A stretch of 64,000 bases of DNA from Dehalococcoidia bacterium (GTDB lineage Bacteria; Chloroflexota; Dehalococcoidia; SZUA-161; SpSt-899): positions 82,038 through 146,037 of the forward strand of contig JBLYPS010000001.1 in NCBI GenBank assembly GCA_048539495.1, written 5' to 3'. The notes under the pieces were generated by a model. That model searched no databases. It was not told the DNA's origin and worked only from the letters and a program-made list of their open reading frames with translations. Positions within the stretch are counted from its first letter, which is position 1. The number at the start of each line of letters is the position of its first letter. Shown piece by piece: positions 1 to 64,000 of the stretch. The position numbers and the translations under genes were made by a program.

Positions 1-429
1 TGCGGCCGGTGAGAATCAGTTCCACTGAATCTGACTTTTTGCTCATGAGGTCGATAACCTCCGAGGAATCCAGCCAGCCCCTGTTGAGGGCGACAAAAAT
101 CTCATCCAATATGACCATCTGGTATTCGTCGCTGCGGAGAACCTCTTCGGCACGAGTAAGCGCCTTTCTTGTCGCTTGGCGCAGATCCTCCTCCGCCATG
201 GTGAAGCTATCGCCTTCAGCCAGCTGCACAATCTCGAAGGGGTGATAATTTGAGACGAAGAGGTGCTCCCCGCAGTTGGGATTGCTCTTTACGAATTGAA
301 TGATGATTACCTTGAATCCCTGCCCAGCAGCACGAAGCGCCAACCCCAAGGCGGCTGTTGTCTTACCCTTGCCATCGCCGGTGTAGACGTGAACCAGCCC
401 TCTCCTGGGTGCATCGGTGTCGCTCATAG
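1..429 (-). CDS. cobO: cob(I)yrinic acid a,c-diamide adenosyltransferase (CobO/BtuR family), 3' end beyond window
   Basis: Minus-strand translation from ATG at 429 gives MSDTDAPRRGLVHVYTGDGKGKTTAALGLALRAAGQGFKVIIIQFVKS..., with the P-loop and overall similarity to BtuR/CobA. It is open to the window edge. Track ORFs 9..245 and 43..231 are in other frames. Confidence 0.75.
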
Positions 430-1512
430 TTTTAGAATCTCCTTGATTGCCAGGACCAATCTCTGGCACTCTGGCATGGTGCGTGGGGCGATGCGCACAT
501 ATTCCGGTAAGCCGAATGAGGCGCAGTCGCGAACTATGATACCATATTTGAGCAGGTCTTGTCGAAACTGTTTCCCATCGCCTACCTTGACCAGGAAGAG
601 ATGTGCCTGGGATGGCAGCGGGGGAAGACCAAGCTGGGTAAGTTCACTCTTGAGGAATCCTTTTGCCTGACGAACGCCTTCCTGGCATCTCTGCAGATAA
701 GCTGAGTCACCCAAAGCCAGAAGCCCGGCGTACTGGGCGACGGCATTTACATTCCAGGGGGGGCAAACCCTGCGTAACGTTTTGATGATTTCAGGATGAG
801 CAACGGCGTAGCCCAGCCGCAACCCAGCCAGGGCATAGTCCTTGGTCATCGAGCGCAGGATGACGATATCTTCCCCCTTTATCAAATCCAGAGAGTGCCA
901 GGCGTTTTCAGCGAAGGCTACGTATGCCTCGTCCAGGATCAACAGACTATCTTGAGAGGCGGAGAGGATTTCCTCAATCTCGTGTCTGTTGAGGTATTGG
1001 CCGGTGGGGTTATTGGGATTGCACAGGAAAATGCCCTTGGGATGATGGCGGCAGATCAAATCCACTGTCTCGGCTATATCGAATTTGAAACTTCTTTCTG
1101 CCTGAGCACGGACTCGGAGTATCTTCGAGCCGGCGATGCGGCAGGCGACCTCGTATTCCCCGAAGGTGGGCTCAATGATGAGTATGGTGTCGGCACTCCC
1201 GAAGTAGGCTGAGGCAACGAGCCGGATAAGCTCCATCGAGCCGTTGCCGACGATGATGCTTTCTGCGTCTACGTCCAGGATCCGGGCAAGGGCGCTTCTG
1301 AGTTCGGTGGAATTCGAATCCGGGTAGCGGTCGATGACCACTGACATCAGAGATCCTCGTATTGCCGGCGGCGGACCAAATGGATTGCCGCTTACGCTGA
1401 AGTCGAGCATATCCTCTGGCCTAACACCGATCCGCTCAAGTTCGGCGTAGTCGAGACCGCCGTGAGGGCAGATGTTCAGCGACTCTATCCCGGGTCTTGG
1501 ACGTATGGGCAT
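424..1512 (-). CDS. cobD: class I/II aminotransferase-fold enzyme, likely L-threonine-O-3-phosphate decarboxylase (CobD)
   Basis: 362 aa with the PLP-lysine region SMTKDYALAGLRLGY of the histidinol-phosphate aminotransferase family. Embedded in a cobalamin cluster (cobO, cbiB, cbiA). Confidence 0.7.
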   Translation of the reverse strand: MPIRPRPGIESLNICPHGGLDYAELERIGVRPEDMLDFSVSGNPFGPPPAIRGSLMSVVIDRYPDSNSTELRSALARILDVDAESIIVGNGSMELIRLVASAYFGSADTILIIEPTFGEYEVACRIAGSKILRVRAQAERSFKFDIAETVDLICRHHPKGIFLCNPNNPTGQYLNRHEIEEILSASQDSLLILDEAYVAFAENAWHSLDLIKGEDIVILRSMTKDYALAGLRLGYAVAHPEIIKTLRRVCPPWNVNAVAQYAGLLALGDSAYLQRCQEGVRQAKGFLKSELTQLGLPPLPSQAHLFLVKVGDGKQFRQDLLKYGIIVRDCASFGLPEYVRIAPRTMPECQRLVLAIKEILKL

Positions 1513-1527
1513 AGTTACACCTACTCA

Positions 1528-1632
1528 GGTTCAAGGTTGGGGCTGCGTAACCGTTGAACCTTGAACCGTGAACCTTGAACCCGTTACGGTTCACGGTTAC
1601 TTCGGACTTAAAACCTAAAACTTAAAATAAGA
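1528..1632. repeat. heptamer-armed palindromic element (arms ggttcaa / ttgaacc / gtgaacc, core GGTTGGGGCTGCGTAACC) followed by ttaaaac / ctaaaac heptamers overlapping the cbiB stop
   Basis: Direct reading of tandem 7-mers and inverse 7-mers. Copy 22510..22545 shares the same core with ggctacgtaacc. Confidence 0.7.
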
Positions 1633-2525
1633 CATACCAAAACCCATATCACTGCTACCAGCCACATCAAGAGCAAGGCCGAATCGATCGTTTCCGGCGT
1701 TAAGGCGGTGGTTGCTTCGCCCAGTTTGTAGTGGCCCACCTTCTCTAATTGTACTCCCAGGGCTCCGGCAGCGGCGCTCATCGGCCAGCCAGCATTAGGA
1801 CTCTCCACTTTGGCATGGTCACGGAGCATCGTGTGCCAGGCGCCGGCGGCGCTCTTCCCGGAAAGGAGAGCGGCGAATACCATCATCAGGCCAGTAAGTC
1901 TCGCCGGGATGAAATTAAGCACATCATCCAACCGGGCGGCGAACTTTCCCAGATACTCGTATTTACCCCGGTACCCGATCATGGAGTCGAAGGTATTGGC
2001 CACTCGATAAGCAATGGTCCCCGGAACGCCGAGGAGCAGGAAAAAGAAGAGCGGGGCAACAAAGCTATCGGAGGTATTCTCTGCTACCGATTCCACTGTC
2101 GCTGCCACCAGGAGACTGCTGCTTAGCCCCTCGGTGTTGCGGCCGACCAAAGCCCGCATCTGCACCCGTGCCTTTTGCAGATCGTTATGCTTTAGCAGCC
2201 TCTTGACCTCCAGCGCTGAGCAGCGCAGCTCCCTGATCGAGAATGTCAACTTGAGCAATACGGCAGCACCAATGATATAGGCTACACGATTAAACTCCTC
2301 AAGATAGGCTAGAATGAAATAGGCTGGGGTAGGCAGTAGCGCCAATCCCAGTAGAACCATCCCCGTGCCGTAGAGGAACTGCGTGCCTACAGCACCTCGG
2401 GGGGCGAACCTTTCCAAAAGGGCGATGAATTTGCCGGTCCATCCTACGGGATGCCAGGCGGTGGGGGGCTCTCCCAGCGCCAGATCGATGATCAGGGATA
2501 GCAGCAGGATATATATAGCATCCAC
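1608..2525 (-). CDS. cbiB: adenosylcobinamide-phosphate synthase CbiB/CobD (membrane)
   Basis: 305 aa hydrophobic protein starting MDAIYILLLSLIIDLALGEPP...WHPV, typical of the CbiB family. Confidence 0.8.
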   Translation of the reverse strand: MDAIYILLLSLIIDLALGEPPTAWHPVGWTGKFIALLERFAPRGAVGTQFLYGTGMVLLGLALLPTPAYFILAYLEEFNRVAYIIGAAVLLKLTFSIRELRCSALEVKRLLKHNDLQKARVQMRALVGRNTEGLSSSLLVAATVESVAENTSDSFVAPLFFFLLLGVPGTIAYRVANTFDSMIGYRGKYEYLGKFAARLDDVLNFIPARLTGLMMVFAALLSGKSAAGAWHTMLRDHAKVESPNAGWPMSAAAGALGVQLEKVGHYKLGEATTALTPETIDSALLLMWLVAVIWVLVCLILSFRF

Positions 2526-2563
2526 GGTTTCATTTTCGAAGCAAACTCAAATGCCCGATGGGA

Positions 2564-3964
2564 TTAAAAACGCCTCTCTCGGTTTGTCCATTGAGCGCAG
2601 GACTCTACGAATCGCTTTGCCAGCGAAGACTTACTGCCAAAGTGGAGATGAAAATATGAGCCCAGGATGTTGGACTCCGGCCCAAGGACAAAGCCCTCCA
2701 ACTGCTCCTCAGGCTCAAAGATTCGATAGGCTGCTCTCCCGGTTGGTCCCGATAGCTTCGACCAGTGGAAGAAATGCCCGCGCAGTCTCTCACCTCTTTG
2801 GGCAAGAATGCTGTTCTGCAGCGTTTCAGCTACGCCATAGCCCATTCTCACCCACTTTTTTTGCATCACTGCCCAGCCTGGAACAAGACCAACCATAGCA
2901 TGCTTATTGCTATCAAAGTCGATGATGCCCTGTGAGATATACATCAACCCACCACACTCGGCATAAATAGGTATGCCTGCCTCGGCTGCTTCTACAAGGG
3001 CTCGCTTGAATCCGCTATTCGCCTCAAGCTCAATGGCATACATCTCAGGAAAGCCGCCACCAACATAGACTCCTTGGGTATCAGATGGCAGGTTGGCATC
3101 ATGTAAAGGGCTGACAAATCTTAGCTCTGCTCCCCAGGCAGCCAGGAGGTCAAGGTTGTCCTGATAATAGAAGTTAAACGCCTCATCCTGTGCCACGGCA
3201 ATGCTGACTTGCACCGGCTCTGCCTTCGGAGGGAAGAGCTTGCCCTCCGCAACCTGTGGCAGTGGTTCCGTCATACCAGCCAGACGGAGAATGGTGGCTA
3301 CATCCACCGTTGACTCGACCTGCTCCCTTATCCTCTCCATGTATTCGCTGAGTTCTGCACCCTCAGCAGTGGGCACAAGTCCCAGATGTCGTTCGGGAAG
3401 AAGTATCTCAGCTTTCCTCGGCAAGTAGCCAAATACAGGAACCCCGGCCTTCTTTTCCACTGCCTCGGTCACCCAGCGCAGATGGCTGGGACTACCAACA
3501 TTATTCAGGATGACACCGGCTAGATTTAACTCTGGGTCAAGCTGGCGGTAGCCGAGGGCAATTGCGGCAGCGCTGCCTGACATTTTGGCTACGTCTATAA
3601 TCAGTATCACCGGGGCATGAAGCCACCGGGCAATTTCGGCTGTGCTGCCAGCGCTCTCCAATCCGCTTCGCCCATCGTAGAGTCCCATTACCCCCTCCAC
3701 CACCGCGATATCAGCCTCTCCAGCGGCATGGGTGAAAAGTTCAATCAAGGATTCCGGAGAAAGCATCCAACTATCAAGGTTGCGGCAGGGGAAGCCTGCC
3801 GCCAGGGAATGATATCCCGGGTCGATATAATCCGGACCACACTTGAAGGGCTGCACCCGCAAGCCGCGTTCTCTTAAGGCAGCGATGAGCCCGGCGGTGA
3901 TGGTGGTCTTGCCCACCCCACTGCTTGTCCCTGCGATTACCAGCCTAGGGATCTTCATAATCAA
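2564..3964 (-). CDS. cbiA: cobyrinic acid a,c-diamide synthase (CbiA/CobB) with C-terminal glutamine amidotransferase domain
   Basis: Motifs GTSSGVGKTT, KCGPDYIDPGY, RNLDSWML, VVEGVMGLYDG, DEAFNFYY and YAECGGLMY align with CbiA. Confidence 0.8.
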   Translation of the reverse strand: MIMKIPRLVIAGTSSGVGKTTITAGLIAALRERGLRVQPFKCGPDYIDPGYHSLAAGFPCRNLDSWMLSPESLIELFTHAAGEADIAVVEGVMGLYDGRSGLESAGSTAEIARWLHAPVILIIDVAKMSGSAAAIALGYRQLDPELNLAGVILNNVGSPSHLRWVTEAVEKKAGVPVFGYLPRKAEILLPERHLGLVPTAEGAELSEYMERIREQVESTVDVATILRLAGMTEPLPQVAEGKLFPPKAEPVQVSIAVAQDEAFNFYYQDNLDLLAAWGAELRFVSPLHDANLPSDTQGVYVGGGFPEMYAIELEANSGFKRALVEAAEAGIPIYAECGGLMYISQGIIDFDSNKHAMVGLVPGWAVMQKKWVRMGYGVAETLQNSILAQRGERLRGHFFHWSKLSGPTGRAAYRIFEPEEQLEGFVLGPESNILGSYFHLHFGSKSSLAKRFVESCAQWTNRERRF

Positions 3965-4128
3965 GCCTCACCACCCGAGTTTGTCTCGTAGCCACGGGGA
4001 GTCACCATCCATCGGCCAAAGGTGAAAGTGGTCAAGTTTCCCTTGAACCTGTCTTCCCATGCCCCCGGCGATGACTTCCTTTTGAGCCATAAATGGTATT
4101 CGTAGCGGGGGCTTGCTCCATGAAAATG

Positions 4129-4914
4129 TCATCTATTGCCATCGCCAGGGATGAGGAGCGTTGCCGGCAGGCCGTTGAACGGGTGAGGGTAGACGCAGAC
4201 CACTGCCCCGTAGACCTCCTTGATGTGCTGGGCGGTAATCACCTCCTTTGGCGGGCCTTCAGCATGGATCCGTCCCCCGTTAAGCATGATCAGTCGGTCA
4301 CAGTATTGGGCGGCGAGGTTTAAGTCGTGCAGGCAAGCCACTCCTGCCAGGTTTTGCTCAAGACAGAGGTCTTTAACGAGATCGAGGGTCTCGATCTGAT
4401 AGTTAATATCTAAGTGAGCGGTGGGCTCATCGAGGAGAATAAGTTTCGGCTCCTGAGTCAGTGCTCTGGCGATGGTCAGACGTTGTCTCTCGCCACCGGA
4501 GAGTTCACCGATCCTTCGTTCAGCAAAGGGCTGAGTCCTGGTTTTCTCCATCGCTCGCCAGGCGACATCGAAATCATTTCGGCTTTCGTAGCGAAGCCAG
4601 CCCAGATGGGGTGTCCTTCCCATGAGCACGATCTCAAAGCCGGTGAAGGCTTCGGGCAGAGCGGCTATCTGAGGCACCACGGCGACGAGGCAGGCCAGCT
4701 CGCTCCGGCCGATACCGGCTGCCTCTCGTCCGTCGATAAAGACACGCCCGCTCTTTGGGGTGAGCAAATGACAGATGCCTTTAATCAGGGTTGATTTCCC
4801 CGAGCCATTCGGGCCGACGATGCCCAGAAGCTCCCCCGGTGCAACCTCGAGGTTGATGCCGCTTAAAACTGTGTGCTTGCCGTAGCCGAGTGTGATGTTT
4901 TCCAGCTTTAACAT
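4129..4914 (-). CDS. ABC transporter ATP-binding protein (FecE/BtuD family; putative corrinoid import)
   Basis: Walker A GPNGSGKST, signature LSGGERQR, Walker B ILLLDEP. Sits in an operon with an FecCD permease and a binding protein. Confidence 0.85.
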   Translation of the reverse strand: MLKLENITLGYGKHTVLSGINLEVAPGELLGIVGPNGSGKSTLIKGICHLLTPKSGRVFIDGREAAGIGRSELACLVAVVPQIAALPEAFTGFEIVLMGRTPHLGWLRYESRNDFDVAWRAMEKTRTQPFAERRIGELSGGERQRLTIARALTQEPKLILLDEPTAHLDINYQIETLDLVKDLCLEQNLAGVACLHDLNLAAQYCDRLIMLNGGRIHAEGPPKEVITAQHIKEVYGAVVCVYPHPFNGLPATLLIPGDGNR

Positions 4915-4927
4915 GCGATCACCATCC

Positions 4928-6019
4928 CTAAAATACCGCCACCTTTTTCTGTCGCAGGAGATAGAGAAAGAACGGCGCCCCTAAGAAGGCGGTTATCACC
5001 CCCACCGGTATCTCAGTGGGCGCCAGCACCGTTCGTGCCGCAGTGTCAGCCAGGATTAAGAAACTGGCCCCGGCAAGGGTAGTGAGTGGCAGCAGAAAGC
5101 GATGGTCAGGGCCCCAGATGAGGCGCACCGCGTGGGGGATGATGATGCCCACAAATCCGATAGTTCCCACAAAGCTGACTGCGGCGGCAGTGATCAGCGT
5201 CGCCGCCACCAGCAAAATCAGCTTGACCCGCTCGACATTAATTCCCAGTTGCTGTGCCTGCTCCTCATCGAGCTGCATCACATTTAGCGGTCGGGCATGA
5301 AGCCAGATGACCACCACCCCGATGATACAGGGTGCAGCAATCACCCATACTTGCTCCCAGTTGCTCAAGGAGAATCGGCCCATAAGCCAGGCGATTATGC
5401 CGTGCAATCTATCTCCGGAAATGATCATCAGGTAGGCGGTAATTGAGGCTAAAAAGGCACCCAGAGCCACACCGGCCAGGATAAGGGTGGTCACGGGTAG
5501 GGTTTTGCCCACCCTGGCGATGGAATAGACGGCGGTTACCGCCAGCAGGCCGCCGGAAAAGGCCAGCACCGGAATGAGGCCAGCCACCGACCAGGGTAGA
5601 AGGAATCCAACCACCGCGCCCAGGGCTGCCCCCTGGGCTACCCCGATGAGATAGGGATCTGCCAGGGGGTTACGAAACAGTCCCTGATAGGTAGCCCCGG
5701 CCACGGCCAGCGCAGCACCGACCAGGCCTGCCAGCAGCACCCGGGGCAGGCGAATATCAACGACAATTGTCTCCACCGCTGCTGACCAGGCGGGGGTGAT
5801 ATCTACAAAGGGCAGCCGGGAAAGCAACACCCCCCATATAGTGCCAATGGGAATGTGGGTGCTTCCCACCGCTGAAGCTACAACCATTACCACTCCCAGG
5901 AGCAGGGCCAGCCCGGCGATACTGTACAGGCGGCTTCGCCAGCGCAGCGAATAGGCTGCGGCGGCTTTCGGCAGTGGCATGGTCGTAGCCTTGGGCGGGT
6001 TGAATAATATCATCGTCAT
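4928..6019 (-). CDS. ABC transporter permease, FecCD/BtuC family
   Basis: 363 aa polytopic membrane protein with FecCD-type organisation. Translationally coupled with neighbours (4-bp overlaps). Confidence 0.85.
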   Translation of the reverse strand: MTMILFNPPKATTMPLPKAAAAYSLRWRSRLYSIAGLALLLGVVMVVASAVGSTHIPIGTIWGVLLSRLPFVDITPAWSAAVETIVVDIRLPRVLLAGLVGAALAVAGATYQGLFRNPLADPYLIGVAQGAALGAVVGFLLPWSVAGLIPVLAFSGGLLAVTAVYSIARVGKTLPVTTLILAGVALGAFLASITAYLMIISGDRLHGIIAWLMGRFSLSNWEQVWVIAAPCIIGVVVIWLHARPLNVMQLDEEQAQQLGINVERVKLILLVAATLITAAAVSFVGTIGFVGIIIPHAVRLIWGPDHRFLLPLTTLAGASFLILADTAARTVLAPTEIPVGVITAFLGAPFFLYLLRQKKVAVF

Positions 6020-6939
6020 TCCGGGAAAAGTTCGGGCTGCAGAAGCCTTGCCAACTGCTCCAGGGCATCAACCAGCCTTGGTCCGGGGCGGCTGAATGGG
6101 TCATCCTCAACCAGGTATATCCTGTTTTCCCTAAACGCAGCGGTGACCCCTAATATTGGCACATCCCTTACCCCGGCAGCGCCGTGAGTGGCAATAATTA
6201 CCTGGGGATCTCGGGCGATGACCGTTTCCAGATCAATCATCGCCCAGGCGACGAGGTCATGAGCGATGTTTTTCCCTCCAGCTTTGATGATCAGGTCATC
6301 AGCGAAGGTTCCTGAGCCAGCGACCCACAGCGGGTCATGCCAGACTACGTATAGAACCCCTGGTCTTTGCTCATCAGTCAGAGGCCGTGTTCTGGCAGTT
6401 ATTGCATCAATCCTTTCCTTCAACGTGGTAACCAGCCGGATGGCCTCCTCGCCCTTGCCGGTGATTTCCCCGACTGAGGCAATGTTAGCGAGTACCCTAC
6501 CCAGAGTCTTTGGCGCCAGGACGAAGACGGTTATGCCGACCTCTTCCAGAGCGGCGATTCCTTTCGGGTAGTGGGCGCCTTTGGCCAGTACCAGGTCTGG
6601 CTCAAGGGCGACCACCCTCTCCAGGTCGAAGGGGAGCCAGCCACCTACCTTTTCTATATCCAGAGCCGCTTCTGGGTAATTGCAGAACGTGGTCACCCCG
6701 ACTACCCGGTCTCCAAGACCTAAGGCGAAGAGGATTTCGGTATTGCTCGGGGCAACCGAAACGATCCTCTGCGGCTCTTTTTCAAGGGTTACTGTTCTTC
6801 CCAGGTCGTCAACGAAGGTGCGGGGCACCGGTACCACAGGCTCGATCGGTCTGGGGCAGGCGCCCACCAGGGCAAGCGTCAGGATGAGGGTCAGAGCGAT
6901 CAGGATTCTTATCCAGTGTCGGTGTCGAGTAGAAGCCAT
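6016..6939 (-). CDS. periplasmic/substrate-binding lipoprotein of BtuF/FhuD class (putative corrinoid binding)
   Basis: N-terminal signal with lipobox-like LALVGAC. Class III SBP architecture. First gene downstream of the cobalamin riboswitch. Confidence 0.8.
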   Translation of the reverse strand: MASTRHRHWIRILIALTLILTLALVGACPRPIEPVVPVPRTFVDDLGRTVTLEKEPQRIVSVAPSNTEILFALGLGDRVVGVTTFCNYPEAALDIEKVGGWLPFDLERVVALEPDLVLAKGAHYPKGIAALEEVGITVFVLAPKTLGRVLANIASVGEITGKGEEAIRLVTTLKERIDAITARTRPLTDEQRPGVLYVVWHDPLWVAGSGTFADDLIIKAGGKNIAHDLVAWAMIDLETVIARDPQVIIATHGAAGVRDVPILGVTAAFRENRIYLVEDDPFSRPGPRLVDALEQLARLLQPELFPE

Positions 6940-7104
6940 TTCAACCTCCTTTCTATTTTTTGTGGGTATTAGAGTTTGTCACCGTACCCACGGTCGGTCC
7001 TTTCAACCCCAAAGGGTAGGGGGCGAATTTATTCGCCCTATCGAGGGAGGCTAAAGCCTCCCCTACCCATTTTCAATGGTTATCACATGTCTCTATCACC
7101 TCCT

Positions 7105-7137
7105 TCAAATAGAAATCCCCGCCTCCAGGGCGGGGAA
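7105..7137 (-). terminator. intrinsic-terminator-like hairpin, candidate riboswitch expression platform
   Basis: On the minus strand ccccgccctggaggcgggg is followed by auuucuauuug. It lies between the aptamer and the RBS/ATG at 6939. Confidence 0.5.
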
Positions 7138-7303
7138 AATGTGCCAAACCTAAAACCCCACCCTCCCCACGGAGGCGTTAAGGACACATCAGAGGCTGGC
7201 GTTCTGGCTTCCCCTAGTCGGGGTCACAGTGGCGGGGCCGCGCCGGATTTGCACCGTACTTGCTCTCCATTTTAGCCCTCGCTCACGCTAGGGCACCTCT
7301 GTT
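7110..7303 (-). promoter_or_regulatory. cobalamin (B12) riboswitch aptamer
   Basis: Minus-strand sequence contains ggtgcaaatccggcgcggccccgccactgtgaccccgactaggggaagccag, i.e. the GGTGCAAATCC element and the B12 box GCCACTG followed by GGGAAGCCAG. Upstream of the btuF-like gene. Confidence 0.7.
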
Positions 7304-7928
7304 GAGCTATTCAATTGTGGTCTACTGTTGCTATTATATAGTATTCTAACTGGAAAAGCAAGCGATGTCAAGGGTTCTTAATCATCCGTGAGTCCGGATA
7401 CAAAATACAAAAGCTGCACCCTGCAGGTGATGACCTGAGCGAATCTTAGAATAAAGCAGGGCAGAGATTTTTCTTGAAATGCCCCCGCTTTAAGTCTCCG
7501 GTTGCAAGCACCAATTTTTTCATCCCATGGGATACAGAGCTACCTCACTGGGCAGGTGAGTCTCAATAACCAATAACCAGACAGCTTGCCTCGCCCATAC
7601 CTCTCTTGACAAAGGCAAACGGGAGGTTTACTATAAGGTAAACATAATGCTTGTGTACCAACTATCGGAGCATAAACCATGTATGATGCTGGAAAGTATA
7701 TCTGTTTCAATCTAGGACGGGTGATGCGCCGGGCGTATGATTACTATGAAAAGCGGCTGTCATCCTTACAGAGGAGGCGTCCTTGCTGACTGGTATGCCA
7801 CTTTCCGGAAAAAACCTTGAAGAGCTGACCGAGATGAAACAGATGGACCTGCCGGGCCTGGGCAAGCGTCTGGATGCACTGGCCAGGAAAGGCCTAGTCT
7901 TCCGCACCGCCAAAGGAGGCCGGCCTCA

Positions 7929-9062
7929 ATGTCGCTAAGTGAGAACATCAAAGATTTTGGCCTTGATTTGGGTTACAGCAAGGTGGGCATTACCACCGCC
8001 GACAGTTTCCCGAGCTACATCGAAGATCTCAAGGGTAGGTACGATATGTACGCCTGGTACATCGAAGGCCCTTCCCAGCCAATCAAGGGCGCTGACCCCA
8101 GGAGCGTCATGCCATCGGCCAAGTCCATCATAGTTGTAGTCTATGATTACTCCAAGGAGTCCTTTCCGGAGAAACTCGTGGGCAAGATAGGTCGGCTCTA
8201 CCAGGCAAGGTGTTCCCTCACCCCCCGCAGTCGTATCAACGGAGCCCGACGTCAACTGATGCGGGAGTTCCTGGAGAACAAAGGGTGCGAAGTAGCCCAA
8301 CGGCTGGTCGTTCCCGATCGGCTGTCGGGAGCACGAGCTGGCATCGTCACCTATGGTAAGAATACATTCACCTTCGCCGATGGGATAGGGTCGTTCATCC
8401 TCATGACCGCCTTCATCGTCGATGCCGAACTTGACTATGATGAGCCAACTATGGGAGAAGAGTGTCCGCCTAAATGCATGGCCTGCATTGACGCCTGCCC
8501 TACCGGGGCCCTGTATGAGCCGCTGAAAATGAACCCGCTCCGCTGCATCACCTACAACTGCTTTATGACCCAGGATGGCCTTCCAGCGGGCACCACAAGC
8601 TACATCCCGCCTGACATCAGGGACAAGATGGGTTCCTGGATTCATGGCTGCGATATCTGTCAGGAGGTATGTCCTCGTAACCAGAAGAGGCTCAAGGCAA
8701 AGCTGCCACCGAATGAGTTTCTGGTCAAAGTCGCTGAGGATTTCGAGCTAATCAAGCTTCTCAATCTCACCAACGAGTTCTACGCCAAGACCGTCCAACC
8801 GCTGATGTACAACTATATCAGAGAGAAGAAATACTTCCAGAGGAACGCCGCTATTGCCCTGGGGAATACAGGCGATCCGGAGTTCATTCCCGACCTCGCA
8901 CGGGCGATGATGGACTCGGAGGAGCTGGTGCGTGGCTATGCCGCCTGGGCTCTGGGGAAGATCGGGGGCGGTCGGGCTATGGAGATCCTGGAGGTCAGTC
9001 TGGCGCGTGAAACTTCTGAGTTGGCCAGAAAGGAGATTGAGGCTGCTCTGGCCGTTGCCTGA
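7929..9062 (+). CDS. queG: epoxyqueuosine reductase QueG (B12-dependent, 4Fe-4S, C-terminal HEAT)
   Basis: Motif-by-motif match to E. coli QueG: LGYSKVGITTAD, GKNTFTFADGIGSF, CPPKCMACIDACPTGAL, RCITYNCF, HGCDICQEVCP and the C-terminal AAWALGKIG. Confidence 0.8.
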   Translation: MSLSENIKDFGLDLGYSKVGITTADSFPSYIEDLKGRYDMYAWYIEGPSQPIKGADPRSVMPSAKSIIVVVYDYSKESFPEKLVGKIGRLYQARCSLTPRSRINGARRQLMREFLENKGCEVAQRLVVPDRLSGARAGIVTYGKNTFTFADGIGSFILMTAFIVDAELDYDEPTMGEECPPKCMACIDACPTGALYEPLKMNPLRCITYNCFMTQDGLPAGTTSYIPPDIRDKMGSWIHGCDICQEVCPRNQKRLKAKLPPNEFLVKVAEDFELIKLLNLTNEFYAKTVQPLMYNYIREKKYFQRNAAIALGNTGDPEFIPDLARAMMDSEELVRGYAAWALGKIGGGRAMEILEVSLARETSELARKEIEAALAVA

Positions 9063-9221
9063 GCCATTATAAGAGGGGCTGAGAAAAAACCGAACCAATC
9101 ATGCGTGGTAGATTGGGGCTCATCTGGACAGGGGAGACAGCGGGGAGGTATAATAGACTCTCAAGGCAGGGGGCAATGCAGGTTACAAGAGGTGGAAAAT
9201 ATGGATAACGAGGAGGTAAGA

Positions 9222-9509
9222 ATGCCTGTCTATGTTATGCTGACCACCCTCACCGACGAGGGAAGGAAAACGATTAAGGAAAAACCCGAGCGAATTAAGG
9301 AGGTTAATAAGGAAGTAGAGAGCATGGGGGTCAAGATACTGTGCCAGTATGCCCTGCTGGGTCAGTATGATTTCATCAATATCCTTGATGCCCCCAGCAA
9401 TAAAACCATAGCCAAGGTGGCGCTGGAATTGGGTGCCAGGGGAACGCTTCAAACCATGACGCTGGCGGCGATGTCTCTGGACGATTTTATCGGTGCCCTG
9501 AAAAAGTAA
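9222..9509 (+). CDS. GYD domain protein
   Basis: MPVYVMLTTLTDEGRKTIKEKPERIKEVNKEVESMGVKILCQYALLGQYDFINILDAPSNKTIAKVALELGARGTLQT is GYD-family. RBS gaggagg precedes this ATG. The longer track ORF from 9105 looks like a spurious extension. Confidence 0.75.
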   Translation: MPVYVMLTTLTDEGRKTIKEKPERIKEVNKEVESMGVKILCQYALLGQYDFINILDAPSNKTIAKVALELGARGTLQTMTLAAMSLDDFIGALKK

Positions 9510-9650
9510 CCCTGCCATTCTTAGTCCTCTTGTCTCCTGTGCCTCCTGCTCTTGATCCGAATGAGCCGCGGAACCCAGAAATACTCCCGGAAATCCCTAT
9601 GGCAATTTAGCTGATATCTAGAACAGCACACTGCAAGGCGCCGACCCGGT

Positions 9651-9720
9651 GTAGCCGCACCCTTTATGGGTGCGCTTGCGGAGGCGACCGATCCTTCGCA
9701 GGCATAAAGCCTGCGGCTAC
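9651..9720. repeat. REPIN-like inverted pair GTAGCCGCA...TGCGGCTAC with internal hairpins
   Basis: Reads gtagccgcaccctttatgggtgcgc...gcaggcataaagcctgcggctac: GTAG and CTAC termini with complementary 9-nt ends and two internal stem-loops. Confidence 0.45.
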
Positions 9721-9764
9721 CGCCCACCTCTGTCAGGTTGTCCCTATTCTCCCCACGCACTTCA

Positions 9765-9793
9765 TTGACATAGTCTCTGACTTGGCCTAAAAT
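9765..9793 (+). promoter_or_regulatory. sigma70-like promoter for alaS
   Basis: TTGACA, then a 17-nt spacer, then TAAAAT, followed by RBS gaggagg and the ATG at 9810. Confidence 0.5.
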
Positions 9794-9809
9794 CAATGTG
9801 AGGAGGGTT

Positions 9810-12488
9810 ATGAATAGCAACGAGATCAGAGACGCTTTTCTGACGTTTTTCAGGGAAAAGGGGCATACGGTGCTGCCGAGTTCCTCCCTGGTGCCACATG
9901 GTGACCCGACACTGCTGCTGACCAGTGCGGGCGTGGTGCAAATTAAGCCCTATTTTATGGGGGAGGCCACTTCACCCAGCCCCCGCCTGGTGTCGTGCCA
10001 GAAATGCTTCCGCACCACTGACATTGATTCGGTCGGAGACGCCGGGCACCTGACTTTCTTCGAGATGTTGGGCAACTTCAGCGTGGGCGACTACTTCAAG
10101 AAGGAGGCCATCGCCTGGGCATGGGAATTCGTGACCGAACGTTTGCACCTGCCGGAGGAGCGCCTCTGGATAACGGTCTTCCTTGACGACGATGAGGCTT
10201 TTGATTACTGGCTCGATATCGGGGTACCTGGAGGGCGGATTGCTCGCTGCGGCGAGGAGGATAACTTCTGGGGACCTCCTGGAGACAGCGGTCCCTGCGG
10301 GCCGTGCAGTGAGATTCTGTATGACTTCGGTATTGGTTGTGGCGAGCCGGACTGCGGCCCCGCCTGCGGCTGCGGCCGCTTTTCTGAAATCTGGAATCTG
10401 GTCTTCACCCAGTACTACCAGGATGAACGGGGGAATCGCACCCCGCTGCCCAGGCCGAACATTGATACCGGCATGGGACTGGAGCGCACCGCAGCTATAA
10501 TGCAGGGCAAGAAGTCCGTTTATGAAACCGATCTGTTCAATCCCATCATGGATCGCATTTCCGCGATAACCGGACACAAACTGGAGTCGGGAGTCGGGAG
10601 TCGGGAGTCGGGAGTCCCCCTCCCATATAACGAAAGTGAGACCGTCGAGAGGGCGATGAGAGTCGTTGCCGAGCACGGGCGGGCAATTGCCTTTCTAATC
10701 GCCGACGGAGTAATCCCCTCCAACGAGGGCCGGGGCTATGTGCTGCGGCGGGTATTGCGGCGGGCGGTTCTCTTTGGCAAGAAGCTGGGATTCGATGAGC
10801 CTTTCCTCAGCGAGATAGCAAAGGTGGTCATCGAGCAAATGGGATGGCTTTACCCCGAACTTGCCACCAGCAAGGACTACATCATCAATACTATTGACCT
10901 GGAGGAAAGCAGATTCGATCAGACCTTGAATACCGGGATGAGATTGCTGGACGAAATAATGGCCCAAACTAAAGCGAGTGGCCTGGCGATACTTCCTGGC
11001 GAGCAGGCTTTCCGGCTTTACGATACTTACGGGTTCCCCAGGGAGATTACCTCCGCAATTGCTGCTGAGCATGGCCTATCCATGGACCTGGAAGGCTTTG
11101 GGCGAGAGATGGAGCGCCAGCGAGAGAGGGCGCGGGCAGCTCAGAAATTCGGGGGGGATATCAGCCAAAGTGAAGAATCGGCAGTCGTAGTGCGCTATCC
11201 ACCGGTTCGGTTTGTGGGTTACGACAAGCTAAGTCATGCGTCGAAGATCGCAGTGCTCCTGGTGGGTGGGCAGCAAGTGGAGGCTGCTTCTCAGGGGCAG
11301 GAGATCGAGGTAACGCTGTATGAAACCCCCTTTTATGGGGAGATGGGGGGGCAGGTAGGTGACATTGGCGAGGTCAAAGGGCCTCAGGGCAGGGTGATAA
11401 TTATCGGCGCCATAAGGCAAACCGACGACCTGGTGGTGCATCTGGGCAGGGTAGAAGAAGGAAGGGTTAGCGTTGGTGAGGAAGTTGTGGCGAAGGTCGA
11501 TTTTGAGCGTCGACTCGACATCGCTCGCAACCACACCGCCACCCACCTCCTCCAGGCAGCCCTGCGTCAGGTGCTGGGGGATCAAGTCCGCCAGGCAGGC
11601 TCGCTGGTCGCCCCGGACCACTTCAGATTCGATTTCACGCATCTTATCGCCCTGAGCAAAGAGGAGTTAAGAACGGTCCAGGGCATGGTAAATGAAAACA
11701 TCCGCCGGGATCTCCTGGTCTCCAGCCGAGTCTGCCCCTACAGTGATGCGATGACCGAAGGCGCACTGGCCTTCTTTGGGGAAAAATATGGGGATGAGGT
11801 TCGGATGCTGGAGATCAAAACCCCCGATTCTTCGGCGACGGTGAGCGCTGAGCTCTGCGGCGGTACCCATGTGCAAAGCACCGGAGAAATTGGACTTTTC
11901 CATATTACCAGTGAGAGGAGCATTGGTTCCGGGATGAGGCGCATCGAGGGGGTGACGGGAAGGGGGGCGGAAGCCCTCATTGCGGAGCGTTTTGCTGCGC
12001 TGGATGTGATCGCAGGCCAGCTTGAGGCGAGTCCCTCAGAGGCCGGGGAGAAGCTGGTGGCGCTTATCGCCGAGTTCAACGCCGAGCGCAAGCGAGCCAG
12101 AGGGTTAGAGAGCCAGCTTCTGCGTAGGACGGCCGAATCCCTTCTTCGTGAGGTCAGGCAGATAGACGGCATTAATGTCCTGGCAGCCAAGGTCTCCGCC
12201 TCAAACATGGAGCTATTGCGTCAGATGGGAGATTGGCTCAAGGATAAGCTCGGCAGCGCCGTGATTGTCTTAGGGGTGGTTCTGGAAGGAAATCCCCGGT
12301 TTTTGGCGATGGTTACCCCCGATTTAGTCGGCGATGGAATCCACGCCGGAGATATCGTGAAACAGGTGGCCCAGGTGACCGGGGGAGGTGGTGGGGGCAA
12401 AGCTGAAATGGCGCAGGCCGGCGGCAAGGACAGGAACAAGATCGATGAGGCACTGCGATTGGTTCCCAGGTTGATCGCGAAGGGGTAG
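9810..12488 (+). CDS. alaS: alanine--tRNA ligase
   Basis: 892 aa, AlaRS throughout (N-terminal catalytic domain, editing HxxxH/CxxxH region, C-terminal DHHA1 with the GGGGG motif). The ATG at 9810 is preferred over the GTG at 9798. Confidence 0.95.
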   Translation: MNSNEIRDAFLTFFREKGHTVLPSSSLVPHGDPTLLLTSAGVVQIKPYFMGEATSPSPRLVSCQKCFRTTDIDSVGDAGHLTFFEMLGNFSVGDYFKKEAIAWAWEFVTERLHLPEERLWITVFLDDDEAFDYWLDIGVPGGRIARCGEEDNFWGPPGDSGPCGPCSEILYDFGIGCGEPDCGPACGCGRFSEIWNLVFTQYYQDERGNRTPLPRPNIDTGMGLERTAAIMQGKKSVYETDLFNPIMDRISAITGHKLESGVGSRESGVPLPYNESETVERAMRVVAEHGRAIAFLIADGVIPSNEGRGYVLRRVLRRAVLFGKKLGFDEPFLSEIAKVVIEQMGWLYPELATSKDYIINTIDLEESRFDQTLNTGMRLLDEIMAQTKASGLAILPGEQAFRLYDTYGFPREITSAIAAEHGLSMDLEGFGREMERQRERARAAQKFGGDISQSEESAVVVRYPPVRFVGYDKLSHASKIAVLLVGGQQVEAASQGQEIEVTLYETPFYGEMGGQVGDIGEVKGPQGRVIIIGAIRQTDDLVVHLGRVEEGRVSVGEEVVAKVDFERRLDIARNHTATHLLQAALRQVLGDQVRQAGSLVAPDHFRFDFTHLIALSKEELRTVQGMVNENIRRDLLVSSRVCPYSDAMTEGALAFFGEKYGDEVRMLEIKTPDSSATVSAELCGGTHVQSTGEIGLFHITSERSIGSGMRRIEGVTGRGAEALIAERFAALDVIAGQLEASPSEAGEKLVALIAEFNAERKRARGLESQLLRRTAESLLREVRQIDGINVLAAKVSASNMELLRQMGDWLKDKLGSAVIVLGVVLEGNPRFLAMVTPDLVGDGIHAGDIVKQVAQVTGGGGGGKAEMAQAGGKDRNKIDEALRLVPRLIAKG
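10583..10624. repeat. half heptamer element inside alaS: (GAGTCGG)x5 plus a C-rich tail ccccctccc
   Basis: Tandem 7-mers read directly. Translated in frame as LESGVGSRESGVPLPY. No inverse arm follows. Confidence 0.7.
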
Positions 12489-12497
12489 CATGATGAG

Positions 12498-12628
12498 TGA
12501 TCCCGTAGGACGGGCATCTTGCCCGTCAAATGATTAGCAGTGATCCCGTAGGACGGGCATCTTGCCCGTCAAATGATTAGCAGTGATCCCGTAGGACGGG
12601 CATCTTGCCCGTTAATGCCCAATTAGCA
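12498..12628. repeat. three tandem 43-bp units, each carrying a GTAG-headed REP hairpin (GTAGGACGGGCATCTTGCCCGTC)
   Basis: The unit tgatcccgtaggacgggcatcttgcccgtcaaatgattagcag occurs three times; the third copy is slightly diverged. Each has an 8-bp stem with a 3-nt loop. Sits directly upstream of the RAYT gene. Confidence 0.85.
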
Positions 12629-12638
12629 GCAAAGAAAG

Positions 12639-13097
12639 ATGAGCCGACCTAAACACTTACAAACCGAAACTCGTTGCTACTTCGTCACTACAAATACAGA
12701 AGGGCGCAAAGCGTTGTTTGTAAATCACAGGGTAGCCCGGATAGTTATTGACGCCCTTCATTTCCTGCGAAAAGAAAGCAGAATAAGATTGTATGGCTTC
12801 GTGATAATGCCTGATCATTTGCATTTTATCCCCTTCCTTTCGGAGGGTGAAGAACTCCCCAAAGTAATGCATAGCCTGAAGAGTTTTACCGCTAAAGAGA
12901 TAAACAAAAACCTTCGCCGCTCGGGAAAAGTTTGGCAAGATGGGTATCACGGCCACGGAATAAGAGATGAACAAGATATGTTAATTAGGCTTAGATATAT
13001 GATTGAGAACCCCGTGCGGAAAGGGATTGTGGAGTGTCCAGAGGAATATAAGTTGAGTTCTGCTCATGAAAGCTGGGCGGTAGATTCATTATGGTAG
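12639..13097 (+). CDS. REP-associated tyrosine transposase (RAYT, IS200-like Y1 HUH family)
   Basis: 152 aa with the HUH motif MPDHLHFI and the catalytic-Tyr region WQDGYHGHGIRDE. Flanked on both sides by REP-type hairpins. Confidence 0.8.
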   Translation: MSRPKHLQTETRCYFVTTNTEGRKALFVNHRVARIVIDALHFLRKESRIRLYGFVIMPDHLHFIPFLSEGEELPKVMHSLKSFTAKEINKNLRRSGKVWQDGYHGHGIRDEQDMLIRLRYMIENPVRKGIVECPEEYKLSSAHESWAVDSLW

Positions 13098-13119
13098 GAT
13101 ACGATTCCTGCCCATTCAT

Positions 13120-13138
13120 GTCGGGCGAGACGCCCGAC
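13120..13138. repeat. REP-like palindrome GTCGGGCGAGACGCCCGAC downstream of the RAYT
   Basis: Perfect 8-bp stem with a 3-nt loop, a variant of the GACGGGCAAGATGCCCGTC REP. Confidence 0.6.
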
Positions 13139-13156
13139 CCACGTTGAAGGTAAGGT

Positions 13157-13576
13157 ATGCGCTTTCTAGGACTCGATGTAGGCGACAAGCGAATCGGCGT
13201 GGCGATGAGCGATCCCCTGGGTATCCTGGCAAGCGCCTTAACGCTGATCGAAGGAAAAAGCGACAGCGCTGCCCTTGAGGCCATACTCGATCTGGTAGAG
13301 AAAAATGAGGTGGGCTGCGTCGTCGTAGGATTGCCCCGCTCGATGGACGGCAGCGTTGGGAAGCAGGCAGCCAGGGTCGATGCGTTTGTGAAGGAACTCT
13401 CTAAGCTGACTGATGTACCGATAAAGATGTGGGATGAGAGACTCTCAACGATAGCTGCCGACAGGCTGCTGCGTGATGCCGGGAGAGATCGGCACCAGAT
13501 CAAAAACAGAAGGGATGCTGTTGCCGCCGCCGTCATACTGCAGGGGTATCTCGACAGGCACACGTGTGATTTGTGA
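13157..13576 (+). CDS. ruvX: Holliday junction resolvase-like RuvX/YqgF
   Basis: MRFLGLDVGDKRIGVAMSD...VVVGLP. YqgF family, 139 aa. Confidence 0.9.
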   Translation: MRFLGLDVGDKRIGVAMSDPLGILASALTLIEGKSDSAALEAILDLVEKNEVGCVVVGLPRSMDGSVGKQAARVDAFVKELSKLTDVPIKMWDERLSTIAADRLLRDAGRDRHQIKNRRDAVAAAVILQGYLDRHTCDL

Positions 13577-13645
13577 TGTGTGACATGTGAGGTAGTTAGA
13601 CTGAAGACTACCTTCAGCCTTCGGCCTAATAACTGAACGCTTACC

Positions 13646-14479
13646 ATGACACAGACGATTGGGCTAATAGGTTATCCTCTGGGACACTCGATCTCGCCAG
13701 CGTTTCAACAGGCGGCCTTCGACCATCTAGGACTCGATATCCGCTATGAGCTCTGGGAGACTGAGACTGATAATCTGGGCGAAGCGGTGCAGAATATTCG
13801 CTCTCCCTACAAGCTGGGCGCTAATATCACTGTGCCCTACAAGGAGCAGGCACTGTCACTCCTGGACGAGATCGAGGAACTTGCCTCAGACATTGGAGCG
13901 GTCAACACTATTGCTAAAAGAGATGTCTGTCTGGTAGGATATAATACCGATGCTGGGGGTTTCCTGAGAGCACTGGAGGAGGAAGGCAGGTTCGATCCCA
14001 AAGGCAAGAAGGTAGCCATTCTCGGCGCCGGTGGTGTGGCAAGGGCGATCGGCTTTGTTCTGGTGAGATCCGGCGTTAGATCACTTACTCTCTTTGACAT
14101 TGACATCGAACGAGCGGAGAAGCTCGCTGCGGAATTGAAGGCTATGATTCTCAGTTCTGACCGGGATAGCCGGTTTGAAGAGGCGGTTTCCTCCGCCGAT
14201 CTGCTGGTAAACTGCACGCCGGTGGGGATGAAGCACAGCGCTTCCGAAGGGCAATCGCCCCTGGCTAAAGAGCTTATATCCCCGAAATCACTGGTCTACG
14301 ATGTGGTGTATAATCCCATCAAGACGCCGTTGCTCCAAATCGCGGAGGAGGTGGGGGCGCGTACCATTGGGGGGCTTTCGATGCTGGTCTATCAGGGGGC
14401 AGCCGCTTTTGAGCTATGGACCGGCCGGAAGGCGCCAGTCGAGGTAATGTTGCAGCGGGCGAGGAATGCCCTCTATTGA
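13646..14479 (+). CDS. aroE: shikimate dehydrogenase
   Basis: IGYPLGHSISP, NVTVPYK and ILGAGGVARAI motifs. 277 aa. Confidence 0.9.
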   Translation: MTQTIGLIGYPLGHSISPAFQQAAFDHLGLDIRYELWETETDNLGEAVQNIRSPYKLGANITVPYKEQALSLLDEIEELASDIGAVNTIAKRDVCLVGYNTDAGGFLRALEEEGRFDPKGKKVAILGAGGVARAIGFVLVRSGVRSLTLFDIDIERAEKLAAELKAMILSSDRDSRFEEAVSSADLLVNCTPVGMKHSASEGQSPLAKELISPKSLVYDVVYNPIKTPLLQIAEEVGARTIGGLSMLVYQGAAAFELWTGRKAPVEVMLQRARNALY

Positions 14480-15701
14480 GATGAACATGAATCTGGATTG
14501 GGATTGGTTTCTGGCACAGGGCATCTGGATTGCAGTACCCATCGTCGTAGCGGCCCTGGTTTACGGGGCATTGCGGCGATGGGCGCCGAGATGGATAACG
14601 GGGCTGATCGCCAGGATCACGCCGGCAGGGGAGGATTGGAGCAGGGCATCACGTATCCTGAACCAGGTTGTCCTGTGGGCTGGCACCGTGGTGATCGTTG
14701 GCGCTATGGTGCTGGTGGTCCTGCCGCGCCTTGGGGTGAACATCGCCTGGGCTATCAACGCCCTCAAGGATGCTGGTGTTGCTGTTCTGGTCTGGTTGAT
14801 CGAACCTGGGGTTCCGGTGGCAGTTATTCTGGCATTGGCATTCGCTCTTCAGCGGATTGTGAGGGGAATGATTCCCTGGATTGTCCATAGAAGCGTTAAC
14901 AGCAGGGAAAAGGAGCGATTAGCTGAGCATGTAGAGCGAAGGGCAGAGACACTGAGCAATTTCCTGGTGGGCGTAGCGGGGGTTGTTATCTGGGCAGTGG
15001 CGGTTTTCATGATCCTCTCCGAGTTCGGCATACAGATTGCCCCGATTATCGTCGGCGCGGGCTTCGTTGGTATTGCCATCGCCTTTGGTGCTCAGAGCCT
15101 GATTCGAGACATCTTAAGCGGCCTTTTCATCATTCTCGAGGATGACTATTACAAAGGAGACACGGTGCAGATCGCCGGTATAGTTGGCGAGGTAGAGTAC
15201 GTGGGTTTGAGAATAACCAGGCTGAGGGACAGTGACGGCACCTGCCATGTCGTTCCCAATGGTGAAGTTAGGATTGCCAGTAACCTCAGCAGGGATTGGG
15301 CCCGGGTGGATATGAATATCTCGGTGGGATACGGTGAGGATCTGGACCGTGTTATCGAGGTTGTAAATAGGGTGGGCCGGGAGATGATAGAGGAAACGTA
15401 CTGGAGAGAGCTTATCATCGAGACTCCCCAGGTTCTCCGGGTGGACAATCTCGGGAATTCCGGGGTTGACATCAAGATACAAGGCAAGACGAGGCCACTG
15501 AAGAAGTCGGAGGTGATGGGGGAGCTACGAAAAAGGATCAAGAAGACCTTTGATGAGGAGGGAATCGAGATTCCCTGGCCTCACATCAAACTATATCTTG
15601 GGGAAAGTCCTAACACTGATGTGCTGTCCAAACTGGAGGCTCAACTATCGGCCGGGTCAAAGATAAAGAAAAGAGGGGGGTCGAACCCAGACGGGGATTG
15701 A
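14466..15701 (+). CDS. mechanosensitive ion channel, MscS family
   Basis: N-terminal TM helices followed by the MscS core IAPIIVGAGFVGIAIAFGAQSLIRDILSGLFIILED...GDTVQI. Confidence 0.85.
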   Translation: MPSIEMNMNLDWDWFLAQGIWIAVPIVVAALVYGALRRWAPRWITGLIARITPAGEDWSRASRILNQVVLWAGTVVIVGAMVLVVLPRLGVNIAWAINALKDAGVAVLVWLIEPGVPVAVILALAFALQRIVRGMIPWIVHRSVNSREKERLAEHVERRAETLSNFLVGVAGVVIWAVAVFMILSEFGIQIAPIIVGAGFVGIAIAFGAQSLIRDILSGLFIILEDDYYKGDTVQIAGIVGEVEYVGLRITRLRDSDGTCHVVPNGEVRIASNLSRDWARVDMNISVGYGEDLDRVIEVVNRVGREMIEETYWRELIIETPQVLRVDNLGNSGVDIKIQGKTRPLKKSEVMGELRKRIKKTFDEEGIEIPWPHIKLYLGESPNTDVLSKLEAQLSAGSKIKKRGGSNPDGD

Positions 15702-15704
15702 AAG

Positions 15705-16949
15705 ATGTTTCGTTTCTTGACCGCCGGAGAATCTCACGGAAAGGGACTCGTTGTGGTCGTGGAAGGGCTTCCGGCGGGAATTCCCCTAGGTGAGGCTGAT
15801 ATTGCGCGTGACCTGAAGAGGCGTCAGGGAGGCTATGGGCGCGGCGCCCGGATGCAGATCGAGCAGGATCATGCCGAGATTCTCTCCGGCGTTAGACATG
15901 GGCTGACCATCGGCAGCCCCATTTCGCTGCTTATTCGGAATCGGGACTGGCAGAACTGGCAAGAGGTCATGAGCGTTGCGCCGGTCGAAGGATACATAGT
16001 CGGGCTCGCCCCTGAGCCCGAGGGAATGATTCAGCCGATTACCCGGCTCCGCCCCGGACACGCTGATCTTCCCGGAGTTACTAAATACAACCTCGATGAT
16101 ATACGCCCCATCCTCGAACGAGCTAGCGCCCGCGAGACCGCAGCCAGGGTAGCTGTGGGTGCGGTGGCGAGAAAGTTTCTTCAGGAATTCGATATCGAGA
16201 TTCGCAGCCATGTCCTTGCTATCGGCGGATGCCGGGCTAAGCCCGGTGGCTCAATCGATTGGGAGAAAGTCGAAGACTCTCCGGTGCGTTGCGCCGACGC
16301 TGTGGCCGAGAGGCAGATGATTGCCGCCATTGATGCCGCCAGGGAAGCTGGTGACAGCGTTGGAGGGCTTTTTGAGGTGATCGGGATGGGAGTGCCTATC
16401 GGACTGGGTACTCATATCCAGTGGGACCGCCGACTAGATGGCCGGATCGCTCAGGCAATGATGAGCATACCTGCGGTAAAGGGAGTCGAGATCGGGGCCG
16501 GCTTTGCCCTGGCTGACCTGAGAGGCTCGGAGGCTCAAGATGTGATTGAGCCAGGGCTTAGACGCCCCACCAATCGGGCAGGGGGGGTCGAGGGAGGGAT
16601 GACCAATGGCGAGCCCCTGGTAGTTCGAGCGGCGGTCAAGCCCATTGCCACCATCGCTAGGCCTCTTGCCTCGGTAGATCTGCGAACCGGGGAGAAAGTC
16701 TCAGCTCATTTCGAGCGTGCCGACACCTGCATCGTCCCCGCTGCGGGGGTTATCGGCGAGGCGATGCTGGCCATTGTTCTGGCGGAAGCGTTCCTGGAGA
16801 AATTCGGAGGAGACCACATCGAAGAGACGATCAGAAATTACCGGGGATACGTGGAGTCGGCGAGTATTGACTCTCGAGCATTGACTTCTGAGGAGTATAG
16901 AGGGGGGAGACCTCTAAACTCTAAACTCAGAACTCTAAACTCTCATTGA
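15705..16949 (+). CDS. aroC: chorismate synthase, with a C-terminal tail encoded by a heptamer repeat
   Basis: MFRFLTAGESHGKGL..RRQGGYGRG..., AroC throughout. The last ~14 codons overlap the ctaaact tandem 7-mers at 16908..16947. Confidence 0.9.
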   Translation: MFRFLTAGESHGKGLVVVVEGLPAGIPLGEADIARDLKRRQGGYGRGARMQIEQDHAEILSGVRHGLTIGSPISLLIRNRDWQNWQEVMSVAPVEGYIVGLAPEPEGMIQPITRLRPGHADLPGVTKYNLDDIRPILERASARETAARVAVGAVARKFLQEFDIEIRSHVLAIGGCRAKPGGSIDWEKVEDSPVRCADAVAERQMIAAIDAAREAGDSVGGLFEVIGMGVPIGLGTHIQWDRRLDGRIAQAMMSIPAVKGVEIGAGFALADLRGSEAQDVIEPGLRRPTNRAGGVEGGMTNGEPLVVRAAVKPIATIARPLASVDLRTGEKVSAHFERADTCIVPAAGVIGEAMLAIVLAEAFLEKFGGDHIEETIRNYRGYVESASIDSRALTSEEYRGGRPLNSKLRTLNSH

Positions 16950-16997
16950 CGTGTGGCACGTCAGCCGTTAGAATAGCTTGTGGGAATATCGAATCAT

Positions 16998-17074
16998 GGT
17001 GAGTGTGGCCAAGTGGTTAAGGCGCCAGGTTGTGGCCCTGGAGATCGAGGGTTCGAATCCCTTCACTCACCCCA
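16998..17074 (+). tRNA. tRNA-His (anticodon GTG) with G-1 and encoded CCA
   Basis: gGTGAGTG...ccaggTTGTGGCcctgg...gagggTTCGAATccctt CACTCAC c CCA. The 7-bp acceptor stem is preceded by an extra 5' G that pairs with C73, which is His-specific. Confidence 0.85.
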
Positions 17075-17186
17075 TCCAAATATCCCCCTGGGCCATCAGC
17101 TATATACCACCATACCGTCTCCGCTAGTTGGGGATGTTGTCATCCCCAACCATGCTACCATACCTGGATCAACTGCGTAACTCGTA

Positions 17187-18083
17187 CTACATTTCTTCTT
17201 TCAGTTTTTTCTCCACCACGCAGTAAATACCTTCTCCATCCATGAGCGGGCCCCGACACCTGCTATCGGATAAACACATGGACTTGCGTCGGTCTCCGGA
17301 CTTCCAGCGGTTGATCAGATCCGGCTCTCGAATAAAAGGCCTGCTCATGGAAATGTAGTCTGCATAACCTTCTGCTATGAGCTGTTCAGCCAAGTGGAAT
17401 GAGCGGATCCCTCCCACCAGGATCAGTGGTAGATGGAGTTTCTCTTTAAATGACTTGGCCGCATCCCGAAAGTAGGCCTCCTTTTCTTCGGAAAGAATCC
17501 CTGTTATCGAGGGGCTGAGATTCCCGGACACGAGGGTCCCCCCGCTCAACTCAATTGCGTCGGCCCCTCCTTCCTGGAGCATAGCCCCCACCTGAAGCGA
17601 GTCTTCTAAGGTAAGTCCACCATCCACGAAATCCTGGGAGTTTATCTTAACGAGAACAGGGAAGTCACGAGTCACAGCGGCGCGGATTTGGCGTACCACT
17701 TCCAGGATGATCCTGGCCCGGTTCTCTATGGACCCTCCGTACAGATCCCTGCGCTTGTTGAAAGCTGGAGAGAGAAATTGGCTCAACAGGTATCCATGGG
17801 CCGCGTGGATCTGTACCCCATCGAAACCAGCCCTTTTAGCCCGATCAGCGGCCTGGCCGAAGGCGCGCGCAATCTGTTCGATGTCCTCCACGGTCATCGC
17901 CTTACGTGGGGATTTAGCGAAGCCCTCCACCGGCGAGGGCGCCATGGGTGTCTTACCGGTTAACTTGGCGTTGGCGAAGTAACCCGCATGGGAGATCTGA
18001 AGAACAATGCGGCTCCCATGGTCGTGAACCGACCGGACCATCTCCTTAAATCCTTCCAGGAGTTCATCTTCATAGATCCCCAA
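17187..18083 (-). pseudogene. NADH:flavin oxidoreductase (Old Yellow Enzyme family), N-terminally truncated/frameshifted
   Basis: Similarity begins at about OYE residue 70 (GIYEDELLEGFKEMVRSVHDHGSRIVLQISHAGY). The only start in frame is a TTG, and an in-frame stop lies 9 codons upstream. A neighbouring frame continues as ...RPDHGSW. Confidence 0.5.
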
Positions 18084-18266
18084 CTGCCGTGGTCCGGCCT
18101 GTCCATCAGGCCAAACATAGGCAGCATATCAAAGAGCTGACATTTCCCCGATATTTCCCCCGACAGCGTCCTTGGCTTCTTGCTTATAGCATACTTGCTT
18201 CTTGACAGCTCATCAAGGCCGCGCAGTCTATTGACTGATTGCCACTTTCGTGTTAGTCTTTAAAGG

Positions 18267-19406
18267 ATGCCAAAGAGCACAGTTTACTTCATTGGGCCGC
18301 GGACAGGCATGGGGCGAGACATCTTCACCAAGCTAGGGAATCTCCTCGACCGGGCAGGATTCCCCAACTTCATCCAGCAGAATGATTTGGTGGCTCTCAA
18401 GCTGCACTTCGGAGAGCAGGGAACCACCGCCTATATTCACCCGAGCTATGTGGGCTTCATGGTGAGCCAGATCAAAGATAGAAAGGCGCTCCCCCTCCTC
18501 ACCGACACTAATGTGCTCTACCGGAGTGCGCGGGGCAATTCCGTTGACCATTTGCACACTGCTTTTGCACATGGCTTTTTGCCACTGGTCACTGGCGCAC
18601 CGGTGATCATATCGGGGGGACTGAGGGGACAGACCTCGATCGAGGTCGAGATAGGCAAAAAGCATTTCCAAACGGTAAAACTAGCTTCCGAGATCGCGGA
18701 TTTCGATAAGCTAATTTGCCTTACCCATTTCACTGGCCATCTGGCGACCGGCTTCGGTGGGGCGATCAAGAATCTGGGCATGGGGCTGGCCACCAAGTCA
18801 GGCAAGCTGGCGATGCATTCCACCGTTGTTCCACTTATCAAGCGGGAGAAATGCACCGGCTGCGGGGCCTGCCGTAAGCACTGTCCGGCAGATGCCATTA
18901 GGCTTCAAGAGGGGGAAAATGACCAGCGGAAGCTCGCCGTCATTGACCCGGTTGTCTGCCTTGGCTGTGGCGAGTGCATTGCTATCTGCCCCAGCGGAGC
19001 GGTCAATATCCAGTGGAACGAATCGGCCCAGAACCTTCAGGAGAAGATCTGCGAACATGCCTATGGGGTGGTAAAAAAGAAACGGCCGGTATTTTTCCTC
19101 ACTTTCCTGATGAACATCACCCCGGGATGTGACTGCCTGGCTTTTACCGATGCCCACATAGTGCCGGACATCGGAATTCTGGCCTCTTACGACGCGGTGG
19201 CTATCGATCAGGCATCGGTCGATCTGGTGAACCAGCAGCAGGGCCTTCACGCGACCAGGCTCAAAACAAACCTGGGGCGGGGGGAGGATAAGCTCCGGGC
19301 ACTGTATCCCAACGTAGATTGGACGGTGCAACTGCGATATGGGGAGGAGATAGGGCTGGGCTCGCGGGATTATGATCTCGTATGCGTAGATGAGAGCACC
19401 CCGTGA
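18267..19406 (+). CDS. DUF362 domain protein with 2x[4Fe-4S] ferredoxin insert
   Basis: CTGCGACRKHCP and CLGCGECIAICP cluster motifs within a DUF362-like fold. Confidence 0.7.
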   Translation: MPKSTVYFIGPRTGMGRDIFTKLGNLLDRAGFPNFIQQNDLVALKLHFGEQGTTAYIHPSYVGFMVSQIKDRKALPLLTDTNVLYRSARGNSVDHLHTAFAHGFLPLVTGAPVIISGGLRGQTSIEVEIGKKHFQTVKLASEIADFDKLICLTHFTGHLATGFGGAIKNLGMGLATKSGKLAMHSTVVPLIKREKCTGCGACRKHCPADAIRLQEGENDQRKLAVIDPVVCLGCGECIAICPSGAVNIQWNESAQNLQEKICEHAYGVVKKKRPVFFLTFLMNITPGCDCLAFTDAHIVPDIGILASYDAVAIDQASVDLVNQQQGLHATRLKTNLGRGEDKLRALYPNVDWTVQLRYGEEIGLGSRDYDLVCVDESTP

Positions 19407-19428
19407 GAGGAGGAGGATTTGACTGCCC

Positions 19429-21399
<1,971 letters not shown>

Positions 21400-21434
21400 T
21401 CCCTGGCTCCATGTTTCGCGCTGCTGCACTCATT

Positions 21435-21917
21435 CTACTCCAGGTCCACCTCCTCCGCAATCCCGATTCTCTCCACGCTCAGAGGGACATAGTTCACCTT
21501 CCCCTGTTCGATGAGTAGCCGCAGTCGTTTTTCATCCTCGGTGAGGCGGAAACGGCCGGTCTTCACCTCGATGAAGTCGATCCCCTCATCGTATTTGATG
21601 CCCACGAAATCTATCGGGTCGCCGAGGTAGAACAGTCGGTCGTACTGGGTCAGTTCGAAGGTGGCCATGAGTTCGTTCAGTTTTCCGGTCCGTTTGCCGA
21701 GGCTCCTCGTTATGGAAACCAGAAGCTGATTGGGCAGATTCTGCAGATCGCTTTGCATCTCCCTAATCGAGGCTTCCGAGGCCAGGGCAAAGCGAAGCTT
21801 CTGCTCCAGCTCCTCAATCTGGGGTAGCTCGATCTTTCTCGGTCGCAGGAGCAGGACGAGGACGACTACCAGCAGAATCACCACCAGGCAAGTCAGGGCG
21901 ATGATTAGTATTTCCAT
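21435..21917 (-). CDS. membrane-anchored protein with archaeal Holliday-junction-resolvase-like endonuclease domain
   Basis: N-terminal TM helix (MEILIIALTCLVVILLVVVLVLLL). The C-terminal region FYLGDPIDFVGIKYDEGIDFIEVKTGRFRLTEDEKR resembles Hjc-like nucleases. This is a weak call. Confidence 0.4.
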   Translation of the reverse strand: MEILIIALTCLVVILLVVVLVLLLRPRKIELPQIEELEQKLRFALASEASIREMQSDLQNLPNQLLVSITRSLGKRTGKLNELMATFELTQYDRLFYLGDPIDFVGIKYDEGIDFIEVKTGRFRLTEDEKRLRLLIEQGKVNYVPLSVERIGIAEEVDLE

Positions 21918-22098
21918 AATAGCTTTCCTCCTGAATGAGCATTCATCTCTCAGCGCTCCCCCATCACTTTGTGGCAAGGCTGAAGCCTTGTGTTACGGTT
22001 ACTGATTAGACGCCACTTACATGATACAGTCTGCAGACTATCTTTACAAACTCACTCATCTGGGATATACTAGAAGTTGTCGGGAGGGAAGCTACGGC

Positions 22099-22272
22099 AT
22101 GCTGAGAACGATTGCTGAGATCAATGAGAAAATTCGTAGAGGTCAGACCGTGGTGGTGACTAAGGAATGGATCGGGCGAGGCGAGTTTCTCTTGACCGAA
22201 CCGGTGGCTGCGCTGCCGGGTGTGGAGGCAGGAATAGAATTCAAGCCCCTTAGAGAAAGGCCGATAGAATGA
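22099..22272 (+). CDS. hypothetical small protein; N-terminus resembles the start of COG1900/DUF39 proteins
   Basis: MLRTIAEINEKIRRGQTVVVTKE... is far shorter than DUF39 enzymes and may be a remnant. RBS gggaggg lies upstream. Confidence 0.3.
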   Translation: MLRTIAEINEKIRRGQTVVVTKEWIGRGEFLLTEPVAALPGVEAGIEFKPLRERPIE

Positions 22273-22288
22273 AAAAGGAGGAAGAATC

Positions 22289-22507
22289 ATGCGAGAGAAA
22301 GTTGAGGCTGCCCTCGACCTCATAAGACCGTCGCTTCAGGCTGATGGCGGAAATGTGGAGTTGGTAGGTGTTGATGGTGGTGTGGTCAGTGTGAAGCTTG
22401 TCGGAGCCTGCGGGTGCTGTCCCATGTCAACGATGACCCTCAAGATGGGCATCGAGCGAGTGCTCAAAGAGCAGGTGCCCGGGGTCGAAAAAGTAATCGC
22501 TGTATAG
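22289..22507 (+). CDS. NifU-like (Nfu) Fe-S cluster assembly domain protein
   Basis: 72 aa with the NifU C-terminal-domain motif GACGCCPMS. Confidence 0.85.
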   Translation: MREKVEAALDLIRPSLQADGGNVELVGVDGGVVSVKLVGACGCCPMSTMTLKMGIERVLKEQVPGVEKVIAV

Positions 22508-22605
22508 CATAAACGGTTCACGGTTCGGGGTTGGGGCTACGTAACCACTGAAGACGGGCAAGATGCCCGTCCTGTTTGAACCTACGAAGTGGGAGGGAGG
22601 CTGGA

Positions 22606-22845
22606 ATGCGGGGATGGTATGTTATTTGTGGTTCATGCGGCAGAAAGGTAGAACATTCCCATAGCGAGCCCCCTTGTGAGGTGCTCAAAGGGTGGCTTAC
22701 GGTCTCCTACTGGAAGGGTCTCGAATCTGTTGAGCACTATAGCTTCTGTTCCCTTAATTGTCTTCAGGAGTGGGTGGATAGTCACGTCCCTAAGATTCCC
22801 GAGGTATTCCTGAGATCCTTCGGGGAGGAAGAGGATAGAGCATGA
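22606..22845 (+). CDS. hypothetical small Cys-rich (zinc-ribbon-like) protein
   Basis: MRGWYVICGSCGRK...CSLNC, two CxxC-like pairs. No family recognised. Confidence 0.35.
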   Translation: MRGWYVICGSCGRKVEHSHSEPPCEVLKGWLTVSYWKGLESVEHYSFCSLNCLQEWVDSHVPKIPEVFLRSFGEEEDRA

Positions 22846-23156
22846 GAGAGGATATCGCGATTTCAAGAAGAGTGGTTCTCCGTTTCCCACGTTCCCTGCT
22901 TACCGAAACTTGAGAAGAAAAGCGCTGAAGACAGTCTTGAAATGTCATGCATCTATCGAGGGATACATCAGGCGGTATCCCTCATTTTTTACTGCCCTGG
23001 AACCGAGACCTATCCGGGGAGATGCCCCCCGGATCACAAGGGAGATGTCGCGGGCTGCCGGGCGGTTAATGACAGGCAAGATGCCCGTCCTACCTCGCCT
23101 GAGGTGATTGTTGAGAATGGAGGGCGCGGTCAAGATCGCTCCGGTACAGGAGGAAT

Positions 23157-23462
23157 ATGTTTGCGGTGATTCTCTGCACTAGCCCGCGCGAGGAGGCCGG
23201 AAGGATAGCAATGGCCTTAGTGGAGGAAAAGCTGGTTGCCTGCGTGAATATCGGCGAGGTCAATTCTTACTTCAGGTGGGAAGGTGAGATGCAGGAGGAA
23301 GGGGAAGCTCTCCTGATAATAAAGACGAGGGCCGTGAAGGTGAGGGAGATCATAGGCCGGATTCGAGAATTGCACAGCTATGAGGTGCCGGAGATCATCG
23401 CTCTCCCGATTATCGATGGCCATGAAGGGTACCTGGATTGGGTGAGGGAATCGGTTGAATGA
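23157..23462 (+). CDS. cutA: divalent-cation tolerance protein CutA
   Basis: 101 aa. AVILCTSP...VACVNI...SYFRWEG...IIKT is CutA1 family. Confidence 0.85.
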   Translation: MFAVILCTSPREEAGRIAMALVEEKLVACVNIGEVNSYFRWEGEMQEEGEALLIIKTRAVKVREIIGRIRELHSYEVPEIIALPIIDGHEGYLDWVRESVE

Positions 23463-23532
23463 TGGAGTTTTCGGGGTTGTAACTGTTGACTAACATATTG
23501 ACTTTTATGCCTTCCTATGATATAATAAGACT

Positions 23533-24003
23533 ATGAAGCTAGCAGATTGGGCTCGTTCTCAAGGAATCACCTACAAGACAGCATGGCGTTGGTTTAAAGC
23601 TGGAATACTTCCTATACCAGCGGAGCAATTGCCAACCGGTACAATTCTAGTTTTCCCACCAACGCAGAATATAAATGACGGTGTTGCCCTTTATGCTCGG
23701 GTATCAAGTAATGACCAAAGGGATGATCTCACCAGGCAACTGGGGCGATTGGTGGAATATGCTAATAATGACAAGATGAAGGTAGTTAAATCAGTGGTAG
23801 AGGTAGGCTCTGGGTTAAACGGGCGGCGACCAAAATTAATACGATTGCTGCGTGATCCCGATATTTCTACTATCATAGTTGAACACCGTGACCGATTAGC
23901 TCGTTTTGGTTCTGAATATATTGAGGCCTCTCTAGTGGCTTCAGGAAGACGAGTGATTATCGTTGACCCAAGTGAGATGAAAGATGATCTAGCCCATGAT
24001 TGA
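23533..24003 (+). CDS. tnpA: IS607-type serine recombinase transposase TnpA
   Basis: MKLADWARSQGITYKTAWRWFKAG (HTH), then YARVSSNDQRDDLTRQ with the catalytic Ser. 156 aa. Confidence 0.85.
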   Translation: MKLADWARSQGITYKTAWRWFKAGILPIPAEQLPTGTILVFPPTQNINDGVALYARVSSNDQRDDLTRQLGRLVEYANNDKMKVVKSVVEVGSGLNGRRPKLIRLLRDPDISTIIVEHRDRLARFGSEYIEASLVASGRRVIIVDPSEMKDDLAHD

Positions 24004-24086
24004 TGTTTTAGTATCCTTTTGTGCTCGATTATATGGGAGGCGAGCAGCCAAGAACCGAGCTGAACGCGCTATAAAGGCAATGGATA

Positions 24087-25340
24087 ATGTTGATTAACCA
24101 AGCATATCGCTACGAACTAAAACCTAATAATGTCCAGGAAACGCTCCTAGCGAAACACGCCGGAACTGCTAGGTTCGCATGGAACTGGGCTTTGGCACAG
24201 AATAATAATACGAATGCCATTGCACAGCATCGGGAATGGAATGTCTGGAAACGGGAGAATGTGCCTTGGTGGACAGAGATATCCAAATGTGTGCCACAGG
24301 AGGCTTTCCGTGACCTCGATAGAGCGTTTAGTAATTTCTTTAGTATCTGGAGAGAAGCTAAGACCAACCCCAGTCTTAGGGCAAGAATAGCCAGGTCAAA
24401 GCCACGCAAGGATGGGAAGCCCTATGGCTATCCCAAGTTCAAGAAGAAAGGTGTGCATGACAGCTTTCATTTAAGGGGTGCTGTCCACGTCAAAGAGAGC
24501 CATGTACAGTTACCGAGATTAGGCACTATTCGTGTAAAAGAGAACACCAATGTTCAAGGCCGTATTTTATCGGTCACAGTAAGTCGTGAAGCGGATCGAT
24601 GGTTTGTATCATTGAGTGTGGAGAGAGAAAAGCCCGATCCAATTCCTATATCCGGCCCCATTATTGGAATTGACTTAGGTCTCGATTGCTTTGCCACGCT
24701 ATCTAATGGTGAGCATATTTATGCACCCAAGCCACTGAATAAAAGTCTCAAGCGGCTTAAGAGGGCATCTAAAAAACACTCACGCAAGCAGAAAGGCTCT
24801 AATAACCGGCGTAAGTCGGCTATGAGGTTGGCCCGTCTGCACCGGACTATTCGCAATCAGCGTCGGGATTTTCTGCACCAGGTGACGACGAAACTGGCGA
24901 AAACCAAGTCAGTGATTGTTGTCGAAGACCTGAACGTTAAGGGGATGGTGCGGAATGGTCGATTATCCCGACATATCTCAGACGTGGGGTGGGGTGAGTT
25001 TCAGCGGATGTTGGACTACAAGACGAAGTGGTGTGGTTCACATTTGGTTACCGCTGACCGCTGGTTCCCCTCATCCAGGATGTGTTCTACGTGCGGTTAT
25101 GTCATAGACGAGTTGCCACTTTCGGTTCGGAGATGGATGTGTCCCGTATGTAAAGTGGTGCATAACAGGGATGATAATGCTTCGTTGAACTTAGAGCATT
25201 ATTATACTACCGGGAGTTCCCCGGGAAGTCACGCCTGTGGAGATTCCTCTGGCGGCGGAACGGACGCAGTCTGGTCTACGAGCTACGGGTCTCGGAAGCA
25301 GGAATCAAACACCGATTATCCTGCTGGGATAAAAGGGTAA
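24087..25340 (+). CDS. tnpB: TnpB (OrfB) RNA-guided endonuclease-family protein
   Basis: 417 aa. N-terminal OrfB_IS605 region, RuvC-like residues and the C-terminal CxxC...CxxC (CSTCGY...CPVCKVV). Confidence 0.85.
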   Translation: MLINQAYRYELKPNNVQETLLAKHAGTARFAWNWALAQNNNTNAIAQHREWNVWKRENVPWWTEISKCVPQEAFRDLDRAFSNFFSIWREAKTNPSLRARIARSKPRKDGKPYGYPKFKKKGVHDSFHLRGAVHVKESHVQLPRLGTIRVKENTNVQGRILSVTVSREADRWFVSLSVEREKPDPIPISGPIIGIDLGLDCFATLSNGEHIYAPKPLNKSLKRLKRASKKHSRKQKGSNNRRKSAMRLARLHRTIRNQRRDFLHQVTTKLAKTKSVIVVEDLNVKGMVRNGRLSRHISDVGWGEFQRMLDYKTKWCGSHLVTADRWFPSSRMCSTCGYVIDELPLSVRRWMCPVCKVVHNRDDNASLNLEHYYTTGSSPGSHACGDSSGGGTDAVWSTSYGSRKQESNTDYPAGIKG

Positions 25341-25345
25341 GTTTT

Positions 25346-27091
25346 GTGGAACGGTACAATCTAAGAATAGGTATCATCGGCGGTGGGCAACTGGGTAAGA
25401 TGATGACCCAGGAAGCGAAGAAGATGGGGTTTTATGTTACCATACTGGACCCCACGCCGAACTCCCCGGCCAGTCAACTGGCTGATGAGCAGCTCGTCGG
25501 CGATTTTCATGACCGGAATAAGATAAGAGAGCTTGTCACCAGGAGCGACGTAACCACCTACGACATCGAAAACATTGACGTAGGTGCCTTAAAAGAGCTC
25601 GTCGAGGCGGGACATGTTATCCACCCTTCTCCACAGATACTGGAGATCATCCAGGACAAGTGGAAACAAAAAAAGGTACTGGAGCGCAGCGGTATCCCTA
25701 TCCCGAGGTACAAGAAGGTCGAGGGGGATGCCCTCGCTGCTGCTGTTGAGGGATTCGGGTTTCCGGTGGTGCAGAAGGCCTGCCGGGGAGGCTATGACGG
25801 GAGGGGGGTATTCGTGATTCGTACCAGAGACGATATAGGAAAGGCACTCAAAGTGGAGTCCTTCCTTGAAGAATTTGTCGAAATCGAGAAGGAGCTCGCG
25901 GTAATGGTGGCAAGGAGTACTACCGGTGAGATCAAATGCTATCCGTTAGTGGAGATGGTCTTCGATGAGGCGGCCAACATCTGCGATATGGTTGTCGCTC
26001 CCGCCCTGGTGGAGCAAAAAATTCAAGACGAGGCCAGGCGAATAGCGGTTGCCGTGGTAGAGCCACTTGGTGGAGCAGGTATCTTTGGGATAGAGATGTT
26101 CTTAAGCAAAGCGGGGAATGTCCTGGTGAACGAGATCGCCCCCCGGCCTCATAATTCGGGGCACTATACCATAGAGGCTTGCGTCACTTCTCAATTCGAA
26201 CAGCACATTCGGGCGATCATGGAACTCCCGTTGGGCTCGACGGAACTGCTCACCCCAGCGGTAATGATCAACATTCTGGGTGAGGAAGGGCATGAGGGGC
26301 CGGCAATATTCCAGGGGATTCGAGAGGCTTTGCTCATCCCTGGAGCGAGTCTGCATCTGTATGGGAAAAGGGTTACCAGACCATTCCGCAAGATGGGACA
26401 TGTAACAGTAGTGGATAAGGACGCCGAGAACGCTTTCGAGAAAGCCCAGAGGATAAAGACACTTCTGCGAGTGGTTTCCTCTGACGAGTCGAGAGTCAAG
26501 AGTCAAGAGTCGAGAGTCGGGGAGGGGCGGGGGACTCCAGACTCCAGACTCCAGACTCCAGACTCCAGACTCCAGACTCGTAAGATGGTGGCAAGGGTAG
26601 GAATCATCATGGGGAGCGAGTCCGACCTCCCGGTGATGGAAGAGGCGGGGAAACTGCTGGAGGAGTTCGGGATTGGCCACGAACTTACCATTGTCTCCGC
26701 CCACCGGACGCCGGAGAGGATGTTTCAATATGCTCGCCAAGCGGAGGGGAAGGGGATTGAAGTGATAATCGCCGGGGCCGGCGGAGCCGCTCATCTCCCC
26801 GGCATGGTGGCCTCAATAACCCCCCTTCCGGTAATCGGTGTGCCGATCGAGACAACCCCCTTGAAAGGGCTGGACTCCCTTTATTCCATCGTCCAAATGC
26901 CGGCAGGAGTCCCGGTGGCGACCGTGGGGATAAATAACGGCCACAATGCCGCAATCCTGGCGATGCAGATTCTGGGGGTGAAGTATCCGCAGATCAGGGG
27001 GAAGGTGAAGGAGTATAAGCAGAGATTGCAGGAGAAAGTCGAGGAGATGGCGCGCAGGGTTGAGCAAAGAAGGAGGCAAGAGGAAGCATGA
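25346..27091 (+). CDS. purK-purE: PurK-PurE fusion: N5-carboxyaminoimidazole ribonucleotide synthase fused to N5-CAIR mutase
   Basis: N-terminal ATP-grasp (IGIIGGGQLGKMM...) followed by PurE (VGIIMGSESDLPVMEEA...GAGGAAHLPGMVAS). The two are joined by a linker encoded by heptamer element 26486..26580. Probable GTG start. Confidence 0.85.
   Translation: MERYNLRIGIIGGGQLGKMMTQEAKKMGFYVTILDPTPNSPASQLADEQLVGDFHDRNKIRELVTRSDVTTYDIENIDVGALKELVEAGHVIHPSPQILEIIQDKWKQKKVLERSGIPIPRYKKVEGDALAAAVEGFGFPVVQKACRGGYDGRGVFVIRTRDDIGKALKVESFLEEFVEIEKELAVMVARSTTGEIKCYPLVEMVFDEAANICDMVVAPALVEQKIQDEARRIAVAVVEPLGGAGIFGIEMFLSKAGNVLVNEIAPRPHNSGHYTIEACVTSQFEQHIRAIMELPLGSTELLTPAVMINILGEEGHEGPAIFQGIREALLIPGASLHLYGKRVTRPFRKMGHVTVVDKDAENAFEKAQRIKTLLRVVSSDESRVKSQESRVGEGRGTPDSRLQTPDSRLQTRKMVARVGIIMGSESDLPVMEEAGKLLEEFGIGHELTIVSAHRTPERMFQYARQAEGKGIEVIIAGAGGAAHLPGMVASITPLPVIGVPIETTPLKGLDSLYSIVQMPAGVPVATVGINNGHNAAILAMQILGVKYPQIRGKVKEYKQRLQEKVEEMARRVEQRRRQEEA
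26486..26580. repeat. heptamer-armed palindromic element: (GAGTCRA)x5, core ggaggggcggggg, then (ACTCCAG)x6
   Basis: Read directly. The arms are reverse-complement related through GAGTC/GACTC. Translated in frame as [37 protein letters not shown]. Confidence 0.85.
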
Positions 27092-27642
27092 ACGAGGATC
27101 CGAGATCGGGGGGTAGCTTCGCGGTGAACAGGGCGATAGAGGAATTTCTGGGCAATTCCTCTGCCCCGGCTGGGATGAGGGGCGATCTGGTGCGTTTTAG
27201 CATGAAGTGCGGCGGTCGTCCTTTCTTTACCCTGACCACCGAGGAGCTGAGGGATTTTGTGATGGGAGTCAAGAAGGCCGCCGATCGCAAGAAGCGTGTC
27301 GAGGCGCTGGATGGATTTTTCAATTATGCCAAAGAGAGGGGATGGGTCATCGTGAATCCTATCACCGACCTTATCAAGAAGAAAGAACCGCGGATAAAAC
27401 CGGTATCTCCTTCCGAGAAACCTGTCTGGCTTTCCGCTGAAGGTTTTCAAAGACTTGAAGCTGAAATAGACGGACTCCTCAAAGAGAGGGCGAAAGCCAT
27501 TGCGGAGGTGAAAAGGACCAGGGAGGACGGGGACCTCCGGGAGAACGCCCCCTACCATGCTGCCCGGGAAAGGCTCGCCTGGGTAGAATCTCGGGCGACG
27601 GAAATCAGAGCCATTCTTGCCCGTGCCCGTCCCAGTGATTAG
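27088..27642 (+). CDS. hypothetical protein: integrase-SAM-like N-terminal region plus GreA/GreB N-terminal coiled-coil-like C-terminus
   Basis: REDGDLRENAPYHAARERLAWVESRATEI matches the GreA_GreB_N motif (DLSENAEY..AKE). No FKBP-like C-terminal domain is present. Confidence 0.4.
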   Translation: MNEDPRSGGSFAVNRAIEEFLGNSSAPAGMRGDLVRFSMKCGGRPFFTLTTEELRDFVMGVKKAADRKKRVEALDGFFNYAKERGWVIVNPITDLIKKKEPRIKPVSPSEKPVWLSAEGFQRLEAEIDGLLKERAKAIAEVKRTREDGDLRENAPYHAARERLAWVESRATEIRAILARARPSD

Positions 27643-27730
27643 TGATTAGGGGCTGGTGGGGGTAAATTGTAAATTGTAAATTGTAAACTGCAAATTTTAA
27701 ATTTACAATTTGATATTTACAATGTGATCG
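27637..27730. repeat. AT-rich heptamer-armed element: (agtgatt)x2, core ggggctggtggggg, (TAAATTG)x4, then inverse (CAATTTA-like)x4
   Basis: Read directly between 27088..27642 and tsaC. Confidence 0.7.
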
Positions 27731-27755
27731 GTGAAAGAGGTAGAGGGTGAAAGGC

Positions 27756-28865
27756 ATGGCCAGAATCTTAGACGGGTATCAAACGGAGGCGATAAAGGAA
27801 GCGGCATCCCTCATTCAAAAAGGGGGGGTCGTGGCTTTCCCGACGGAGACGGTCCACGGGCTCGGGGCGGATGCCTTCAACCCCAAAGCCGTAGCCCTCA
27901 TTTTCGAAGTTAAGAAGAGACCCCGTTTTGATCCTCTCATCGTCCATATCGCTGAACTTTCCGATGTGAAGAAGGTTTGTCTTCACGCCGATGATCGAGC
28001 AGGGAAAGTGATGGAGTGGTTCTGGCCGGGGCCTTTGACCGTGGTGCTTCCGAAGACGCCGGAGGTGCCGGATATTGTGACGGCGGGACTTCCCACTGTC
28101 GCCGTGCGCTTACCCTCCCATCCGGTTGCCTTAAGCCTCATCCGCGAGGCACGGACGCCCATCGCCGCTCCCAGTGCCAATCTCTTTGGCTATCTCAGCC
28201 CAACGACAGCGGAGCATGTAAATGAGCAGCTCGGCAGCGCAATCGAGATCATCCTCGACGACCAACAGTCGGCAGTCGGCAGTCGGCAGTCCGGGGCGGG
28301 GTGGGGGACTAGCGACTATCGACTATCGACTTGGAATCGAGTGGGGGTGGAGTCCACCATTATTGACCTCTCTGAAGAGGAACCCGTCCTCCTGCGCCCC
28401 GGTGGAACGCCTCTGGAGGAAATCGAGAGGGTCATCGGGAGGGTAAAGATCCCGCCTCATGATCCCCAGCAACCCCGTTCTCCGGGGCAGCTTCCCCATC
28501 ACTATTCCCCCCGCACCCCCCTCAAGATTCTGCTTGATGAAGAATTGAGTATTGAGTATCGAGTTTTGAGTTTTGAGGAGGGGGGAGGGACTCCAGACTC
28601 CAGACTCCAGACTCCAGACTCCAGACTCGAGAGGGTTGGCCTTCTGGCATTCCAACGTCCCCGGGAGGGAGATTTTGCGGCAATTGAAGTTCTTTCCCCC
28701 TCCGGAGACCTCCGTGAGGCGGCGGCGAACCTGTTTGCGGCGCTCCACCGGCTTGATTCTGCCGGACTTGATCTTATCCTCGCCGAACCGGTTCCCGAGG
28801 GGGGGCTCGGCCGGGCGATCATGGATCGACTGCGCCGGGCAAGTGGAGTCCTGAGTCGAAGGTAA
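27756..28865 (+). CDS. tsaC: L-threonylcarbamoyladenylate synthase (TsaC/Sua5 family, with Sua5 C-terminal domain)
   Basis: VAFPTETVHGLGADAF..., PLIVH, GPLTVVL and APSANLFG motifs. It carries two in-frame heptamer elements, at 28267..28333 and 28546..28630. Confidence 0.85.
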   Translation: MARILDGYQTEAIKEAASLIQKGGVVAFPTETVHGLGADAFNPKAVALIFEVKKRPRFDPLIVHIAELSDVKKVCLHADDRAGKVMEWFWPGPLTVVLPKTPEVPDIVTAGLPTVAVRLPSHPVALSLIREARTPIAAPSANLFGYLSPTTAEHVNEQLGSAIEIILDDQQSAVGSRQSGAGWGTSDYRLSTWNRVGVESTIIDLSEEEPVLLRPGGTPLEEIERVIGRVKIPPHDPQQPRSPGQLPHHYSPRTPLKILLDEELSIEYRVLSFEEGGGTPDSRLQTPDSRLERVGLLAFQRPREGDFAAIEVLSPSGDLREAAANLFAALHRLDSAGLDLILAEPVPEGGLGRAIMDRLRRASGVLSRR

Positions 28866-28871
28866 TCCGAT

Positions 28872-29273
28872 ATGAACCAGCTAACATTTTTTGAAAAAGA
28901 GGAAAAACAACTAATCAATTTAAAAGAAGCGAGCAATTGGGCTTCGCAATACTTGAACCGTAACGTTACAATTTCGAACATCTCATATTTGCTCCAATAT
29001 GGAAGAATAAAGAAATACGGGAGTAGTGGCAATCCCTTGATAAATATTGAGGAACTTAAAGATTATTACGCCTCTTATGACAAGGAAGAACAATGGAAAG
29101 GGAAATTGGGGACAGACCTTAATTGGCGTTTGTCTTTTGTGGAATACAAAGAATCAGAAAGAACCAAACACGTTCACAGACTACATCCTTACAAAGGAAA
29201 ATTTATACCTCAATTAGTAGAATATTTTCTTGGCGCTCATACTGACGAATTTAAGCAAGGGGAGATATTATGA
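28872..29273 (+). CDS. hypothetical protein of the AT-rich island; its C-terminus carries a short motif like the HPxxKPxxLxxxI helix of N4/N6 MTases
   Basis: About 30% GC. ...TKHVHRLHPYKGKFIPQLVEYFL. Overlaps the next ORF by 4 bp. No FxGxG or DPPY motifs, so it is not a complete MTase. Confidence 0.4.
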   Translation: MNQLTFFEKEEKQLINLKEASNWASQYLNRNVTISNISYLLQYGRIKKYGSSGNPLINIEELKDYYASYDKEEQWKGKLGTDLNWRLSFVEYKESERTKHVHRLHPYKGKFIPQLVEYFLGAHTDEFKQGEIL

Positions 29274-29479
29274 AAACATTTGAAGTTGTTTTAACAAAAT
29301 CATATATTGTTAGAATAAAAGCAGAGAGCGAAAAGAAAGCAAAAGAATATTCAGAGTTATTTACGGGCGATATTCAGGATATTTCATCGATTGATTATAG
29401 AAAAAAGTTCAATTTTGAAATAGAAGATATTAATTGTAAGATAAATGAATCTTTTGAGGTTCAAGAAGAATTACTATGA
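29270..29479 (+). CDS. hypothetical small protein (69 aa), translationally coupled
   Basis: ATGA overlaps at both ends. AT-rich island codon usage. Confidence 0.35.
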   Translation: MKTFEVVLTKSYIVRIKAESEKKAKEYSELFTGDIQDISSIDYRKKFNFEIEDINCKINESFEVQEELL

Positions 29480-30336
29480 AAAAGATTAAAACACAAGTAT
29501 TATTGGGTGATTGTAAAGATATTTTGAAAAATTTTGAAAATGATTGCATTGATTTAATATTTACATCCCCTCCTTACGCGGATAGACGTGTTCATTCATA
29601 TGGTGGGATTAAACCTGAAGAGTATGTTGACTGGTTTTTATTTAGAAGTGAACAATTTTTAAGGGTATTAAAACCAGAAGGTACATTTATATTAAATATT
29701 AAGGAAAAAGCAGAAAAAGGTGAGCGACATACCTATGTTTTAGAACTAATTTTAGCATTAAGAAAACAGGGTTGGTTATGGACAGAAGAATTTATTTGGC
29801 ATAAAAAGAATTGTTATCCTGGAAAGTGGCCAAATCGTTTTCGTGATGCTTGGGAAAGATTGCTACAATTCAATAAAACTAAAAAGTTTAAAATGTTCCA
29901 AGAAACAGTTAAGATACCTGTTGGTGACTGGGTTGAAGATAGATTAAAGAACTTAAGTGAAAAGGATAAAATAAGGTTTGAATCAAGGTCAAAAAGCGGC
30001 TTTGGGAAAAATATTTCAAATTGGTTAAAGCGTGACAAAGTTTATCCTACAAATGTATTACATTTGGCAACTGAATGTAGTAATAAAAATCATAGTGCTG
30101 TTTTTCCAGAAGGTTTACCAGAATGGTTTATAAAACTGTTTACAGAAGAGGGAGATACTGTATTAGATCCCTTTATGGGTTCAGGCACAACATTAAGAGT
30201 TGCCAATAGAATAAGAAGAAATTCAATAGGAATTGATATTGTTTCAGAATATTATGAAATGGTGAAATCTGAAATAAAAGAGTGTGAATATTTATTATTT
30301 GAACCAAAGGCGAAATATGAAATTAAATCTAAATGA
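29476..30336 (+). CDS. DNA methyltransferase, beta-class N6-adenine/N4-cytosine (PF01555-like)
   Basis: Motif IV TSPPY near the N-terminus. HSAVFPEGLPEWFIKLFT followed by motif I DPFMGSGTT near the C-terminus. This circular-permuted order defines the beta class. Confidence 0.85.
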   Translation: MKKIKTQVLLGDCKDILKNFENDCIDLIFTSPPYADRRVHSYGGIKPEEYVDWFLFRSEQFLRVLKPEGTFILNIKEKAEKGERHTYVLELILALRKQGWLWTEEFIWHKKNCYPGKWPNRFRDAWERLLQFNKTKKFKMFQETVKIPVGDWVEDRLKNLSEKDKIRFESRSKSGFGKNISNWLKRDKVYPTNVLHLATECSNKNHSAVFPEGLPEWFIKLFTEEGDTVLDPFMGSGTTLRVANRIRRNSIGIDIVSEYYEMVKSEIKECEYLLFEPKAKYEIKSK

Positions 30337-31063
30337 AGTAAAGGAATATGCAGAAAAGCATATTTCCACTTTTCATCAAAAACGACTTGAATATGTTTCA
30401 ACTACAATTAAATTAGATAAAATTCTTAAGCAGAAAAATCCTTATTTATTCAGGGCTAAAAATATTTTGACTGCCCAAGACTTAATAAAAGGTTTTTTAG
30501 ATGCCTTTCTTCAATCTCAGGAAGAAACTTTATTTGGTGAATTTATTGAGGGTTTAGCAATTTTTGTATGCAACAAAGTTTTTAGCGCGAAAAAACCACC
30601 GTTAACAGGAATTGATTTGGAATTTGAAAAAGAAAATTGCATCTACATTGTAGAAATAAAAGCTGGATGGAATTGGGGCAATGCAAGCCAAATTAAGCAG
30701 TTGAAAATTAATTTTGAAAATGCCAAAATTTTTTTAGAAAAACAGACAGGCAAAAAAGTCATTGCTGTAAACGGATGTTGTTTTGGAAAAAAGAAAAATA
30801 GAAACCCTGAAAAAGATGGTTACTATAAAATTTGTGGACAAGAATTTTGGCAATTAATTTCGGGAAGTGAAAATTTATATGTTGATATTATTGAACCGAT
30901 TGGGCACAAGGCAAAACAAAAAAATGAAGAATTTCTCGAATCTTATGCTGTTGTCGTAAATAAATTTACATTAGAATTTGCTCAACGGTTTTGTATAGAT
31001 GGGAAAATTGATTGGAAGAAACTTTTGGAATTTAATTCAGGACAAATAAAGGAACATAAATAA
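30317..31063 (+). CDS. PD-(D/E)XK nuclease-like protein (candidate restriction endonuclease subunit)
   Basis: GIDLEF...ENCIYIVEIKAG gives a D...E-x-K arrangement. About 30% GC. Confidence 0.5.
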   Translation: MKLNLNEVKEYAEKHISTFHQKRLEYVSTTIKLDKILKQKNPYLFRAKNILTAQDLIKGFLDAFLQSQEETLFGEFIEGLAIFVCNKVFSAKKPPLTGIDLEFEKENCIYIVEIKAGWNWGNASQIKQLKINFENAKIFLEKQTGKKVIAVNGCCFGKKKNRNPEKDGYYKICGQEFWQLISGSENLYVDIIEPIGHKAKQKNEEFLESYAVVVNKFTLEFAQRFCIDGKIDWKKLLEFNSGQIKEHK

Positions 31064-31086
31064 TGAGTTTCTATCCGTAAATTAGA

Positions 31087-31728
31087 ATGGCATTATTCTC
31101 TTTTATCCATTCTTTGAACACTATATTTGGGACATCTATTTTTGAGCCTGTTGCTGAAACGATAGCAAGTTTGAGTTTTGAATTCGCACAAAAACAGTAT
31201 ATAATTGGCGACACTATAAGTGAACAAGCCCAGTCTGAAATTCAACGTATTATGAATGATCTTACGATAGGAAAAACACCAAACAAGACTGAAGAAATAG
31301 AAAGGCTAAGAAAAGTATGCAATAAAGGAAGAATGAACAAATTAAAAACTGTAAAAGTAGATTTATTTGTTCAAAGCGCTGATGAAACAGCCTATTTATT
31401 TGATTTAAAAACAGCCAAACCGAATATCAGCAATTTTAAAGACTTTAAAAGAACATTGTTAGAATGGGTTGCCATTTTTTTGGCAAGAAATCCTGACGCA
31501 AAGGTGAGCTCATATATTGCTATTCCCTATAATCCCTATGAACCAAAACCTTATGAAAGGTGGACGCTAAAAGGAATGTTAGATCTGGATCAAGAATTAA
31601 AGGTGGCAGAAGAACTATGGAATTTTCTGGGGAATGATGCTGTCTATGGAGAATTACTAAATTGTTTTGAAAAAGCAGGTATTGAATTAGGACCAGAAAT
31701 TGATGCCTATTTTTCAAAATTCAAGTAA
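31087..31728 (+). CDS. PD-(D/E)XK nuclease-like protein, distant paralogue of the preceding gene
   Basis: VDLFV...AYLFDLKTAK gives D...D-x-K. Same motif spacing and context as 30317..31063. Confidence 0.45.
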   Translation: MALFSFIHSLNTIFGTSIFEPVAETIASLSFEFAQKQYIIGDTISEQAQSEIQRIMNDLTIGKTPNKTEEIERLRKVCNKGRMNKLKTVKVDLFVQSADETAYLFDLKTAKPNISNFKDFKRTLLEWVAIFLARNPDAKVSSYIAIPYNPYEPKPYERWTLKGMLDLDQELKVAEELWNFLGNDAVYGELLNCFEKAGIELGPEIDAYFSKFK

Positions 31729-31863
31729 AAAGCAATAGGGCAATAGGATTAAGGGTGAAAATGCCCACAACGACAGATAACACGAGCTATACGGCTCACT
31801 TCATCCGCCCAAAGTTCGGCTTCGCCGAAACTTCGTATATGATGAAAACGTTGGAGGAAGATA

Positions 31864-32826
31864 ATGTATGAAGTCGAGCTGATAACCATCGAGGAAAGGG
31901 ATGCCATAATAAGCAAATACGAGAAGCTGATAACCTGGCAGAGGAAGGCTAACATCAACGGAGCGTGCATAAAATTCTTCACCAACAATAAGCTGTTCAA
32001 GGAGATGTGGGAGGACAATTTCTGGTTCATGAGCGATGATGTTCGTCCCCATGCAAGGGTCTTCGCCCTGGAGGCCGGGGGGGAACTCAGGGTCTATTAT
32101 GAGCCAATATCGAAAACGGTGATTATCCTCGATTGCGATTACTACGGCTGGGTAAAGTCGATCACCCTTGCCCTCACGGCGGATCTCTTTGAAGATTACC
32201 ACTCGGCTCGAAGAAGATTTTCCGTCCATGGGGCGGCTTTAGACTTCGGTGGCATAGGTATAACCATCATCAGTCCCTCGGGGACGGGGAAAACCACACT
32301 TGCCCTCGGTCTGCTGCTATTTGAAGAGGGGAGCCGGCTGGTCTCGGAGGACTGGTACTTCGTTCTACCATCGAGGAAGTATTTTGTTGCCTCTGCATCG
32401 GAGAAAGAAATTTACGTGAGGGGTGATATAGGAGATATCTGGCCGCAGTACCGGATTATGGTTAAGGAGGGCGTGTCCGACCCTAAGGGAAGAGCGATCA
32501 CCGACCTGACGCGAGCGCTCGGAGAGGGCAGGACGATCCAACAGACGACGATAAGAAGTGCCGTGCTGCTCAAGAGGGATTACCATGATGAGGAAACGGT
32601 AAAGGGGCTTACCTCCCCGGAAGCACTGGAATTTATGAAATCCAACGATTTTTGTAACCCTCATCAACTGGTCAGGACGGAAGCCAAGCACAGAATAAGG
32701 ACGGAATTCTTCGAGAGGTATTTTGCCAGCCTGGACCGTATTTACATTGTTAACACCATTCTCAAGCCGGAGGAGACTCTAAACAGGGTAAGGGGATTGC
32801 TGTCAGACGGAGGTTTATTGGGATGA
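31864..32826 (+). CDS. HPr-kinase C-terminal-domain-like P-loop protein
   Basis: GIGITIISPSGTGKTTLALGLLLFEEGSRLVSEDWYFV parallels the HprK_C P-loop (GxSGxGKS..AL.L...G..LVaDD). Confidence 0.45.
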   Translation: MYEVELITIEERDAIISKYEKLITWQRKANINGACIKFFTNNKLFKEMWEDNFWFMSDDVRPHARVFALEAGGELRVYYEPISKTVIILDCDYYGWVKSITLALTADLFEDYHSARRRFSVHGAALDFGGIGITIISPSGTGKTTLALGLLLFEEGSRLVSEDWYFVLPSRKYFVASASEKEIYVRGDIGDIWPQYRIMVKEGVSDPKGRAITDLTRALGEGRTIQQTTIRSAVLLKRDYHDEETVKGLTSPEALEFMKSNDFCNPHQLVRTEAKHRIRTEFFERYFASLDRIYIVNTILKPEETLNRVRGLLSDGGLLG

Positions 32827-33968
32827 AGGCGATACTGGTATTAGAAGATGGGACGGTGGTTGAGGGAAAGGGATTTGGATCTATTGGCAAAGCCCGGGGA
32901 GAGATCGTCTTCGCCACCGGAATGAGCGGCTACGTTGAATCATTAACTGATCCCTCCTATGCCGGCCAGACGCTGATGTTCACCTACCCCTTGATAGGGA
33001 ATTATGGGGTCAATGAGGAGGACTATGAATCGGATGGAATAAAGGTGGAAGGGATTGTGGTAAGGGAAGTCTGCCACCGGCCGAGCAACTGGAGATCCCA
33101 GAAGAATCTGGAGGAGTTTGCGCTTGAATTCCAGACCCCCGGTATTTGTGGAATCGACACCCGTCGCCTCACCAGAAAGATCAGGACCCATGGAACGATG
33201 AAAAGCGTCCTTCAGACGTTTGCCGGAGGTGAGGAGGTGAACCTGGAGGCTTTGAAGAGGGAAGTTAGGGAACAGAAGGGCATCTCCGAATTGAATCTGG
33301 TGGGGGGAGTCACCACGGTCGGGGCTAAACGAGTCAAGAGTCAAGAGTCGAGAGTCACGGGGAGGGGGACTCCAGACTCTGGACTCTGGACTCTGGACTC
33401 CAGATATGAGGTGGTGCTCGTAGACTGCGGTGCCAAGAGGAGCATCACGGAGAATCTACTGTGCCGGGGAATAAACGTCACCCTTCTTCCTTTCAACACT
33501 TCAGCGGAGGAAATTCTAGGTTATAATCCCGATGCGGTGTTGATTTCCAATGGCCCGGGCGACCCGGCGGTGGTGAAGGAAACCATCGCCACGGTGAGTA
33601 AGCTCATCGGCAAAACCGTGCTTTACGGAATCTGCCTCGGGCAGCAGATCATCTCCCTTGCACTGGGTGCCCGAACATATAAGCTGAAGTTCGGGCATCG
33701 GGGTTTGAATCAGCCGGTGAAAGACTTTGAAACAGGGAGGGTCTTTATTTCCACCCAGAACCACGGCTTCGCCGTTGCCGAGGAGGGGCTGGCGGAAATC
33801 GGGCTCGAGGTGACCCACATCAATCTGAATGATAATACCATTGAGGGCTTGAAACATAAGGAGCTCCCCATCAGAATGGTTCAGTATCACCCGGAAGCCG
33901 GACCCGGCCCGCATGACACCTATTCCTTCTTCGATTCGTTGATGGACGACATTTCCCGGAGGCATTAA
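32823..33968 (+). CDS. carA: carbamoyl-phosphate synthase small subunit (glutamine amidotransferase)
   Basis: MKAILVLEDGTVVEGKGFG.., GICLGQQ (catalytic Cys) and the HPE motif. Heptamer element 33331..33404 lies in frame at the inter-domain linker. Confidence 0.9.
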   Translation: MKAILVLEDGTVVEGKGFGSIGKARGEIVFATGMSGYVESLTDPSYAGQTLMFTYPLIGNYGVNEEDYESDGIKVEGIVVREVCHRPSNWRSQKNLEEFALEFQTPGICGIDTRRLTRKIRTHGTMKSVLQTFAGGEEVNLEALKREVREQKGISELNLVGGVTTVGAKRVKSQESRVTGRGTPDSGLWTLDSRYEVVLVDCGAKRSITENLLCRGINVTLLPFNTSAEEILGYNPDAVLISNGPGDPAVVKETIATVSKLIGKTVLYGICLGQQIISLALGARTYKLKFGHRGLNQPVKDFETGRVFISTQNHGFAVAEEGLAEIGLEVTHINLNDNTIEGLKHKELPIRMVQYHPEAGPGPHDTYSFFDSLMDDISRRH

Positions 33969-34012
33969 GATGCAATGCCGCAAAACAGGAAGTCTGTAAT
34001 GAAAATATATTC

Positions 34013-35482
34013 ATGGGGGATCAAATGACAATAATACCAAAATGCATGAGCACCCAACATCCTGACAATGTGAATCCCCCGTTTTTTGCCGAGAACACTG
34101 TACTTGGCGGAGAGGACGAGATACAAGAAGTATACTATGTCTTTTCTCATTTAGGTTGTGATGAGCAGATGTGGGATTATGAAGGGAAGGAAGTTGATAA
34201 TTATGTAGTTAAAAAACTGTTGACAAGATACGAACCTTTTTTCAGGGATAAAAGACTAGGCAAAGATGTCTTTGTAACCTTAAGAGTGCCTAATCCTACT
34301 GAAGAAAAAGCCGAGGCAAAAATTTTATTGGAAACCCTGGAAAGCATACCCAGGTCATTTGATGCCGCTAAATTATTTTACCGAGATGATACACCTCCAA
34401 TATTCGAGGTTATCTTACCAATGACAGCCTCTCCCGAGTGTATTGATAGGATTTATAGGTATTATTGCGATTTCCTTGTAGGCAGGAGAAATAAACCACT
34501 TAAAAAAGGCGATATAACAATTGCTGAATGGGTTGGAGAATTCAAGCCTGAAAGAATTAACGTCATACCTCTCTTCGAAGACATGAAACACATGCTTGAT
34601 GCCCACAATATAACAAGAACATACTTACAGGACAAGGATTTAGAATACCAGAGAGTTTTTCTGGCACGCTCGGATCCAGCAATGAATTACGGGCTTGTTA
34701 GCACTGTTTTTGTAAATAAAATTGCCCTTCAAAGATTACACAAATTATCTGAGGATATTGGTGTTAAAATATACCCTATCATTGGTATGGGGTCAGCTCC
34801 TTTTAGAGGCAATCTCAAACCACAGACAGTAGAAAGGGTGGCAAAAGAATATCCAAGCATTCATACATTTACCATTCAATCCGCATTTAAATATGACAAC
34901 CACCCTGATGAAGTTAGAGAAGCTATAAGAAAGCTACAAAAAAGAAAAATAGAGCCACCTCAGGAAGTAGATGAGGAGAGATGCTTGGAAATAGTTAGGA
35001 AATGTTCTCAAGAATACCAAACCCAAATAGAAGGATTAGCACCAGTGATCAATGAGGTTGCCAAGTATGTTCCGCCTAGAAGGAAGAGGAAATTACATAT
35101 CGGGCTATTCGGCTATGCCCGTAGTATGAGAGGAATTACATTACCAAGGGCAATAACATTTACCGCCGCCCTTTATTCTATAGGTTTGCCACCAGAAATT
35201 CTTGGTTTGAATGCTTTGGATGAAGGTGACATTCAATTTATTAAGAAGGTTTACGTAAACTTTGAAGATGATTTAAGAGATTCCCTAAAATACGTTAACC
35301 CGGATACAGGTTTCCTACCCCAAAATCTGAAAGCAAGGGTTAGAGATTTTCCGATAGATATCGAAGTTAATGAAGAGCACAAAGAAATAACAGACTATGT
35401 TCTGAGTTCATTAAGAGAAAACAGGGGCGATTTAGGAAATTATGTTTTAAGAGCAGCTAATTTAAGAAAATTCCTTGGATGA
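34013..35482 (+). CDS. ppcA: archaeal-type phosphoenolpyruvate carboxylase (atPEPC/PpcA)
   Basis: The N-terminus ...IPKCMSTQHPDN is diagnostic of atPEPC. About 490 aa. GC is clearly lower than the flanking carA and carB. Confidence 0.8.
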   Translation: MGDQMTIIPKCMSTQHPDNVNPPFFAENTVLGGEDEIQEVYYVFSHLGCDEQMWDYEGKEVDNYVVKKLLTRYEPFFRDKRLGKDVFVTLRVPNPTEEKAEAKILLETLESIPRSFDAAKLFYRDDTPPIFEVILPMTASPECIDRIYRYYCDFLVGRRNKPLKKGDITIAEWVGEFKPERINVIPLFEDMKHMLDAHNITRTYLQDKDLEYQRVFLARSDPAMNYGLVSTVFVNKIALQRLHKLSEDIGVKIYPIIGMGSAPFRGNLKPQTVERVAKEYPSIHTFTIQSAFKYDNHPDEVREAIRKLQKRKIEPPQEVDEERCLEIVRKCSQEYQTQIEGLAPVINEVAKYVPPRRKRKLHIGLFGYARSMRGITLPRAITFTAALYSIGLPPEILGLNALDEGDIQFIKKVYVNFEDDLRDSLKYVNPDTGFLPQNLKARVRDFPIDIEVNEEHKEITDYVLSSLRENRGDLGNYVLRAANLRKFLG

Positions 35483-35619
35483 TGTCCAGACTTTTGTTCG
35501 CTATCGCTCAATACCACACAACACGAAAGGGAAATCATTTATTCAGCCATATGGTTGATAGCCGCAGGGAAAATGAAAGGGAAGGCAACCCAAAATGATA
35601 AAAGACATGGAGGACAGGA

Positions 35620-38469
35620 ATGCCAAGAAGGTCTGATATAGAAAGGATCCTGCTCATCGGGTCCGGCCCGATCATCATCGGGCAGGGCTGCGAGTTCGAT
35701 TACTCCGGGAGCCAGGCTTGCAAGGCGCTGCGGGAGGAGGGCTATGAAGTCATTCTGGTCAATTCGAACCCGGCAACGATCATGACCGACCCGGAGATGG
35801 CAGTGGCGACTTACATCGAACCATTGACCCCAGAGGTGATCGAAAAAATAATCGAGAAAGAAAGACCGGACGCTCTCCTCCCCACCCTCGGCGGTCAAGT
35901 TGGACTGAACATCGCCGCCGAGCTCTCCGAACGGGGAGTCCTCCAGAAATATAACGTGGAGCTTATCGGGGCCAAGTTCGAGGCAATCAGAAAGGCCGAA
36001 GATAGGATTCTCTTCAAGGAGGCAATGGAAAGGATAGGCCTGCGGACTCCGCGGAGCAAAGAGGCTTATTCGGCGGAAGAGGCGACAAAAATTGCCGAGG
36101 AGATCGGCTACCCCGTGGTTATCAGGCCGGCCTACACCCTGGGGGGAACCGGGGGCGGAATAGCCTTCAACCGGGAGGAGCTGGAGGTGATATCCGCCAG
36201 GGGCATAGAGTTCAGCCGCATCGGGCAGGTTCTTATTGAGGAGTCGGTCATCGGTTGGAAGGAATATGAGCTTGAGGTGATGAGGGACCTGGCCGACAAT
36301 GTGGTTATCATCTGCTCGATAGAGAACCTGGACCCCATGGGGGTTCACACCGGCGACAGCATCACCTGCGCTCCAGCCCAGACTTTGACCGACAGGGAAT
36401 ATCAGGAGATGCGCGATGCTTCCATAAAGGTCATGCGAGAAATTGGTGTTGAAACCGGGGGCTCGAATATTCAGTTTGCCGTAAATCCCCAAAACGGAGA
36501 AATGGTAGTCATCGAAATGAATCCCCGGGTGAGCCGAAGCTCCGCCCTAGCATCAAAGGCCACCGGATTCCCCATTGCTAAGATCGCCGCCAAACTCGCC
36601 GTCGGGCTCACCCTGGATGAGATACCGAATGATATAACGAAGGAAACCCCCGCCTCTTTCGAGCCAACCATAGATTATGTAGTGGTCAAGATGCCCCGAT
36701 GGCCCTTCGATAAGTTCCCCGAGGCGGATAAGACGCTCACCACGCAGATGAAATCGATCGGCGAGGCGATGGCACTGGGGAGGACATTTGAGGAAGCCTT
36801 GCAGAAGGCGGTGAGGTCGTTGGAGATCGGGAAGTACGGATTAACGAGTCGAGGGTCAAGAGTCGAGAGTCCAGAATCACGGGGAGAGGGACTCCAGTTG
36901 ACGGGCAAGATGCCCGTCCTACCAGACTCCAGACTCCAGACTCCAGATAGTCTTGGGGAGGAATTGCTCAACAAGCTGAGATTCCCGGTCGCCGAAAGAA
37001 TCTTCCTCGTCGCAGAGGCTTTCAAAAGGGGAATTCGTGTGGAAGAGGTGGCCGAACTCACCAGGATCGACCCCTGGTTTCTGGAGAAGGTCAAGAACAT
37101 CACGAGTCTAGAGTCTAGAGTCGAGAGACTCCAGTTGACGGGCAAGATGCCCGTCCTACCAGACTCCAGACTCCAGACTTCAAATCTCATCCCCCGGGAG
37201 CTAATGCTCGAGGCGAAGAGGATGGGTTTCTCCGATAGACAACTCGCTGATCTCTTGAAGACCGATGAGCTGGAGCTTCGGGGCAAAAGAAAGGAAATGG
37301 GGATAGTTCCAACATATAAGCTGGTGGATACCTGCGCCGCCGAGTTCGAGGCCAAGACTCCTTATTACTACTCTTGTTATGAAGATGAGGATGAAGTCGA
37401 GGTAACGCCAAGAAAGAAAATGCTCATAATCGGCGGGGGGCCGAACAGGATAGGGCAGGGTATTGAGTTTGACTATTGCTGCGTTCAGGCGGTTTTTGCC
37501 CTCAAGGAAGAGGGGTATGAAACCATAATGGTAAATTGCAATCCAGAGACGGTGAGCACAGACTACGACACCGCGGATAGACTATACTTTGAGCCTTTGA
37601 CCTTCGAGGATGTCTTAAACATCATCGAAAAAGAAAAGCCCGATGGAGTGATTGTTCAGTTCGGCGGTCAGACGCCTTTGAATCTGGCTATCCCTCTGGA
37701 GAAAGCGGGGGCGAGAATAATAGGAACCTCCACCAATTCCATTGATATGGCCGAAGATAGAAAAAGATTCAGCGCGCTCTTGCTAAGATTGGGCATTCCT
37801 CAGGCTGAGAATGGGACCGCTCTCTCCCTTGAGGAGGCGCTGAAGATAGCAGCAAGGATTGGTTACCCTGTTCTGGTCAGGCCTTCCTATGTGCTGGGTG
37901 GGAGGGGAATGGAGATAGTTTACGACGAGGAAACTCTGGTGAGGTACATGCGGGCAGCAATAGAAATATCTCCGGGAAAGCCGGTCCTGGTAGACAAGTT
38001 CTTGGAAGAGGCCACCGAGGTTGAGGTGGATGCCATCTTCGATGGGGAGGATCTCATGATCGGAGGGATAATGGAGCACATCGAGGAAGCGGGGATCCAT
38101 TCCGGTGACAGCGCCTGTGCTTTGCCCCCCCAGAACCTGGCCACTGAGACCCTAAGGGTGATAAGGGATTATACCGACAAGATCGCCCGGGAGCTGGATG
38201 TGAGAGGGTTGATGAACATCCAGTTTGCGGTGAAGGACGGGAGGGTGTATGTCCTGGAGGTGAATCCAAGAGCGTCCCGGACTGTGCCCTATATTAGCAA
38301 GGCGAGCGGCGTTCCCCTGGCGAAGATAGCCGCTAAAGTGTTGCTGGGCAAAACCTTAAAGGAACTGGGGGTGATGCGAGTCGAGAGTCGTCGAGAGTCG
38401 AGAGTCGGGGAGGGGTGGGGGACTCCAGAGCGAAGCGTCTCCAGACTCCAGACTCAAAACTTCCTGTAG
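35620..38469 (+). CDS. carB: carbamoyl-phosphate synthase large subunit, N-terminal about 90% (frame ends inside a heptamer element)
   Basis: Both ATP-grasp halves (two GSGPI(V)IGQG.EFDYSG motifs) and the oligomerisation domain, with in-frame elements at 36846..36946 and 37103..37183. The frame terminates at 38469 inside element 38377..38454. Confidence 0.85.
36846..36946. repeat. heptamer-armed element with REP core (TTGACGGGCAAGATGCCCGTCCTAC at 36898..36923) inside carB
   Basis: (GAGTCGAG-type 7-mers), the REP hairpin with its CTAC tail, then (AGACTCC)x3. In frame: [36 protein letters not shown]. Confidence 0.85.
37103..37183. repeat. second heptamer-armed element with REP core (37135..37160) inside carB
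   Basis: gagtctagagtctagagtcgag, then the REP, then agactccagactccagact. In frame: [26 protein letters not shown]. Confidence 0.85.
38377..38454. repeat. degenerate heptamer-armed element at the carB frameshift point
   Basis: gagtcgagagtcgtcgagagtcgagagtc, core ggggaggggtggggg, then gactccagagcgaagcgtctccagactccagactc. The arm units are irregular. The two carB ORFs overlap here in different frames. Confidence 0.8.
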
Positions 38470-39182
38470 CGGTAAAGGAGGCCGTTTTCCCGTTCTCCAA
38501 GTTCCCCGAAGTGGATCCGATCCTCGGTCCGGAGATGAAATCGACCGGCGAGGTGATGGGAATCGATGCCGACTTCGGTGTAGCTTTCTACAAGGCTCAG
38601 CTCGGTGCCGGAATGAATCTACCTGCTGAAGGCACGGTGCTCATCACGATCGCCGATAAGGATAAAGCGCGAGTAGTTCCGGTCGCCAGAAAATTCCAGG
38701 AGCTAGGCTTCGAGATCCTGGCCACCTCGGGAACTCAGGCTTGTCTCTCGGACCACGGAATCGAAAGCAAGAAGGTCTTCAAGATTCACGAGGGGAGGCC
38801 GCACATCGTGGATTACGTGAAGAACAAAATGGTGGACATAATCATAAACACCCCGCTGGGCAAAAAGGCAAGATACGACGATAGTTATATCAGAAAATCA
38901 GCGGTGCGGTACAACGTTCCCTATTTCACCACCGTCTCCGGGGCGGGGGCGGCGGTGATGGGGATAGAGGCGATAAAGAACCAAAAGGTGTTTTTCGAGC
39001 CTATACAAACATATCATGCCAAAACGAGTCGAGAGTCTAGAGTCGAGAGTCGGGGAGGGGTGGGGGACTCCAGACTCCAGACTCGAAAGGGGGAGGAACC
39101 TAATGCGCAGCGATACGTTGAAAAAAGGTCTGCAACGGGCACCGCATCGGTCACTACTCAAGGCTTGTGGGGTGATGGATGA
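38415..39182 (+). CDS. carB: carbamoyl-phosphate synthase large subunit, C-terminal MGS-like domain fragment (separate frame)
   Basis: After the element: [43 protein letters not shown]...MGS domain. The likely biological end is near 39030 (EPIQTYHAK). The open frame runs through element 39026..39086 into ilvD. Confidence 0.7.
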
Positions 39183-40752
39183 AGATATGGAGAAACCCTT
39201 CATTGCGGTGGTAAATTCATGGACCGAGATAGTGCCCGGACATATTCATCTTCGGGGGATAGCCGATGCCGTGAAAGAGGGCATAAGAGAGGCCGGGGGA
39301 CTGCCCTTCGAGTTTCACACCATCGCCGTATGCGATGGCCTGGCCATGGGGCACGATGGGATGCGATATTCCCTGCCATCGCGGGATGTTATCGCCAACT
39401 CCATCGAAATAATGGTGAGGGCCCATGCCCTGGACGGGATGGTGATGATCCCCGCCTGTGATGAGATCGTTCCCGGACACTTGATGGCAGCAGGCCGATT
39501 GGATATCCCCACCATCGTGGTTACCGGGGGGCCGATGTTGCCGGGGGAGTTCAAGGGCAAGAATGTGGATATAATTGATGTCTTCGAGGCGGTGGGCATG
39601 GTCAGCGATGGTAAGATGGGGATGGATGATCTAAAGGAGTTAGAGGGCTGTGCCTGCCCTGGTGCCGGGACCTGCGCCGGGATGTTTAGTGCCAATACCC
39701 TGGCCTGTGGGGTGGAGGCCCTCGGTCTGTCGCTGCCCGGTTGTGGTTGTGCCCACGCCGTGGATGCCAGAAAGATAAGGATTGCCCGGCAAAGCGGGAA
39801 GGAGATTGTGAGCCTGACAAGCCGTAATATCACCGCCAGAGAGATAATGACTTACGAAGCCTTTCTTAACTGGATCCGGGTGTCCCTGGCGGTAGCGGGG
39901 TCAACCAACGATGTGCTGGAGATACTGGCGATCGCCAGGGAAACCGGGATTGAGATGTCCCTAGATATATTCGATGAGCTGAGTAGAACCACCCCACATA
40001 TCTGCAATATGCGCCCCGGCGGCTCGTATACCTTGTGGGACCTGGATAGGGCGGGCGGGGTTCCGGCGATAATGAAACGGCTTGAGCCGCTGCTGAACCT
40101 GGAGTGTCTTACGGTTAGCGGCAGGACCGTGGGTGAAAACATCGCCTCGGTGAAGATCGCTAACGAGGATGTGATCAGGCCCCTCGACAATCCCGTTCAT
40201 GGTAGCGGTGGGTTAGCCATACTCTACGGAAGCCTGGCTCCTAAAGGGGCGGTAGTGAAACAGACAGCGGTGGTAGAGAGTATGCTACGAACAAGAGGGC
40301 GGGCTCGGGTCTTTGACTCCGAGGAGGAGGCTTTTGAGGCGATAACCGGCGGGAAGATACATCGAGGCGATGTGGTGGTTATTCGCTACGAAGGCCCGAA
40401 GGGGGGGCCGGGGATGAGGGAGATGCTTGGTCCCACCTCGGCTATCAGCGGCAGAGGGCTTGCCGACTCCGTGGCACTGGTCACCGATGGCAGATTCTCG
40501 GGCGGAACCCGTGGTCCGTGTATCGGACACATATCGCCTGAAGCGGCCGAGGGAGGGCCGATCGCCCTTGTTGCCGAGGGCGACTATATTTCTATAGACA
40601 TCCCCAACCGCCGGATAGACCTGGAGATCGACCAGACCGAATTTGAGAAGCGCAAAAGGGATTGGCGGCCCAGGAAAAAGGAGGTCAGGGGATACCTGCG
40701 GGAATATAGACAGGGTTGCTTGAGCCCCGAGCATGGTGCTAGCATGAAATAG
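39098..40752 (+). CDS. ilvD: dihydroxy-acid dehydratase
   Basis: [23 protein letters not shown]... and CDGLAMGH motifs. RBS gggagga lies before the ATG at 39098. The track ORF starts earlier by reading through element 39026..39086. Confidence 0.9.
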
Positions 40753-40907
40753 TCTGGAGTCTGGAGTCTGAAGTCCCCCTTTAGCCTTCAGCCTATCCAC
40801 CTGACTTGACTCTTGACTCGCATTGGGGGTGAGAGCTTTGGGAAATGCATAGGTGAAATCTGAACATAAATCAGAGGTAAAGCCAAAAACTAAGGAGGTC
40901 AAAAGAA

Positions 40908-41823
40908 ATGAGCAAAACCAAGATTATTGCCCTGGTTATTGGGGTGGTAATTGTGGTATCCCTGGTAGCCTTGTTCTTTGGACAGGCAATCATTCCATTG
41001 CACCCCAGGGTAGCAGTTATCTCCCTGACCGGCCCTATCCAGGAAAGCGGCGGTGGTCTTGCTGTTTCCGGCCGCTGGCATCAGCCCGGGACTGGTGCGG
41101 GGATTGCTGGAGCAGGCGGAGAGGGATGGCAGCATCAAGGCGGTTATGTTGCGAATAGAGAGCCCCGGCGGATCTATAGCCGCATCTCAAGAGATCGGCG
41201 ACATGATAAGGGATTTCGAAAAACCTATTGTCGTCTCTATGGGTGATCAGGCTACTTCTGGGGGATATTACATTTCCGCCCACGCCGATATGATCATCGC
41301 TCAACCGGGCACCATAACCGGCAGCATCGGTGTCATCTTCATGCATTTAAACGTGGATGGGCTGCTCCAGAAACTGGGTATCGAGAGGGAGACTATCATC
41401 GGGGGGGAACACAAAGATATGTTTGTTACCCCCCTGACCGCGGAGCGCCGAGACCTTATCCAGCGAATCACGGATGAGGCGCATGACCAGTTTATCACTA
41501 CCGTAGCCGAGGGGCGGGGTCTCACTATCGCAGAGGTGAGGGAGCTGGCCACTGGTGAGCTATTTATCGGCACGCAGGCGCTGGAATTGGGCCTGGTTGA
41601 CCGCCTGGGTGGTCGGCAGGTGGCTATCAATGCCGCGGCTGAGCTTGCCGAGATTGAAGTGCCACCGGCGACAATCGAGCTGTCTCCTCCGGCCCCCTCA
41701 CTGTTTGACCTGTTCTTCGAGGGGGGAGGCATCCTGCGGGACCTCGCTATCTCCAGGCTTCTGGGGGATGAAATCGCCCTGCTGAGGACATTACTTGAGA
41801 CCTACTCGCTGCCCCGGTGGTAA
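40908..41823 (+). pseudogene. sppA: signal peptide peptidase SppA (36K type) with an apparent +1 frameshift after the N-terminal TM segment
   Basis: ORF 40908.. gives the TM helix plus RVAVISLTGPIQESGGG. A second frame starting at 41053 gives ...GSIKAVMLRIESPGGS..., the ClpP/crotonase-fold S49 core. The frame changes near 41050..41070. Confidence 0.55.
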
Positions 41824-41928
41824 TGTTATAATTAGGGAGTAGCATGTAGCGTGTAGTCTTGCTACCCTCTACACGCTATGTGCTATACGCTAAATGTTCT
41901 CTGTGGCTAAATAATTATAAGGAGAAGG

Positions 41929-42500
41929 ACATGGAAAAAGGTATTCTCGAGACACTCGTTGACGTACTGGCCAGACCAACATCTACCATTCGCAGTATAT
42001 GCCAGCAGCGACCGATTGGCTGGGCGATAATCGTCTACCTGGTCGTTTCCCTGGTAAGCACCGTCGTCATGATAGAGACAGGGGACCTCGACCTCGAAGG
42101 CATGGGATTGCCTGACCTCGGCATGCCGGCCATACTTGGGGGAACTCTCATCATTGGTATCCTAACGCTGGTAATATTCACTGCCCTCTGCCATCTAGCC
42201 GCCTCCCTGCTGGGTGGCAGGGGGGGCTATTGGGGGCTTTTCTCCGGCTTCGGCTTTACCGCCTTGCCGGGTATTTTTGTCGCCCCCCTGGCGGTCATCG
42301 GGATGCTACCAATCGTGGGCGGGCTGCTCTCCGGCCTGGGGACCTTCGGAGTCTCCGTGTGGTCATTGGTGCTCAACATTCTGGCGATAAGAGAAAACTA
42401 CCTGGTCTCCACGGGACGAGCTATCTTGATCGTCCTCTTGCCAGCAGTGATTTTAATCGTGCTTTTGGTAGGATTGCTGCTCAGCCCTTATGTCCTGTGA
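41929..42500 (+). CDS. Yip1-domain membrane protein
   Basis: MEKGILETLVDVLARPTSTIRSI... followed by five predicted TM helices, typical of the YIP1 family. The internal ATG at 41929 is preferred. Confidence 0.5.
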
Positions 42501-42519
42501 TTGATAGTTTGAAGCATGG

Positions 42520-42835
42520 GAATTTCAATGATTTAAGGGAATGGTACAAAAATTGAAAAATGAAAAGTGCAAATTGAAAGGTGCAAAATGGAGTTGCAAA
42601 TTGGCAAATCAATAGTTCAGAACTCAGGACATTGCATGACAGTTTAGTGTGCACATTTAGTACTTTACCCCACGCGCTCAGCTTTGGGGCAAAGAAACGG
42701 CGCACACAGAATTATGTTACCCTATCCGAAGCTGCAATGACTCAAATGTCCCGAGTTCTGTAGTTACAGCCAAAAACAAATAATTTTGTAATTTGCATTT
42801 TAATATTTTCATTTTTCATTTGGTTAATTAGAGGA
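42520..42835. repeat. large nested palindromic element: TGCAAAT-type heptamer arm, inner IR, about 100-bp centre, inner IR', ATTTGCA-type arm
   Basis: Left arm tgcaaat tgaaagg tgcaaaa ...; right arm attttgt aatttgc attttaa tattttc .... Inner IR cagaactcaggacatt pairs with aatgtcccgagttctg. Sits immediately upstream of the 1221-aa gene. Confidence 0.6.
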
Positions 42836-42840
42836 GGTGA

Positions 42841-45800
42841 ATGGTGGGCAGTCGTTTCAGAGATTATGACGGTAGCCTTATCCCCCCTGCGGGCTCAGGC
42901 ATTCAATCCAGGACCGCTCGGGGAAAAACAAGTGCCGCCCCTCGTGAGGAAGCGAAGGAGTGCTTTCGGGCGATCATACGAGAGCCCTTAGTCCAGGCTG
43001 CAAGGATTGCGGAAGCCGACATCGTGGTGGGGATTCCCTTCTATAACGAAGCCGATACTATCCCGGCGGTGTTGAGGACGGTAAGCAAGGGACTGGAAGA
43101 ATTCTATCCGGATCAAAAATGTGTCATTGTGGCAGTCGGTGCTCCGGCAGGCGGCGAAGCCCTCAGGGTGATAAATGCCCTCCCCTCCCGGGTAAGCCGG
43201 ATAGCTTTCTTGCTCAGCGATGAACGCGTGAGTGGGAAGGGATGGAGCATGCGAGCCATTTTCGAGGTAGCCCGGAGCCTTGGCGCCGACCTGGCCATCG
43301 TGGAAGCCGACTTAGGCAGTCGCCACGAAGGTGCGGAAATTGAGGGGTTGGCCCCCGACTGGATCCGGCTCCTCCTTGAACCCATCAGGAGTAAGGAGAT
43401 GGATCTGGTCATCTCCCGATTTCGTCGCCATTACCTTGAATCGCCGATCGCCAGTCTTCTATTCTATCCCCTCCTTACCGCCATCTATAGTTGCCCTATT
43501 CACGACCTTACCGGGGGCCAGTGGGGAATCTCTCACCGCCTGCTGCGAACCTACCTGCAGGAGACTTACTATCCATGGAGTAGCGAGATTGGTGAGCATG
43601 GAATAGATAGCTGGATGGCTACCAGTGCTGTCACCAGCGGCGCCAGGATTTGCCAGGCTAACCTGGGCATAAAAATTCATCGCCCGCTGGCAGCCAAAGC
43701 AGAGTTGGTACTGCGGCAGAAAGTCAAGGTGCTGTTTGACCGGATTGTGGCTGACCAGGAGTGGTGGGGAGTTCCTGAATTGCCTCTGCTGCAGCCTCTG
43801 GCTACGTTCGGGGCTGAGAAGGCGCACCAACCCGATGCGGTGGAAGTTGACCCTCAACTTCAGAGGTTCAAGTATGAAGAAGGCTTGAATAGATTCCACT
43901 CGCTCCTTCAGAGGATTCTCCCTGACGAGGTCTATCAGCAGTTGGCTGAGTCAACTGGCCTTAGTGGGTTCTCCGCTGCCCTGTGGGCGCAAATCGTATA
44001 TCACTTTCTGCTGGCTTATGCCTTCGACAAGGAATTTGCCGGGGGGGACCTGCTGAATTCGCTCTTCGCGCTGCACAATGGTTTCACAGCCGGTTTCGCT
44101 CGCGATATGCATCTCTTGAGGGATAAATTGGAAGCCTTACTTCCCGCAGAGAGGGAGGGATTGTTATCGATGGAAGCTGAAAGGAAAACTCAAGAGGTGG
44201 TGAATGAGTTCCTCCGCCAGAAGCCAGCCTTTCTCGCCAGTTGGGAAGTGAAGGCCGAGGCCCTCAAACCGCCTGTGCCACAGATTACCTATCGGGAGTT
44301 TATTCCCGGGGTGCCACTGATAGTTCCTTCGGAATTGACCACCCCTGAAGGCAAGATAATCCATGCCAATGCTATATATGACTCTATCTTCGCTCGACAA
44401 AAAGCAGATTTTGAGCATTTCGTCTACGAACGGCTGCACTCAGAAGCCAGCCCGCTGGCGCTGGCGCAAGCGATAAAGGATTTCCTCCGCTCACTCGAGG
44501 AGGGAATCCTCCCCGGTGTTGATCTCTCGGCGGTCGAGGGAACAAGGAAAATGGTGGACTTCATATTCGATAACTTCCCGCACCAGGACGGGTTTTCCTT
44601 GATTCCGGAGATGGCTTCCTGGCTTCTGAACCAGTATCCTCCTTACACCCTGCCTACGAAGCTGGGCTACAGGGATCTTGCCGAAATGCTCCATGGACAT
44701 GACCCTCTGGATATTCTGGCTCTGGCTAGCTGGTCCGAGGAGAGGGAATATGTGGAAAGTCTGTGGAGACTGATGGGGGAAAATCTCCGCTCGGAACATT
44801 TTGCCCCTTGTGCCATAAGGGCTCTGGTGGTAAGCCATGAGAACTTCCCTTCACTGGTGGAGATGAACAATTCCTCGGCCCTCAATAAGCTCACCTCCCG
44901 GATAGTGGTGAGCAATCTTCACAAAGGCATGGGAGGGGAATTACCTAAGCTGCGTTATCTCACCACCATCGTCAAGAATATTGTGGAGGCCGAAAGGTTC
45001 GGCAGGATATGGCAACGCTGGGCCGCAGAGAGGAAGGAGTTTGACCAGAAGGTTATCAACTCAATGGAGGGTCACTGGGGACGGGAACCCCTATCGGCAC
45101 ACAACATCTTCGAGGATGGGAATCAGCGGGTGTTGGCAGAGCGGCTGAGGCAGATGGCGGGAAGGATCGCCCAGGAAGCCGATGGGGATGCGGCTCGGCT
45201 GATGTTGGCAGAGAATCTTAAGAAGATGGCCGATTCCTATCATCTGGCGATTACACTTCCTGATGGCACATTTGTCACCTGCTCCGCCTGGTCCTGGGCA
45301 AGCTATAGCTTTAAGGGCGGCAGGGCACTACCACCCCCGCTCTCAATACATGTGGAAAGGAACTGGGCCTCGCGGGAGTTTCTGGTGAAGTATTTCAAGG
45401 CCGCCGGCGGAACCGAGGAGGTGGTGGAGGAAAAGATCGTCGAGCTTATGGAGCAGGGGAGGGAGTCTGAAGACCTGGCCACGATCCTCCTCGGAACAGA
45501 GGAGGAAGCCGCGGAAGTAGTGCCAAGGAGGGTCATTGCCGCGAAGCAGCCACCTACAGGGGCTTTGACCCGGTTTGCGGGTAACCCTGTTCTTGAGCCG
45601 ATCAAGGAGCATCCGTGGGAATCAAAGTACGTGCTTAATGCCGGCGCTATAAAGCTGGATGGTAAGGTTTACCTGGTTTATCGGGCTTTCGGCGAAGACA
45701 AGACCTCCCGCCTGGGGCTGGCCATAAGCGAAGACGGGTTCAAATTCACCGAGAGGCTGGGAAAACCGATATTCGAGCCAAAGGGTAAGAGCGAGGAGAA

Positions 45801-46506
45801 AGGGTGTGAGGACCCCCGATTAACCCTCATCGGCGATCGTATTTACATGACCTATACCGCTTATGACGGCATAGTTTCCCAGATCGCTCTGGCTTCCATA
45901 GGAGTGGATGATTTCTTGAAGCACCGCTGGCGTGGCTGGAGAAGGCACGGCTTAGTTTTCCCCGGATTCACCACTAAGAATGCTATTTTATTCCCCGAAC
46001 AATTCAACGGCAAGTTTGCCATGCTTCATCGCGTCGATCCACATATATGGGTGACCTTCTCCTCACATCTGCGTTGTCCCTGGCCGAGGAAGGAACACAA
46101 GATACTGGCTGGGTCGACGTCCGGGATGATGTGGGATGGGAGAAAGATCGGCGCCGGGGCTCAGTCGATCAAGACCAAATATGGCTGGCTGCTGATCACT
46201 CACGGGGTTGATTATGCCTTCGTTTATCGACTGGGCGTAATGCTGCTTGATCTGGCCGACCCAGCAACGCTCCTCTATCGCTCACCCAATTCCATCCTGG
46301 AACCCACGGAAAGGTACGAGGTGGGAGAGGGGGGCACGTCCTGGGTACCAAATGTGGTTTTCACCTGCGGGGCGGTGCCGCGGGAAGATAATAAGGGGAT
46401 GCTCGATGCCGATGACGAGTTGCTAGTTTACTACGGTGCCTCAGACACGGTAATCAGTATTGCCACTGCCAGAATCGGCGATCTTATCCCGGAGGAGTTC
46501 CGATAA
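42841..46506 (+). CDS. large multidomain protein: N-terminal GT-A-fold glycosyltransferase-like domain, central region of unknown function, C-terminal GH130 glycoside phosphorylase domain
   Basis: N-terminus IVVGIPFYNEADTIPAVL... The C-terminal 330 aa (GNPVLEP...YRAFG...DPRL...YMTYTAYDG...YYGASD) has beta-propeller GH130 hallmarks. Confidence 0.55.
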   Translation: MVGSRFRDYDGSLIPPAGSGIQSRTARGKTSAAPREEAKECFRAIIREPLVQAARIAEADIVVGIPFYNEADTIPAVLRTVSKGLEEFYPDQKCVIVAVGAPAGGEALRVINALPSRVSRIAFLLSDERVSGKGWSMRAIFEVARSLGADLAIVEADLGSRHEGAEIEGLAPDWIRLLLEPIRSKEMDLVISRFRRHYLESPIASLLFYPLLTAIYSCPIHDLTGGQWGISHRLLRTYLQETYYPWSSEIGEHGIDSWMATSAVTSGARICQANLGIKIHRPLAAKAELVLRQKVKVLFDRIVADQEWWGVPELPLLQPLATFGAEKAHQPDAVEVDPQLQRFKYEEGLNRFHSLLQRILPDEVYQQLAESTGLSGFSAALWAQIVYHFLLAYAFDKEFAGGDLLNSLFALHNGFTAGFARDMHLLRDKLEALLPAEREGLLSMEAERKTQEVVNEFLRQKPAFLASWEVKAEALKPPVPQITYREFIPGVPLIVPSELTTPEGKIIHANAIYDSIFARQKADFEHFVYERLHSEASPLALAQAIKDFLRSLEEGILPGVDLSAVEGTRKMVDFIFDNFPHQDGFSLIPEMASWLLNQYPPYTLPTKLGYRDLAEMLHGHDPLDILALASWSEEREYVESLWRLMGENLRSEHFAPCAIRALVVSHENFPSLVEMNNSSALNKLTSRIVVSNLHKGMGGELPKLRYLTTIVKNIVEAERFGRIWQRWAAERKEFDQKVINSMEGHWGREPLSAHNIFEDGNQRVLAERLRQMAGRIAQEADGDAARLMLAENLKKMADSYHLAITLPDGTFVTCSAWSWASYSFKGGRALPPPLSIHVERNWASREFLVKYFKAAGGTEEVVEEKIVELMEQGRESEDLATILLGTEEEAAEVVPRRVIAAKQPPTGALTRFAGNPVLEPIKEHPWESKYVLNAGAIKLDGKVYLVYRAFGEDKTSRLGLAISEDGFKFTERLGKPIFEPKGKSEEKGCEDPRLTLIGDRIYMTYTAYDGIVSQIALASIGVDDFLKHRWRGWRRHGLVFPGFTTKNAILFPEQFNGKFAMLHRVDPHIWVTFSSHLRCPWPRKEHKILAGSTSGMMWDGRKIGAGAQSIKTKYGWLLITHGVDYAFVYRLGVMLLDLADPATLLYRSPNSILEPTERYEVGEGGTSWVPNVVFTCGAVPREDNKGMLDADDELLVYYGASDTVISIATARIGDLIPEEFR

Positions 46507-46522
46507 GGGGTAGCGCCGAGGT

Positions 46523-47422
46523 TTATCCTCGGCAAACGCTTTCTTCCAGAAATTGGAATAACGCCTGTGCTGCCGGGGAGAGCACTTTCTGTTTCCGATG
46601 AACGATGAAGAAGTCGCGGGTGAGCTCCAGACCCTCGATATCCATCACCTCGATGAGACCCAGTTTCACTTCGTGCTGAACCGCCCTTTCGGATACAATG
46701 GAGACACCAGCACCGGATTCCACCGCCCTTTTCACCGCAGTGGTGCTTCCCAGGGTCATAGTGATATTGAGATCATCCAGACTGAGGTCAGCCTTTTTTA
46801 GCTTTTGCATAAGTGTGCTTCTGGTGCCCGAGCCAGCTTCTCGCATTACGAATGGAGCTCTCTTAAGCTCATCCAGCCTTGCCACCCCTCCGGTGAACCA
46901 CCTGTTCTGAGCGGGGACAATCAGCACCAGTTTATCACTAAGAAACGTGGTGAAGGTCAGTTTGTCGCTCTTCTCGCTCGCCCCCACCACCCCGATCTCA
47001 ATCCCGTTCTCCAACAGCCTCTTGATGATTCCCCTCGTATCATCGAGGGTCATGGTAATCTCTATGCCCGGGTAGCTCTCCCTGAATCGCTGCAGAATTC
47101 CGGGCAGGATATATTCCCCGGGGATATTGCTTGCGCCCACGCTGATCTCACCCCAAAGTAGTCCTTTGAGTCGGTGTATGCCCTGTTCTGCCTCAGAAAC
47201 CAGCTCCATGATTCGCAGCGCATAGGCGTATAAGACCTCTCCGCTTCTGGTGAGGGTGGTGGTCCGCCCTCCGCGGTCGAACAGCCTGGTTCCCAGCCCC
47301 TGCTCCAGGGAGGCGATCTGGAAGCTTATGGTTGGCTGGGTCAAGCCCAGCTTTTCACCGGCCAGAGAGAAGCTTCGCCTGTCTGCCACAGTGCAAAATA
47401 TCTTCAACTGTTTGATGTCCAT
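46523..47422 (-). CDS. LysR-family transcriptional regulator
   Basis: N-terminal HTH (MDIKQLKIFCTVADRRSFSLAGEKLGLTQPTISFQIASLE) plus a LysR substrate-binding domain. Confidence 0.9.
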   Translation of the reverse strand: MDIKQLKIFCTVADRRSFSLAGEKLGLTQPTISFQIASLEQGLGTRLFDRGGRTTTLTRSGEVLYAYALRIMELVSEAEQGIHRLKGLLWGEISVGASNIPGEYILPGILQRFRESYPGIEITMTLDDTRGIIKRLLENGIEIGVVGASEKSDKLTFTTFLSDKLVLIVPAQNRWFTGGVARLDELKRAPFVMREAGSGTRSTLMQKLKKADLSLDDLNITMTLGSTTAVKRAVESGAGVSIVSERAVQHEVKLGLIEVMDIEGLELTRDFFIVHRKQKVLSPAAQALFQFLEESVCRG

Positions 47423-47564
47423 GCTTCCAGTATAGCAAACTTATGACATAAACCCAAGTCGTAATTACTCAGGTGGATAGGCTGAAGACTGAAGGTTTTT
47501 AGGAATTTCGTAATCACCAAATCGCTGAACGCTTACTTGCAATCAGCTACCTGAATGGAGTAAA

Positions 47565-48956
47565 ATGCGAGCGTATATGGAATTGAAAAGCGATTTTCGC
47601 CACCTGCCCAGCGTTGATAAGTTAATCTCGCAGGAGCGCATCAAGGAACTCAGCGAGGTGTATTCGCACGAGACCATTGTGGATGTGGTGCGCCGGCACC
47701 TGGACGAGCTTCGCCTTTCTCTGAGCCGCGGCGATCCCTGCCCCTCTTTTGACGAGATGACCGATGCGGTTGTGGCCCGGATTCAGTCCCTGGGGACCAT
47801 TGGCCCAGGGCGGGTGATAAACGCCACCGGGGTGATACTCCACACAAATCTAGGCCGAGCCCCCCTTAGCTCGGACGCCATAGCTGCCATGAAGCTGGCC
47901 GCGGAGGGATTCAATAATCTGGAGATCGACCTCGAAAGCGGGAAGAGGGGTTCCCGACAGGTTCATGTCAGTCAATTGTTGTGCCAACTCTCTGGCGCCG
48001 AGGATGCCCTGGTAGTCAACAATAACGCTTCCGCGGTGCTCCTGGTCCTCAGCGCCCTGGCCAGGAAAAGGGAAGTTATCGTATCCCGCGGCCAGGCGGT
48101 GGAGATCGGCGGAGGCTTTCGTATTCCTGATGTGATGAGGCAGAGCGGGGCCAAGCTGGTGGAAGTGGGAACAACCAACTGCACCTATATTGCCGACTAC
48201 GAGCAAGCGATCACACCTCGAACGGCGGCACTGCTGCGAGTCCACTCAAGCAACTTCAGGGTGGTTGGTTTCACTCAGGAAGTTGCTCTAGAGGAGCTGG
48301 TTCACCTGGGCAAGCAGTATGAGCTGCCGGTGTTCGATGACCTGGGCAGCGGCTGCCTCCTGGACACCACCAGGTTCGGTCTGGATGCCGAGCCACGAGT
48401 GCAGGATAGTATCGCCGCCGGTGTAGGGCTAGCCTGCTTCTCGGGAGATAAGCTGTTGGGTGGTCCACAGGCGGGCATCATCGTAGGCCGGCAGCATCTG
48501 ATCGGCAAGCTGAAGAGGCATCCGCTGGCGCGAGCGGTTCGCATCGACAAGGTTAGGCTGGCGGCTCTCTCGGCGACGCTGATCCACTATCTCAAGCGGG
48601 AAGCCACGAACAAAATCCCTATATGGCGCATGATTGCCTCTTCTCTGAGCGAGATCGAAGTGCGGGCCGATCAATGGGCACGGGCGGTGGGCGATCTGGC
48701 AACCACGGCAACGGGGGAATCTACCGTGGGCGGAGGAAGCTTGCCCGGCAGCACTCTACCCACCAGACTGGTGGTCATCAAAACGCCGCCTAATCTCAGG
48801 GTACATGACCTGGCACAGAAACTACGCCTGGAGGCGATGCCGATCGTTGGACGCATCGAGCGAAATGCCCTGGTCCTCGACCCTCGCAGTGTTCTTCCCG
48901 AAGAGGATGCTGCCGTCACCCAGGCCCTACGCGGAGTTTTCTCTGCGTGCAACTAG
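47565..48956 (+). CDS. selA: L-seryl-tRNA(Sec) selenium transferase
   Basis: 463 aa. SelA-family motifs include ...INATGVILHTNLGRAPLS... and the PLP-lysine region FSGDKLLGGPQAGIIVG. Confidence 0.8.
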   Translation: MRAYMELKSDFRHLPSVDKLISQERIKELSEVYSHETIVDVVRRHLDELRLSLSRGDPCPSFDEMTDAVVARIQSLGTIGPGRVINATGVILHTNLGRAPLSSDAIAAMKLAAEGFNNLEIDLESGKRGSRQVHVSQLLCQLSGAEDALVVNNNASAVLLVLSALARKREVIVSRGQAVEIGGGFRIPDVMRQSGAKLVEVGTTNCTYIADYEQAITPRTAALLRVHSSNFRVVGFTQEVALEELVHLGKQYELPVFDDLGSGCLLDTTRFGLDAEPRVQDSIAAGVGLACFSGDKLLGGPQAGIIVGRQHLIGKLKRHPLARAVRIDKVRLAALSATLIHYLKREATNKIPIWRMIASSLSEIEVRADQWARAVGDLATTATGESTVGGGSLPGSTLPTRLVVIKTPPNLRVHDLAQKLRLEAMPIVGRIERNALVLDPRSVLPEEDAAVTQALRGVFSACN

Positions 48957-49151
48957 GTTGACATTGTCAGATTAGGTGGTAACGATGAATTTCTTTCTGT
49001 CATTGCGAGCGAAGCGAAGCAATCCCTTCGTTAGAGATTGCGGAGCTTGTTCCGAGCGTAAGCGAGAAATCTCGCTCCGAGTTTGCTTCGGCTGCGCCTC
49101 GCAACCGCTTGCGCTCCTCGCAATGATATGGAAATGTGACAATGTCAAGCT
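48957..49151. repeat. about 195-bp imperfect long palindrome / structured element (different family)
   Basis: Outer IR ttgacattgtcag pairs with ctgacaatgtcaa-like gtgacaatgtcaagc. Inner arms: cattgcgagcgaagcgaagcaa pairs with ttgcttcggctgcgcctcgcaa..ctcgcaatg. Central hairpin gcgagaaatctcgc. Confidence 0.6.
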
Positions 49152-49358
49152 AGGTTCAAAGTTCCAGGGTTCGCAATTAGCGTGTAGCGCATAGCGTGTA
49201 GGTAGTAGGGGGGTAGGGAGGCTACACGTTACCTGCTGCCCCCTACACACTACCCAGCAGACAACCTTAAACCGTGAACCCGATACGTGAACCTGACAAC
49301 CTGAGTAGTTACAAGCCAGCCAAGTTGTAGCCTGGAACGATAGCGAGTATAATCTGAA

Positions 49359-50366
49359 TTGATGAAGGTTTGCGAACTGGGCGAATTCGGCCTTATTGAG
49401 ATTCTGGCTCAAATCGCTGATGAAGCAGGGGCGGGCTGCCGATCCAGACCCGACCTGATCATCGGCATCGGGGATGATGCTGCCGCCTGGGAGGGCGAGC
49501 CTTCCGTTCAGCTTGGCACTACCGATATTCTGGTCCAGGATGTACACTTCACCCTGGAGACAACCACCTGGCGTGATCTGGGCTGGAAGGCTCTGGCGGT
49601 GAATATTAGCGACATCGCTGCCATGGGGGGATTGCCGGCCTACGCCATGATCTCGCTGGGCCTGCCCTCTGATACTGAGGTGGAAGGTATCACCCAACTC
49701 TACACCGGAATGGCAGAAATAGCACGCCAATTCGATGTGGCCATCGTGGGCGGCGACATCTCCGAAGCGCCATTGCTCATTATCAGCCCCAGTGTTATCG
49801 GCCGGGTAGAGAAGGACAAAATGTTGATCCGCTCGGGAGCGGTGCCGGGCGACCAGATAGCAGTTACCGGTTATCTGGGATCGTCGGCGGGCGGACTGAG
49901 AGTGATGAAACAGAAGCCTGAATTGGATCCCATCATAGCTTCGGCTCTAAGCGAAGCGCATCTGCGGCCCTGGCCCAGGGTGGCTGAGGGGCAGCTACTG
50001 GGCGAAAACGGGGTGAAGGCGGCAATAGACATCAGCGATGGCCTGATTGCCGATCTCACTCATATTTGTCGGGCAAGCGGGGTCGAGGCCAGAGTCCGCT
50101 TGCCGGATATCCCGATACACCCGGCGGTCAAGGCCGCCTTCGGCGAGGATGCGATTACCCTGGCCCTTTCGGGAGGAGAGGACTACGAGCTGCTGTTCAC
50201 TGCTCCAGGTGGGGTAATGGAAAAGGTGAAACAAAGCCTTTCAATCCCGGTGACGGTCATTGGGGAGATCACCGGTGGCAAACCGGGGAAGGTGACCCTT
50301 CTTGATGAAACCGGTCGGGAGGTCGAATGGAAGAAGAGGGGATGGGAACACTTTGGGAATTATTAG
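49359..50366 (+). CDS. thiL: thiamine-monophosphate kinase (AIR-synthase-related fold)
   Basis: EFGLIEIL, GIGDDAAAW, DILVQDVHF and LGWKALAVNISDIAAMGGLP follow the ThiL pattern. It lacks the SelD N-terminal Cys/Sec motif. Confidence 0.75.
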   Translation: MMKVCELGEFGLIEILAQIADEAGAGCRSRPDLIIGIGDDAAAWEGEPSVQLGTTDILVQDVHFTLETTTWRDLGWKALAVNISDIAAMGGLPAYAMISLGLPSDTEVEGITQLYTGMAEIARQFDVAIVGGDISEAPLLIISPSVIGRVEKDKMLIRSGAVPGDQIAVTGYLGSSAGGLRVMKQKPELDPIIASALSEAHLRPWPRVAEGQLLGENGVKAAIDISDGLIADLTHICRASGVEARVRLPDIPIHPAVKAAFGEDAITLALSGGEDYELLFTAPGGVMEKVKQSLSIPVTVIGEITGGKPGKVTLLDETGREVEWKKRGWEHFGNY

Positions 50367-50638
50367 ATGTCTTCTATGATTCCTCCGACATATCTTAGCG
50401 TCCTCCGCAAGACATATACCCGGCTGGATGATGGTGGCGTGAGTTGGGTGGTTACGGGCAGGCTTGGTTTTGCATTACAGGGTGTGCCTTGGGATGATGC
50501 GGTGGAGACGATCTCGAGGATGCAATCCGCATGTGGATATGCGCTTCTCTTGTATGGATAGTAACGACTTCGCTGCTATCCGCAGGTTGAATTTCTGGAA
50601 GCAGAATAATAGAGTGGTACACTGGGGATGAGGTCATA

Positions 50639-51640
50639 ATGCGAGTGATAGCCAAACTGGAAGTCCCGATAACTGGGCCTCAGATCCGCCGCTTGCAGGC
50701 GTTAGGGGCAAGCTTGATCTTTTGTTCTGCGCATGCAGGGATCATTGGGCTTGATATGGAAGATAGTTCATCGCTGAAGCGGTTGGATTTTATTCTCGAA
50801 TGGCGACCGAGCCAGAAAGGACAGGTGCTTCTCCACCCAGCGTTGCAAGCTGTCGGCGTTTCGGCGTTATATGAACAGGGTCTGAGCGGAGATGGTATCT
50901 GGATTTCGGTGATAGACAGTGGTATTATCACCAGCGACCCTAGCTTGGGGCGTGCAGTGGTTGCACAGATGGATTTCACAGGCGAAGGGGTTTACGACTA
51001 CGCCTTGCATGGAACGCTTGTAGCGAAGATCATGAACAGCATTGTGGCTAACGCTTCCTTACTGAACGCGAAGGCCGTAGATCGATATGGCGATGTGGAT
51101 GAGATAGCGGTATTTCAGGCGCTTGAGTGGTCTCTGGACAACGATGCAGACATCGCTAATCTTTCGCTGGGTTTTCAGCGGGAGTGTCATGGGAATTGCT
51201 GGCTCTGCCAGTTTGTAAACATGTTAGTAGAACGGGGGATGAGCGTTGTTGCTGCCGGCGGGAATTGGGGACCCTCTGACGGTACAATCTCTTGCCCAGG
51301 GAGCGCTGTCCAAGCCGTGACGGTTGGGGCAACGGAAGCTGGAGCGGTCGCTCCCTACAGCAGCCGTGGGCGACCTCAGCAGGTGAAACCTGATCTTGTC
51401 GCCCCAGGAACTCTAGAGATTGGGAGATTCCGTTTCACCGGAACTTCTATTTCGACGCCGATAGTCGGTGGAATCCTGGCATCCCTTTTTGGGGAGTACG
51501 ACCGGAAAAAGGTTTTGGGTTGCTTGAGCAAGGGTTGTGTTGACTTAGGTTCTGCCCGCAATCAGCAGGGGTATGGTCAGATAGATGCTGACAAAATTTT
51601 GGAGGTGCTTCAACGTGGCAAGAATACTGGTCAAGACTAA
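50639..51640 (+). CDS. subtilisin-like serine peptidase (S8 family), no obvious signal peptide
   Basis: Catalytic triad motifs VIDSGI (Asp), HGTLVAKI (His) and GTSISTPIVGG (Ser). The N-terminal 90 aa look propeptide-like. Confidence 0.75.
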   Translation: MRVIAKLEVPITGPQIRRLQALGASLIFCSAHAGIIGLDMEDSSSLKRLDFILEWRPSQKGQVLLHPALQAVGVSALYEQGLSGDGIWISVIDSGIITSDPSLGRAVVAQMDFTGEGVYDYALHGTLVAKIMNSIVANASLLNAKAVDRYGDVDEIAVFQALEWSLDNDADIANLSLGFQRECHGNCWLCQFVNMLVERGMSVVAAGGNWGPSDGTISCPGSAVQAVTVGATEAGAVAPYSSRGRPQQVKPDLVAPGTLEIGRFRFTGTSISTPIVGGILASLFGEYDRKKVLGCLSKGCVDLGSARNQQGYGQIDADKILEVLQRGKNTGQD

Positions 51641-51812
51641 AGACCCGAAGGAGGTCGAAGAACTGCGGCAGCATGGCAAAATCGTTTTCCTCTCCTCGTT
51701 GGTGGATATTATCGGTGTGGAGACGACAGAGGCAGAAGTAGAAAAAATCAAAGAGCTTGTCGGTGAACAACGGGTGAGACATAGCGCCCGAGGAACGATA
51801 CAAAAAGTTTGA
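51585..51812 (+). CDS. hypothetical small protein, possibly peptidase-inhibitor-I9/propeptide-like
   Basis: ...RILVKTKDPKEVEELRQHGKIVFLSSLVDIIGVETTEAEVEKIKEL..V resembles the I9 pattern. Overlaps the S8 gene 3' end. Start uncertain (GTG near 51615 possible). Confidence 0.3.
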   Translation: MLTKFWRCFNVARILVKTKDPKEVEELRQHGKIVFLSSLVDIIGVETTEAEVEKIKELVGEQRVRHSARGTIQKV

Positions 51813-51982
51813 TGAATGACAGTGGTATGGCTCGGCGCGGCGCCTAACACAGGGTTTGCGGCTTCGCCCAACTTGTTACGCAAGTTCGCAAACCCGCAAA
51901 TATCAGAGTGTGTGAAAAGCCCCAGGCGGAATCTCTCTGGCAGCTACTGTAGACAGTTGCGAGCATCGAAGGCTGAAAAGCT

Positions 51983-54900
51983 ATGACTAAGAAAGAGATA
52001 GATGTCATCAGAAGAACCGTTTCCATCCTGGATTCGGTGGATTACCACCGCTACTCGGAAGGGAAGGTCGAGACCTATCTGGAATATGCTGCGGGAGACT
52101 GGACTGACGAGAGGAAACTGATTGCTCCGATTCTCTTCCCTAAGTTCCTGGAGCAAATCCTCAGGTTTAGGCTGGGGGAAACCATTGGAACCCAGGAGGC
52201 AAGTGCTGATGGGCGGGATATACCGGACTATATCCCTATTGATACCCGCACCCATCCGTTTGTATTTGACTGCAAAGGGATGGACACCTTTGACCTCTCT
52301 AAGTGGTATAGCCAGATAAAACGATACATAGAGGCACAAGACCTGACATACGGGATCCTGGTTAATATGCGGGACCTCGATGTATACACCGTTGAATCCG
52401 AGGAGGATCTGGAATCCTTCAACTTCGTAGAGCTTTACAAGGATTTTAAGGAAAATCCGGCAAGCATCCTTGTGAAGGAGAATACAAAGCGATTCCTCCG
52501 ATTTGTGGAACATTTCAGCTACACCCCACTGATGATGGAGGGGAAATTCAAGAAGGTTGTAGTAGCAAAACCCTGGACCGGGGCAGAGACCCTCAACATT
52601 GACCTGCTAACCAGGCATCTGCACTATATTGTCGAGTGTATTTATGAAGATGCTGGGCGAAGGAGGGAAGAACTCTCCTCATTAGCAGAAGTGGACCCAG
52701 AAAGAGCAAAAGCCATTGCCCAGGAGATAGAGATAATTGCCTCAGAAATTGAGCGGGGAAGGAAAATAGAAGAGGCATCTCTGGAAGCCTTTGGGGAGAT
52801 TCTGAATGCCTCTCCCCAGAGCCTTTGGGGAAGAGCTTTGAATATCTTCTTCTATCGGGTGGGATATTTCACCATGACCAGGCTCCTTTTAGCCCGAACC
52901 TGGGAGGACATCGGCTTTATTGACCAGAGCCTATACGATGGAGGGCTTGCCACACTGTATGAGAATTTCAACCGACAAATTGGCAGGGTTTTGAAATATG
53001 CCTTTGGCCTCGCCGCGGAACGTTATAAATGGCTTTTTAATGTGGACAATAACTACACCTGGTATGAGCCTTCAGATGAAACCCTTATAGAAGTGCTTTA
53101 CGAACTCTCAAATTTTTATCTGGGAAAGCTTGACCGTGATGTCCTGGGCACGATCTATGAAGAGTACATTGACAAAGTGGATAAGAAGCAAAAAGGGCAG
53201 TATTATACCCCAAGAGAGATAGTTGAGTTTATCTGGGATAGAGTAGGATTCGTTAAGGATGAAGACTTCTTCTATTACAAAGAAGGTAAACGTCAGCCGA
53301 GGCCCATCTTTGACCCGGTGACGGGTTCCGGCGGTTTTCTCGTGGAAGCTGCCAGACGCATCAGAGGGGACACTAAGCTAAACTACGCTGATTTCAATGA
53401 CCTTCTGGACATCAGAACCGCCATGCTCACCGGAATCTTTGGCAGCGAAATCTCCCCGTTTCCTTACTATATTACCGAGGTGAATCTTTTGATCCAGCTT
53501 ACCCCGGTTATCAAAGGGATGATGGATATGCAGAGGAACTTCAGGGGGAAAGGAACCCCAGCCCTGGGGGTCGTCCCCAGCGATGCCCTTTCCCTCTACA
53601 ACCCGGCGCAGCTTACCCTGGAGAGAGAAGAGTATGATTTCGACCAGACAAGAGATCTCTTACCCCTGGAAAGCCAGAAAAAGGTGGTTTTTCACAAGAT
53701 AAAGAGGAGCCTTGATGGGAAATTCTCCTACTGTTGTGCCAATCCTCCTTACGTTGGAGAAAAGGGAAACAAAGAACTCTTCAGGGCAACTCTGGAGCGA
53801 TTCTCCTATTGGCGAGAATTCTATCAGGGGAAGATGGATTATCTTTACTTTTTCATCATCCTGGGGCTTTCGAAACTTGAGGAGGGCGGCAAGCTTGGAT
53901 TCATAACCACCGCCTACTGGCCTACGGCAGACGGCGCATCTGTATTGCGCAAATACATCCTGAAAAACGCCAGGATAAAGGAGATGATATTCTTCGAGGA
54001 TGTGAAGATATTTGAATATGCCCGGGGTCAGCATAATATGGTCTTTATTCTGGAGAAATGTTCTAGCGAACAGGAACGGGCGGAGAACAGGATAAAGATA
54101 GTTCAGGTTTTAGCCAAACACCCGGAAATTCCAGGGAATACAATTAGAGAAAAACTAAAGTTCTTGACTGAGCATATCCAAAAGCGTGCTAACGAGATAG
54201 AATGGGGGGATGAATATATCAGGGTGTTCTGGAGTGGGGTGAAGCAAGGGGAGTTGACTGGAAAGACATGGAATTTGCTGCGAGGTGGTGAAGCCGATAG
54301 AATCCTGGAGAAGATACAGCAAACAGGAGTTCCCCTCAGTGACGTCTGCAACATAAACCAGGGGCTTGTCTCTGGTGCTCCCAAGGTTAGCGAAAGCAAC
54401 ATCAGGCTTCTGCCCCAGGATGTTATCTTACACTACAACATCAAGGTTGGGGATGGCATCTTTGTTCTCTCTCGAGAAGAGCTGGAATCCTTGCGGCTCA
54501 GCGAGAATGAGATGGCTCTGATAAAACCATATCATAAGAGCACTGACATTCATAAATACTATACGGAGGAATATCACCAATTTGTCATTTACATCACTAA
54601 GGATACCAATATTGATAAGTGCCCTAGAATCAAGGCACATCTGGAGAAGTTCCGACCAATCTTGGAAAACAAAAGAGAATTTAAGGAGGGAAAGCTTCCT
54701 TGGTTCAGCCTCCATTGGGCCAGAGACCAAAAAATCTTTGAGGGGGAGAAGATAGTTACCCCCAACTTTGCACGCCAGAACAGCTTTGTTTATACATGCA
54801 AGTCATTTTATACAGAGTTTGACAGCTACTTTATAACTAGCAAAGATACTACCCTAGAATTCTTGAAATACATAACTGCAATTCTGAATTCGAAGGTAGC

Positions 54901-55591
54901 CGATTTCTGGTGCTCCTATAATACGAAGAGGAAGGGGGAGAAGGGGTTAGTTAGAGAATACAATACTGGTTCTATGTCTCAAATCCCCATCCGCCGCATA
55001 AACCTTGACCACCCGGAAGAGGTCAAAATTCACGACCACCTGGTAGAGTTAGTTAGCAATATTATCGAGATGAAGAAGAGTCTCGCCAGCTATAATCGCC
55101 TTTTCCCCAAGGCACGCTTAACTCGCCTTCAGGATAGCGACCCCCTGCCAGAAATAAGTGACGAGGAGATAGTCAAAGCTTTTGACTCTTCAAGTCTCCG
55201 TATTATTCGCACCCATCCACAGGTTAAATACCAACCAGAGAATCCTCAGCATTTCTTTATGAAAAGCATAAAAGAAGCCGAAGATGGTCAAAGCCTCACC
55301 ATCACCTCCAAGGATAAGCAAAAGATAACCTTAACCGCCCGTGAAGCTCTATTGGCATATCTCCAAAGAATATTGCCGAACTATATAGGTAGAGAATGGG
55401 GGCAAATAATCAACCAAGTCCTTATTCCTACACAGCCAGATTTATTTGATAAGCGGCGAGAGGAAATCCTGTCTGAAGCAACCAACCTTCGCCAAAAAAT
55501 TAAAGCCCTTCAGCAGGAAATTGACACCATCGTCTTCAACCTCTATGAATTGAACGAAGAGGAGCAGAAGGTTATTATGGGAGTGGTGTAA
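51983..55591 (+). CDS. Type IIG/IIL-like restriction-modification fusion enzyme: N-terminal PD-(D/E)XK nuclease, gamma-class N6-adenine MTase, C-terminal target-recognition region
   Basis: [19 protein letters not shown] (PD...DxK), [13 protein letters not shown] (motif X), [14 protein letters not shown] (motif I), [11 protein letters not shown] (motif IV NPPY) and a C-terminal TaqI_C-like [21 protein letters not shown]. 1202 aa. Confidence 0.7.
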
Positions 55592-55592
55592 A

Positions 55593-55901
55593 ATGGATTT
55601 AGTTTACTGGTTACAAGTTATCGTCCCGTTATTCGCATTATTCTTTGTTGTCCTTAGCTTTTATTGGATGCATTGGAGGAAAGGTCATTTAGTAGTCAGT
55701 TCCCCTCGCTCACTTATGGTAGCTAAAACACAAGACAGATTGATTGTTGAATTACCGTTAAGCTTCAATAATACAGGTGCTGCCCCCATCATTATTGATA
55801 ATCTATTACTAAGGTTGCAGCAACAAAATGCTAAAGCGCTACTTTTCTTTAATGCCACACGCAGTAAGCTAGGGGATGAAAAACAAGAGTGGGCAACATA
55901 G
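55593..55901 (+). CDS. hypothetical small membrane protein
   Basis: N-terminal TM helix [17 protein letters not shown]. Start 2 bp after the R-M gene stop. AT-rich. Confidence 0.35.
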
Positions 55902-55928
55902 ATTGCAATAGACGGACGGAAATCGGTC

Positions 55929-56147
55929 ATGAATATTTATAGTTTTCAAGCTAAAGGCAAAGAGTTTGGCTTCGATATAGGAACGTGGGACTGCTGCTTG
56001 CTGGGCAAGCTTGACGGTAAAACGAAATATAAAGAACTTTTGAAATTCAAACTGAATGTTAGTTATTTGACTGAATGCCTAACAGTATATGACAACTACG
56101 ATGATGAGTATAAAAACATGATTGCGAAGGATTTAAGTGAAAAATAA
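55929..56147 (+). CDS. hypothetical small protein (72 aa)
   Basis: ORF only. AT-rich island context. Confidence 0.3.
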
Positions 56148-56222
56148 AATCGGCATTACTACCACAGTTCCTATAGAAATACTAATCACTGTTGGTTATA
56201 AGCCGATTGAATAGCAGGTAAT

Positions 56223-56531
56223 ATGGGAAACAACGCTACAAGCGAACTAAAGAAGCGAGTGATGGCAGATGATGCGCTGTACCAGCGGTATGGCAAAAAG
56301 CTGGAGCAAGAGCACAAGGGGGAGTTTGTGGCTATTAGCCGAGACGGGGCAGTTATCATTTCAAAAAGCGATATAGAGGTACTGCAAAAGGCGCTGGAGG
56401 AGTTTGAAGCCCAAAAGCAGAGGGTCTTAGAGGTAGTCTTAACCCTTAGATGGGAAATCCAGGAACTTCAGAACTCGATTGACAGGATAGTCTTTGAACT
56501 CTACGGCGTGTCCGAAAATGAACTCGGATAA
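56223..56531 (+). CDS. hypothetical small protein with a TaqI_C-like C-terminal helix (IDRIVFELYGVSENELG)
   Basis: The C-terminal 20 aa are paralogous to the C-terminus of the 1202-aa R-M enzyme. The central region GEFVAISRDGAVIISKSDIEVLQKA is DUF5678-like. Confidence 0.4.
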   Translation: MGNNATSELKKRVMADDALYQRYGKKLEQEHKGEFVAISRDGAVIISKSDIEVLQKALEEFEAQKQRVLEVVLTLRWEIQELQNSIDRIVFELYGVSENELG

Positions 56532-57025
56532 TGCGTGACAATTTAACCATAACCACCTGCAGCCCGGAGGAAACGCAGCGGATCGGGGCCGATATCGGCA
56601 AGAGGGCCCGAGCGGGCGACTTGATTCTCCTGGTGGGGAGCTTGGGAACCGGGAAAACCTGCCTCACCCAGGGCATTGCCCGGGGATTGGGACTGCCCGA
56701 TTATACCCCAAGCCCCTCGTTCGTGCTGGTGAGAGAATATCAAGTAGGGGTACCTTGCAACGTGCCCCTACTATACCACATCGATTTCTACCGGCTCGAT
56801 GATATCCGGGAAATCGCTGAGCTCGGAATGAGTGACTACCTCGATGGTGAGGGAATCTGCGTGGTGGAATGGGCTGACAGGGCTCTGGATTCGCTCCCGG
56901 AAGAACACCTGCTTATCAAGTTCGAGCATCTGGCGGTAAATGAGCGTCGATTACGGTTCGAACCCAGGGGGCAGAGATACGTCGGTCTCGTGGAGGAACT
57001 GAAAGAAAAATGGAACTTGCGATAG
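56531..57025 (+). CDS. tsaE: tRNA t6A37 biosynthesis protein TsaE (YjeE ATPase)
   Basis: LVGSLGTGKT P-loop plus YHIDFYRL. Confidence 0.9.
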   Translation: MRDNLTITTCSPEETQRIGADIGKRARAGDLILLVGSLGTGKTCLTQGIARGLGLPDYTPSPSFVLVREYQVGVPCNVPLLYHIDFYRLDDIREIAELGMSDYLDGEGICVVEWADRALDSLPEEHLLIKFEHLAVNERRLRFEPRGQRYVGLVEELKEKWNLR

Positions 57026-57702
57026 ACACCTCAACCAGGGTTGCCAGCCTGGCGCTATCGAATAGAGGCGCTCTCATCGCAGAAATCACCTGGTATGCAG
57101 GACAGAATCATACTGTGGAGCTTATTCCCAACGTGATTTCCCTCCTCGAACAGCGCAAGGCGCATATCCACGATATCGAGAGCATCATAGTGGCCAGGGG
57201 GCCGGGCAGCTTTAACGGGCTGCGAGTGGGAATAGCCACCGCCAAGGGGTTGGCATTCGCTCTGGGCATTCACCTGGTCGGGATAAGCACATTGGAGGTG
57301 TTGGCCTTCCCGTACGCTGACGTGGGCTTTCCTGTTTGCCCCATCCTGAATGGTGGACGAGGCGAGATCGCCACCGCACTGTTTCGAAAACGGAAAGGGC
57401 ATTGGGAAAGGCTCACTGTGGAGCACACCACCACCATTAGTGATCTCTGCTCCCAGATTGGGCAGCGAACCATATTCTGCGGCGAGATCAGCAATGAGCA
57501 GCGGATGCAGCTTGAGCAGCAACTGGGGAAGAAGGCATTGATTGTAAAGGGATCAGCCACGCTCCGGAGGGCGGGCTGCCTTGCCGAACTTGGCTGGCAC
57601 AGGATGGAATCGGGTGACTTCGACGATCCCTTCACCCTCCAACCATTGTACTTGAAGAGTCCAGCGATCACCGTTCCCAAAAAGCCACTGAGAAGTGGGT
57701 AA
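57010..57702 (+). CDS. tsaB: tRNA t6A37 biosynthesis protein TsaB (YeaZ)
   Basis: MELAIDTSTRVASLAL...ARGPGSFNGLRVGIATAKG. Confidence 0.9.
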   Translation: MELAIDTSTRVASLALSNRGALIAEITWYAGQNHTVELIPNVISLLEQRKAHIHDIESIIVARGPGSFNGLRVGIATAKGLAFALGIHLVGISTLEVLAFPYADVGFPVCPILNGGRGEIATALFRKRKGHWERLTVEHTTTISDLCSQIGQRTIFCGEISNEQRMQLEQQLGKKALIVKGSATLRRAGCLAELGWHRMESGDFDDPFTLQPLYLKSPAITVPKKPLRSG

Positions 57703-58137
57703 TGGGTAATAGGTAATAGGTAATGGGGAGACTACTATATGCTACACGCTAGTTACTACATCACAAATACCACCAAATCGTTGACACTTTTGGAGACATT
57801 AAGAAGTCTCACCAAGCGTTGACACATGGACATTCGTCCCATGGGGTGCTTTAATTATACATTATCTCAGCCAGCGTTGACACCCTAGACATCTATGGGT
57901 AGAGGGTATGGGAAAGTCTCTACCAAGTGATTGCCATGTCTAATTTGGAGTATATGTGCGTCGGTGCAGATTGTTGCCTTGACATATTCATAAACAAGAT
58001 CCTTAGAAACAGTAAACTTCTCTCCAAAGATGTTTAATTCTGGATCGCTGCGGATGAACCTGAAGAAATGGACATAACCGTCTTCAATGGGTATTTTATC
58101 CCTGGACAACTGGAATGTGTTTGGCAAGATAAAAGTG

Positions 58138-58552
58138 CAGAGAATGGCGGCCAATTTGTGCGGAAGAAGCGTACGCTGGTTCCCTGCATACAGGCCTTAA
58201 CCCCCAGGGCGGTGGCCAGGTGGGTTTTCCCCGTACCCACTGCACCCAGCATCAGCACATTCTCCCGTTTCTCCAGGAAGACCAGGTCTGTCAGCGCGGT
58301 GATGCTGATCGATTCCGGGAGAGTGACCGTTTCGAAGTCAAAAGCTTCCAGAGTCTTAAGGTTGGTAAAGGCGGCCTGCTTCAGGAGCTTTTTGATGCGG
58401 TTGTGCCGGCGCATTTCAAGTTCGGCATCCAGCACCGCGGTCAGGTACTGCTCCCGGTGCTGAAAGTCGATCCGGTCATAAACCCGGAGCACACCCCCCA
58501 GCTTCAGTTTTTTGCAGTGGGCTTTAAGCAGATCCGATGCCACCGGGGCCAC
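58138..58552 (-). pseudogene. istB: IS21 helper ATPase IstB, N-terminal about 140 aa only
   Basis: ...LMLGAVGTGKTHLATALGVKACMQGTSVRFF, then loss of the Walker-B/C-terminal region. The read-through frame continues into flanking DNA. Confidence 0.65.
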
Positions 58553-60043
58553 CTCCGTTCCTGATCAATTGGTCGTAAACTCTCATGTCAGGTGCATAGT
58601 TAAGGATGCAGGCCGGAGTATAGTCATCCGATATTGTTTCTGGTATATACCGGTGGGTTTGACGGTACAGCAGATGGCGAATACCTCCGGCGTCATATTC
58701 GATGCCGTCTTTGGTGGCGGCAGCCACGGCGGTGGCGATTTGCTCAATTGTGTACTCCGACTGCAGTAGTTCGCTGACCAGTTCGATACGTTGCCGCCGT
58801 GCCGCCCCCTCCCGGTTGAGGAAAAATTCCTTCACGGCCGGGGGCAGGTGCTGAATGTAGGACGAGTACTCCAGGGCCCTTGGTTTGCGACGGTAAATAT
58901 CCAGGTGGGACACCCAGTCAATGGGGGTCTCTTTGGCACTGTAAGGGCGTCTGAGAGTGCCGAGAGGCTGCAATTCCCGATTCAGGATTTCGACCCGGTC
59001 CCAGTAGACCTTGAGGAGCACCCGTTCACCTGGCCTAGCCCGGGGGACATCATATGGACGGTCCTCAAACCGAACCCGGGTGTATTTGTCTACGGTGGCG
59101 GTAATCAGTCGAACGACCTCGAAGGGCACCCCAGGCAGGGTTAAGAACTTCGCCCGTTCCTCGGCCCACAATTCAGCAATTCCCCGGTCTTTCTCGTAGT
59201 GGGTGCGGTGCATGTCCGTTTCCGCTCTTTGGAGCAGTTCGGTGTTGAGTTGCTCCCAATCTTCGAACCGGGGCGGGGGAACAAACCAGTTACGCCGAAT
59301 GAAGCCAACTTTGTTTTCAACGTGTCCTTTTTCATTGCCGCAACCGACGTTGCAAAATGTTGCCTCAAAACGATAGTGTAGACAGAATCGCTCAAATATC
59401 TCGGTTAGTTTTCGATCACCTCCCGTAAAAACTTTGGTCACGGCCACCGATAGGTTATCCAACCAGATTTTTTTCGGGACCGCGCCAATATACTCAAAGA
59501 GACACTTCAGAGCTTCCAAGAAGCACTCTGCGTTTTCCGCCGGAACGGCATAGGGAAATCCGGCGTTGCTAAAAGGGAAGGAGAGTACCAGACATTTGAT
59601 CTCCTTGAGTTGTCCGTTCTCGACTACTTTAACGGTTTTAAAGTCAGCCTGGGCTTCCCCGCCGGGGTGCTCCAGTTTGGCATAGCGCTCTTGCTCTTGA
59701 ACCCAGAGTTCGTGTTTACGCCGGGCTACGTATTCACGCACGGTGCGTTCGCCCCCCGAAAACTCGTGCTCGCTTACCAGGCGATCATAGATCCGCCTGG
59801 CAGTATGTCGCTGCTTCTTTGGCGACAGGGAGTCCTCCAAGAGCCAGGTATCAACGATTTCTTCAAATGGACCAATTATCGGTCGTTTCTTGCATCGTTG
59901 TTGTTTCAAGGGGGCGCTCCAGTCTTGCCGGTCGGCGTACTTCTTAGCTGTGCGCCAGCGTCAACGATTTCAGCGATTTCGGCAATGCCCTTGTCTTTCT
60001 TATCCCGCAGATGTTTGATATACTGGATCTGAGCCATTGTCAG
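58524..60043 (-). pseudogene. istA: IS21 transposase IstA, N-terminal HTH separated by a frameshift
   Basis: Frame A gives MLTMAQIQYIKHLRDKKDKGIAEIAEIVDAGAQ...stop. Frame B gives ..KKYADRQDWSAPLKQQRCKKRPIIGPFEEIVDTWLLED plus the DDE core (track ORF 58524..59909). Confidence 0.7.
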
Positions 60044-60198
60044 CATTCCTTTCCTACCTCCTGTTATGTGTTCATAACAGAAGGATAGTATGTTTTTGGG
60101 GTGGCTGGCAAGGCTCCATTCTTACCTCAGGCACTATGTATTTTTAGACTGCCGAAGTGTGTATTTTTATTTTGCCAAACACATCACTACATGCTAAA

Positions 60199-60510
60199 CA
60201 AGGAGGTATGATGCAGTGTCCAGTATGCAGTCGGGAAGTTAACGACGAAACTGAGATGATGGCCTGTCTTACCGGTCACCTCCGCGAGGAGGCAACGAGG
60301 CAAGCCAGGGAGATGCAGAGAATCTATCTGATGATGATGGCAAGCCAGTTGACCATCGCTTGCGTGACCACCCGAAGCACCCCGCAAGATGTGGTAGGTA
60401 CCTTTGGGGAGGTTTACGGACTCCTGGAAAACCTCGTCGGCAAGAGCGATGTGACCGCTGAAATCGAGGAGTGGCTGAAGAAGCACGGCCCCGACTCAGG
60501 CGAGTCCTAG
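60199..60510 (+). CDS. hypothetical protein with N-terminal zinc-ribbon-like CxxC
   Basis: MMQCPVCSREVNDETEMMACLTGHL... RBS aaggaggt lies before the ATG. Sits immediately outside the IS21 right IR. Confidence 0.4.
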   Translation, partial: QGGMMQCPVCSREVNDETEMMACLTGHLREEATRQAREMQRIYLMMMASQLTIACVTTRSTPQDVVGTFGEVYGLLENLVGKSDVTAEIEEWLKKHGPDSGES

Positions 60511-60572
60511 AAGTGGGAGAGATTTCCTGATCTCGATCTCCCCTGGGAAAGGACTCCCACTCAACTAAGGAG

Positions 60573-60652
60573 TGATTAGTAATTAGTGATTGGTGGTACG
60601 CGGCTGGGGTTTTGGAGCAACCACCAATTACCAATCACCAATCACTTTATAA
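60573..60652. repeat. heptamer-armed element: (GTGATTA/GTAATTA/GTGATTG), core gtggtacgcggctggggttttggagcaaccac, then (CAATTAC/CAATCAC x2)
   Basis: Read directly. Intergenic between the hypothetical gene and pncA-pncB. Confidence 0.75.
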
Positions 60653-62251
60653 TACCCGCTTCAGCCTGGGGTTGGGGGTGATACCGGGGATTCTGCCTCG
60701 CTTGGCGATGGGCTTACCTTCAACCTCGTGCAGATCGGCGGTGAAATTGATCGGCCTGGTATCGCTGATATAGCTTCCCACGGCAAAGGTATCGACCGGT
60801 GCCCCACTGTCCAGGAAGTATCTGATTCGCTCCGGGTCGATGCCCCCGCTGACGTATATCCTGACATCCTTGAAACCGGCAAGGTCAAGCCTGGCCCTGG
60901 TCTCCTTTACCAGATCGGCGGTGACCCGGCCTCTTTCGGAAGGCGTATCGAGCCTTATCCCCTGCAGCCTTCCACCCATTGCCCGGGCTACGATGATGCT
61001 CTCCTCGGGCTCGTCGCGGAAGGTATCTACCAAGGCAATGCGGGGTACCTCCGGGGGCATGTGCTTGTCAAAAGCGAGGGTGGCCCTGGCGGTGTCACCC
61101 ATGACTATGATCAGGGCGTGAGGCATGGTGCCCATCGGCTCCTGTCCGGCAAGCTTAGCGCCGGCTGTAGAGGCACAGCCGCCACATCCCCCGACGATGG
61201 CAGCGTACTCCATTACCCCAACTACCGAGGGGTGAACATGGCGAGCACCAAAGCTGATGACCGGGATTCCCTGGGCCGCTTGCACGCACTCCCGAGCAGC
61301 AGTGGCCCAGCCGCTGCAATGCGCCAGAATACCCAGATAGACGGTCTCATATATGGCATAAGATTGATAGGGCGCAGTTATGCGCAACACCACTTCTTTT
61401 TTCTGGAAGGAGTCTCCCTCAGAGAGAGCCCATACCTCGATGGGGTCTGAAGTCTGGAGTCTGGAGTCTGGAATCCCCCTCCCCTCGACTCTTGACTCTT
61501 GACTCTTGACTCTTGACTCTTGACCGGTAAGCACCCGGGAAAGCAGGTCGAGAACTTCATGCATGCCGCAGAGGATACCCTCACTCCTGGGAAAGACCTC
61601 CATGGTGGCAACCGGATTGAGTCCCTCGCGCTTGAGGATTTCTTTGGTGCGCACAAAGTAGATGTCGGTGGTCTCGCCGGAGAGGACGGACTCCGCGACC
61701 GTAAAGTGAGGACGGGGGATTTCCAGTGGCGTCGGCGGGATGAGTTTGGCGCCGAGGATTCTTTCCATGTGATCGAGGGCGAAACGGTGTGCTTGTTGAT
61801 CCATAGAGGCCACGCAGTCGGTGGGAACTTCGACCGTGTAGCCGCGGTTTCTGGCATCGGCGACGGTATGCAGAACGCAGATGTTGGTGCAAACGCCGCA
61901 GACGATGAGCTTCTCCGGTGCCAGCTCCTTTAGTTTCCCTTCGAGCGCGCTCTCGAAGAAACCGCTGAATCGATTCTTGGGGATGATCTCGCCGGGAATC
62001 GCAGCCAGCTCGGGGATGACCTCGGCTTCTCCTGTTCCGGCGATGCAGTGGGGAGGGAACATCTCGAATTCGAGGTCGTCCGGGGTATGATTATCGCAGA
62101 TAAAGAAAACCCTGGACCCCTGAGATAATTCTTGTTCTAACCGTCTCTTAACATTCGGAATGATATTGCGTGCTAAATCGCCACAATAAAGGGGGTATCC
62201 TTTCTCCAGGAAGCCCCTTAGCATGTCTATCACAAGCACTGCAGTAGTCAT
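60647..62251 (-). CDS. pncA-pncB: nicotinamidase (isochorismatase-fold, PncA) fused to nicotinate phosphoribosyltransferase (PncB)
   Basis: N-terminus: AVLVIDMLRGF...KLIVCGVCTNICVLHT (catalytic Cys) ..YTVEV. C-terminus: NAPRTase-like (...GTMPHALII...YVSGGID...). The two are joined by a linker encoded by element 61447..61524 ([24 protein letters not shown]). Confidence 0.8.
   Translation of the reverse strand: MTTAVLVIDMLRGFLEKGYPLYCGDLARNIIPNVKRRLEQELSQGSRVFFICDNHTPDDLEFEMFPPHCIAGTGEAEVIPELAAIPGEIIPKNRFSGFFESALEGKLKELAPEKLIVCGVCTNICVLHTVADARNRGYTVEVPTDCVASMDQQAHRFALDHMERILGAKLIPPTPLEIPRPHFTVAESVLSGETTDIYFVRTKEILKREGLNPVATMEVFPRSEGILCGMHEVLDLLSRVLTGQESRVKSQESRVEGRGIPDSRLQTSDPIEVWALSEGDSFQKKEVVLRITAPYQSYAIYETVYLGILAHCSGWATAARECVQAAQGIPVISFGARHVHPSVVGVMEYAAIVGGCGGCASTAGAKLAGQEPMGTMPHALIIVMGDTARATLAFDKHMPPEVPRIALVDTFRDEPEESIIVARAMGGRLQGIRLDTPSERGRVTADLVKETRARLDLAGFKDVRIYVSGGIDPERIRYFLDSGAPVDTFAVGSYISDTRPINFTADLHEVEGKPIAKRGRIPGITPNPRLKRVL
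61447..61524. repeat. heptamer-armed element (reverse orientation) inside pncA-pncB: (AGTCTGG)x3, core aatccccctcccc, (TCGACTC/TTGACTC)x6
   Basis: Read directly. In frame on the minus strand. Confidence 0.85.
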
Positions 62252-62334
62252 ATCGTGCCTTTGGCTAGCGTGTAGCCCCACCCTCCCTACACGCTATACG
62301 CTATACGCTAACGTGCGCTACACGCTAATCTAGC

Positions 62335-63576
62335 CTACTGGTCGATCCCGGGGGTCGGGAACCGGCGATTCATCTCCTCGACCTCCAGGCGCACCTCTCG
62401 ATATAGTTTTTCGTCGCCGATATGGGAGATTACCCTAACGATAAGATGAGCTATCTTTGTCATTTCTTCAGTGCCAAATCCGCGGGAGGTAAGTGCCGGG
62501 GTGCCCAGTCTGATCCCGCTGGTGATACTGGGGGGGCTGGGATCGAAGGGGATAGCATTCTTGTTCACCGTTATATTTACCTGACCCAAAGCCGATTCAG
62601 CCGCTTTCCCCGTTATGCCGGTAGGGGTGAGGTCAATGAGGACACGATGGTTATCGGTTCCCCCGGTGACCAGGCGCAGCCCTTCAGCGATCAGTGTATC
62701 TGCCAGGACCCTGGCATTTTCCAGTACCGCTTGTTGGTAAGCAATGAACCGCGGTTGTTTGGCTTCATGAAAGGCCACTGCCTTGGCAGCGATGACGTGC
62801 ATCATAGGACCTCCCTGAAGACCGGGGAATACCGAGCGATCTATCGAGGTGCCGTAGTTCGCCCGGCAGAGGATCAGTCCGCCACGGGGCCCACGCAGGC
62901 TCTTGTGGGTGGTGGCGGTAGCCACATCGGCGTAAGGGATTGGACTGGGATGAACCCCCGCGGCGATCAAACCGGCTTCATGAGCCATGTCCACCAGCAG
63001 TCTGGCATTGACATGGTCAGCAATCTGGCGGAATCGCTCGTAATCCAGTATTCGGGGGTAGGAACTCGACCCCACCACGATCAGCCGGGGCATATTTTTG
63101 ATGGCGACCTTCTCCACCTCGTCATAATCCAGTCGTCCTGTTTCCCTGTCGATGCCATAGAAAACGGGCCGGTAGAACCTTCCGGAGAAGCTGACCCGAC
63201 TGCCATGGGTGAGATGTCCCCCCTGGTCCAATCCCATGCCCATTATGGCATCGCCGTAGTCAACCAGTGTCATATAGGCCGCCATATTGGCTATTGAGCC
63301 GCTGTATGGCTGGACATTGGCGTACTCAGCCGCGAAGAGCGCCTTTGCTCGGTCAAGGGCTATTTCCTCCGCCCGATCGGCATTCTGGCAGCCACCGTAG
63401 TAGCGTTTGCCGGGATATCCCTCGGCGTATTTATTGGTCAGCACCGATCCTTGAGCTTCGAGAACAGCCTTACTGGAGTAGTTCTCGGAAGCAATAAGGT
63501 TAATGCTGCTACATTGTCGTTTCTCCTCCTCTACAATGATGCCTGCTATTTGGGGGTCGATCTTGATTAGTGACAT
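62335..63576 (-). CDS. glyA: serine hydroxymethyltransferase
   Basis: [21 protein letters not shown] (PLP-Lys). 413 aa. Flanked on both sides by CGTGTAG/CTACACG-type heptamer elements (62262..62334 and 63583..63657). Confidence 0.95.
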
Positions 63577-63657
63577 CGATGTCTCCTCGGGTAGCGTGTA
63601 GTTAGGTAGCGGGTAGCCTCCCCACTCCCCTGCACGCTACACGCTATGCGCTACACG

Positions 63658-64000
63658 CTACTTAAGCAGCTTCTCGGTAACCTTGCGGAAATGGAGGCCA
63701 TATATAGCCATGGTGATAGCTTCCGGGAATGCACGGCGATACTTCAACAAGGCATTGATCACCAGCTTCCAGTAATACCTTCTCGATTCCCCCACGATGC
63801 CCAGATACCACACTGATTTGAGAAAGCTCTTCAAGGAGGTAAGGGTCAAGGTAAGACTGACCCTCCGCCTCCTCCTTACAGGCTTGTATTCCTCAAGGAA
63901 GGTGATAATTCGCTCATAGTATTTCTTGGGGGAATAGATCGTCTGCATTATCTTCTGGTATCCCTTTATAAGGGTTGCGGCATCCATCTTGGGAACGAAA
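63658..64000 (-). CDS. C-terminal DUF4070-like domain of a B12-binding radical SAM protein (5' part beyond window)
   Basis: ...YSPKKYYERIITFLEEYKP.. matches the DUF4070 tail of class-B radical SAM enzymes. The frame is open to the window end. Confidence 0.45.
   Translation of the reverse strand, partial: FVPKMDAATLIKGYQKIMQTIYSPKKYYERIITFLEEYKPVRRRRRVSLTLTLTSLKSFLKSVWYLGIVGESRRYYWKLVINALLKYRRAFPEAITMAIYGLHFRKVTEKLLK

Follow-up and report, generated by a model that had tools for sequence, protein, structure and literature searches.

In the simple-sequence contingency loci of Haemophilus, Neisseria and Mycoplasma, the gain or loss of short units within a gene shifts its reading frame, and the third of the repeat elements in the carB gene described here (site 3) resembles them, near-identical genomes differing only in its tract length. 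In contrast to those loci, the tract at site 3, with its 2-4 units, is very short and also imperfect, the 17 nt at issue (7+7+3) do not make up whole units, carB encodes a core biosynthetic enzyme, and what is seen is a difference between genomes rather than switching within a clone. The DNA analysed, called the window below, is a 64-kb stretch of a 153,950-nt contig from a Dehalococcoidia MAG.

Three families of dispersed repeats can also be compared with the elements in the window. The Rickettsia palindromic elements (RPE) were reportedly described by Ogata et al. 2000. PMC1779305 and PMC10969869 deal with this topic. By analogy, the window elements could be regarded as RPE-like, that is, as dispersed hairpin repeats lying in frame in conserved genes and translated as extra loops at surface or linker positions. 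However, they are composed of tandem heptamer arms with a GAGT/ACTC core, lineage-specific spacers, a length of 60-100 nt, and a variable number of units, and the orthologous sites in the window's relatives hold different heptamer families. The heptamer repeats (STRR) and small dispersed repeats of cyanobacteria are said to have been reported by Mazel 1990 and Elhai et al. 2008 (Genome Res 18:1484). They appear similar in that tandem 7-nt repeats are scattered over the genome and small hairpins are nested in other repeats, also inside genes, whereas the window belongs to the Chloroflexota/Dehalococcoidia and its heptamers form inverted arm pairs around a G-rich loop, mostly inside ORFs. REP/REPIN elements are associated with RAYT (Y1) transposases (PMC3116915), and some REPs are tagged by GTAG (PMC3733652). 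A likeness to these is suggested by the hairpin GTAGGACGGGCATCTTGCCCGTC nested in carB sites 1 and 2, which starts with GTAG and also occurs as a tandem triple beside a Y1_Tnp ORF, but it is limited to the nested hairpin and does not extend to the heptamer arms or the frameshift, and two of the copies are intragenic and translated.

carB is normally essential for arginine and pyrimidine synthesis, and in Aquifex aeolicus and Methanocaldococcus jannaschii it is naturally split, with two ORFs encoding CarB. In these natural cases the split separates the two homologous halves, it is conserved, and each part has start signals of its own, whereas the break in the window is placed at approximately residues 881-889 of the E. 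coli enzyme, is not shared by conspecifics, and leaves the second part without a proper start.

carB in the window is one gene and not two. The upstream frame terminates at the TAG where the sequence-only reading had located its end (Table 1); its last native CarB residues are ...LKELGV (~38373), and the final 31 codons of the 949-aa ORF are element-encoded or out-of-frame. The downstream part is annotated by NCBI from GTG 38415 as MFW0858689.1, a 255-aa 'hypothetical protein', and the contig is accordingly recorded with two carB CDS of 949 aa and 255 aa. That the gene continues in another frame, which is the -1 frame, was correctly recognised from the sequence, but the continuation does not begin with the MGS domain as had been supposed: the first ~45 native residues in it come from the end of the second synthetase domain (KEAVFPF...MKSTGEVMG), Pfam recognises MGS from residue 87 of the 255-aa ORF onwards, and the MGS/allosteric domain is followed by an element-derived C-terminal extension of ~50 aa. 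The two frames overlap by 55 nt and, as also proposed earlier, run together across the heptamer element, inside which the frame is switched. On E. coli CarB, the point at which the frame is lost falls between residues 881 and 889. In the E. coli enzyme, the carbamoyl-phosphate synthetic unit comprises residues 553-933 and the allosteric domain starts from 933; the break is positioned inside the synthetase/catalytic domain, upstream of the conserved MKSTGEVM motif and not at a domain border, and core catalytic sequence (E. coli 889-933) sits in the downstream piece. The dN/dS values of the downstream part (0.08-0.15) are as low as those of the upstream part (0.04-0.12), suggesting that any inactivation of carB would be recent. 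Among ~50 genes of the window checked by Pfam, carB alone is frame-broken, exactly in the repeat, and three other suspect ORF pairs (29476/30284, 56531/57010, and 58037/58527) are separate genes without a frameshift.

Table 1. Positions of the carB frames and of the heptamer-arm elements in and next to carB, numbered from the first letter of the window
Feature	Position	Strand	Remarks
carB upstream frame	35620..38469	+	949 codons + TAG; Pfam CPSase_L_D1/D2/D3, ATP-grasp; NCBI MFW0858688.1
Upstream-frame stop TAG	38467..38469	+	
carB downstream part	38337..39182	+	-1 frame; stop-to-stop open stretch
carB site 1	36846..36947	+	in-frame element of the same family; nested GTAG-type REP-like hairpin 36900-36922
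carB site 2	37100..37179	+	in-frame copy of the family; nested hairpin as in site 1, 37137-37159
carB site 3, heptamer-arm hairpin element	38377..38455	+	frame lost here
Site-3 left arm	38377-38406	+	CGAGTC GAGAGTC GTC GAGAGTC GAGAGTC
Site-3 G-rich loop	38407-38421	+	GGGGAGGGGTGGGGG
Site-3 right arm	38422-38455	+	GACTCCA GAGCGAAGC GTCTCCA GACTCCA GACTC
17-nt surplus in left arm	38390..38406	+	GTCGAGAGTCGAGAGTC = GTC + two GAGAGTC units; missing from intact conspecific alleles; causes the frameshift
16-nt module in right arm	38425..38440	+	CCAGAGCGAAGCGTCT with mini-hairpin GCGAAGC; contains agcgaagcgtct
Sister copy at carB/ilvD junction	39026..39084	+	loop identical to site 3 (GGGGAGGGGTGGGGG); 650 nt downstream

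The allele in the window was compared with those of two independent assemblies of the same species. Contig QLUL01000118.1 (L109, GCA_018725425.1) aligns to window positions 36122-40379 with 5 mismatches and a single 17-nt gap, and contig BBPE01006370.1 (L110) aligns to 35847-40220 with 2 mismatches and the identical single gap, corresponding to 99.9% identity over ~4.3 kb. In the proteins of these two genomes (P0250 and P0254), site 3 is read through in one frame and CarB is a single polypeptide. The window and the intact alleles differ by exactly a 17-nt change in the length of the repeat tract, which can be placed within that tract in more than one way, 38378-38394 (alignment A2) being equally valid. 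An indel restoring a single carB frame, which the sequence-only reading had named as the read-level result that would speak against it, is seen here at the level of independent assemblies. The same reading had taken the inserted agcgaagcgtct for the irregularity that breaks the frame. This turned out to be wrong, since the 12-nt right-arm insert is also found in the in-frame conspecific alleles, in which the whole 16-nt module is unchanged; the module also stands in two tandem copies in carB site 1 of the relatives L086-L088.

The spacer at site 3 measures 110 nt in the window, out of frame, and 93 nt in the conspecifics, in frame, and in eight other genomes it amounts to 39, 39, 39, 57, 102, 102, 102, and 102 nt, all of which are in frame. 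The relatives L081-L089 have one frame across site 3, and distant relatives have either different in-frame heptamer elements or an empty site at this loop, which accommodates 6-21 inserted residues. Relative to the empty-site genomes, the window shows a net gain of 71 nt (2 mod 3). Because all eight of these other genomes, the conspecifics, and eight other intragenic elements of the window are in frame, the in-frame state is the selected one and the window the exception. Given that near-identical conspecifics lack the 17 bases and have carB as one protein, the carB of the window is, as far as the aligned alleles tell, a case of variable repeat length or of misassembly and not an evolved split gene, in keeping with two of the three options of the sequence-only reading, a slippage-prone site and an error of assembly. 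Regarding further alleles, a fused CarB query against genome contigs gave, among the matches listed, only ~60% relatives, and a protein search with a 129-aa junction peptide gave short distant fragments only and zero further conspecific alleles. The exact pattern AACTGGGGGTGATG-N60-90-AAAACTTCCTGTAGCG had 0 matches in the scanned metagenome contigs; BBPE01006370.1, which has a 62-nt gap and should match, was evidently outside the scan.

The observations could be explained as follows. carB carries three copies of the heptamer-arm hairpin, in a lineage that tolerates such repeats in frame in the surface loops and linkers of many housekeeping proteins. In the normal allele of the species, the third copy provides 18 added codons in the loop matching E. 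coli CarB 881-889 and is translated through. The left arm of the window is 17 nt longer, for which tandem duplications of 10 nt and 7 nt would be the simplest reading; slipped strands or duplications in the sampled cells may have produced them, and the 17 extra nucleotides place everything downstream in the -1 frame. We give an approximately even chance to the view that this is a genuine length variant of the repeat tract and hence a real null allele of carB, in a species or population also holding the intact allele. The variant would then have arisen in vivo rather than in the assembler, and the truncated product of the frameshifted allele is probably non-functional.

At carB site 1, L086 is three heptamers (21 nt) apart from L087/L088, which counts in favor of a real length variant, as unit number there varies between close strains. 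The GAGAGTC heptamers of the site-3 left arm, 2 in the short allele and 4, interrupted, in the window, constitute an intragenic tandem repeat with a unit length not divisible by 3. Furthermore, the junction AGTCGTCGAG is novel, being absent from the short allele, and no 20-mer is repeated there, so that a de Bruijn graph could not cycle to create it; reads must therefore support the junction, as judged from the alignments. On the other hand, the +10 and +7 changes are two frame-breaking steps from the short allele, which would be odd for a live lineage, and tracts of 2-4 units are short for efficient slippage. The sister copy only 650 nt away, which could mislead read mapping or polishing, and the assemblies that break near site 3 also speak against a real null allele.

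These last two points lead to the alternative that the true site-3 sequence is in frame, with a 93-nt spacer or another multiple of 3, and that the 17 bases are a mis-resolved repeat, produced for example by a chimeric path through strain variants or by mis-mapping of sister-copy reads during polishing. We consider this somewhat less likely than a real length variant. The sister copy shares an identical 35-nt core with site 3 and has a four-unit left arm, but the inserted sequence is not copied from that arm (GTCGA versus TA in the sister), and the copy itself is gap-free in L090, L109, L110, and L111. Several assemblies break beside the element (L111 begins 23 nt past it, L108 at 38582, and L090 at 38706), indicating that the region is evidently hard to assemble, and carB of the related MAG L085 is frameshifted as well, in a C-run. 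However, the ~8 kb of overlap with conspecifics (L090, L109, L110, and L111) contains zero further indels, G5 and C7 runs and four other elements included, which argues that the consensus of the window is accurate. The in-frame state of both conspecific assemblies, which otherwise differ by only 2-5 substitutions, the full conservation of the downstream ORF, and the position of the only broken gene exactly in a repeat are all consistent with an artefact, whereas the need for read support at the novel junction is not, and a clean insertion of 17 nt of repeat units is atypical of consensus errors, for which random error would be a poor explanation.

There is a slight chance that the length variation has a further role, namely that the heptamer arms are hypermutable and generate reversible on and off alleles of carB in natural Dehalococcoidia populations, the 110-nt allele being one 'off' state. 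If so, a repeat-driven switch would operate between prototrophy and community-dependent arginine/pyrimidine auxotrophy, and a change of +7 or -17 nt would turn carB back on.

A functional split and recoding are both unlikely. The real split into two polypeptides that had been offered earlier as an option would require that the 949-aa and 255-aa products are both made and form a non-covalent active CarB, to which we attach a very small probability. In its favor, the loop with the break takes up 6-21 extra residues in relatives, the ORF that follows is both intact and conserved, the annotation has two CDS, and Aquifex and Methanocaldococcus do have a split carB, albeit at another position. Nevertheless, the arrangement is not conserved, since one frame runs through in conspecifics at 99.9% identity and in every related genome, the break is within the catalytic domain (E. 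coli 881-889) and not at the allosteric border (933), and the frames overlap by 55 nt. Only GTG 38415, which follows the GGAGG-like loop, would as a start codon preserve the downstream part in full, but it lies just 1-2 nt from this sole SD-like motif, compared to GGAGG + 6 nt + ATG for ilvD in the window. The next starts (38511, 38535, ...) lose conserved residues and have no SD. Judging by these signals, the downstream piece lacks both a usable start and a usable ribosome-binding site.

Adaptive phase variation through a heptamer on/off switch, or recoding, in which ribosomes would regain the frame by slipping -1 on the loop G-runs or by bypassing the hairpin, hardly deserves credit: 7-nt changes do alter the frame (restored from the window allele by +7 or -17 nt), the near-identical genomes do differ in tract length with the frame toggled by the only indel in 4.3 kb, GGG codons (e.g., 38419-38421) would allow perfect -1 re-pairing with the SD-like GGAGG just upstream, and the -1 frame is open over the whole element, but the two-frame, out-of-frame state is conserved in no relative, 2-4 units are far below known contingency tracts (usually 6 or more, uninterrupted), carB belongs to core biosynthesis rather than to surface or restriction functions, 38337-38466 contains no slippery heptamer of the X XXY YYZ type (single GGG/AAC P-site candidates only), and no stimulatory structure was found downstream of a candidate slip site, the site-3 copy folding no better than shuffled sequence as RNA or DNA (z +0.2).

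Other candidates were rejected as well: a stable hairpin as a frameshift stimulator or bypass signal, given the lack of significant structure at site 3 in RNA and DNA folding; an intron or known RNA element, the Rfam search having no match in or near carB; a homopolymer error in the G-rich loop, which is identical in the intact alleles and the sister copy; and a quasi-palindrome (templated) correction from the right arm, as the added units carry the left-arm spacer GA and not the right-arm complement. It was also considered that the 16-nt module had once been present twice and that one copy (+16 nt) was lost, an idea abandoned because the intact alleles have a single copy too.

With carB taken as one gene whose repeat either varies in length or was misassembled, MFW0858688.1 and MFW0858689.1 should be annotated as one frameshifted carB rather than as a truncated enzyme and a hypothetical protein, and any arginine/pyrimidine auxotrophy deduced for the source organism needs read-level confirmation. 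The frameshift itself is ordinary, and the underlying element family is the more interesting object. At least 10 copies of the heptamer-arm element, dispersed and with inverted-repeat arms, were found in the 64 kb, where GAGTCGAGAGTC with at most one mismatch has 29 matches (0.21 expected) and GACTCCAGACTC has 33 (0.37 expected); the literature examined on this element type held nothing matching. Folding gives the sister copies z-scores between -3.1 and -5.7, and the copy at 39026 one of -1.6, compared to +0.2 for the degenerate copy at site 3. In-frame insertions with intact flanking domains occur in alaS, purK-purE, tsaC (two copies), carA, carB sites 1 and 2, and a nicotinamidase-QRPTase ORF; the conspecific allele of site 3 is of this kind, and the copy in the window is not. 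Genomes with 99.9% identity to each other still differ in the length of these elements, and selection normally holds the elements in frame, which together make them a measurable source of indel mutations inside essential genes of this lineage.

Individual copies also differ in their distribution and effect. carB site 2 is empty in all relatives examined, and the copy at 39026-39084 shifts the carB stop, giving a tail of ~50 aa that overlaps the ilvD start at 39103. The GTAG-starting hairpin nested in sites 1 and 2 is present three times in tandem beside the Y1_Tnp ORF at 12639-13094.

In the window, the rest of CarB, through the MGS domain, is encoded in the -1 frame relative to the upstream carB frame, and both frames run through a 79-nt heptamer-arm hairpin element at 38377-38455 (site 3); NCBI annotates carB as MFW0858688.1 (949 aa) and a "hypothetical protein", MFW0858689.1 (255 aa). 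Site 3 consists of a left arm (CGAGTC GAGAGTC GTC GAGAGTC GAGAGTC), a loop (GGGGAGGGGTGGGGG), and a right arm (GACTCCA GAGCGAAGC GTCTCCA GACTCCA GACTC). The loss of frame within a repeat element, as proposed by the sequence-only reading, is borne out, because the frames overlap across this element and the arm 12-mers have 29 and 33 matches in the window, far above the 0.2 and 0.4 expected.

Coordinates of the carB locus, repeat elements, and other features in the window
Feature	Position	Remark
carA	32823-33965	first of the row carA, PEP carboxylase, carB, ilvD
archaeal-type PEP carboxylase	34013-35479	between carA and carB
carB, upstream frame	ATG 35620 to TAG 38467-38469	949 codons
carB, downstream part	38337-39182	-1 frame, open; first start codon GTG 38415
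element in alaS	10581-10616	in frame
element in purK-purE ORF	26486-26579	in frame; linker PurK_C to AIRC
elements in tsaC (two copies)	28263-28331, 28541-28628	in frame
element in carA	33329-33400	in frame
carB site 1	36846-36947	in frame
carB site 2	37100-37179	in frame
element in isochorismatase-QRPTase ORF	61441-61524	minus strand; in frame
purK-purE ORF	25346-27088	single ORF, 581 codons
GreA/GreB-type ORF	27088-27639	184 aa
GTAAATT/AATTTAC hairpin	27634-27727	
GTAGGACGGGCATCTTGCCCGTC in carB sites 1 and 2	36900-36922, 37137-37159	nested
GTAGGACGGGCATCTTGCCCGTC tandem array	12496-12612	3 copies, perfect, 43-bp
GTAGGACGGGCATCTTGCCCGTC, further copies	22553-22575, 23071-23093	
Y1-transposase ORF	12639-13094	IS200-like
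selenium cluster	46526-50363	LysR regulator, SelA, SelD-like
cobalamin riboswitch	7177-7315	minus strand; upstream of cobalamin/ABC transport operon
tRNA (one)	16999-17071	
low-GC island	28000-32000	0.38
low-GC island	52000-56000	0.45

At least 10 copies of this GAGTC/GACTC element family, whose cores are GANTC sites (HinfI/CcrM-type motif), are present in the window. In DNA folding, the sister copies form long hairpins with imperfect pairing (z-scores of -1.6 to -5.7), in which 5-bp GAGTC/GACTC stems, one per 7 nt, alternate with 2x2 mismatches. Within long ORFs there are eight heptamer-hairpin elements that have same-frame Pfam domains to either side and are all oriented alike with respect to the host gene; these in-frame copies mostly occupy inter-domain linkers of housekeeping genes, including the fused purK and purE. 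Whatever the phase, translation of the arms yields the same stop-free peptides (ESRVESR..., DSRLQTP...), since 7 is coprime to 3. The GTAAATT/AATTTAC hairpin begins exactly at the end of an ORF whose sole domain, GreA/GreB N-terminal, is situated at its extreme C-terminus, and this ORF is possibly a further gene that an element has cut short.

The 90% protein cluster of the window CarB includes CarB from other assemblies of the same species. Site 3 is read in one frame in two of these proteins, P0250 (992 aa, from QLUL01000118.1 of GCA_018725425.1, here L109) and P0254 (1069 aa, from BBPE01006370.1, here L110). L109 shows 5 mismatches against window 36122-40379 and L110 shows 2 against 35847-40220, and the only gap in either alignment is an identical 17 nt: the window reads ATGC GAGTCGAGAGTC, an extra GTCGAGAGTCGAGAGTC, and GGGG, whereas L109 and L110 read ATGC GAGTCGAGAGTC GGGG. 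The spacer between the two conserved CarB peptides flanking site 3 is 93 nt (31 codons) in this short allele. The gap lies in the left arm, and all three share an identical loop and right arm, AGCGAAGCGTCT module included; GTC and two GAGAGTC units therefore cause the frameshift. The right-arm insert, an irregularity named by the sequence-only reading, is not the cause, being present in the in-frame alleles. The extra 17 nt are most simply described as a 10-nt plus a 7-nt tandem duplication, and TRF detects a period-10 repeat in site 3. As a mechanism, a change of length in an intragenic tandem repeat, by slipped-strand events or duplication, is of a known kind, and the frameshift itself is ordinary; the element family and the hot spots it occupies are what is unusual. 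By analogy, the element could be likened to Rickettsia palindromic elements, as a translated, in-frame, dispersed hairpin repeat, and, in its heptamer units and nesting, to cyanobacterial STRR/SDR repeats, which have a heptamer and nested architecture.

The same spacer was measured in the window and in the related genomes L081-L088. It is 39 nt in L081, L082, and L085 (about 88% amino acid identity), where the site is empty (LKELGVSEVRFDH), 57 nt in L084 and 102 nt in L083, both with an ATCGAGT/AAAACTC element, 102 nt in L086-L088 (87% nucleotide identity), with a GGGTCAG element, and 110 nt in the window, with the GAGTC-type element, the only value that is not a multiple of 3. The right-arm "insert" of site 3 is a recurrent module: CTCCAGAGCGAAGCGT occurs twice in tandem in carB site 1 of L086-L088. 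L086-L088 are strains from sister metagenomes; in carB site 1, one arm of L086 differs in length by exactly 21 nt (three heptamers) from that of L087 and L088, with the frame kept. Unit number therefore varies in frame between close strains, direct evidence that unit number is polymorphic and that selection filters the variants. Comparison of L083, L084, and L086-L088 with window 36846-36947, 38377-38455, and 39026-39084 showed that heptamer families differ by lineage at orthologous carB loops and the carB-ilvD junction, with ATCGAGT/AAAACTC, GGGTCAG-type, GAGGCTG/AGCCTAT, and CAAAGGG/CTTTGTG units. These sites may be hot spots; alternatively, the arms may turn over in place.

There is a roughly even chance that the site-3 frameshift is a real length variant, that is, a null allele. 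The ~8 kb overlap with four conspecific assemblies (L090, L109, L110, and L111) contains no other indel, even in its G5 and C7 runs and in four further elements, which indicates that the window consensus is accurate, and about 50 other window genes give full-length Pfam matches with no frameshift. In addition, the inserted bases make a junction, AGTCGTCGAG, that is missing from the short allele and the sister copy, so that reads must support it. These observations count against an assembly artefact at site 3, which is a tentative but plausible reading: no gene but carB is broken, and its break falls precisely within a repeat; 650 nt away there is a sister copy that shares the 35-nt core unchanged and has four units in its left arm; and other assemblies fragment beside site 3 (L111 starts 23 nt after it, at 38478, L108 at 38582, and L090 at 38706). 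Moreover, an essential gene that takes two frame-breaking steps in succession is awkward to reconcile with a living lineage, and carB frameshifts do occur in such MAG assemblies, as in L085 (GCA_023271105.1) at about 1060-1070, where a C-run reads TTGCCCCCCAG versus TTGCCCCCTCAG in L082 and the annotation gives the MGS part as a hypothetical protein of 143 aa. The contig ends of L111, L108, and L090 (same species or close strains), 23-250 nt downstream of site 3, suggest local assembly difficulty or heterogeneity. A slippage-prone site and an assembly error, both offered by the sequence-only reading, are supported as a pair by the 17-nt tract difference.

A functional split into two products, also offered there, is improbable and found no support. 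In E. coli CarB numbering, site 3 falls between residues 881 and 889. This position is inside the carbamoyl-phosphate synthetic unit (553-933), some 50 residues short of the allosteric domain (933-1073; PMC6245113), rather than at the border of the two, and the 949-aa product would lack the conserved KEAVFPF...MKSTGEVMG segment and the allosteric domain. The only start keeping the whole downstream part, GTG 38415, is 1-2 nt after the loop GGAGG, in contrast to the ilvD start signal (GGAGG, 6 nt, ATG), and no relative compared has the two-frame arrangement. This last point also weighs against a phase switch or recoding, which is about as improbable: the 130 nt in which a -1 shift would restore carB contain no X XXY YYZ motif, neither RNA nor DNA folding of the site-3 copy is significant (z +0.2), and an Rfam search returned nothing in or near carB. 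Against relatives, dN/dS is 0.08-0.15 for the downstream 185 codons, similar to the 0.04-0.12 for the upstream 388; translation of the downstream part therefore either ceased very recently or, the break not being real, still goes on.

The GTAG-tagged hairpin GTAGGACGGGCATCTTGCCCGTC is nested in carB sites 1 and 2, where it is translated as LTGKMPVLP, and forms a tandem array beside the Y1-transposase ORF; hairpin and ORF look like a REP/RAYT-type system. At the carB-ilvD junction, the element 39026-39084 is inserted before the carB stop, shifting the last codons and adding a ~50-aa tail that overlaps ilvD (start 39103); as its sequence is found gap-free in L090, L109, L110, and L111, it is a reproducible species feature. 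Mobile-element genes (a resolvase-like ORF with IS605 TnpB, and IS21 istA with truncated istB) and an OYE-family ORF occupy the stretches 23533-25337, 58037-59909, and 17190-18083; the OYE-family ORF lacks its first ~70 residues, and none of the frames contains an upstream continuation. Restriction-modification genes are present in both low-GC islands (GC elsewhere is about 0.55): an N6_N4 methylase and two endonucleases, one EcoO109I-like and one TdeIII-like with a truncated N-terminus, in the first, and a 1202-aa Eco57I/MmeI-type enzyme in the second.

Follow-up and report, generated by a model that had tools for sequence, protein, structure and literature searches.

The REP sequences inside carB in this 64-kb stretch of Dehalococcoidia DNA (hereafter, the window) are canonical copies of the repeat that adjoins a RAYT gene in the same window. 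They sit at a fixed position within heptamer-armed elements, they arrived after elements of this kind were in place, and the same nesting recurs in other genes and in a second heptamer family. The reading that best accounts for these facts, to which we give a probability of about one half, is that REP entered carB as a secondary, nested insertion into pre-existing heptamer elements through RAYT-type single-strand integration, slippage and copying.

The repeat is a 25-mer, TTGACGGGCAAGATGCCCGTCCTAC, that is found without mismatch at 36898–36922 and 37135–37159 within carB (plus strand as written), as the first-pass annotation had reported for two elements of this gene. Its full strand, GTAGGACGGGCATCTTGCCCGTC, has the form GTAG-GACGGGCA-TCT-TGCCCGTC-AA, in which a palindrome with a perfect 8-bp stem (GACGGGCA/TGCCCGTC) and a 3-nt TCT loop is headed on its 5′ side by the tetranucleotide GTAG; the hairpin is predicted in every fold. 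This GTAG-headed strand is the minus strand, antisense to the gene, in both carB copies, and the plus strand in an array of three tandem 43-nt units (12496–12615), each with one REP; the array is situated between the stop codon of alaS, which it immediately follows, and the RAYT (REP-associated tyrosine transposase) gene (12639–13097, plus strand). Array copies match the 25-mer exactly at 12505–12529 and 12548–12572 and with one mismatch at 12591–12615, and the three REPs lie 24–140 nt upstream of the RAYT gene; the array of the sister strain (L116, 99.9% identical) has four units. The adjoining gene had been called a RAYT from the letters alone, and profile searches agree: its product scores 131.6 bits against NCBIfam NF047646 (cut-off, 80) and matches Pfam Y1_Tnp (PF01797; E = 1e-10). 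Its HUH (DHLHF) and tyrosine (RYMIENP) motifs, as read from the translation, are both intact.

Two diverged copies lie on the minus strand between credible ORFs. At 22551–22573 the stem-loop alone recurs, headed by ACAG, within the right arm of an element built from another heptamer; the solitary copy at 23069–23093 has two mismatches to the 25-mer, with one stem mismatch, and no heptamer context. Both had been listed earlier (at 22545 and 23072) as further copies of the exact repeat in intergenic DNA; their intergenic position holds and their exactness does not. The total of 7 copies in 64 kb compares with an expectation of 0 from 100 dinucleotide shuffles, and a chance origin was rejected. 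Repetition extends to panC and glmS in the same Dehalococcoidia lineage. The 25-mer is thus a true, canonical GTAG-headed REP of the REPtron at 12.5–13.1 kb, except that the copies in carB, panC and glmS are not extragenic and lie in frame inside ORFs. Rfam gave no match at the REP site (elsewhere in the window, only tRNA and a cobalamin riboswitch), and literature string searches with the heptamer sequence, the REP sequence and Dehalococcoidia repeats found no match. A scan of 596 Gb of genomes listed at least about 20 loci in at least 8 phyla with an exact 23-mer of REP; the pattern used, a 17-mer, is too short for 596 Gb, and chance matches and matches from other phyla are among those listed. 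In the 8 kb of sequence covered for each of these 23-mer loci, none among the matches listed has a RAYT homologue.

The host gene, carB (35620–39182, plus strand), has four heptamer elements, at about 36844, 37102, 38378 and 39024. At site 1 (36844–36947, plus strand), about five GAGTCNA heptamers precede the G-rich core GGGGAGAGGG, one GACTCCAG, the REP and about 3.5 copies of CAGACTC. REP had been proposed as the core of these elements; instead, the G-rich core is retained at 36873–36882, beside REP, and REP is a guest of the right arm, placed after the first GACTCCAG. At site 2 (37102–37179, plus strand) a left arm is followed, with no G-rich core, by a right arm bearing REP between the same flanks as at site 1 (GACTCCAG / REP / CAGACTCCAGACTCCAGACT); this element replaces 36 nt of native sequence, for a net gain of 45 nt. 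The nested unit measures 28 nt, comprising REP and 3 ambiguous bases of the flanking CAG/CTG, and subtracting 28 nt restores the heptamer phase. In 4 of 4 nested copies the order is core-GACTCCAG / REP / CAGACTCCAGACTCCAG: a single heptamer separates REP, in the (GACTCCA)n right arm, from the G-rich core, the orientation of REP is constant, and its GTAG strand is the strand with the C-rich form of the core. The junctions on the REP strand read GAGTCT^G-GTAG...CAA-CT^GGAGTC, with CT on either side.

The same arrangement is found beyond carB. In panC, a REP-bearing element is present on 6 contigs, including one from a sister strain of this window; glmS has the same junctions, with REP translated in a different frame. 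The diverged copy at 22551 resides in an element of a different heptamer family, (ACGGTTC)2, GGGGTTGGGG, GTAACC..TTGAACC, with the same orientation relative to the core and a 28-nt footprint that again restores the phase. All four GAGTC-type copies agree in position and orientation, and a second family repeats their geometry, with boundaries that are ambiguous by 3–4 nt and a pattern that copying could also yield; the right junction was preset in the metagenome scan, which would miss REPs at other arm positions. Heptamer-armed elements account for about 1% of the DNA sampled and hold five of the six dispersed REP sites. The link that the first-pass annotation drew between these elements and REP is non-random, as the panC and glmS junctions and the geometry at 22551 attest.

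Comparison with relatives gives the order of arrival. At carB site 1, two relatives at 85–88% identity (L121 and L120) have orthologous elements free of REP, that of L121 with a different core and shorter arms. The panC element is free of REP in L125 and L126, and in more distant relatives the site is empty. Orthologous elements without REP at both loci in relatives at 85–88% identity indicate that the elements are older than REP, and they must consequently spread by other means. At carB site 2 none of the 85–88% relatives has the element or its REP, and all of them keep the native IVLLETEIERYDLNLIP. Polymorphism in presence or absence, which had been suggested as a check, was not seen for the nested REPs among strains that are more than 99% identical; all close strains keep the nested REPs.

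Both carB REPs are codon-aligned and translated in the ORF at 35620–38469, as the earlier reading of the letters had it. In the window, carB is split at 38378–38469, where a 17-nt duplication (38378–38394) breaks the gene downstream; the sister strain has no such duplication, and its carB reads through three of the heptamer elements. At carB sites 1–4 and in panC, palindromic insertions that are absent from orthologues lie in ORFs that are still open, as is the case for Rickettsia palindromic elements (RPEs). Stop codons are absent from the arm heptamers in each of the six frames, and REP is open in 4 of 6. In CarB the inserts occupy interhelical positions, at or close to the boundary of a domain, and an AlphaFold model presents the inserted segments as low-confidence loops, a placement to which the low quality of the model (mean pLDDT, 60) lends weak support. 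An exact lookup found the carB of the window not to be on record in that index, and a protein search found an identical protein (P0001). Four open-frame REP peptides, concatenated for a protein search, shared words with 12 candidates, none of which scored, and yielded no further host genes. HMMER with the 34-aa carB site 1 peptide returned one irrelevant match from 1.84 billion cluster representatives, which at 50% identity rarely carry the carB insert.

How REP may have reached these positions can be pictured from the sequence features. When single-stranded, the host element would fold into a hairpin in which the loop-proximal heptamer is most often unpaired and supplies CT dinucleotides (CTGGAGT on the REP strand) as the putative target. 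The Y1/HUH transposase would integrate a single REP there, near the hairpin loop, as IS200/IS605 enzymes do beside a short guide-selected motif. An insert of 28 nt would shift the frame by +1, a shift equal to that of one heptamer, and in essential genes only derivatives in which slippage had restored a multiple of three would survive. Once one arm had gained REP, gene conversion between near-identical arms of different elements would probably aid the spread. Translation of REP would be a tolerated by-product and not a function.

A stronger form of this reading makes the heptamer elements with G-rich cores specialized landing pads of an active RAYT/REP system, with a single 28-nt unit, as opposed to a REPIN doublet, that inserts at a CT of the loop-proximal heptamer once the hairpin is extruded, a slippage by 7-nt units (+1 frame each) that rescues the frame and, as a result, a three-layer stack of selfish DNA that could last within essential genes; we regard it as doubtful. 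The first-pass annotation had offered, as one option, that REPs land in the core of the element. The data agree with a landing site in the element, at the fixed right-arm position rather than in the core. Several observations count against integration as the preferred reading describes it. The sequence around REP does not differ among the four GAGTC-type copies over 8 nt to one side and 17 nt or more to the other, and carB site 1 and panC have an identical 71-nt block in common; together, these make copying simpler than four independent integrations. At carB site 2, the states sampled pass from empty to element plus REP, with no REP-free intermediate among the sampled relatives. Unlike the nested GAGTC-type copies, the array REPs are not flanked by CT, and the copy at 22551 is flanked by TTCA. 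The GC skew is +0.08; if the plus strand is leading, the template of the leading strand would bear the nested GTAG strands, opposite to the preference of IS608, a weak point because 64 kb does not fix the direction of replication.

The observations in favour of copying can be taken further, to the view that REP entered an element once and that the block of first heptamer, REP and right arm then spread with no further action of RAYT, through whatever propagates or homogenizes the elements (arms could, for example, convert one another ectopically, or the composite could transpose). We consider this possible, although on balance unlikely. It would explain why the four copies do not differ in their junctions or in about three outer heptamers, why the 71-nt block includes the rare core variant GGGGAGAGGG when the ancestral element in L121 differs, and why element and REP were acquired together at carB site 2. 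It fits less well with the three different left contexts that precede GACTCCAG / REP (GGGGAGAGG, GGGGGGAGGGG and GAGTCGAGA), and arm homology cannot carry REP into the unrelated heptamer family at 22551, where geometry and footprint are nevertheless the same; one targeted first insertion is required in any case. A duplication within carB, or an assembly artefact, has next to no probability. The two carB copies are only 237 nt apart and have 53 identical bases in common; however, the independent assembly L119 has an identical carB structure, and these junctions are also seen in panC and glmS, on other contigs and in five assemblies. Both were rejected on these grounds, and with them the restriction of REP-bearing elements to carB that the first-pass annotation had named as the sign of a local duplication.

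The two remaining explanations assign REP a role in the element or in the gene. That the heptamer elements are themselves RAYT-mobilized REPINs with REP as their functional core, as had been suggested, is very improbable, even though REP is found with the elements far more often than chance predicts and an intact RAYT is present. REP is borne by only 4 of about 13 distinct GAGTC-type elements sampled, and the other 9 or so have neither REP nor a GTAG hairpin; the bearers have a single REP and no inverted doublet; the G-rich core is kept beside REP; the orthologous elements predate it; and many heptamer families with unrelated arms are present. Retention of the nested REP for use in carB, panC and glmS, for example as an mRNA hairpin that tunes translation or decay or as a useful peptide, is improbable too. 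The nested copies match the master REP at 100% identity and are kept in five assemblies as well as in all close strains, and the composite of element and REP folds well (z = −4 to −6.5), with the REP hairpin predicted as a side branch at carB site 1. Against a role of this kind, REP is translated in two different frames in unrelated host proteins, relatives function without it, and the inserted segments are modelled as loops of low confidence.

This lineage offers sites in three states, namely empty, element only, and element plus REP. To our knowledge, integration by a RAYT into a natural target has yet to be reconstituted. The site states, the fixed geometry by the hairpin loop, the CT boundaries and the apparently intact RAYT provide substrates for an in vitro integration assay. 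If the landing-pad reading is true, the loci would constitute natural before-and-after evidence of REP dissemination and a defined target on which RAYT integration could be reconstituted; if copying between elements is the whole story, they add one more ordinary case to the intragenic and nested REPs already known. The loci also illustrate how several layers of small repeats can inhabit essential genes (such as carB, panC and glmS), the arm heptamers being stop-free in all frames and slippage being able to correct the frame.

Nested layers of mobile DNA have also been described in cyanobacteria, in which hairpin elements of 21–27 nt are reportedly embedded in tandem heptameric (STRR-type) repeats. 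Those repeats, attributed to Elhai et al. 2008 (Genome Res 18:1484), belong to another phylum and have other sequences, and they are not known to be linked to a RAYT or to reside in frame in essential genes; we take the resemblance as a lead only. GTAG-type REPtrons (Ton-Hoang 2012; Corneloup 2021, PMC8266576) are a close match, with REPs next to a lone RAYT gene that encodes HUH and tyrosine motifs, and CT flanks such as those of the nested copies. In the group-3 REP of S. maltophilia, as here, a perfect 16-nt palindrome with a 3-nt loop follows immediately on GTAG, and TnpA(REP) cuts at CT 5′ or 3′ of REP with GTAG as the guide; how REPs spread is still poorly understood (PMC8266576). Unlike in these systems, the RAYT gene here has tandem REPs, in direct orientation, on only one of its sides, and the dispersed copies lie mostly within another repeat family and genes. 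REPINs (Bertels & Rainey 2011, PMC3116915) likewise combine non-autonomous REP-derived DNA with a single-copy RAYT, but their defining inverted doublet is absent here: each heptamer element has one REP, and the array units are direct, at a spacing of 43 nt. IS200/IS605 elements such as IS608 have in common with the REP system a Y1 HUH enzyme, a hairpin element and what may be oriented insertion beside a short motif with no long target duplication. They differ in that the unit here is 28 nt without a transposase gene, with an apparent 3–4-nt flanking repeat (CAG or TGAA), and in that the choice of target here seems tied to the distance from the hairpin loop. RPEs (via PMC3733652) are palindromes in frame in genes that are still functional; they have no sequence relationship to the repeats described here and no heptamer periodicity, and are not known to be associated with RAYTs.

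A survey in 2013 (Di Nocera, De Gregorio & Rocco; PMC3733652) recorded GTAG REPs in Chloroflexi, REPs that are wholly within ORFs and translated, sometimes two per gene, and REP families that are regularly located inside other palindromes (A. variabilis GTAG-15, T. roseum GTAG-23 and H. neapolitanus CGTC-1). Compared with those nested REPs, the host palindrome here has arms of tandem heptamers and a G-rich core and lies in frame in essential genes, and REP is not at the centre of the palindrome but at a fixed position in the arm, with a footprint of 28 nt (four heptamers). Intragenic, translated and nested REPs were thus already known; the fixed landing position provides a defined target for tests of how REPs spread.

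The presence of REPs (GTAG-headed hairpins) inside two heptamer-armed elements of carB (site 1, 36844-36947; site 2, 37102-37179) is confirmed, with corrections. As the first-pass annotation had stated, the exact 25-mer TTGACGGGCAAGATGCCCGTCCTAC occurs twice in the gene, at 36898-36922 and 37135-37159 on the + strand, and both copies are codon-aligned within ORF 35620-38469 and translated. The further copies placed near 22545 and 23072 do match, but imperfectly: at 22551-22573, a diverged copy in intergenic DNA, the stem-loop recurs alone, and 23069-23093 has two mismatches. On its own strand the REP reads GTAG-GACGGGCA-TCT-TGCCCGTC-AA, with the GTAG head directly 5' of a perfect 16-nt palindrome split by 3 nt, the architecture reported for the Stenotrophomonas maltophilia group-3 REP (PMC8266576). 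Matches to the 25-mer expected by chance number 0 (100 shuffles).

The reverse complement of the 25-mer is found exactly at 12505-12529 and 12548-12572, and with one mismatch at 12591-12615. These copies belong to three tandem 43-nt units with one REP each (12496-12615), between the stop codon of alaS and the start of the REP-associated tyrosine transposase (RAYT) gene at 12639-13097; a 99.9%-identical strain (L116) has four units (5379-5538). The RAYT matches NCBIfam NF047646 (131.6 bits; cut-off 80) and Pfam Y1_Tnp, and its translation shows the HUH (DHLHF) and tyrosine (RYMIENP) motifs. The array spacers ATGATTAGCAGTGATCC are similar to the AGTGATT heptamer family at 27634 and 60571. Among the matches listed, the exact 23-nt REP GTAGGACGGGCATCTTGCCCGTC is present in metagenome-assembled genomes of at least 8 phyla, the groups including Brocadiales, Verrucomicrobiota, Desulfomonile, Chloroflexota, Balneolaceae, Victivallales and Phycisphaerales (at least 20 loci: L004, L006, L009, L016, L019, L020, L026, L043, L044, L051, L057, L060, L065, L070, L080, L081, L084, L087, L095, L105). 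A second GTAG hairpin of different sequence usually lies in inverted orientation to it, making a pair, and the stored flanks of these loci contain no RAYT homologue.

Many elements in the window consist of heptamer repeats, a G-rich core and complementary heptamer repeats. The commonest family, CGAGTC-(GAGTCNA)n-GGGGAGGGG(N)GGGGG-(GACTCCA)n-GACTCG, is found in carA (33331), at four places in carB (36844, 37102, 38378, 39024) and at three other ORFs or intergenic sites (26486, 40757, 61457). Heptamer families lie in ORFs at 26486, 28266, 28544, 33331, 39026 and 61441, and between genes at 1549, 27634, 60571 and 63588. The ORF-located families GAGTCGA, GACTCCA, CAGTCGG and GGAGTCG have no stop codon across six frames, and the stop-containing families AGTGATT, TTGAACC and GTAGCGT are located between genes. 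Because 7 nt shift the frame by one, three heptamer repeats encode one and the same 7-residue peptide whichever frame is read. None of the six frames of the main arm heptamers contains a stop codon; for the REP, four of the six are open.

The REP had been described as the core of the carB elements, which does not hold. Site 1 retains an intact core, GGGGAGAGGG, and its REP comes after the first heptamer of the right arm (...GGGGAGAGG-GACTCCAG/REP/CAGACTCCAGACTCCAGACTCCAGA); site 2 has no G-rich core, and its left arm leads directly into GACTCCAG/REP/CAGACTCC.... Excising 28 nt (the REP plus CAG) yields a perfect heptamer register, with exact boundaries ambiguous over a 3-nt CAG repeat. In single-strand folding, the REP hairpin branches off sideways from the long stem formed by the two arms (z = -3.3 to -6.5). 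The 22551 copy occupies a second heptamer family, (ACGGTTC)2-GGGGTTGGGG-CTACGTAACCACTGAA/REP stem-loop/CTGT-TTGAACC, with a REP-free paralogue at 1549 (GGTTGGGGCTGCGTAACCGTTGAACC...). Removing 28 nt again gives back a heptamer (CTGAACC), and the GTAG-type strand is again that bearing the C-rich core form, 8-16 nt from the core.

REP-bearing elements are not restricted to carB. A scan of metagenomes in which only the right junction, GATGCCCGTCCTACCAGACTCCAG, was specified recovered the same junctions in two further genes, panC (L123, L124) and glmS (L122), the left one again core-GACTCCAG/REP. Translation of the REP uses the carB frame in panC and another frame in glmS. The REP-bearing PanC protein is identical on 6 contigs from 5 assemblies, including a sister strain of the window (L128). 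Heptamer-armed elements contain five of the six distinct dispersed REP sites (carB sites 1 and 2, panC, glmS, 22551 and 23069), and a REP is present in about 4 of 13 distinct GAGTC-type elements sampled from the lineage. In glmS, a different 28-nt perfect GTAG...CTAC palindrome, GTAGGGGTCGGATTAATCCGACCCCTAC (L122 ~2180-2210, minus strand of the locus), which is absent from the window, adjoins a left heptamer arm that stands alone; between this palindrome and the G-core, the right arm and the REP lie ~75 nt of native coding DNA. Right (GACTCCA)n arms also harbour another small guest, AGCGAAGCGTCTCC(AG), at 38425-38444, twice at carB site 1 of a relative (L120) and in panC (L123). This suggests that mini-inserts of different kinds can settle in the arms.

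The carB product is identical to a protein (P0001) annotated from a Dehalococcoidia MAG (153,950-bp contig). Exact protein look-ups identified the sister assemblies GCA_018725405.1 (L116, L128) and GCA_018725425.1 (L118, L119), whose loci are 99.5-99.9% identical to the window; more distant carB loci are L120 (88% protein identity) and L121 (86%). At carB site 1, distant relatives (P0013, P0014) have no element, L121 has the REP-free element ACGAGTCGAGAGTCAAGGGGAGGGGGACTCCAGACTGAG, and the window and L119 have element and REP. The site 1 element of L120 (~3960-4110), also REP-free, has within its GAGTC-type core a CAGTCGG/GACTATC-type element of the family at 28266-28331; thus, heptamer elements nest within each other. 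The panC site holds a REP-free element in an 85% relative (P0122; L125, L126) and is empty in more distant ones, so that both sites show the full series from empty to element to element plus REP. Judged from these sequences, the REP is the later arrival. At site 2, distant and closer relatives alike have native IVLLETEIERYDLNLIP and no REP-free intermediate was found among those sampled; the window and L119 carry element and REP, 81 nt in place of 36 native nt, a net gain of 15 codons. The site 2 left arm (37102-37128) is 27 nt long, as is the replaced native stretch (compared with L121 1459-1545), and the two have TCGAGAGA in common; the arm encodes 11 residues where relatives have LLETEIERYDL. 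It resembles the product of conversion at a similar native sequence more than that of a plain insertion. In the proposed presence/absence comparison among strains, no nested-REP difference was seen between near-identical strains; REP-free elements occur in L120, L121, L125 and L126. Over ~22 kb, sister strains show no indels other than the 43-nt array unit, one of 6 nt and a 17-nt heptamer-arm duplication.

In the protein, site 1 lies between the Pfam ATP-grasp (CPSase_L_D2) and oligomerisation (CPSase_L_D3) domains, between residues 414 and 415 of Escherichia coli CarB (1BXR); site 2 falls within the match to the oligomerisation domain, a match that exceeds the model by 15 residues, and corresponds to a 15-residue gap near 480. 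Both inserts are low-confidence coil between helices in an AlphaFold model of low quality (mean pLDDT 60). The 17-nt duplication GAGTCGAGAGTCGTCGA (38378-38394), in the left arm of element 38378-38455, frameshifts carB, which is split into 35620-38469 and 38415-39182; L119 lacks it and reads through. The duplication may be genuine and recent, or it may stem from misassembly. Element 39024-39087 overlaps the carB end and the annotated ilvD start region, lengthening the carB ORF by ~45 codons relative to relatives ending ...HARGGKCAVIH. An archaeal-type PEP carboxylase-like ORF (34013-35482) lies between carA and carB, and the only two Rfam matches in the window are a cobalamin riboswitch (7177-7315, -) and a tRNA (16999-17071, +).

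TnpA(REP) works on single-stranded REPs, requires GTAG, its proposed guide as in IS608, and cuts at a CT on either the 5' or the 3' side of the hairpin (PMC8266576). The REP-strand sequence of the nested copies is GAGTCT^G-GTAG...GTCAA-CT^GGAGTC-(C-rich core), with flanks compatible with a route in which a 28-nt unit, G-GTAG...AA-CT, would be excised and then inserted after a CT of a (CTGGAGT)n arm. The element hairpin may expose its loop-proximal heptamer as single-stranded DNA, from which the fixed REP-core distance would follow. As the 28-nt insert and each heptamer all shift the frame by +1, arm slippage could restore it, and solely such derivatives would survive in carB, panC and glmS; the net gains, +75 nt at carB site 1 compared with L121 and +45 nt at site 2, are both divisible by three.

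We favour RAYT-type targeted insertion, aided by conversion between elements, with a probability of about 0.5. Confidence is only moderate because flanks are identical across four GAGTC-type copies, because the array REPs beside the RAYT lack a flanking CT and the 22551 copy is flanked by TTCA instead, and because the nested-REP state is the same in all near-identical strains. Identical flanks, together with a 71-nt identical block common to carB site 1 and panC that includes the rare core variant GGGGAGAGGG, are the pattern expected of gene conversion or composite-block copying, and the ancestral site 1 element differs within this block; copying alone is a possible, if doubtful, source of all nested REPs. 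The elements had been taken for RAYT-mobilised REPINs or for REP landing sites. The fixed right-arm position in two heptamer families argues for landing sites; REPINs are defined as inverted doublets (PMC3116915), a hallmark that the heptamer-armed elements lack, making it very unlikely that they are REPINs themselves. Exaptation of the nested REP is improbable, and the two reading frames across host genes make selection on the encoded peptide itself unlikely. Local duplication or artefact is scarcely credible given the REP-bearing elements in panC and glmS.

Hairpin repeats of 21-27 nt nested in cyanobacterial tandem heptamers were reportedly described by Elhai et al. in 2008. GTAG REPs occur in Chloroflexi, can lie wholly inside ORFs and be translated, at times two per gene, and REP families are regularly inserted into other palindromic repeats (Di Nocera et al. 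2013, PMC3733652). Literature string searches for the REP and heptamer sequences studied here returned no match. The nested REPs are of value chiefly because they offer a natural target on which RAYT-mediated integration of REPs can be tested. What is new relative to the known systems is that the REP host is a tandem-heptamer-armed G-core element, itself in frame in essential genes of a Dehalococcoidia lineage, that the nested REP has a fixed arm position and a footprint of 28 nt, equal to four heptamers, and that the same sites can be compared empty, with the element only and with element plus REP.

Follow-up and report, generated by a model that had tools for sequence, protein, structure and literature searches.

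In Tk-subtilisin and subtilisin E/BPN', a propeptide with a beta-alpha-beta-beta-alpha-beta fold precedes an S8 catalytic domain. POIA1 is a precedent for an I9-fold protein that works in trans as a separate molecule. An S8 protease of ~750–830 aa, IetS, is part of the IetAS anti-phage system, with the ATPase IetA as its partner. In the Type IIG restriction-modification (R-M) enzymes Eco57I and RM.BpuSI, one chain begins with a PD-(D/E)xK nuclease, which a helical connector joins to a gamma-class N6-adenine methyltransferase, and ends with a recognition domain. MmeI (Type IIL; PDB 5HR4) shows the same domain order; its bifunctional gene stands alone, without a companion methyltransferase, and the MmeI family diversifies its specificity. 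A second methyltransferase accompanies classical Type IIG enzymes, and the length of MmeI is 919 aa (PMC2582602). The nuclease motif of BpuSI is PD-x15-ExK (PMC3185434).

Proteins of both kinds lie next to each other in the window (the whole stretch of DNA analysed, 64,000 nucleotides from a Dehalococcoidia bacterium), in a small variable region between thiL and tsaE (Table 1). These are most probably three unrelated, mutually independent units. The locus would accordingly be, in all likelihood, a spot at which swappable cassettes accumulated and not a composite machine. Every ORF listed in the first-pass annotation was found in its place. The G+C content dropped from ~0.55 to 0.40–0.48 over the R-M gene and the small ORFs only, and the S8 region (0.52–0.54) was like the surrounding genome. 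Promoter and terminator scans of the locus performed no better than on shuffled sequence. For the 64-aa ORF, family searches gave no above-threshold match, and phmmer matches were confined to same-species assemblies (L006–L010, L017).

Table 1. Features of the variable region and its flanks (positions in the window)
Feature	Position	Strand	Evidence and remarks
thiL (thiamine-monophosphate kinase)	49359..50366	+	Pfam AIRS 3.2e-24, AIRS_C 8.8e-11; left flank of variable region
64-aa ORF, function unknown	50367..50561	+	In segment absent from L005
Leaderless pro-subtilase, S8, 333 aa	50639..51640	+	Pfam Peptidase_S8 1.6e-25; I9-type propeptide at residues ~2–60, then catalytic domain
65-aa free-standing propeptide paralogue, I9-like	51615..51812	+	GTG start; SD GGAGG at 51601–51605, 9 nt upstream
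R-M upstream region conserved with L005	51880..51982	+	blastn
1202-aa single-chain Type IIG-like R-M enzyme	51983..55591	+	Pfam, PADLOC, NCBIfam; >120 full-length homologues
PD-(D/E)xK catalytic motif, P81-D82 ... D96-C97-K98 (putative)	52223..52276	+	Invariant residues in homologues, predicted strands
Gamma-class N6-adenine methyltransferase core: YTP (408–410), DPVTGSGGF (444–452), NPPY (587–590)	53204..53752	+	118 homologues; Pfam N6_Mtase, Eco57I
Variable target-recognition domain, TaqI_C type, residues ~750–1010	54230..55012	+	Pfam TaqI_C 2.6e-10 over residues 849–1003
Atypical, apparently replaced C-terminal ~150 residues of R-M enzyme	55130..55591	+	Identity profile, alignment
184-aa gene, one N-terminal hydrophobic helix	55593..56147	+	Starts 2 nt past R-M stop; inactivated by TAG at 55899–55901
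102-aa chimeric ORF	56223..56531	+	3' part is relic of canonical R-M C-terminus; 5' part weakly DUF5678-like
tsaE + tsaB	56531..57702	+	Pfam TsaE 2.4e-35, TsaD 4.6e-24; right flank of variable region

Judging from its sequence, the 1202-aa protein is an ordinary single-protein Type IIG-like R-M enzyme, putative in cleavage. Besides TaqI_C, it matched the Pfam families Eco57I (1.5e-21, 77.7 bits, the best match), N6_Mtase (1.1e-20) and MmeI_Mtase (7.7e-09). Its family of ~1200-aa proteins is large (>120 full-length clusters) and uncharacterised, with members named at most as a generic methylase in the searches. The PD...DCK nuclease motif, the gamma-class methyltransferase motifs and the TaqI_C-like tail, all described in the first-pass annotation, held up. 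P81, D82 and K98 were present in 118 of 118 full-length homologues (48–99% identity), with position 96 holding D (77 homologues) or E (41), and the motif lies on predicted strands (83–85 and 93–97; model pLDDT 86). YTP, GSG and NPP were invariant across the 118 homologues. The target-recognition domain was the least conserved segment, and its swapping was observed between near-identical enzymes. A region of ~190 residues follows the TaqI_C domain.

By sequence, no nuclease in Pfam or the PDB matched the N-terminal domain above threshold. HSDR_N_2 matches to residues 80–142 were sub-threshold (three of five family members), and the top Foldseek matches of the putative nuclease domain were restriction-endonuclease-like and statistically weak. 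Such weak fold matches would also suit a protein that is a methyltransferase only, whether as an orphan, as a regulator or as a component akin to BREX PglX. Among solved structures, the nearest in sequence were indeed methyltransferases (CamA 1.9e-34 and BseCI 3.2e-26 in a profile search against the PDB), ahead of RM.BsaXI (2.2e-09) and MmeI (3.5e-05, limited to the methyltransferase core at profile positions 367–505). The top PADLOC scores were to MTase_II models, but REase_MTase_IIG also matched (up to 1.2e-25). The weak NCBIfam matches to BREX PglX stayed far under the cut-off (53 vs 400 bits), and the gene calls in the flanks included no BREX partners. With PD...(D/E)xK kept in all homologues and the N-terminal 380 residues conserved to the same degree as the remainder, we consider a pure methyltransferase quite unlikely.

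The C-terminal ~150 residues of the enzyme were only 22–34% identical to the family, whose C-termini are mutually 64–86% alike. The canonical end was found further downstream: residues 43–99 of the 102-aa ORF matched the last ~57 residues of R-M family members (phmmer E 7e-13; residues 1152–1208 of P0020), and in tblastn (3e-13 to 1e-11) the match reached 56265–56528, about 90 residues. The earlier observation that this ORF repeats the enzyme's C-terminal helix motif was correct and understated the similarity. As the alignments indicate, the ORF carries a leftover of the original 3' end of the R-M gene. The DUF5678 match of its 5' part was under the cut-off (Pfam E 0.0042), and its stop codon shares bases with the start codon of tsaE (TAATG). 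A 128-aa relic occupies the equivalent position in L005. We infer, from the identity profiles of the enzyme and from the leftover in the 102-aa ORF, that the last ~150 residues of the enzyme were exchanged in a past recombination, which stranded the original 3' end where it now forms the C-terminal half of that ORF.

One 184-aa gene spans the segments 55593–55901 and 55929–56147, which are its two halves. At 55899, one C has become T, so that CAG reads TAG; this nonsense mutation inactivates the gene here. It was unbroken in L005, L006 and L008. More distant homologues (56–74% identity) lie in an eno / metallo-beta-lactamase / X / gap housekeeping cluster without an R-M gene. The membrane mini-protein reported 2 bp after the R-M stop is thus correctly spaced, but it is the first half of the mutated gene and not a separate small gene. 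Likewise, the three small ORFs reported there exist, but not as three genes: two are one split gene, and the third carries the R-M relic. The small downstream ORFs are pseudogene fragments and a relic, not accessory factors.

Upstream of the R-M gene, the proposed cytoplasmic S8 peptidase and I9-like small protein were both recovered, with the true small gene as given in Table 1. The catalytic residues of the protease are D93/H124/N209/S270, with the triad D93/H124/S270 invariant in 24 family members, and the catalytic domain has four invariant cysteines (C183, C187, C190 and C219). No signal peptide was found in the S8 protein, and the propeptide fold of the predicted model already begins at residue 2, leaving no room for one; the protease is therefore probably intracellular. 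The N-domain model (beta-alpha-beta-beta-alpha-beta, pLDDT 78.5) had subtilisin propeptides as its top Foldseek matches. These included the Tk-propeptide (2z56_B; probability 1.00, target-normalised TM 0.71, rmsd 2.0 Å), and 1spb_P, 1scj_B and POIA1 (1v5i_B) were also in the list.

The 65-aa ORF and the S8 gene share 26 nt. In hhalign, the family of the 65-aa protein matched the S8 N-terminal domain (probability 96.8%, E 2.7e-10), and neither the S8 propeptide nor the 65-aa protein had a sequence match to Pfam Inhibitor_I9. Homology and modelled fold identify the 65-aa ORF as a free-standing paralogue of the S8 propeptide. Subtilisin propeptides and free I9 inhibitors such as POIA1 suggest by analogy that the 65-aa protein most likely acts in trans, as a predicted inhibitor or chaperone of S8. 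It would bind the S8 active site, leading to latency or folding help. The partner was found beside every S8 gene of its family. The S8 family comprises about 27 clusters (one homologue is annotated as Candidatus Methanoperedens), and a search of 1.84 billion proteins yielded just 6 representatives of the 65-aa protein. The two genes would form a self-contained, translationally coupled cassette moving between contexts. Being rare and mobile between contexts, the pair is the mildly novel part of the locus.

Outside the window, the inspection covered three independent contexts with the R-M family (L001/L002, L003 and L005). The homologues there (68%, 61% and 85% identity) had no subtilase nearby, so the co-location of protease and R-M enzyme, for which the first-pass annotation had suggested a neighbourhood check, did not recur. 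In blastn, 51880–54762 aligned to L005 1439–4346 (90% identity) and the thiL 3' end (50256–50377) to L005 1–122 (85% identity); 50378–51879 had no L005 counterpart. At ~90% nucleotide identity, both loci have the R-M gene with the 103 bp that precede it, the thiL 3' end, a 188-aa gene and the relic; the flanks on either side are shared too. In L005, also downstream of thiL, HicA/DUF4258/MqsA-like genes fill the slot of the 64-aa ORF, the S8 gene and the 65-aa ORF. The conservation of the upstream region with L005 implies that the R-M gene brings its own putative 5' control region, outside the S8 unit.

The S8/65-aa pair was found in eight genomic contexts (the window and seven others). The seven others lacked the R-M family of the window, five of them lacked any R-M gene (L011, L015, L018, L019 and L021), and the pair alone was common to all eight. 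In the composite defence locus proposed earlier, the subtilase, its partner, the Type IIG enzyme and the small proteins would act jointly, with the protease, for example, as a restriction-triggered effector or regulator. Homologues of the R-M enzyme without the protease (L001–L005), together with the exact swap of the S8 segment for toxin-antitoxin-like genes in L005, leave this proposal unsupported. Independence of the units also agrees with the higher G+C content of the S8 region and with the sizes of the families (more than 120 full-length clusters for the R-M enzyme, about 27 for S8). It gains from the co-orientation of all genes from S8 to the 102-aa ORF within a 5.9-kb block, a layout kept in the same-species assemblies L006–L008. 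The pair also adjoins a DNA-methyltransferase-type defence gene in three of the eight contexts (window, L012 and L016), but these methyltransferases belong to three unrelated families, and the downstream ORFs are not intact genes. The neighbourhood analysis has already largely refuted joint action, which we regard as highly improbable. Since the pair adjoins methyltransferase-type genes in these three contexts, it may have a looser tie to methylation-based defence in general.

Near the pair, L012 encodes DrmMI-like (5.6e-81) and Dsr1-like (2.4e-48) proteins, L015 PIN, PHD, HicA and UPF0175, L016 a DUF1156 methyltransferase (also HmaB-like) and L018 a PDC-S02/YhcG nuclease. The pair could itself be an autonomous defence or toxin-antitoxin-like module that gathers in defence islands: a labile propeptide would restrain the protease, to be freed on infection or cassette loss. 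Defence or toxin-antitoxin genes lay within a few genes of it in five of the eight contexts, a small number considered without background statistics, whereas three contexts looked like ordinary chromosome, with FtsK (L011), FEN1 (L019) or surface proteins and a transposase (L021). The spread over divergent lineages, the rarity of the family and the toxin-antitoxin genes in the same slot of L005 fit such a module. Similarity to the PADLOC subtilase and IetS models also fits, but it reflects what S8 proteases share in general (NCBIfam IteS 25 bits vs a cut-off of 900). Viral contigs yielded no relatives with the small partner. On balance, an autonomous module is conceivable, and we hold it to be doubtful.

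The three independent units remain our preferred reading. In the first, the TaqI_C-type domain would recognise a short asymmetric DNA site, host copies of which would be marked by the central gamma-class N6-adenine methyltransferase, and the N-terminal PD-(D/E)xK domain on its helical linker would cut unmodified DNA at a distance. Because no separate methyltransferase gene adjoins (from thiL to tsaB, the 1202-aa protein alone had a methyltransferase match in Pfam), the enzyme would work like MmeI, as one protein with one-strand protection. The second unit would be the leaderless intracellular pro-subtilase with a free copy of its own I9 propeptide, and the third the nonsense-inactivated 184-aa gene with its hydrophobic helix.

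Compared with known systems, the R-M enzyme has the single-chain domain order of Eco57I and RM.BpuSI and is about 200 residues longer. Its motif spacing is PD-x13-DxK, vs PD-x15-ExK in BpuSI (PMC3185434), and it lacks the second methyltransferase gene of classical Type IIG systems (PMC2582602). Like MmeI, it is a lone, putatively bifunctional gene, and Pfam MmeI_Mtase scored 35.5 bits (cut-off 27); no other MmeI domain family was among its Pfam matches at E ≤ 0.1. It is 283 residues longer than MmeI, in line with the larger size pointed out earlier. The domain swapping among its close relatives resembles the diversification of specificity in the MmeI family. CamA (C. difficile; 7LNI) and M.BseCI (7QW5), the closest solved relatives of its methyltransferase and TaqI_C module, are ~580-aa methyltransferases without nuclease or linker domains and cover profile positions ~580–1010 only.

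The protease shares its S8 domain with the defence-linked IetS (PADLOC up to 4.7e-09), but the matches are partial and generic, and at 333 aa it is far shorter. In the window, none of the genes next to the pair matched an ATPase family, and the partner is a propeptide paralogue in place of the ATPase of IetAS. The order of propeptide and catalytic domain is that of Tk-subtilisin and subtilisin E/BPN'. What differs from these pro-subtilisins is the missing signal peptide and the four invariant cysteines and, from POIA1 as well, a free propeptide paralogue that is encoded in an overlapping downstream gene and stays paired with its protease in all eight contexts.

The interval between thiL and tsaE has ordinary housekeeping genes on both sides. 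Best database matches were metagenome-assembled genomes labelled Dehalococcoidia. The G+C content was ~0.55 in the surrounding genome, 0.52–0.54 over the 333-aa subtilase (S8) gene and 0.40–0.48 over the 1202-aa R-M gene and the small ORFs. The first-pass annotation had read the subtilase, the Type IIG-like R-M enzyme and the small proteins as a possible composite defence locus. Its observations were largely right in detail, but this interpretation was not borne out: the neighbourhoods speak against a composite S8 and R-M system from both the R-M side and the S8 side. The best-supported reading is that the interval consists of three juxtaposed, independent units, namely the R-M gene, a protease cassette and decay products, the last being the small ORFs other than the protease partner.

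Coordinates of features in the window and in the compared loci
Feature	Sequence	Position	Strand	Remark
1221-aa protein	window	42841-46506		C-terminal GH130 domain
thiL	window	49359-50366	+	left neighbour
64-aa ORF	window	50367-50561	+	ORF listing
333-aa S8 ORF	window	50639-51640	+	ORF listing
Small ORF, as listed (75 aa)	window	51585-51812	+	overlaps S8 3' end
Small ORF, from GTG (65 aa)	window	51615-51812	+	overlaps S8 3' end
R-M ORF, 1202 aa	window	51983-55591	+	ORF listing
Atypical R-M 3' end	window	55130-55591
102-aa ORF	window	55593-55901	+	ORF listing
72-aa ORF	window	55929-56147	+	ORF listing
102-aa ORF (last)	window	56223-56531	+	ORF listing
R-M relic	window	56265-56531
tsaE/tsaB	window	56531-57702	+	right neighbours
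IS21-like element	window	58034-59909	-	~0.3 kb downstream of tsaB
L005-matching stretch 1	window	50256-50377		thiL 3' end
L005-matching stretch 2	window	51880-54762		most of R-M gene with 103 bp of its upstream region
L005-matching stretch 3	window	54983-56153		rest of R-M gene and downstream gene
L005-matching stretch 4	window	56394-56529		end of last small ORF
R-M relic	L005	5735-6121
MNT/HEPN pair	L003	9906-10917		after R-M gene
Defence island	L012	1-13628		S8/propeptide pair mid-way
S8 pair and UPF0175 gene	L015	3304-5319		between two similar ORFs
S8 pair and methyltransferase	L016	3425-6675		Candidatus Hakubella thermalkaliphila S34

The most informative comparison was that with L005, a locus from a relative in which the R-M gene also lies downstream of thiL and encodes a protein with 85% identity to the window enzyme. 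The DNA of the two loci was 85–90% identical over four stretches. L005 has no counterpart of window positions 50378–51879; the slot is occupied by five small genes, three of which match HicA, DUF4258 and MqsA-like antitoxin families. It follows that the R-M gene moves together with the region upstream of it and that the protease segment is an exchangeable insert. In L001/L002 (68% identity) and L003 (61%), the R-M gene occurs by itself, with flavodoxin/amine-oxidase genes on one side and a YjeF-family gene on the other. The protease is absent from all of these R-M loci (L001–L003 and L005). When neighbourhood conservation was checked, only same-species assemblies (L006, L007 and L008/L017, >99% identical) repeated the window layout and kept S8 beside this R-M family.

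The S8 gene and its small partner were found as a pair in eight distinct contexts (the window, L011, L012–14, L015, L016, L018, L019/20 and L021–23), and an all-against-all ORF comparison of these contexts revealed nothing common besides the pair. Both families are rare, with about 27 protease clusters for S8 and 6 representatives among 1.84 billion proteins for the 65-aa family. Scanning genomes and metagenomes for the S8 family yielded only 4 loci, one of them new and distinct. One S8 homologue was annotated as Candidatus Methanoperedens (an archaeon). Defence or toxin-antitoxin genes lay near the pair in five of the eight contexts, a guilt-by-association count without background statistics. 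In the window, the neighbour is the Type IIG enzyme. L012 has an SNF2 helicase together with a 1337-aa methyltransferase resembling DrmMI (5.6e-81) and a 960-aa protein resembling Dsr1 (2.4e-48). L015 carries PIN, PHD, HicA and UPF0175 genes, L018 has a YhcG/PDC-S02 nuclease, and in L016 the gene directly downstream of the pair encodes a methyltransferase of the DUF1156 type that also resembles HmaB and PglXI. The other three contexts looked ordinary (FtsK in L011, FEN1 in L019, surface proteins and a transposase in L021). These contexts support the pair being a mobile cassette accumulating in regions that are variable or devoted to defence; a partnership with this R-M family is not supported.

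In L012, the pair is embedded mid-way in a defence island that further holds a DUF488 protein and an integrase fragment; the Dsr1-like protein covers only the C-terminal part of the Dsr1 model (positions 542–1219 of 1227). In L015, the pair and the UPF0175 antitoxin-like gene lie between two ORFs with similar DegT-aminotransferase-like N-termini. The first of these is a 100-aa fragment that stops just before the S8 start, and the cassette looks as if it had been inserted into or beside a duplicated gene. In L016, the S8 ORF comprises the last ~228 residues (match from residue ~103); the small partner gene is intact, and the methyltransferase that follows at once is an 806-aa DUF1156/N6_N4 protein matching the HmaB and PglXI models. 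A search for repeats or att-like sites flanking the S8 cassette gave nothing convincing. A viral origin was rejected: the only subtilases on viral contigs were generic ones, at ≤34% identity across most of the protein, and these have no small partner.

Pfam S8 identifies the 333-aa protein as a subtilase (1.6e-25; 90.4 bits, cut-off 21.8). The Asp-His-Ser triad and the oxyanion Asn follow the subtilase order, and D93, H124, N209 and S270 were invariant in 24 sequences. Four cysteines (C183, C187, C190 and C219; C-x3-C-x2-C ... C-P-G) were likewise invariant in 24/24 members, which suggests a metal site rather than disulfides, the protein being cytoplasmic. This location, already proposed in the first-pass annotation, agrees with the N-terminus: every family member opens M-R-x-I from residue 1, and the modelled N-terminal domain (beta-alpha-beta-beta-alpha-beta) starts at residue 2. 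As this propeptide fold leaves no room for a signal peptide, the protease is predicted to be intracellular unless exported unconventionally. The top Foldseek match of the domain was the Tk-propeptide 2z56_B (probability 1.00, target-normalised TM 0.71, rmsd 2.0 Å). Subtilisin propeptides reached target-normalised TM values of 0.66–0.75 at an rmsd of ~2 Å, and the same list contained the BPN' and subtilisin E prosegments, furin/PC1 prodomains and the I9 inhibitor POIA1.

The 65-aa gene starts at a GTG with GGAGG nine bases upstream and overlaps the S8 gene by 26 nt. Its family aligned over the whole length with the S8 N-terminal domain (hhalign probability 96.8%, E 2.7e-10), and matches of an HMM of the small proteins were limited to partner ORFs and the N-termini of these proteases. 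Pfam Inhibitor_I9 gave no match at E ≤ 0.1 for either protein. Hence, the resemblance to the I9 propeptide family is one of modelled fold N-terminal to the S8 domain and not of sequence, and it extends to the 65-aa protein through hhalign to that domain; the earlier label 'I9-like' stands at the fold level only. Given this homology and fold, the 65-aa protein would most likely bind the S8 protein and keep it latent or assist its folding. The cassette would then encode an intracellular protease together with a second copy of its propeptide, which controls it in trans. Literature searches yielded nothing on the pair, and the organism appeared only in a name listing. A more specific proposal, which we regard as unlikely, is that the pair is an undescribed horizontally mobile protease-inhibitor module of the toxin-antitoxin/abortive-infection kind. 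It would prefer sites beside methylation-based defence (Type IIG here, DISARM-like in L012, DUF1156 in L016), with the propeptide paralogue as a labile antidote restraining the protease. Should the pair turn out to act in addiction or defence as a protease-inhibitor module, it would represent a new effector logic. What the contexts describe is a rare self-contained cassette, present in several lineages and often next to genes of defence or toxin-antitoxin systems.

The three small AT-rich ORFs of the first-pass annotation are present and have the low G+C content noted, but two of them are parts of one gene and the third is a chimeric relic. The 102-aa and 72-aa ORFs correspond to an uninterrupted 184–188-aa protein in L005, L006 and L008. 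In the window, this 184-aa gene is inactivated by a single C-to-T change at 55899, turning CAG into TAG (codon 55899–55901), and the same substitution is present in L007, an independent assembly. The gene starts 2 nt past the R-M stop in the window and L005 alike, and its product has one N-terminal hydrophobic helix. The spacing reported for a 'membrane mini-protein' was thus correct, but the 102-aa ORF is the N-terminal fragment of a nonsense-mutated gene and not a separate protein. Its role as an R-M accessory was rejected. Among the 41 homologues of the 184-aa gene, those from three more distant genomes (56–74% identity) lie in a conserved eno/MBL/X/gap cluster with no R-M gene nearby; the order is enolase, a metallo-beta-lactamase-fold or unannotated 280-aa gene, the homologue, and HGD-D and/or GAPDH. 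These distant homologues carry no family annotation. As their cluster is of a housekeeping type, the 184-aa gene is not an R-M accessory in general.

The R-M gene itself has a mosaic 3' end. Compared with its relatives, the window enzyme showed 70–96% identity over residues 1–750 and only 22–34% over residues 1050–1200, where relatives such as the family homologues P0005 and P0013 return to 64–86%. The last 102-aa ORF, in which a repeat of the C-terminal motif of the enzyme had been noticed, does contain one: it is a chimera of an R-M C-terminal relic and a differing 5' half. Its residues 43–99 are closer to the extreme C-terminus of the family than the C-terminus of the window enzyme is (phmmer E 7e-13 to residues 1152–1208 of homologue P0020). 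With tblastn, matches reached 3e-13 and the alignments ~90 residues for P0005 and the homologue P0007. Immediately past the 188-aa gene, L005 has a reading frame whose ~128 residues are collinear with the C-terminal region of the R-M family. The 5' half of the window ORF is unlike L005 and weakly DUF5678-like (E 0.0042, under the cut-off). The tsaE ATG overlaps the stop of the relic ORF.

The simplest history we infer is a recombination event that would have replaced the last ~150 R-M codons and either introduced the 184-aa gene or trapped it, leaving the original R-M 3' end stranded immediately ahead of tsaE. Within the relic stretch, the assemblies L006 and L008 break off and L007 shows a run of N, as expected of a repeated segment. 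A 'broken' R-M gene in L008 was an artefact of a 215-N scaffold gap.

Recombination is also visible elsewhere in the family. P0005 and P0013 (from L001 and L003) share up to 98% identity in the methyltransferase domain and 34–44% in the recognition domain (residues ~750–1000), after which identity returns to 64–86%. This profile indicates clear recognition-domain swapping, implying different specificities, and the family is a possible source of new ones. With domain swaps, a mosaic 3' end and a displaced terminus still present, it is an example of genes rebuilt by recombination. The locus illustrates how a neat row of genes on one strand may be assembled from cassettes, a pseudogene and a relic.

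Several other features of the surroundings were recorded. The 64-aa ORF begins one base past the thiL stop and was found in same-species assemblies only; it matches an aminoglycoside nucleotidyltransferase N-terminus faintly (E 0.054) and may be another gene fragment. The IS21-like element comprises a 461-aa IstA-like transposase with a weak Mu-transposase C-domain match and a truncated IstB (172 aa, model positions 30–128 of 238). The 1221-aa protein ends in a GH130 (mannooligosaccharide phosphorylase) domain, and its long N-terminal region had no Pfam match at E ≤ 1e-4. No tRNA genes were found in 40–64 kb of the window, and promoter and terminator scans gave counts that did not differ from those in shuffled sequence.

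The R-M enzyme scored above the Pfam cut-offs for Eco57I (1.5e-21, 77.7 bits), N6_Mtase (1.1e-20, 74.6 bits), MmeI_Mtase (7.7e-09, 35.5 bits) and TaqI_C (2.6e-10, 41 bits against 26.5, residues 849–1003); in PADLOC, it matched MTase_II models and, at up to 1.2e-25, REase_MTase_IIG models. Its family, for which more than 380 hits were obtained, exceeds 120 clusters of 1194–1233 aa, with 98–100% of the length aligned at 48–99% identity. In an alignment of 118 full-length members, the PD...DCK motif reported earlier proved to be a strict PD-x13-(D/E)-x-K, with P81, D82 and K98 invariant in 118/118 and D (77) or E (41) at position 96. The gamma-class motifs X, I and IV, also recognised before, follow in order (YTP 408–410, DPxxGSGGF 444–452, NPPY 587–590), and YTP, D-x-x-G-S-G and N-P-P were invariant across the 118. 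A model of residues 1–380 (pLDDT 86.2) showed an alpha-beta-beta-beta-alpha-beta core, with the PD-(D/E)xK motif on consecutive strands, and after it an extended helical region. Foldseek matches of this model to the PDB were weak throughout (E 0.26–1.5); ranks 1–3, 11, 13 and 14 were restriction-endonuclease-like (DUF820 Ava_3926, TT1808, 9y1l, 6okh). With the N-terminal 200 residues searched, 3/5 diverse members gave sub-threshold HSDR_N_2 matches over residues 80–142. HSDR_N_2 and Foldseek thus lend weak support, and an N-terminal PD-(D/E)xK nuclease domain is predicted in the chain at the level of motif and fold.

Relatives on plasmids were distant only (21–34% identity, partial coverage), and viral contigs held no relatives of the N-terminal region. 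The 1311-aa homologue P0059 has extra Polbeta/NTP_transf_2 nucleotidyltransferase domains, and L003 has a separate nucleotidyltransferase/HEPN (MNT/HEPN) pair after the R-M gene; per these two cases, the family is recurrently linked to MNT-HEPN modules.

Among known systems, IetAS does not accommodate the protease pair: the S8 protein scored 25 bits for NCBIfam IteS against a cut-off of 900, and in the window no ATPase family (IetA-type) matched the genes adjoining the pair. An assignment of the 1202-aa protein to BREX, DISARM or MADS was rejected on scores far under the PADLOC and NCBIfam cut-offs and missing partner genes. For BREX PglX, BREX_2_MTaseX reached 53 bits against 400 and BREX_1 37 against 500; PglZ, BrxC and BrxL are absent beside the R-M gene, whose neighbours are thiL, S8, tsaE and tsaB. 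The MmeI family (Type IIL) is matched in the methyltransferase core only and not across all domains: the family profile found MmeI at E 3.5e-05 over profile positions 367–505, and no other MmeI domain family matched at E ≤ 0.1 in Pfam. The same profile found CamA (1.9e-34), BseCI (3.2e-26) and RM.BsaXI (2.2e-09) in the PDB. Classical Type IIG enzymes require a second methyltransferase (PMC2582602). Between thiL and tsaB, the 1202-aa protein alone gave methyltransferase matches; with no second such gene there, it may resemble MmeI rather than classical Type IIG. The predicted nuclease, the gamma-class motifs and the C-terminal recognition domain are joined in one polypeptide as in Type IIG, and the domain and motif results therefore give the layout of nuclease, helical linker, gamma-class adenine methyltransferase, TaqI_C and ~190 further residues. 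The TaqI_C domain, the most variable segment of the family, would recognise an asymmetric site, within which the enzyme would methylate adenine, and the putative nuclease would cut unmodified DNA at a distance. The 1202-aa enzyme adds a further example to a well-populated, uncharacterised Type IIG branch.
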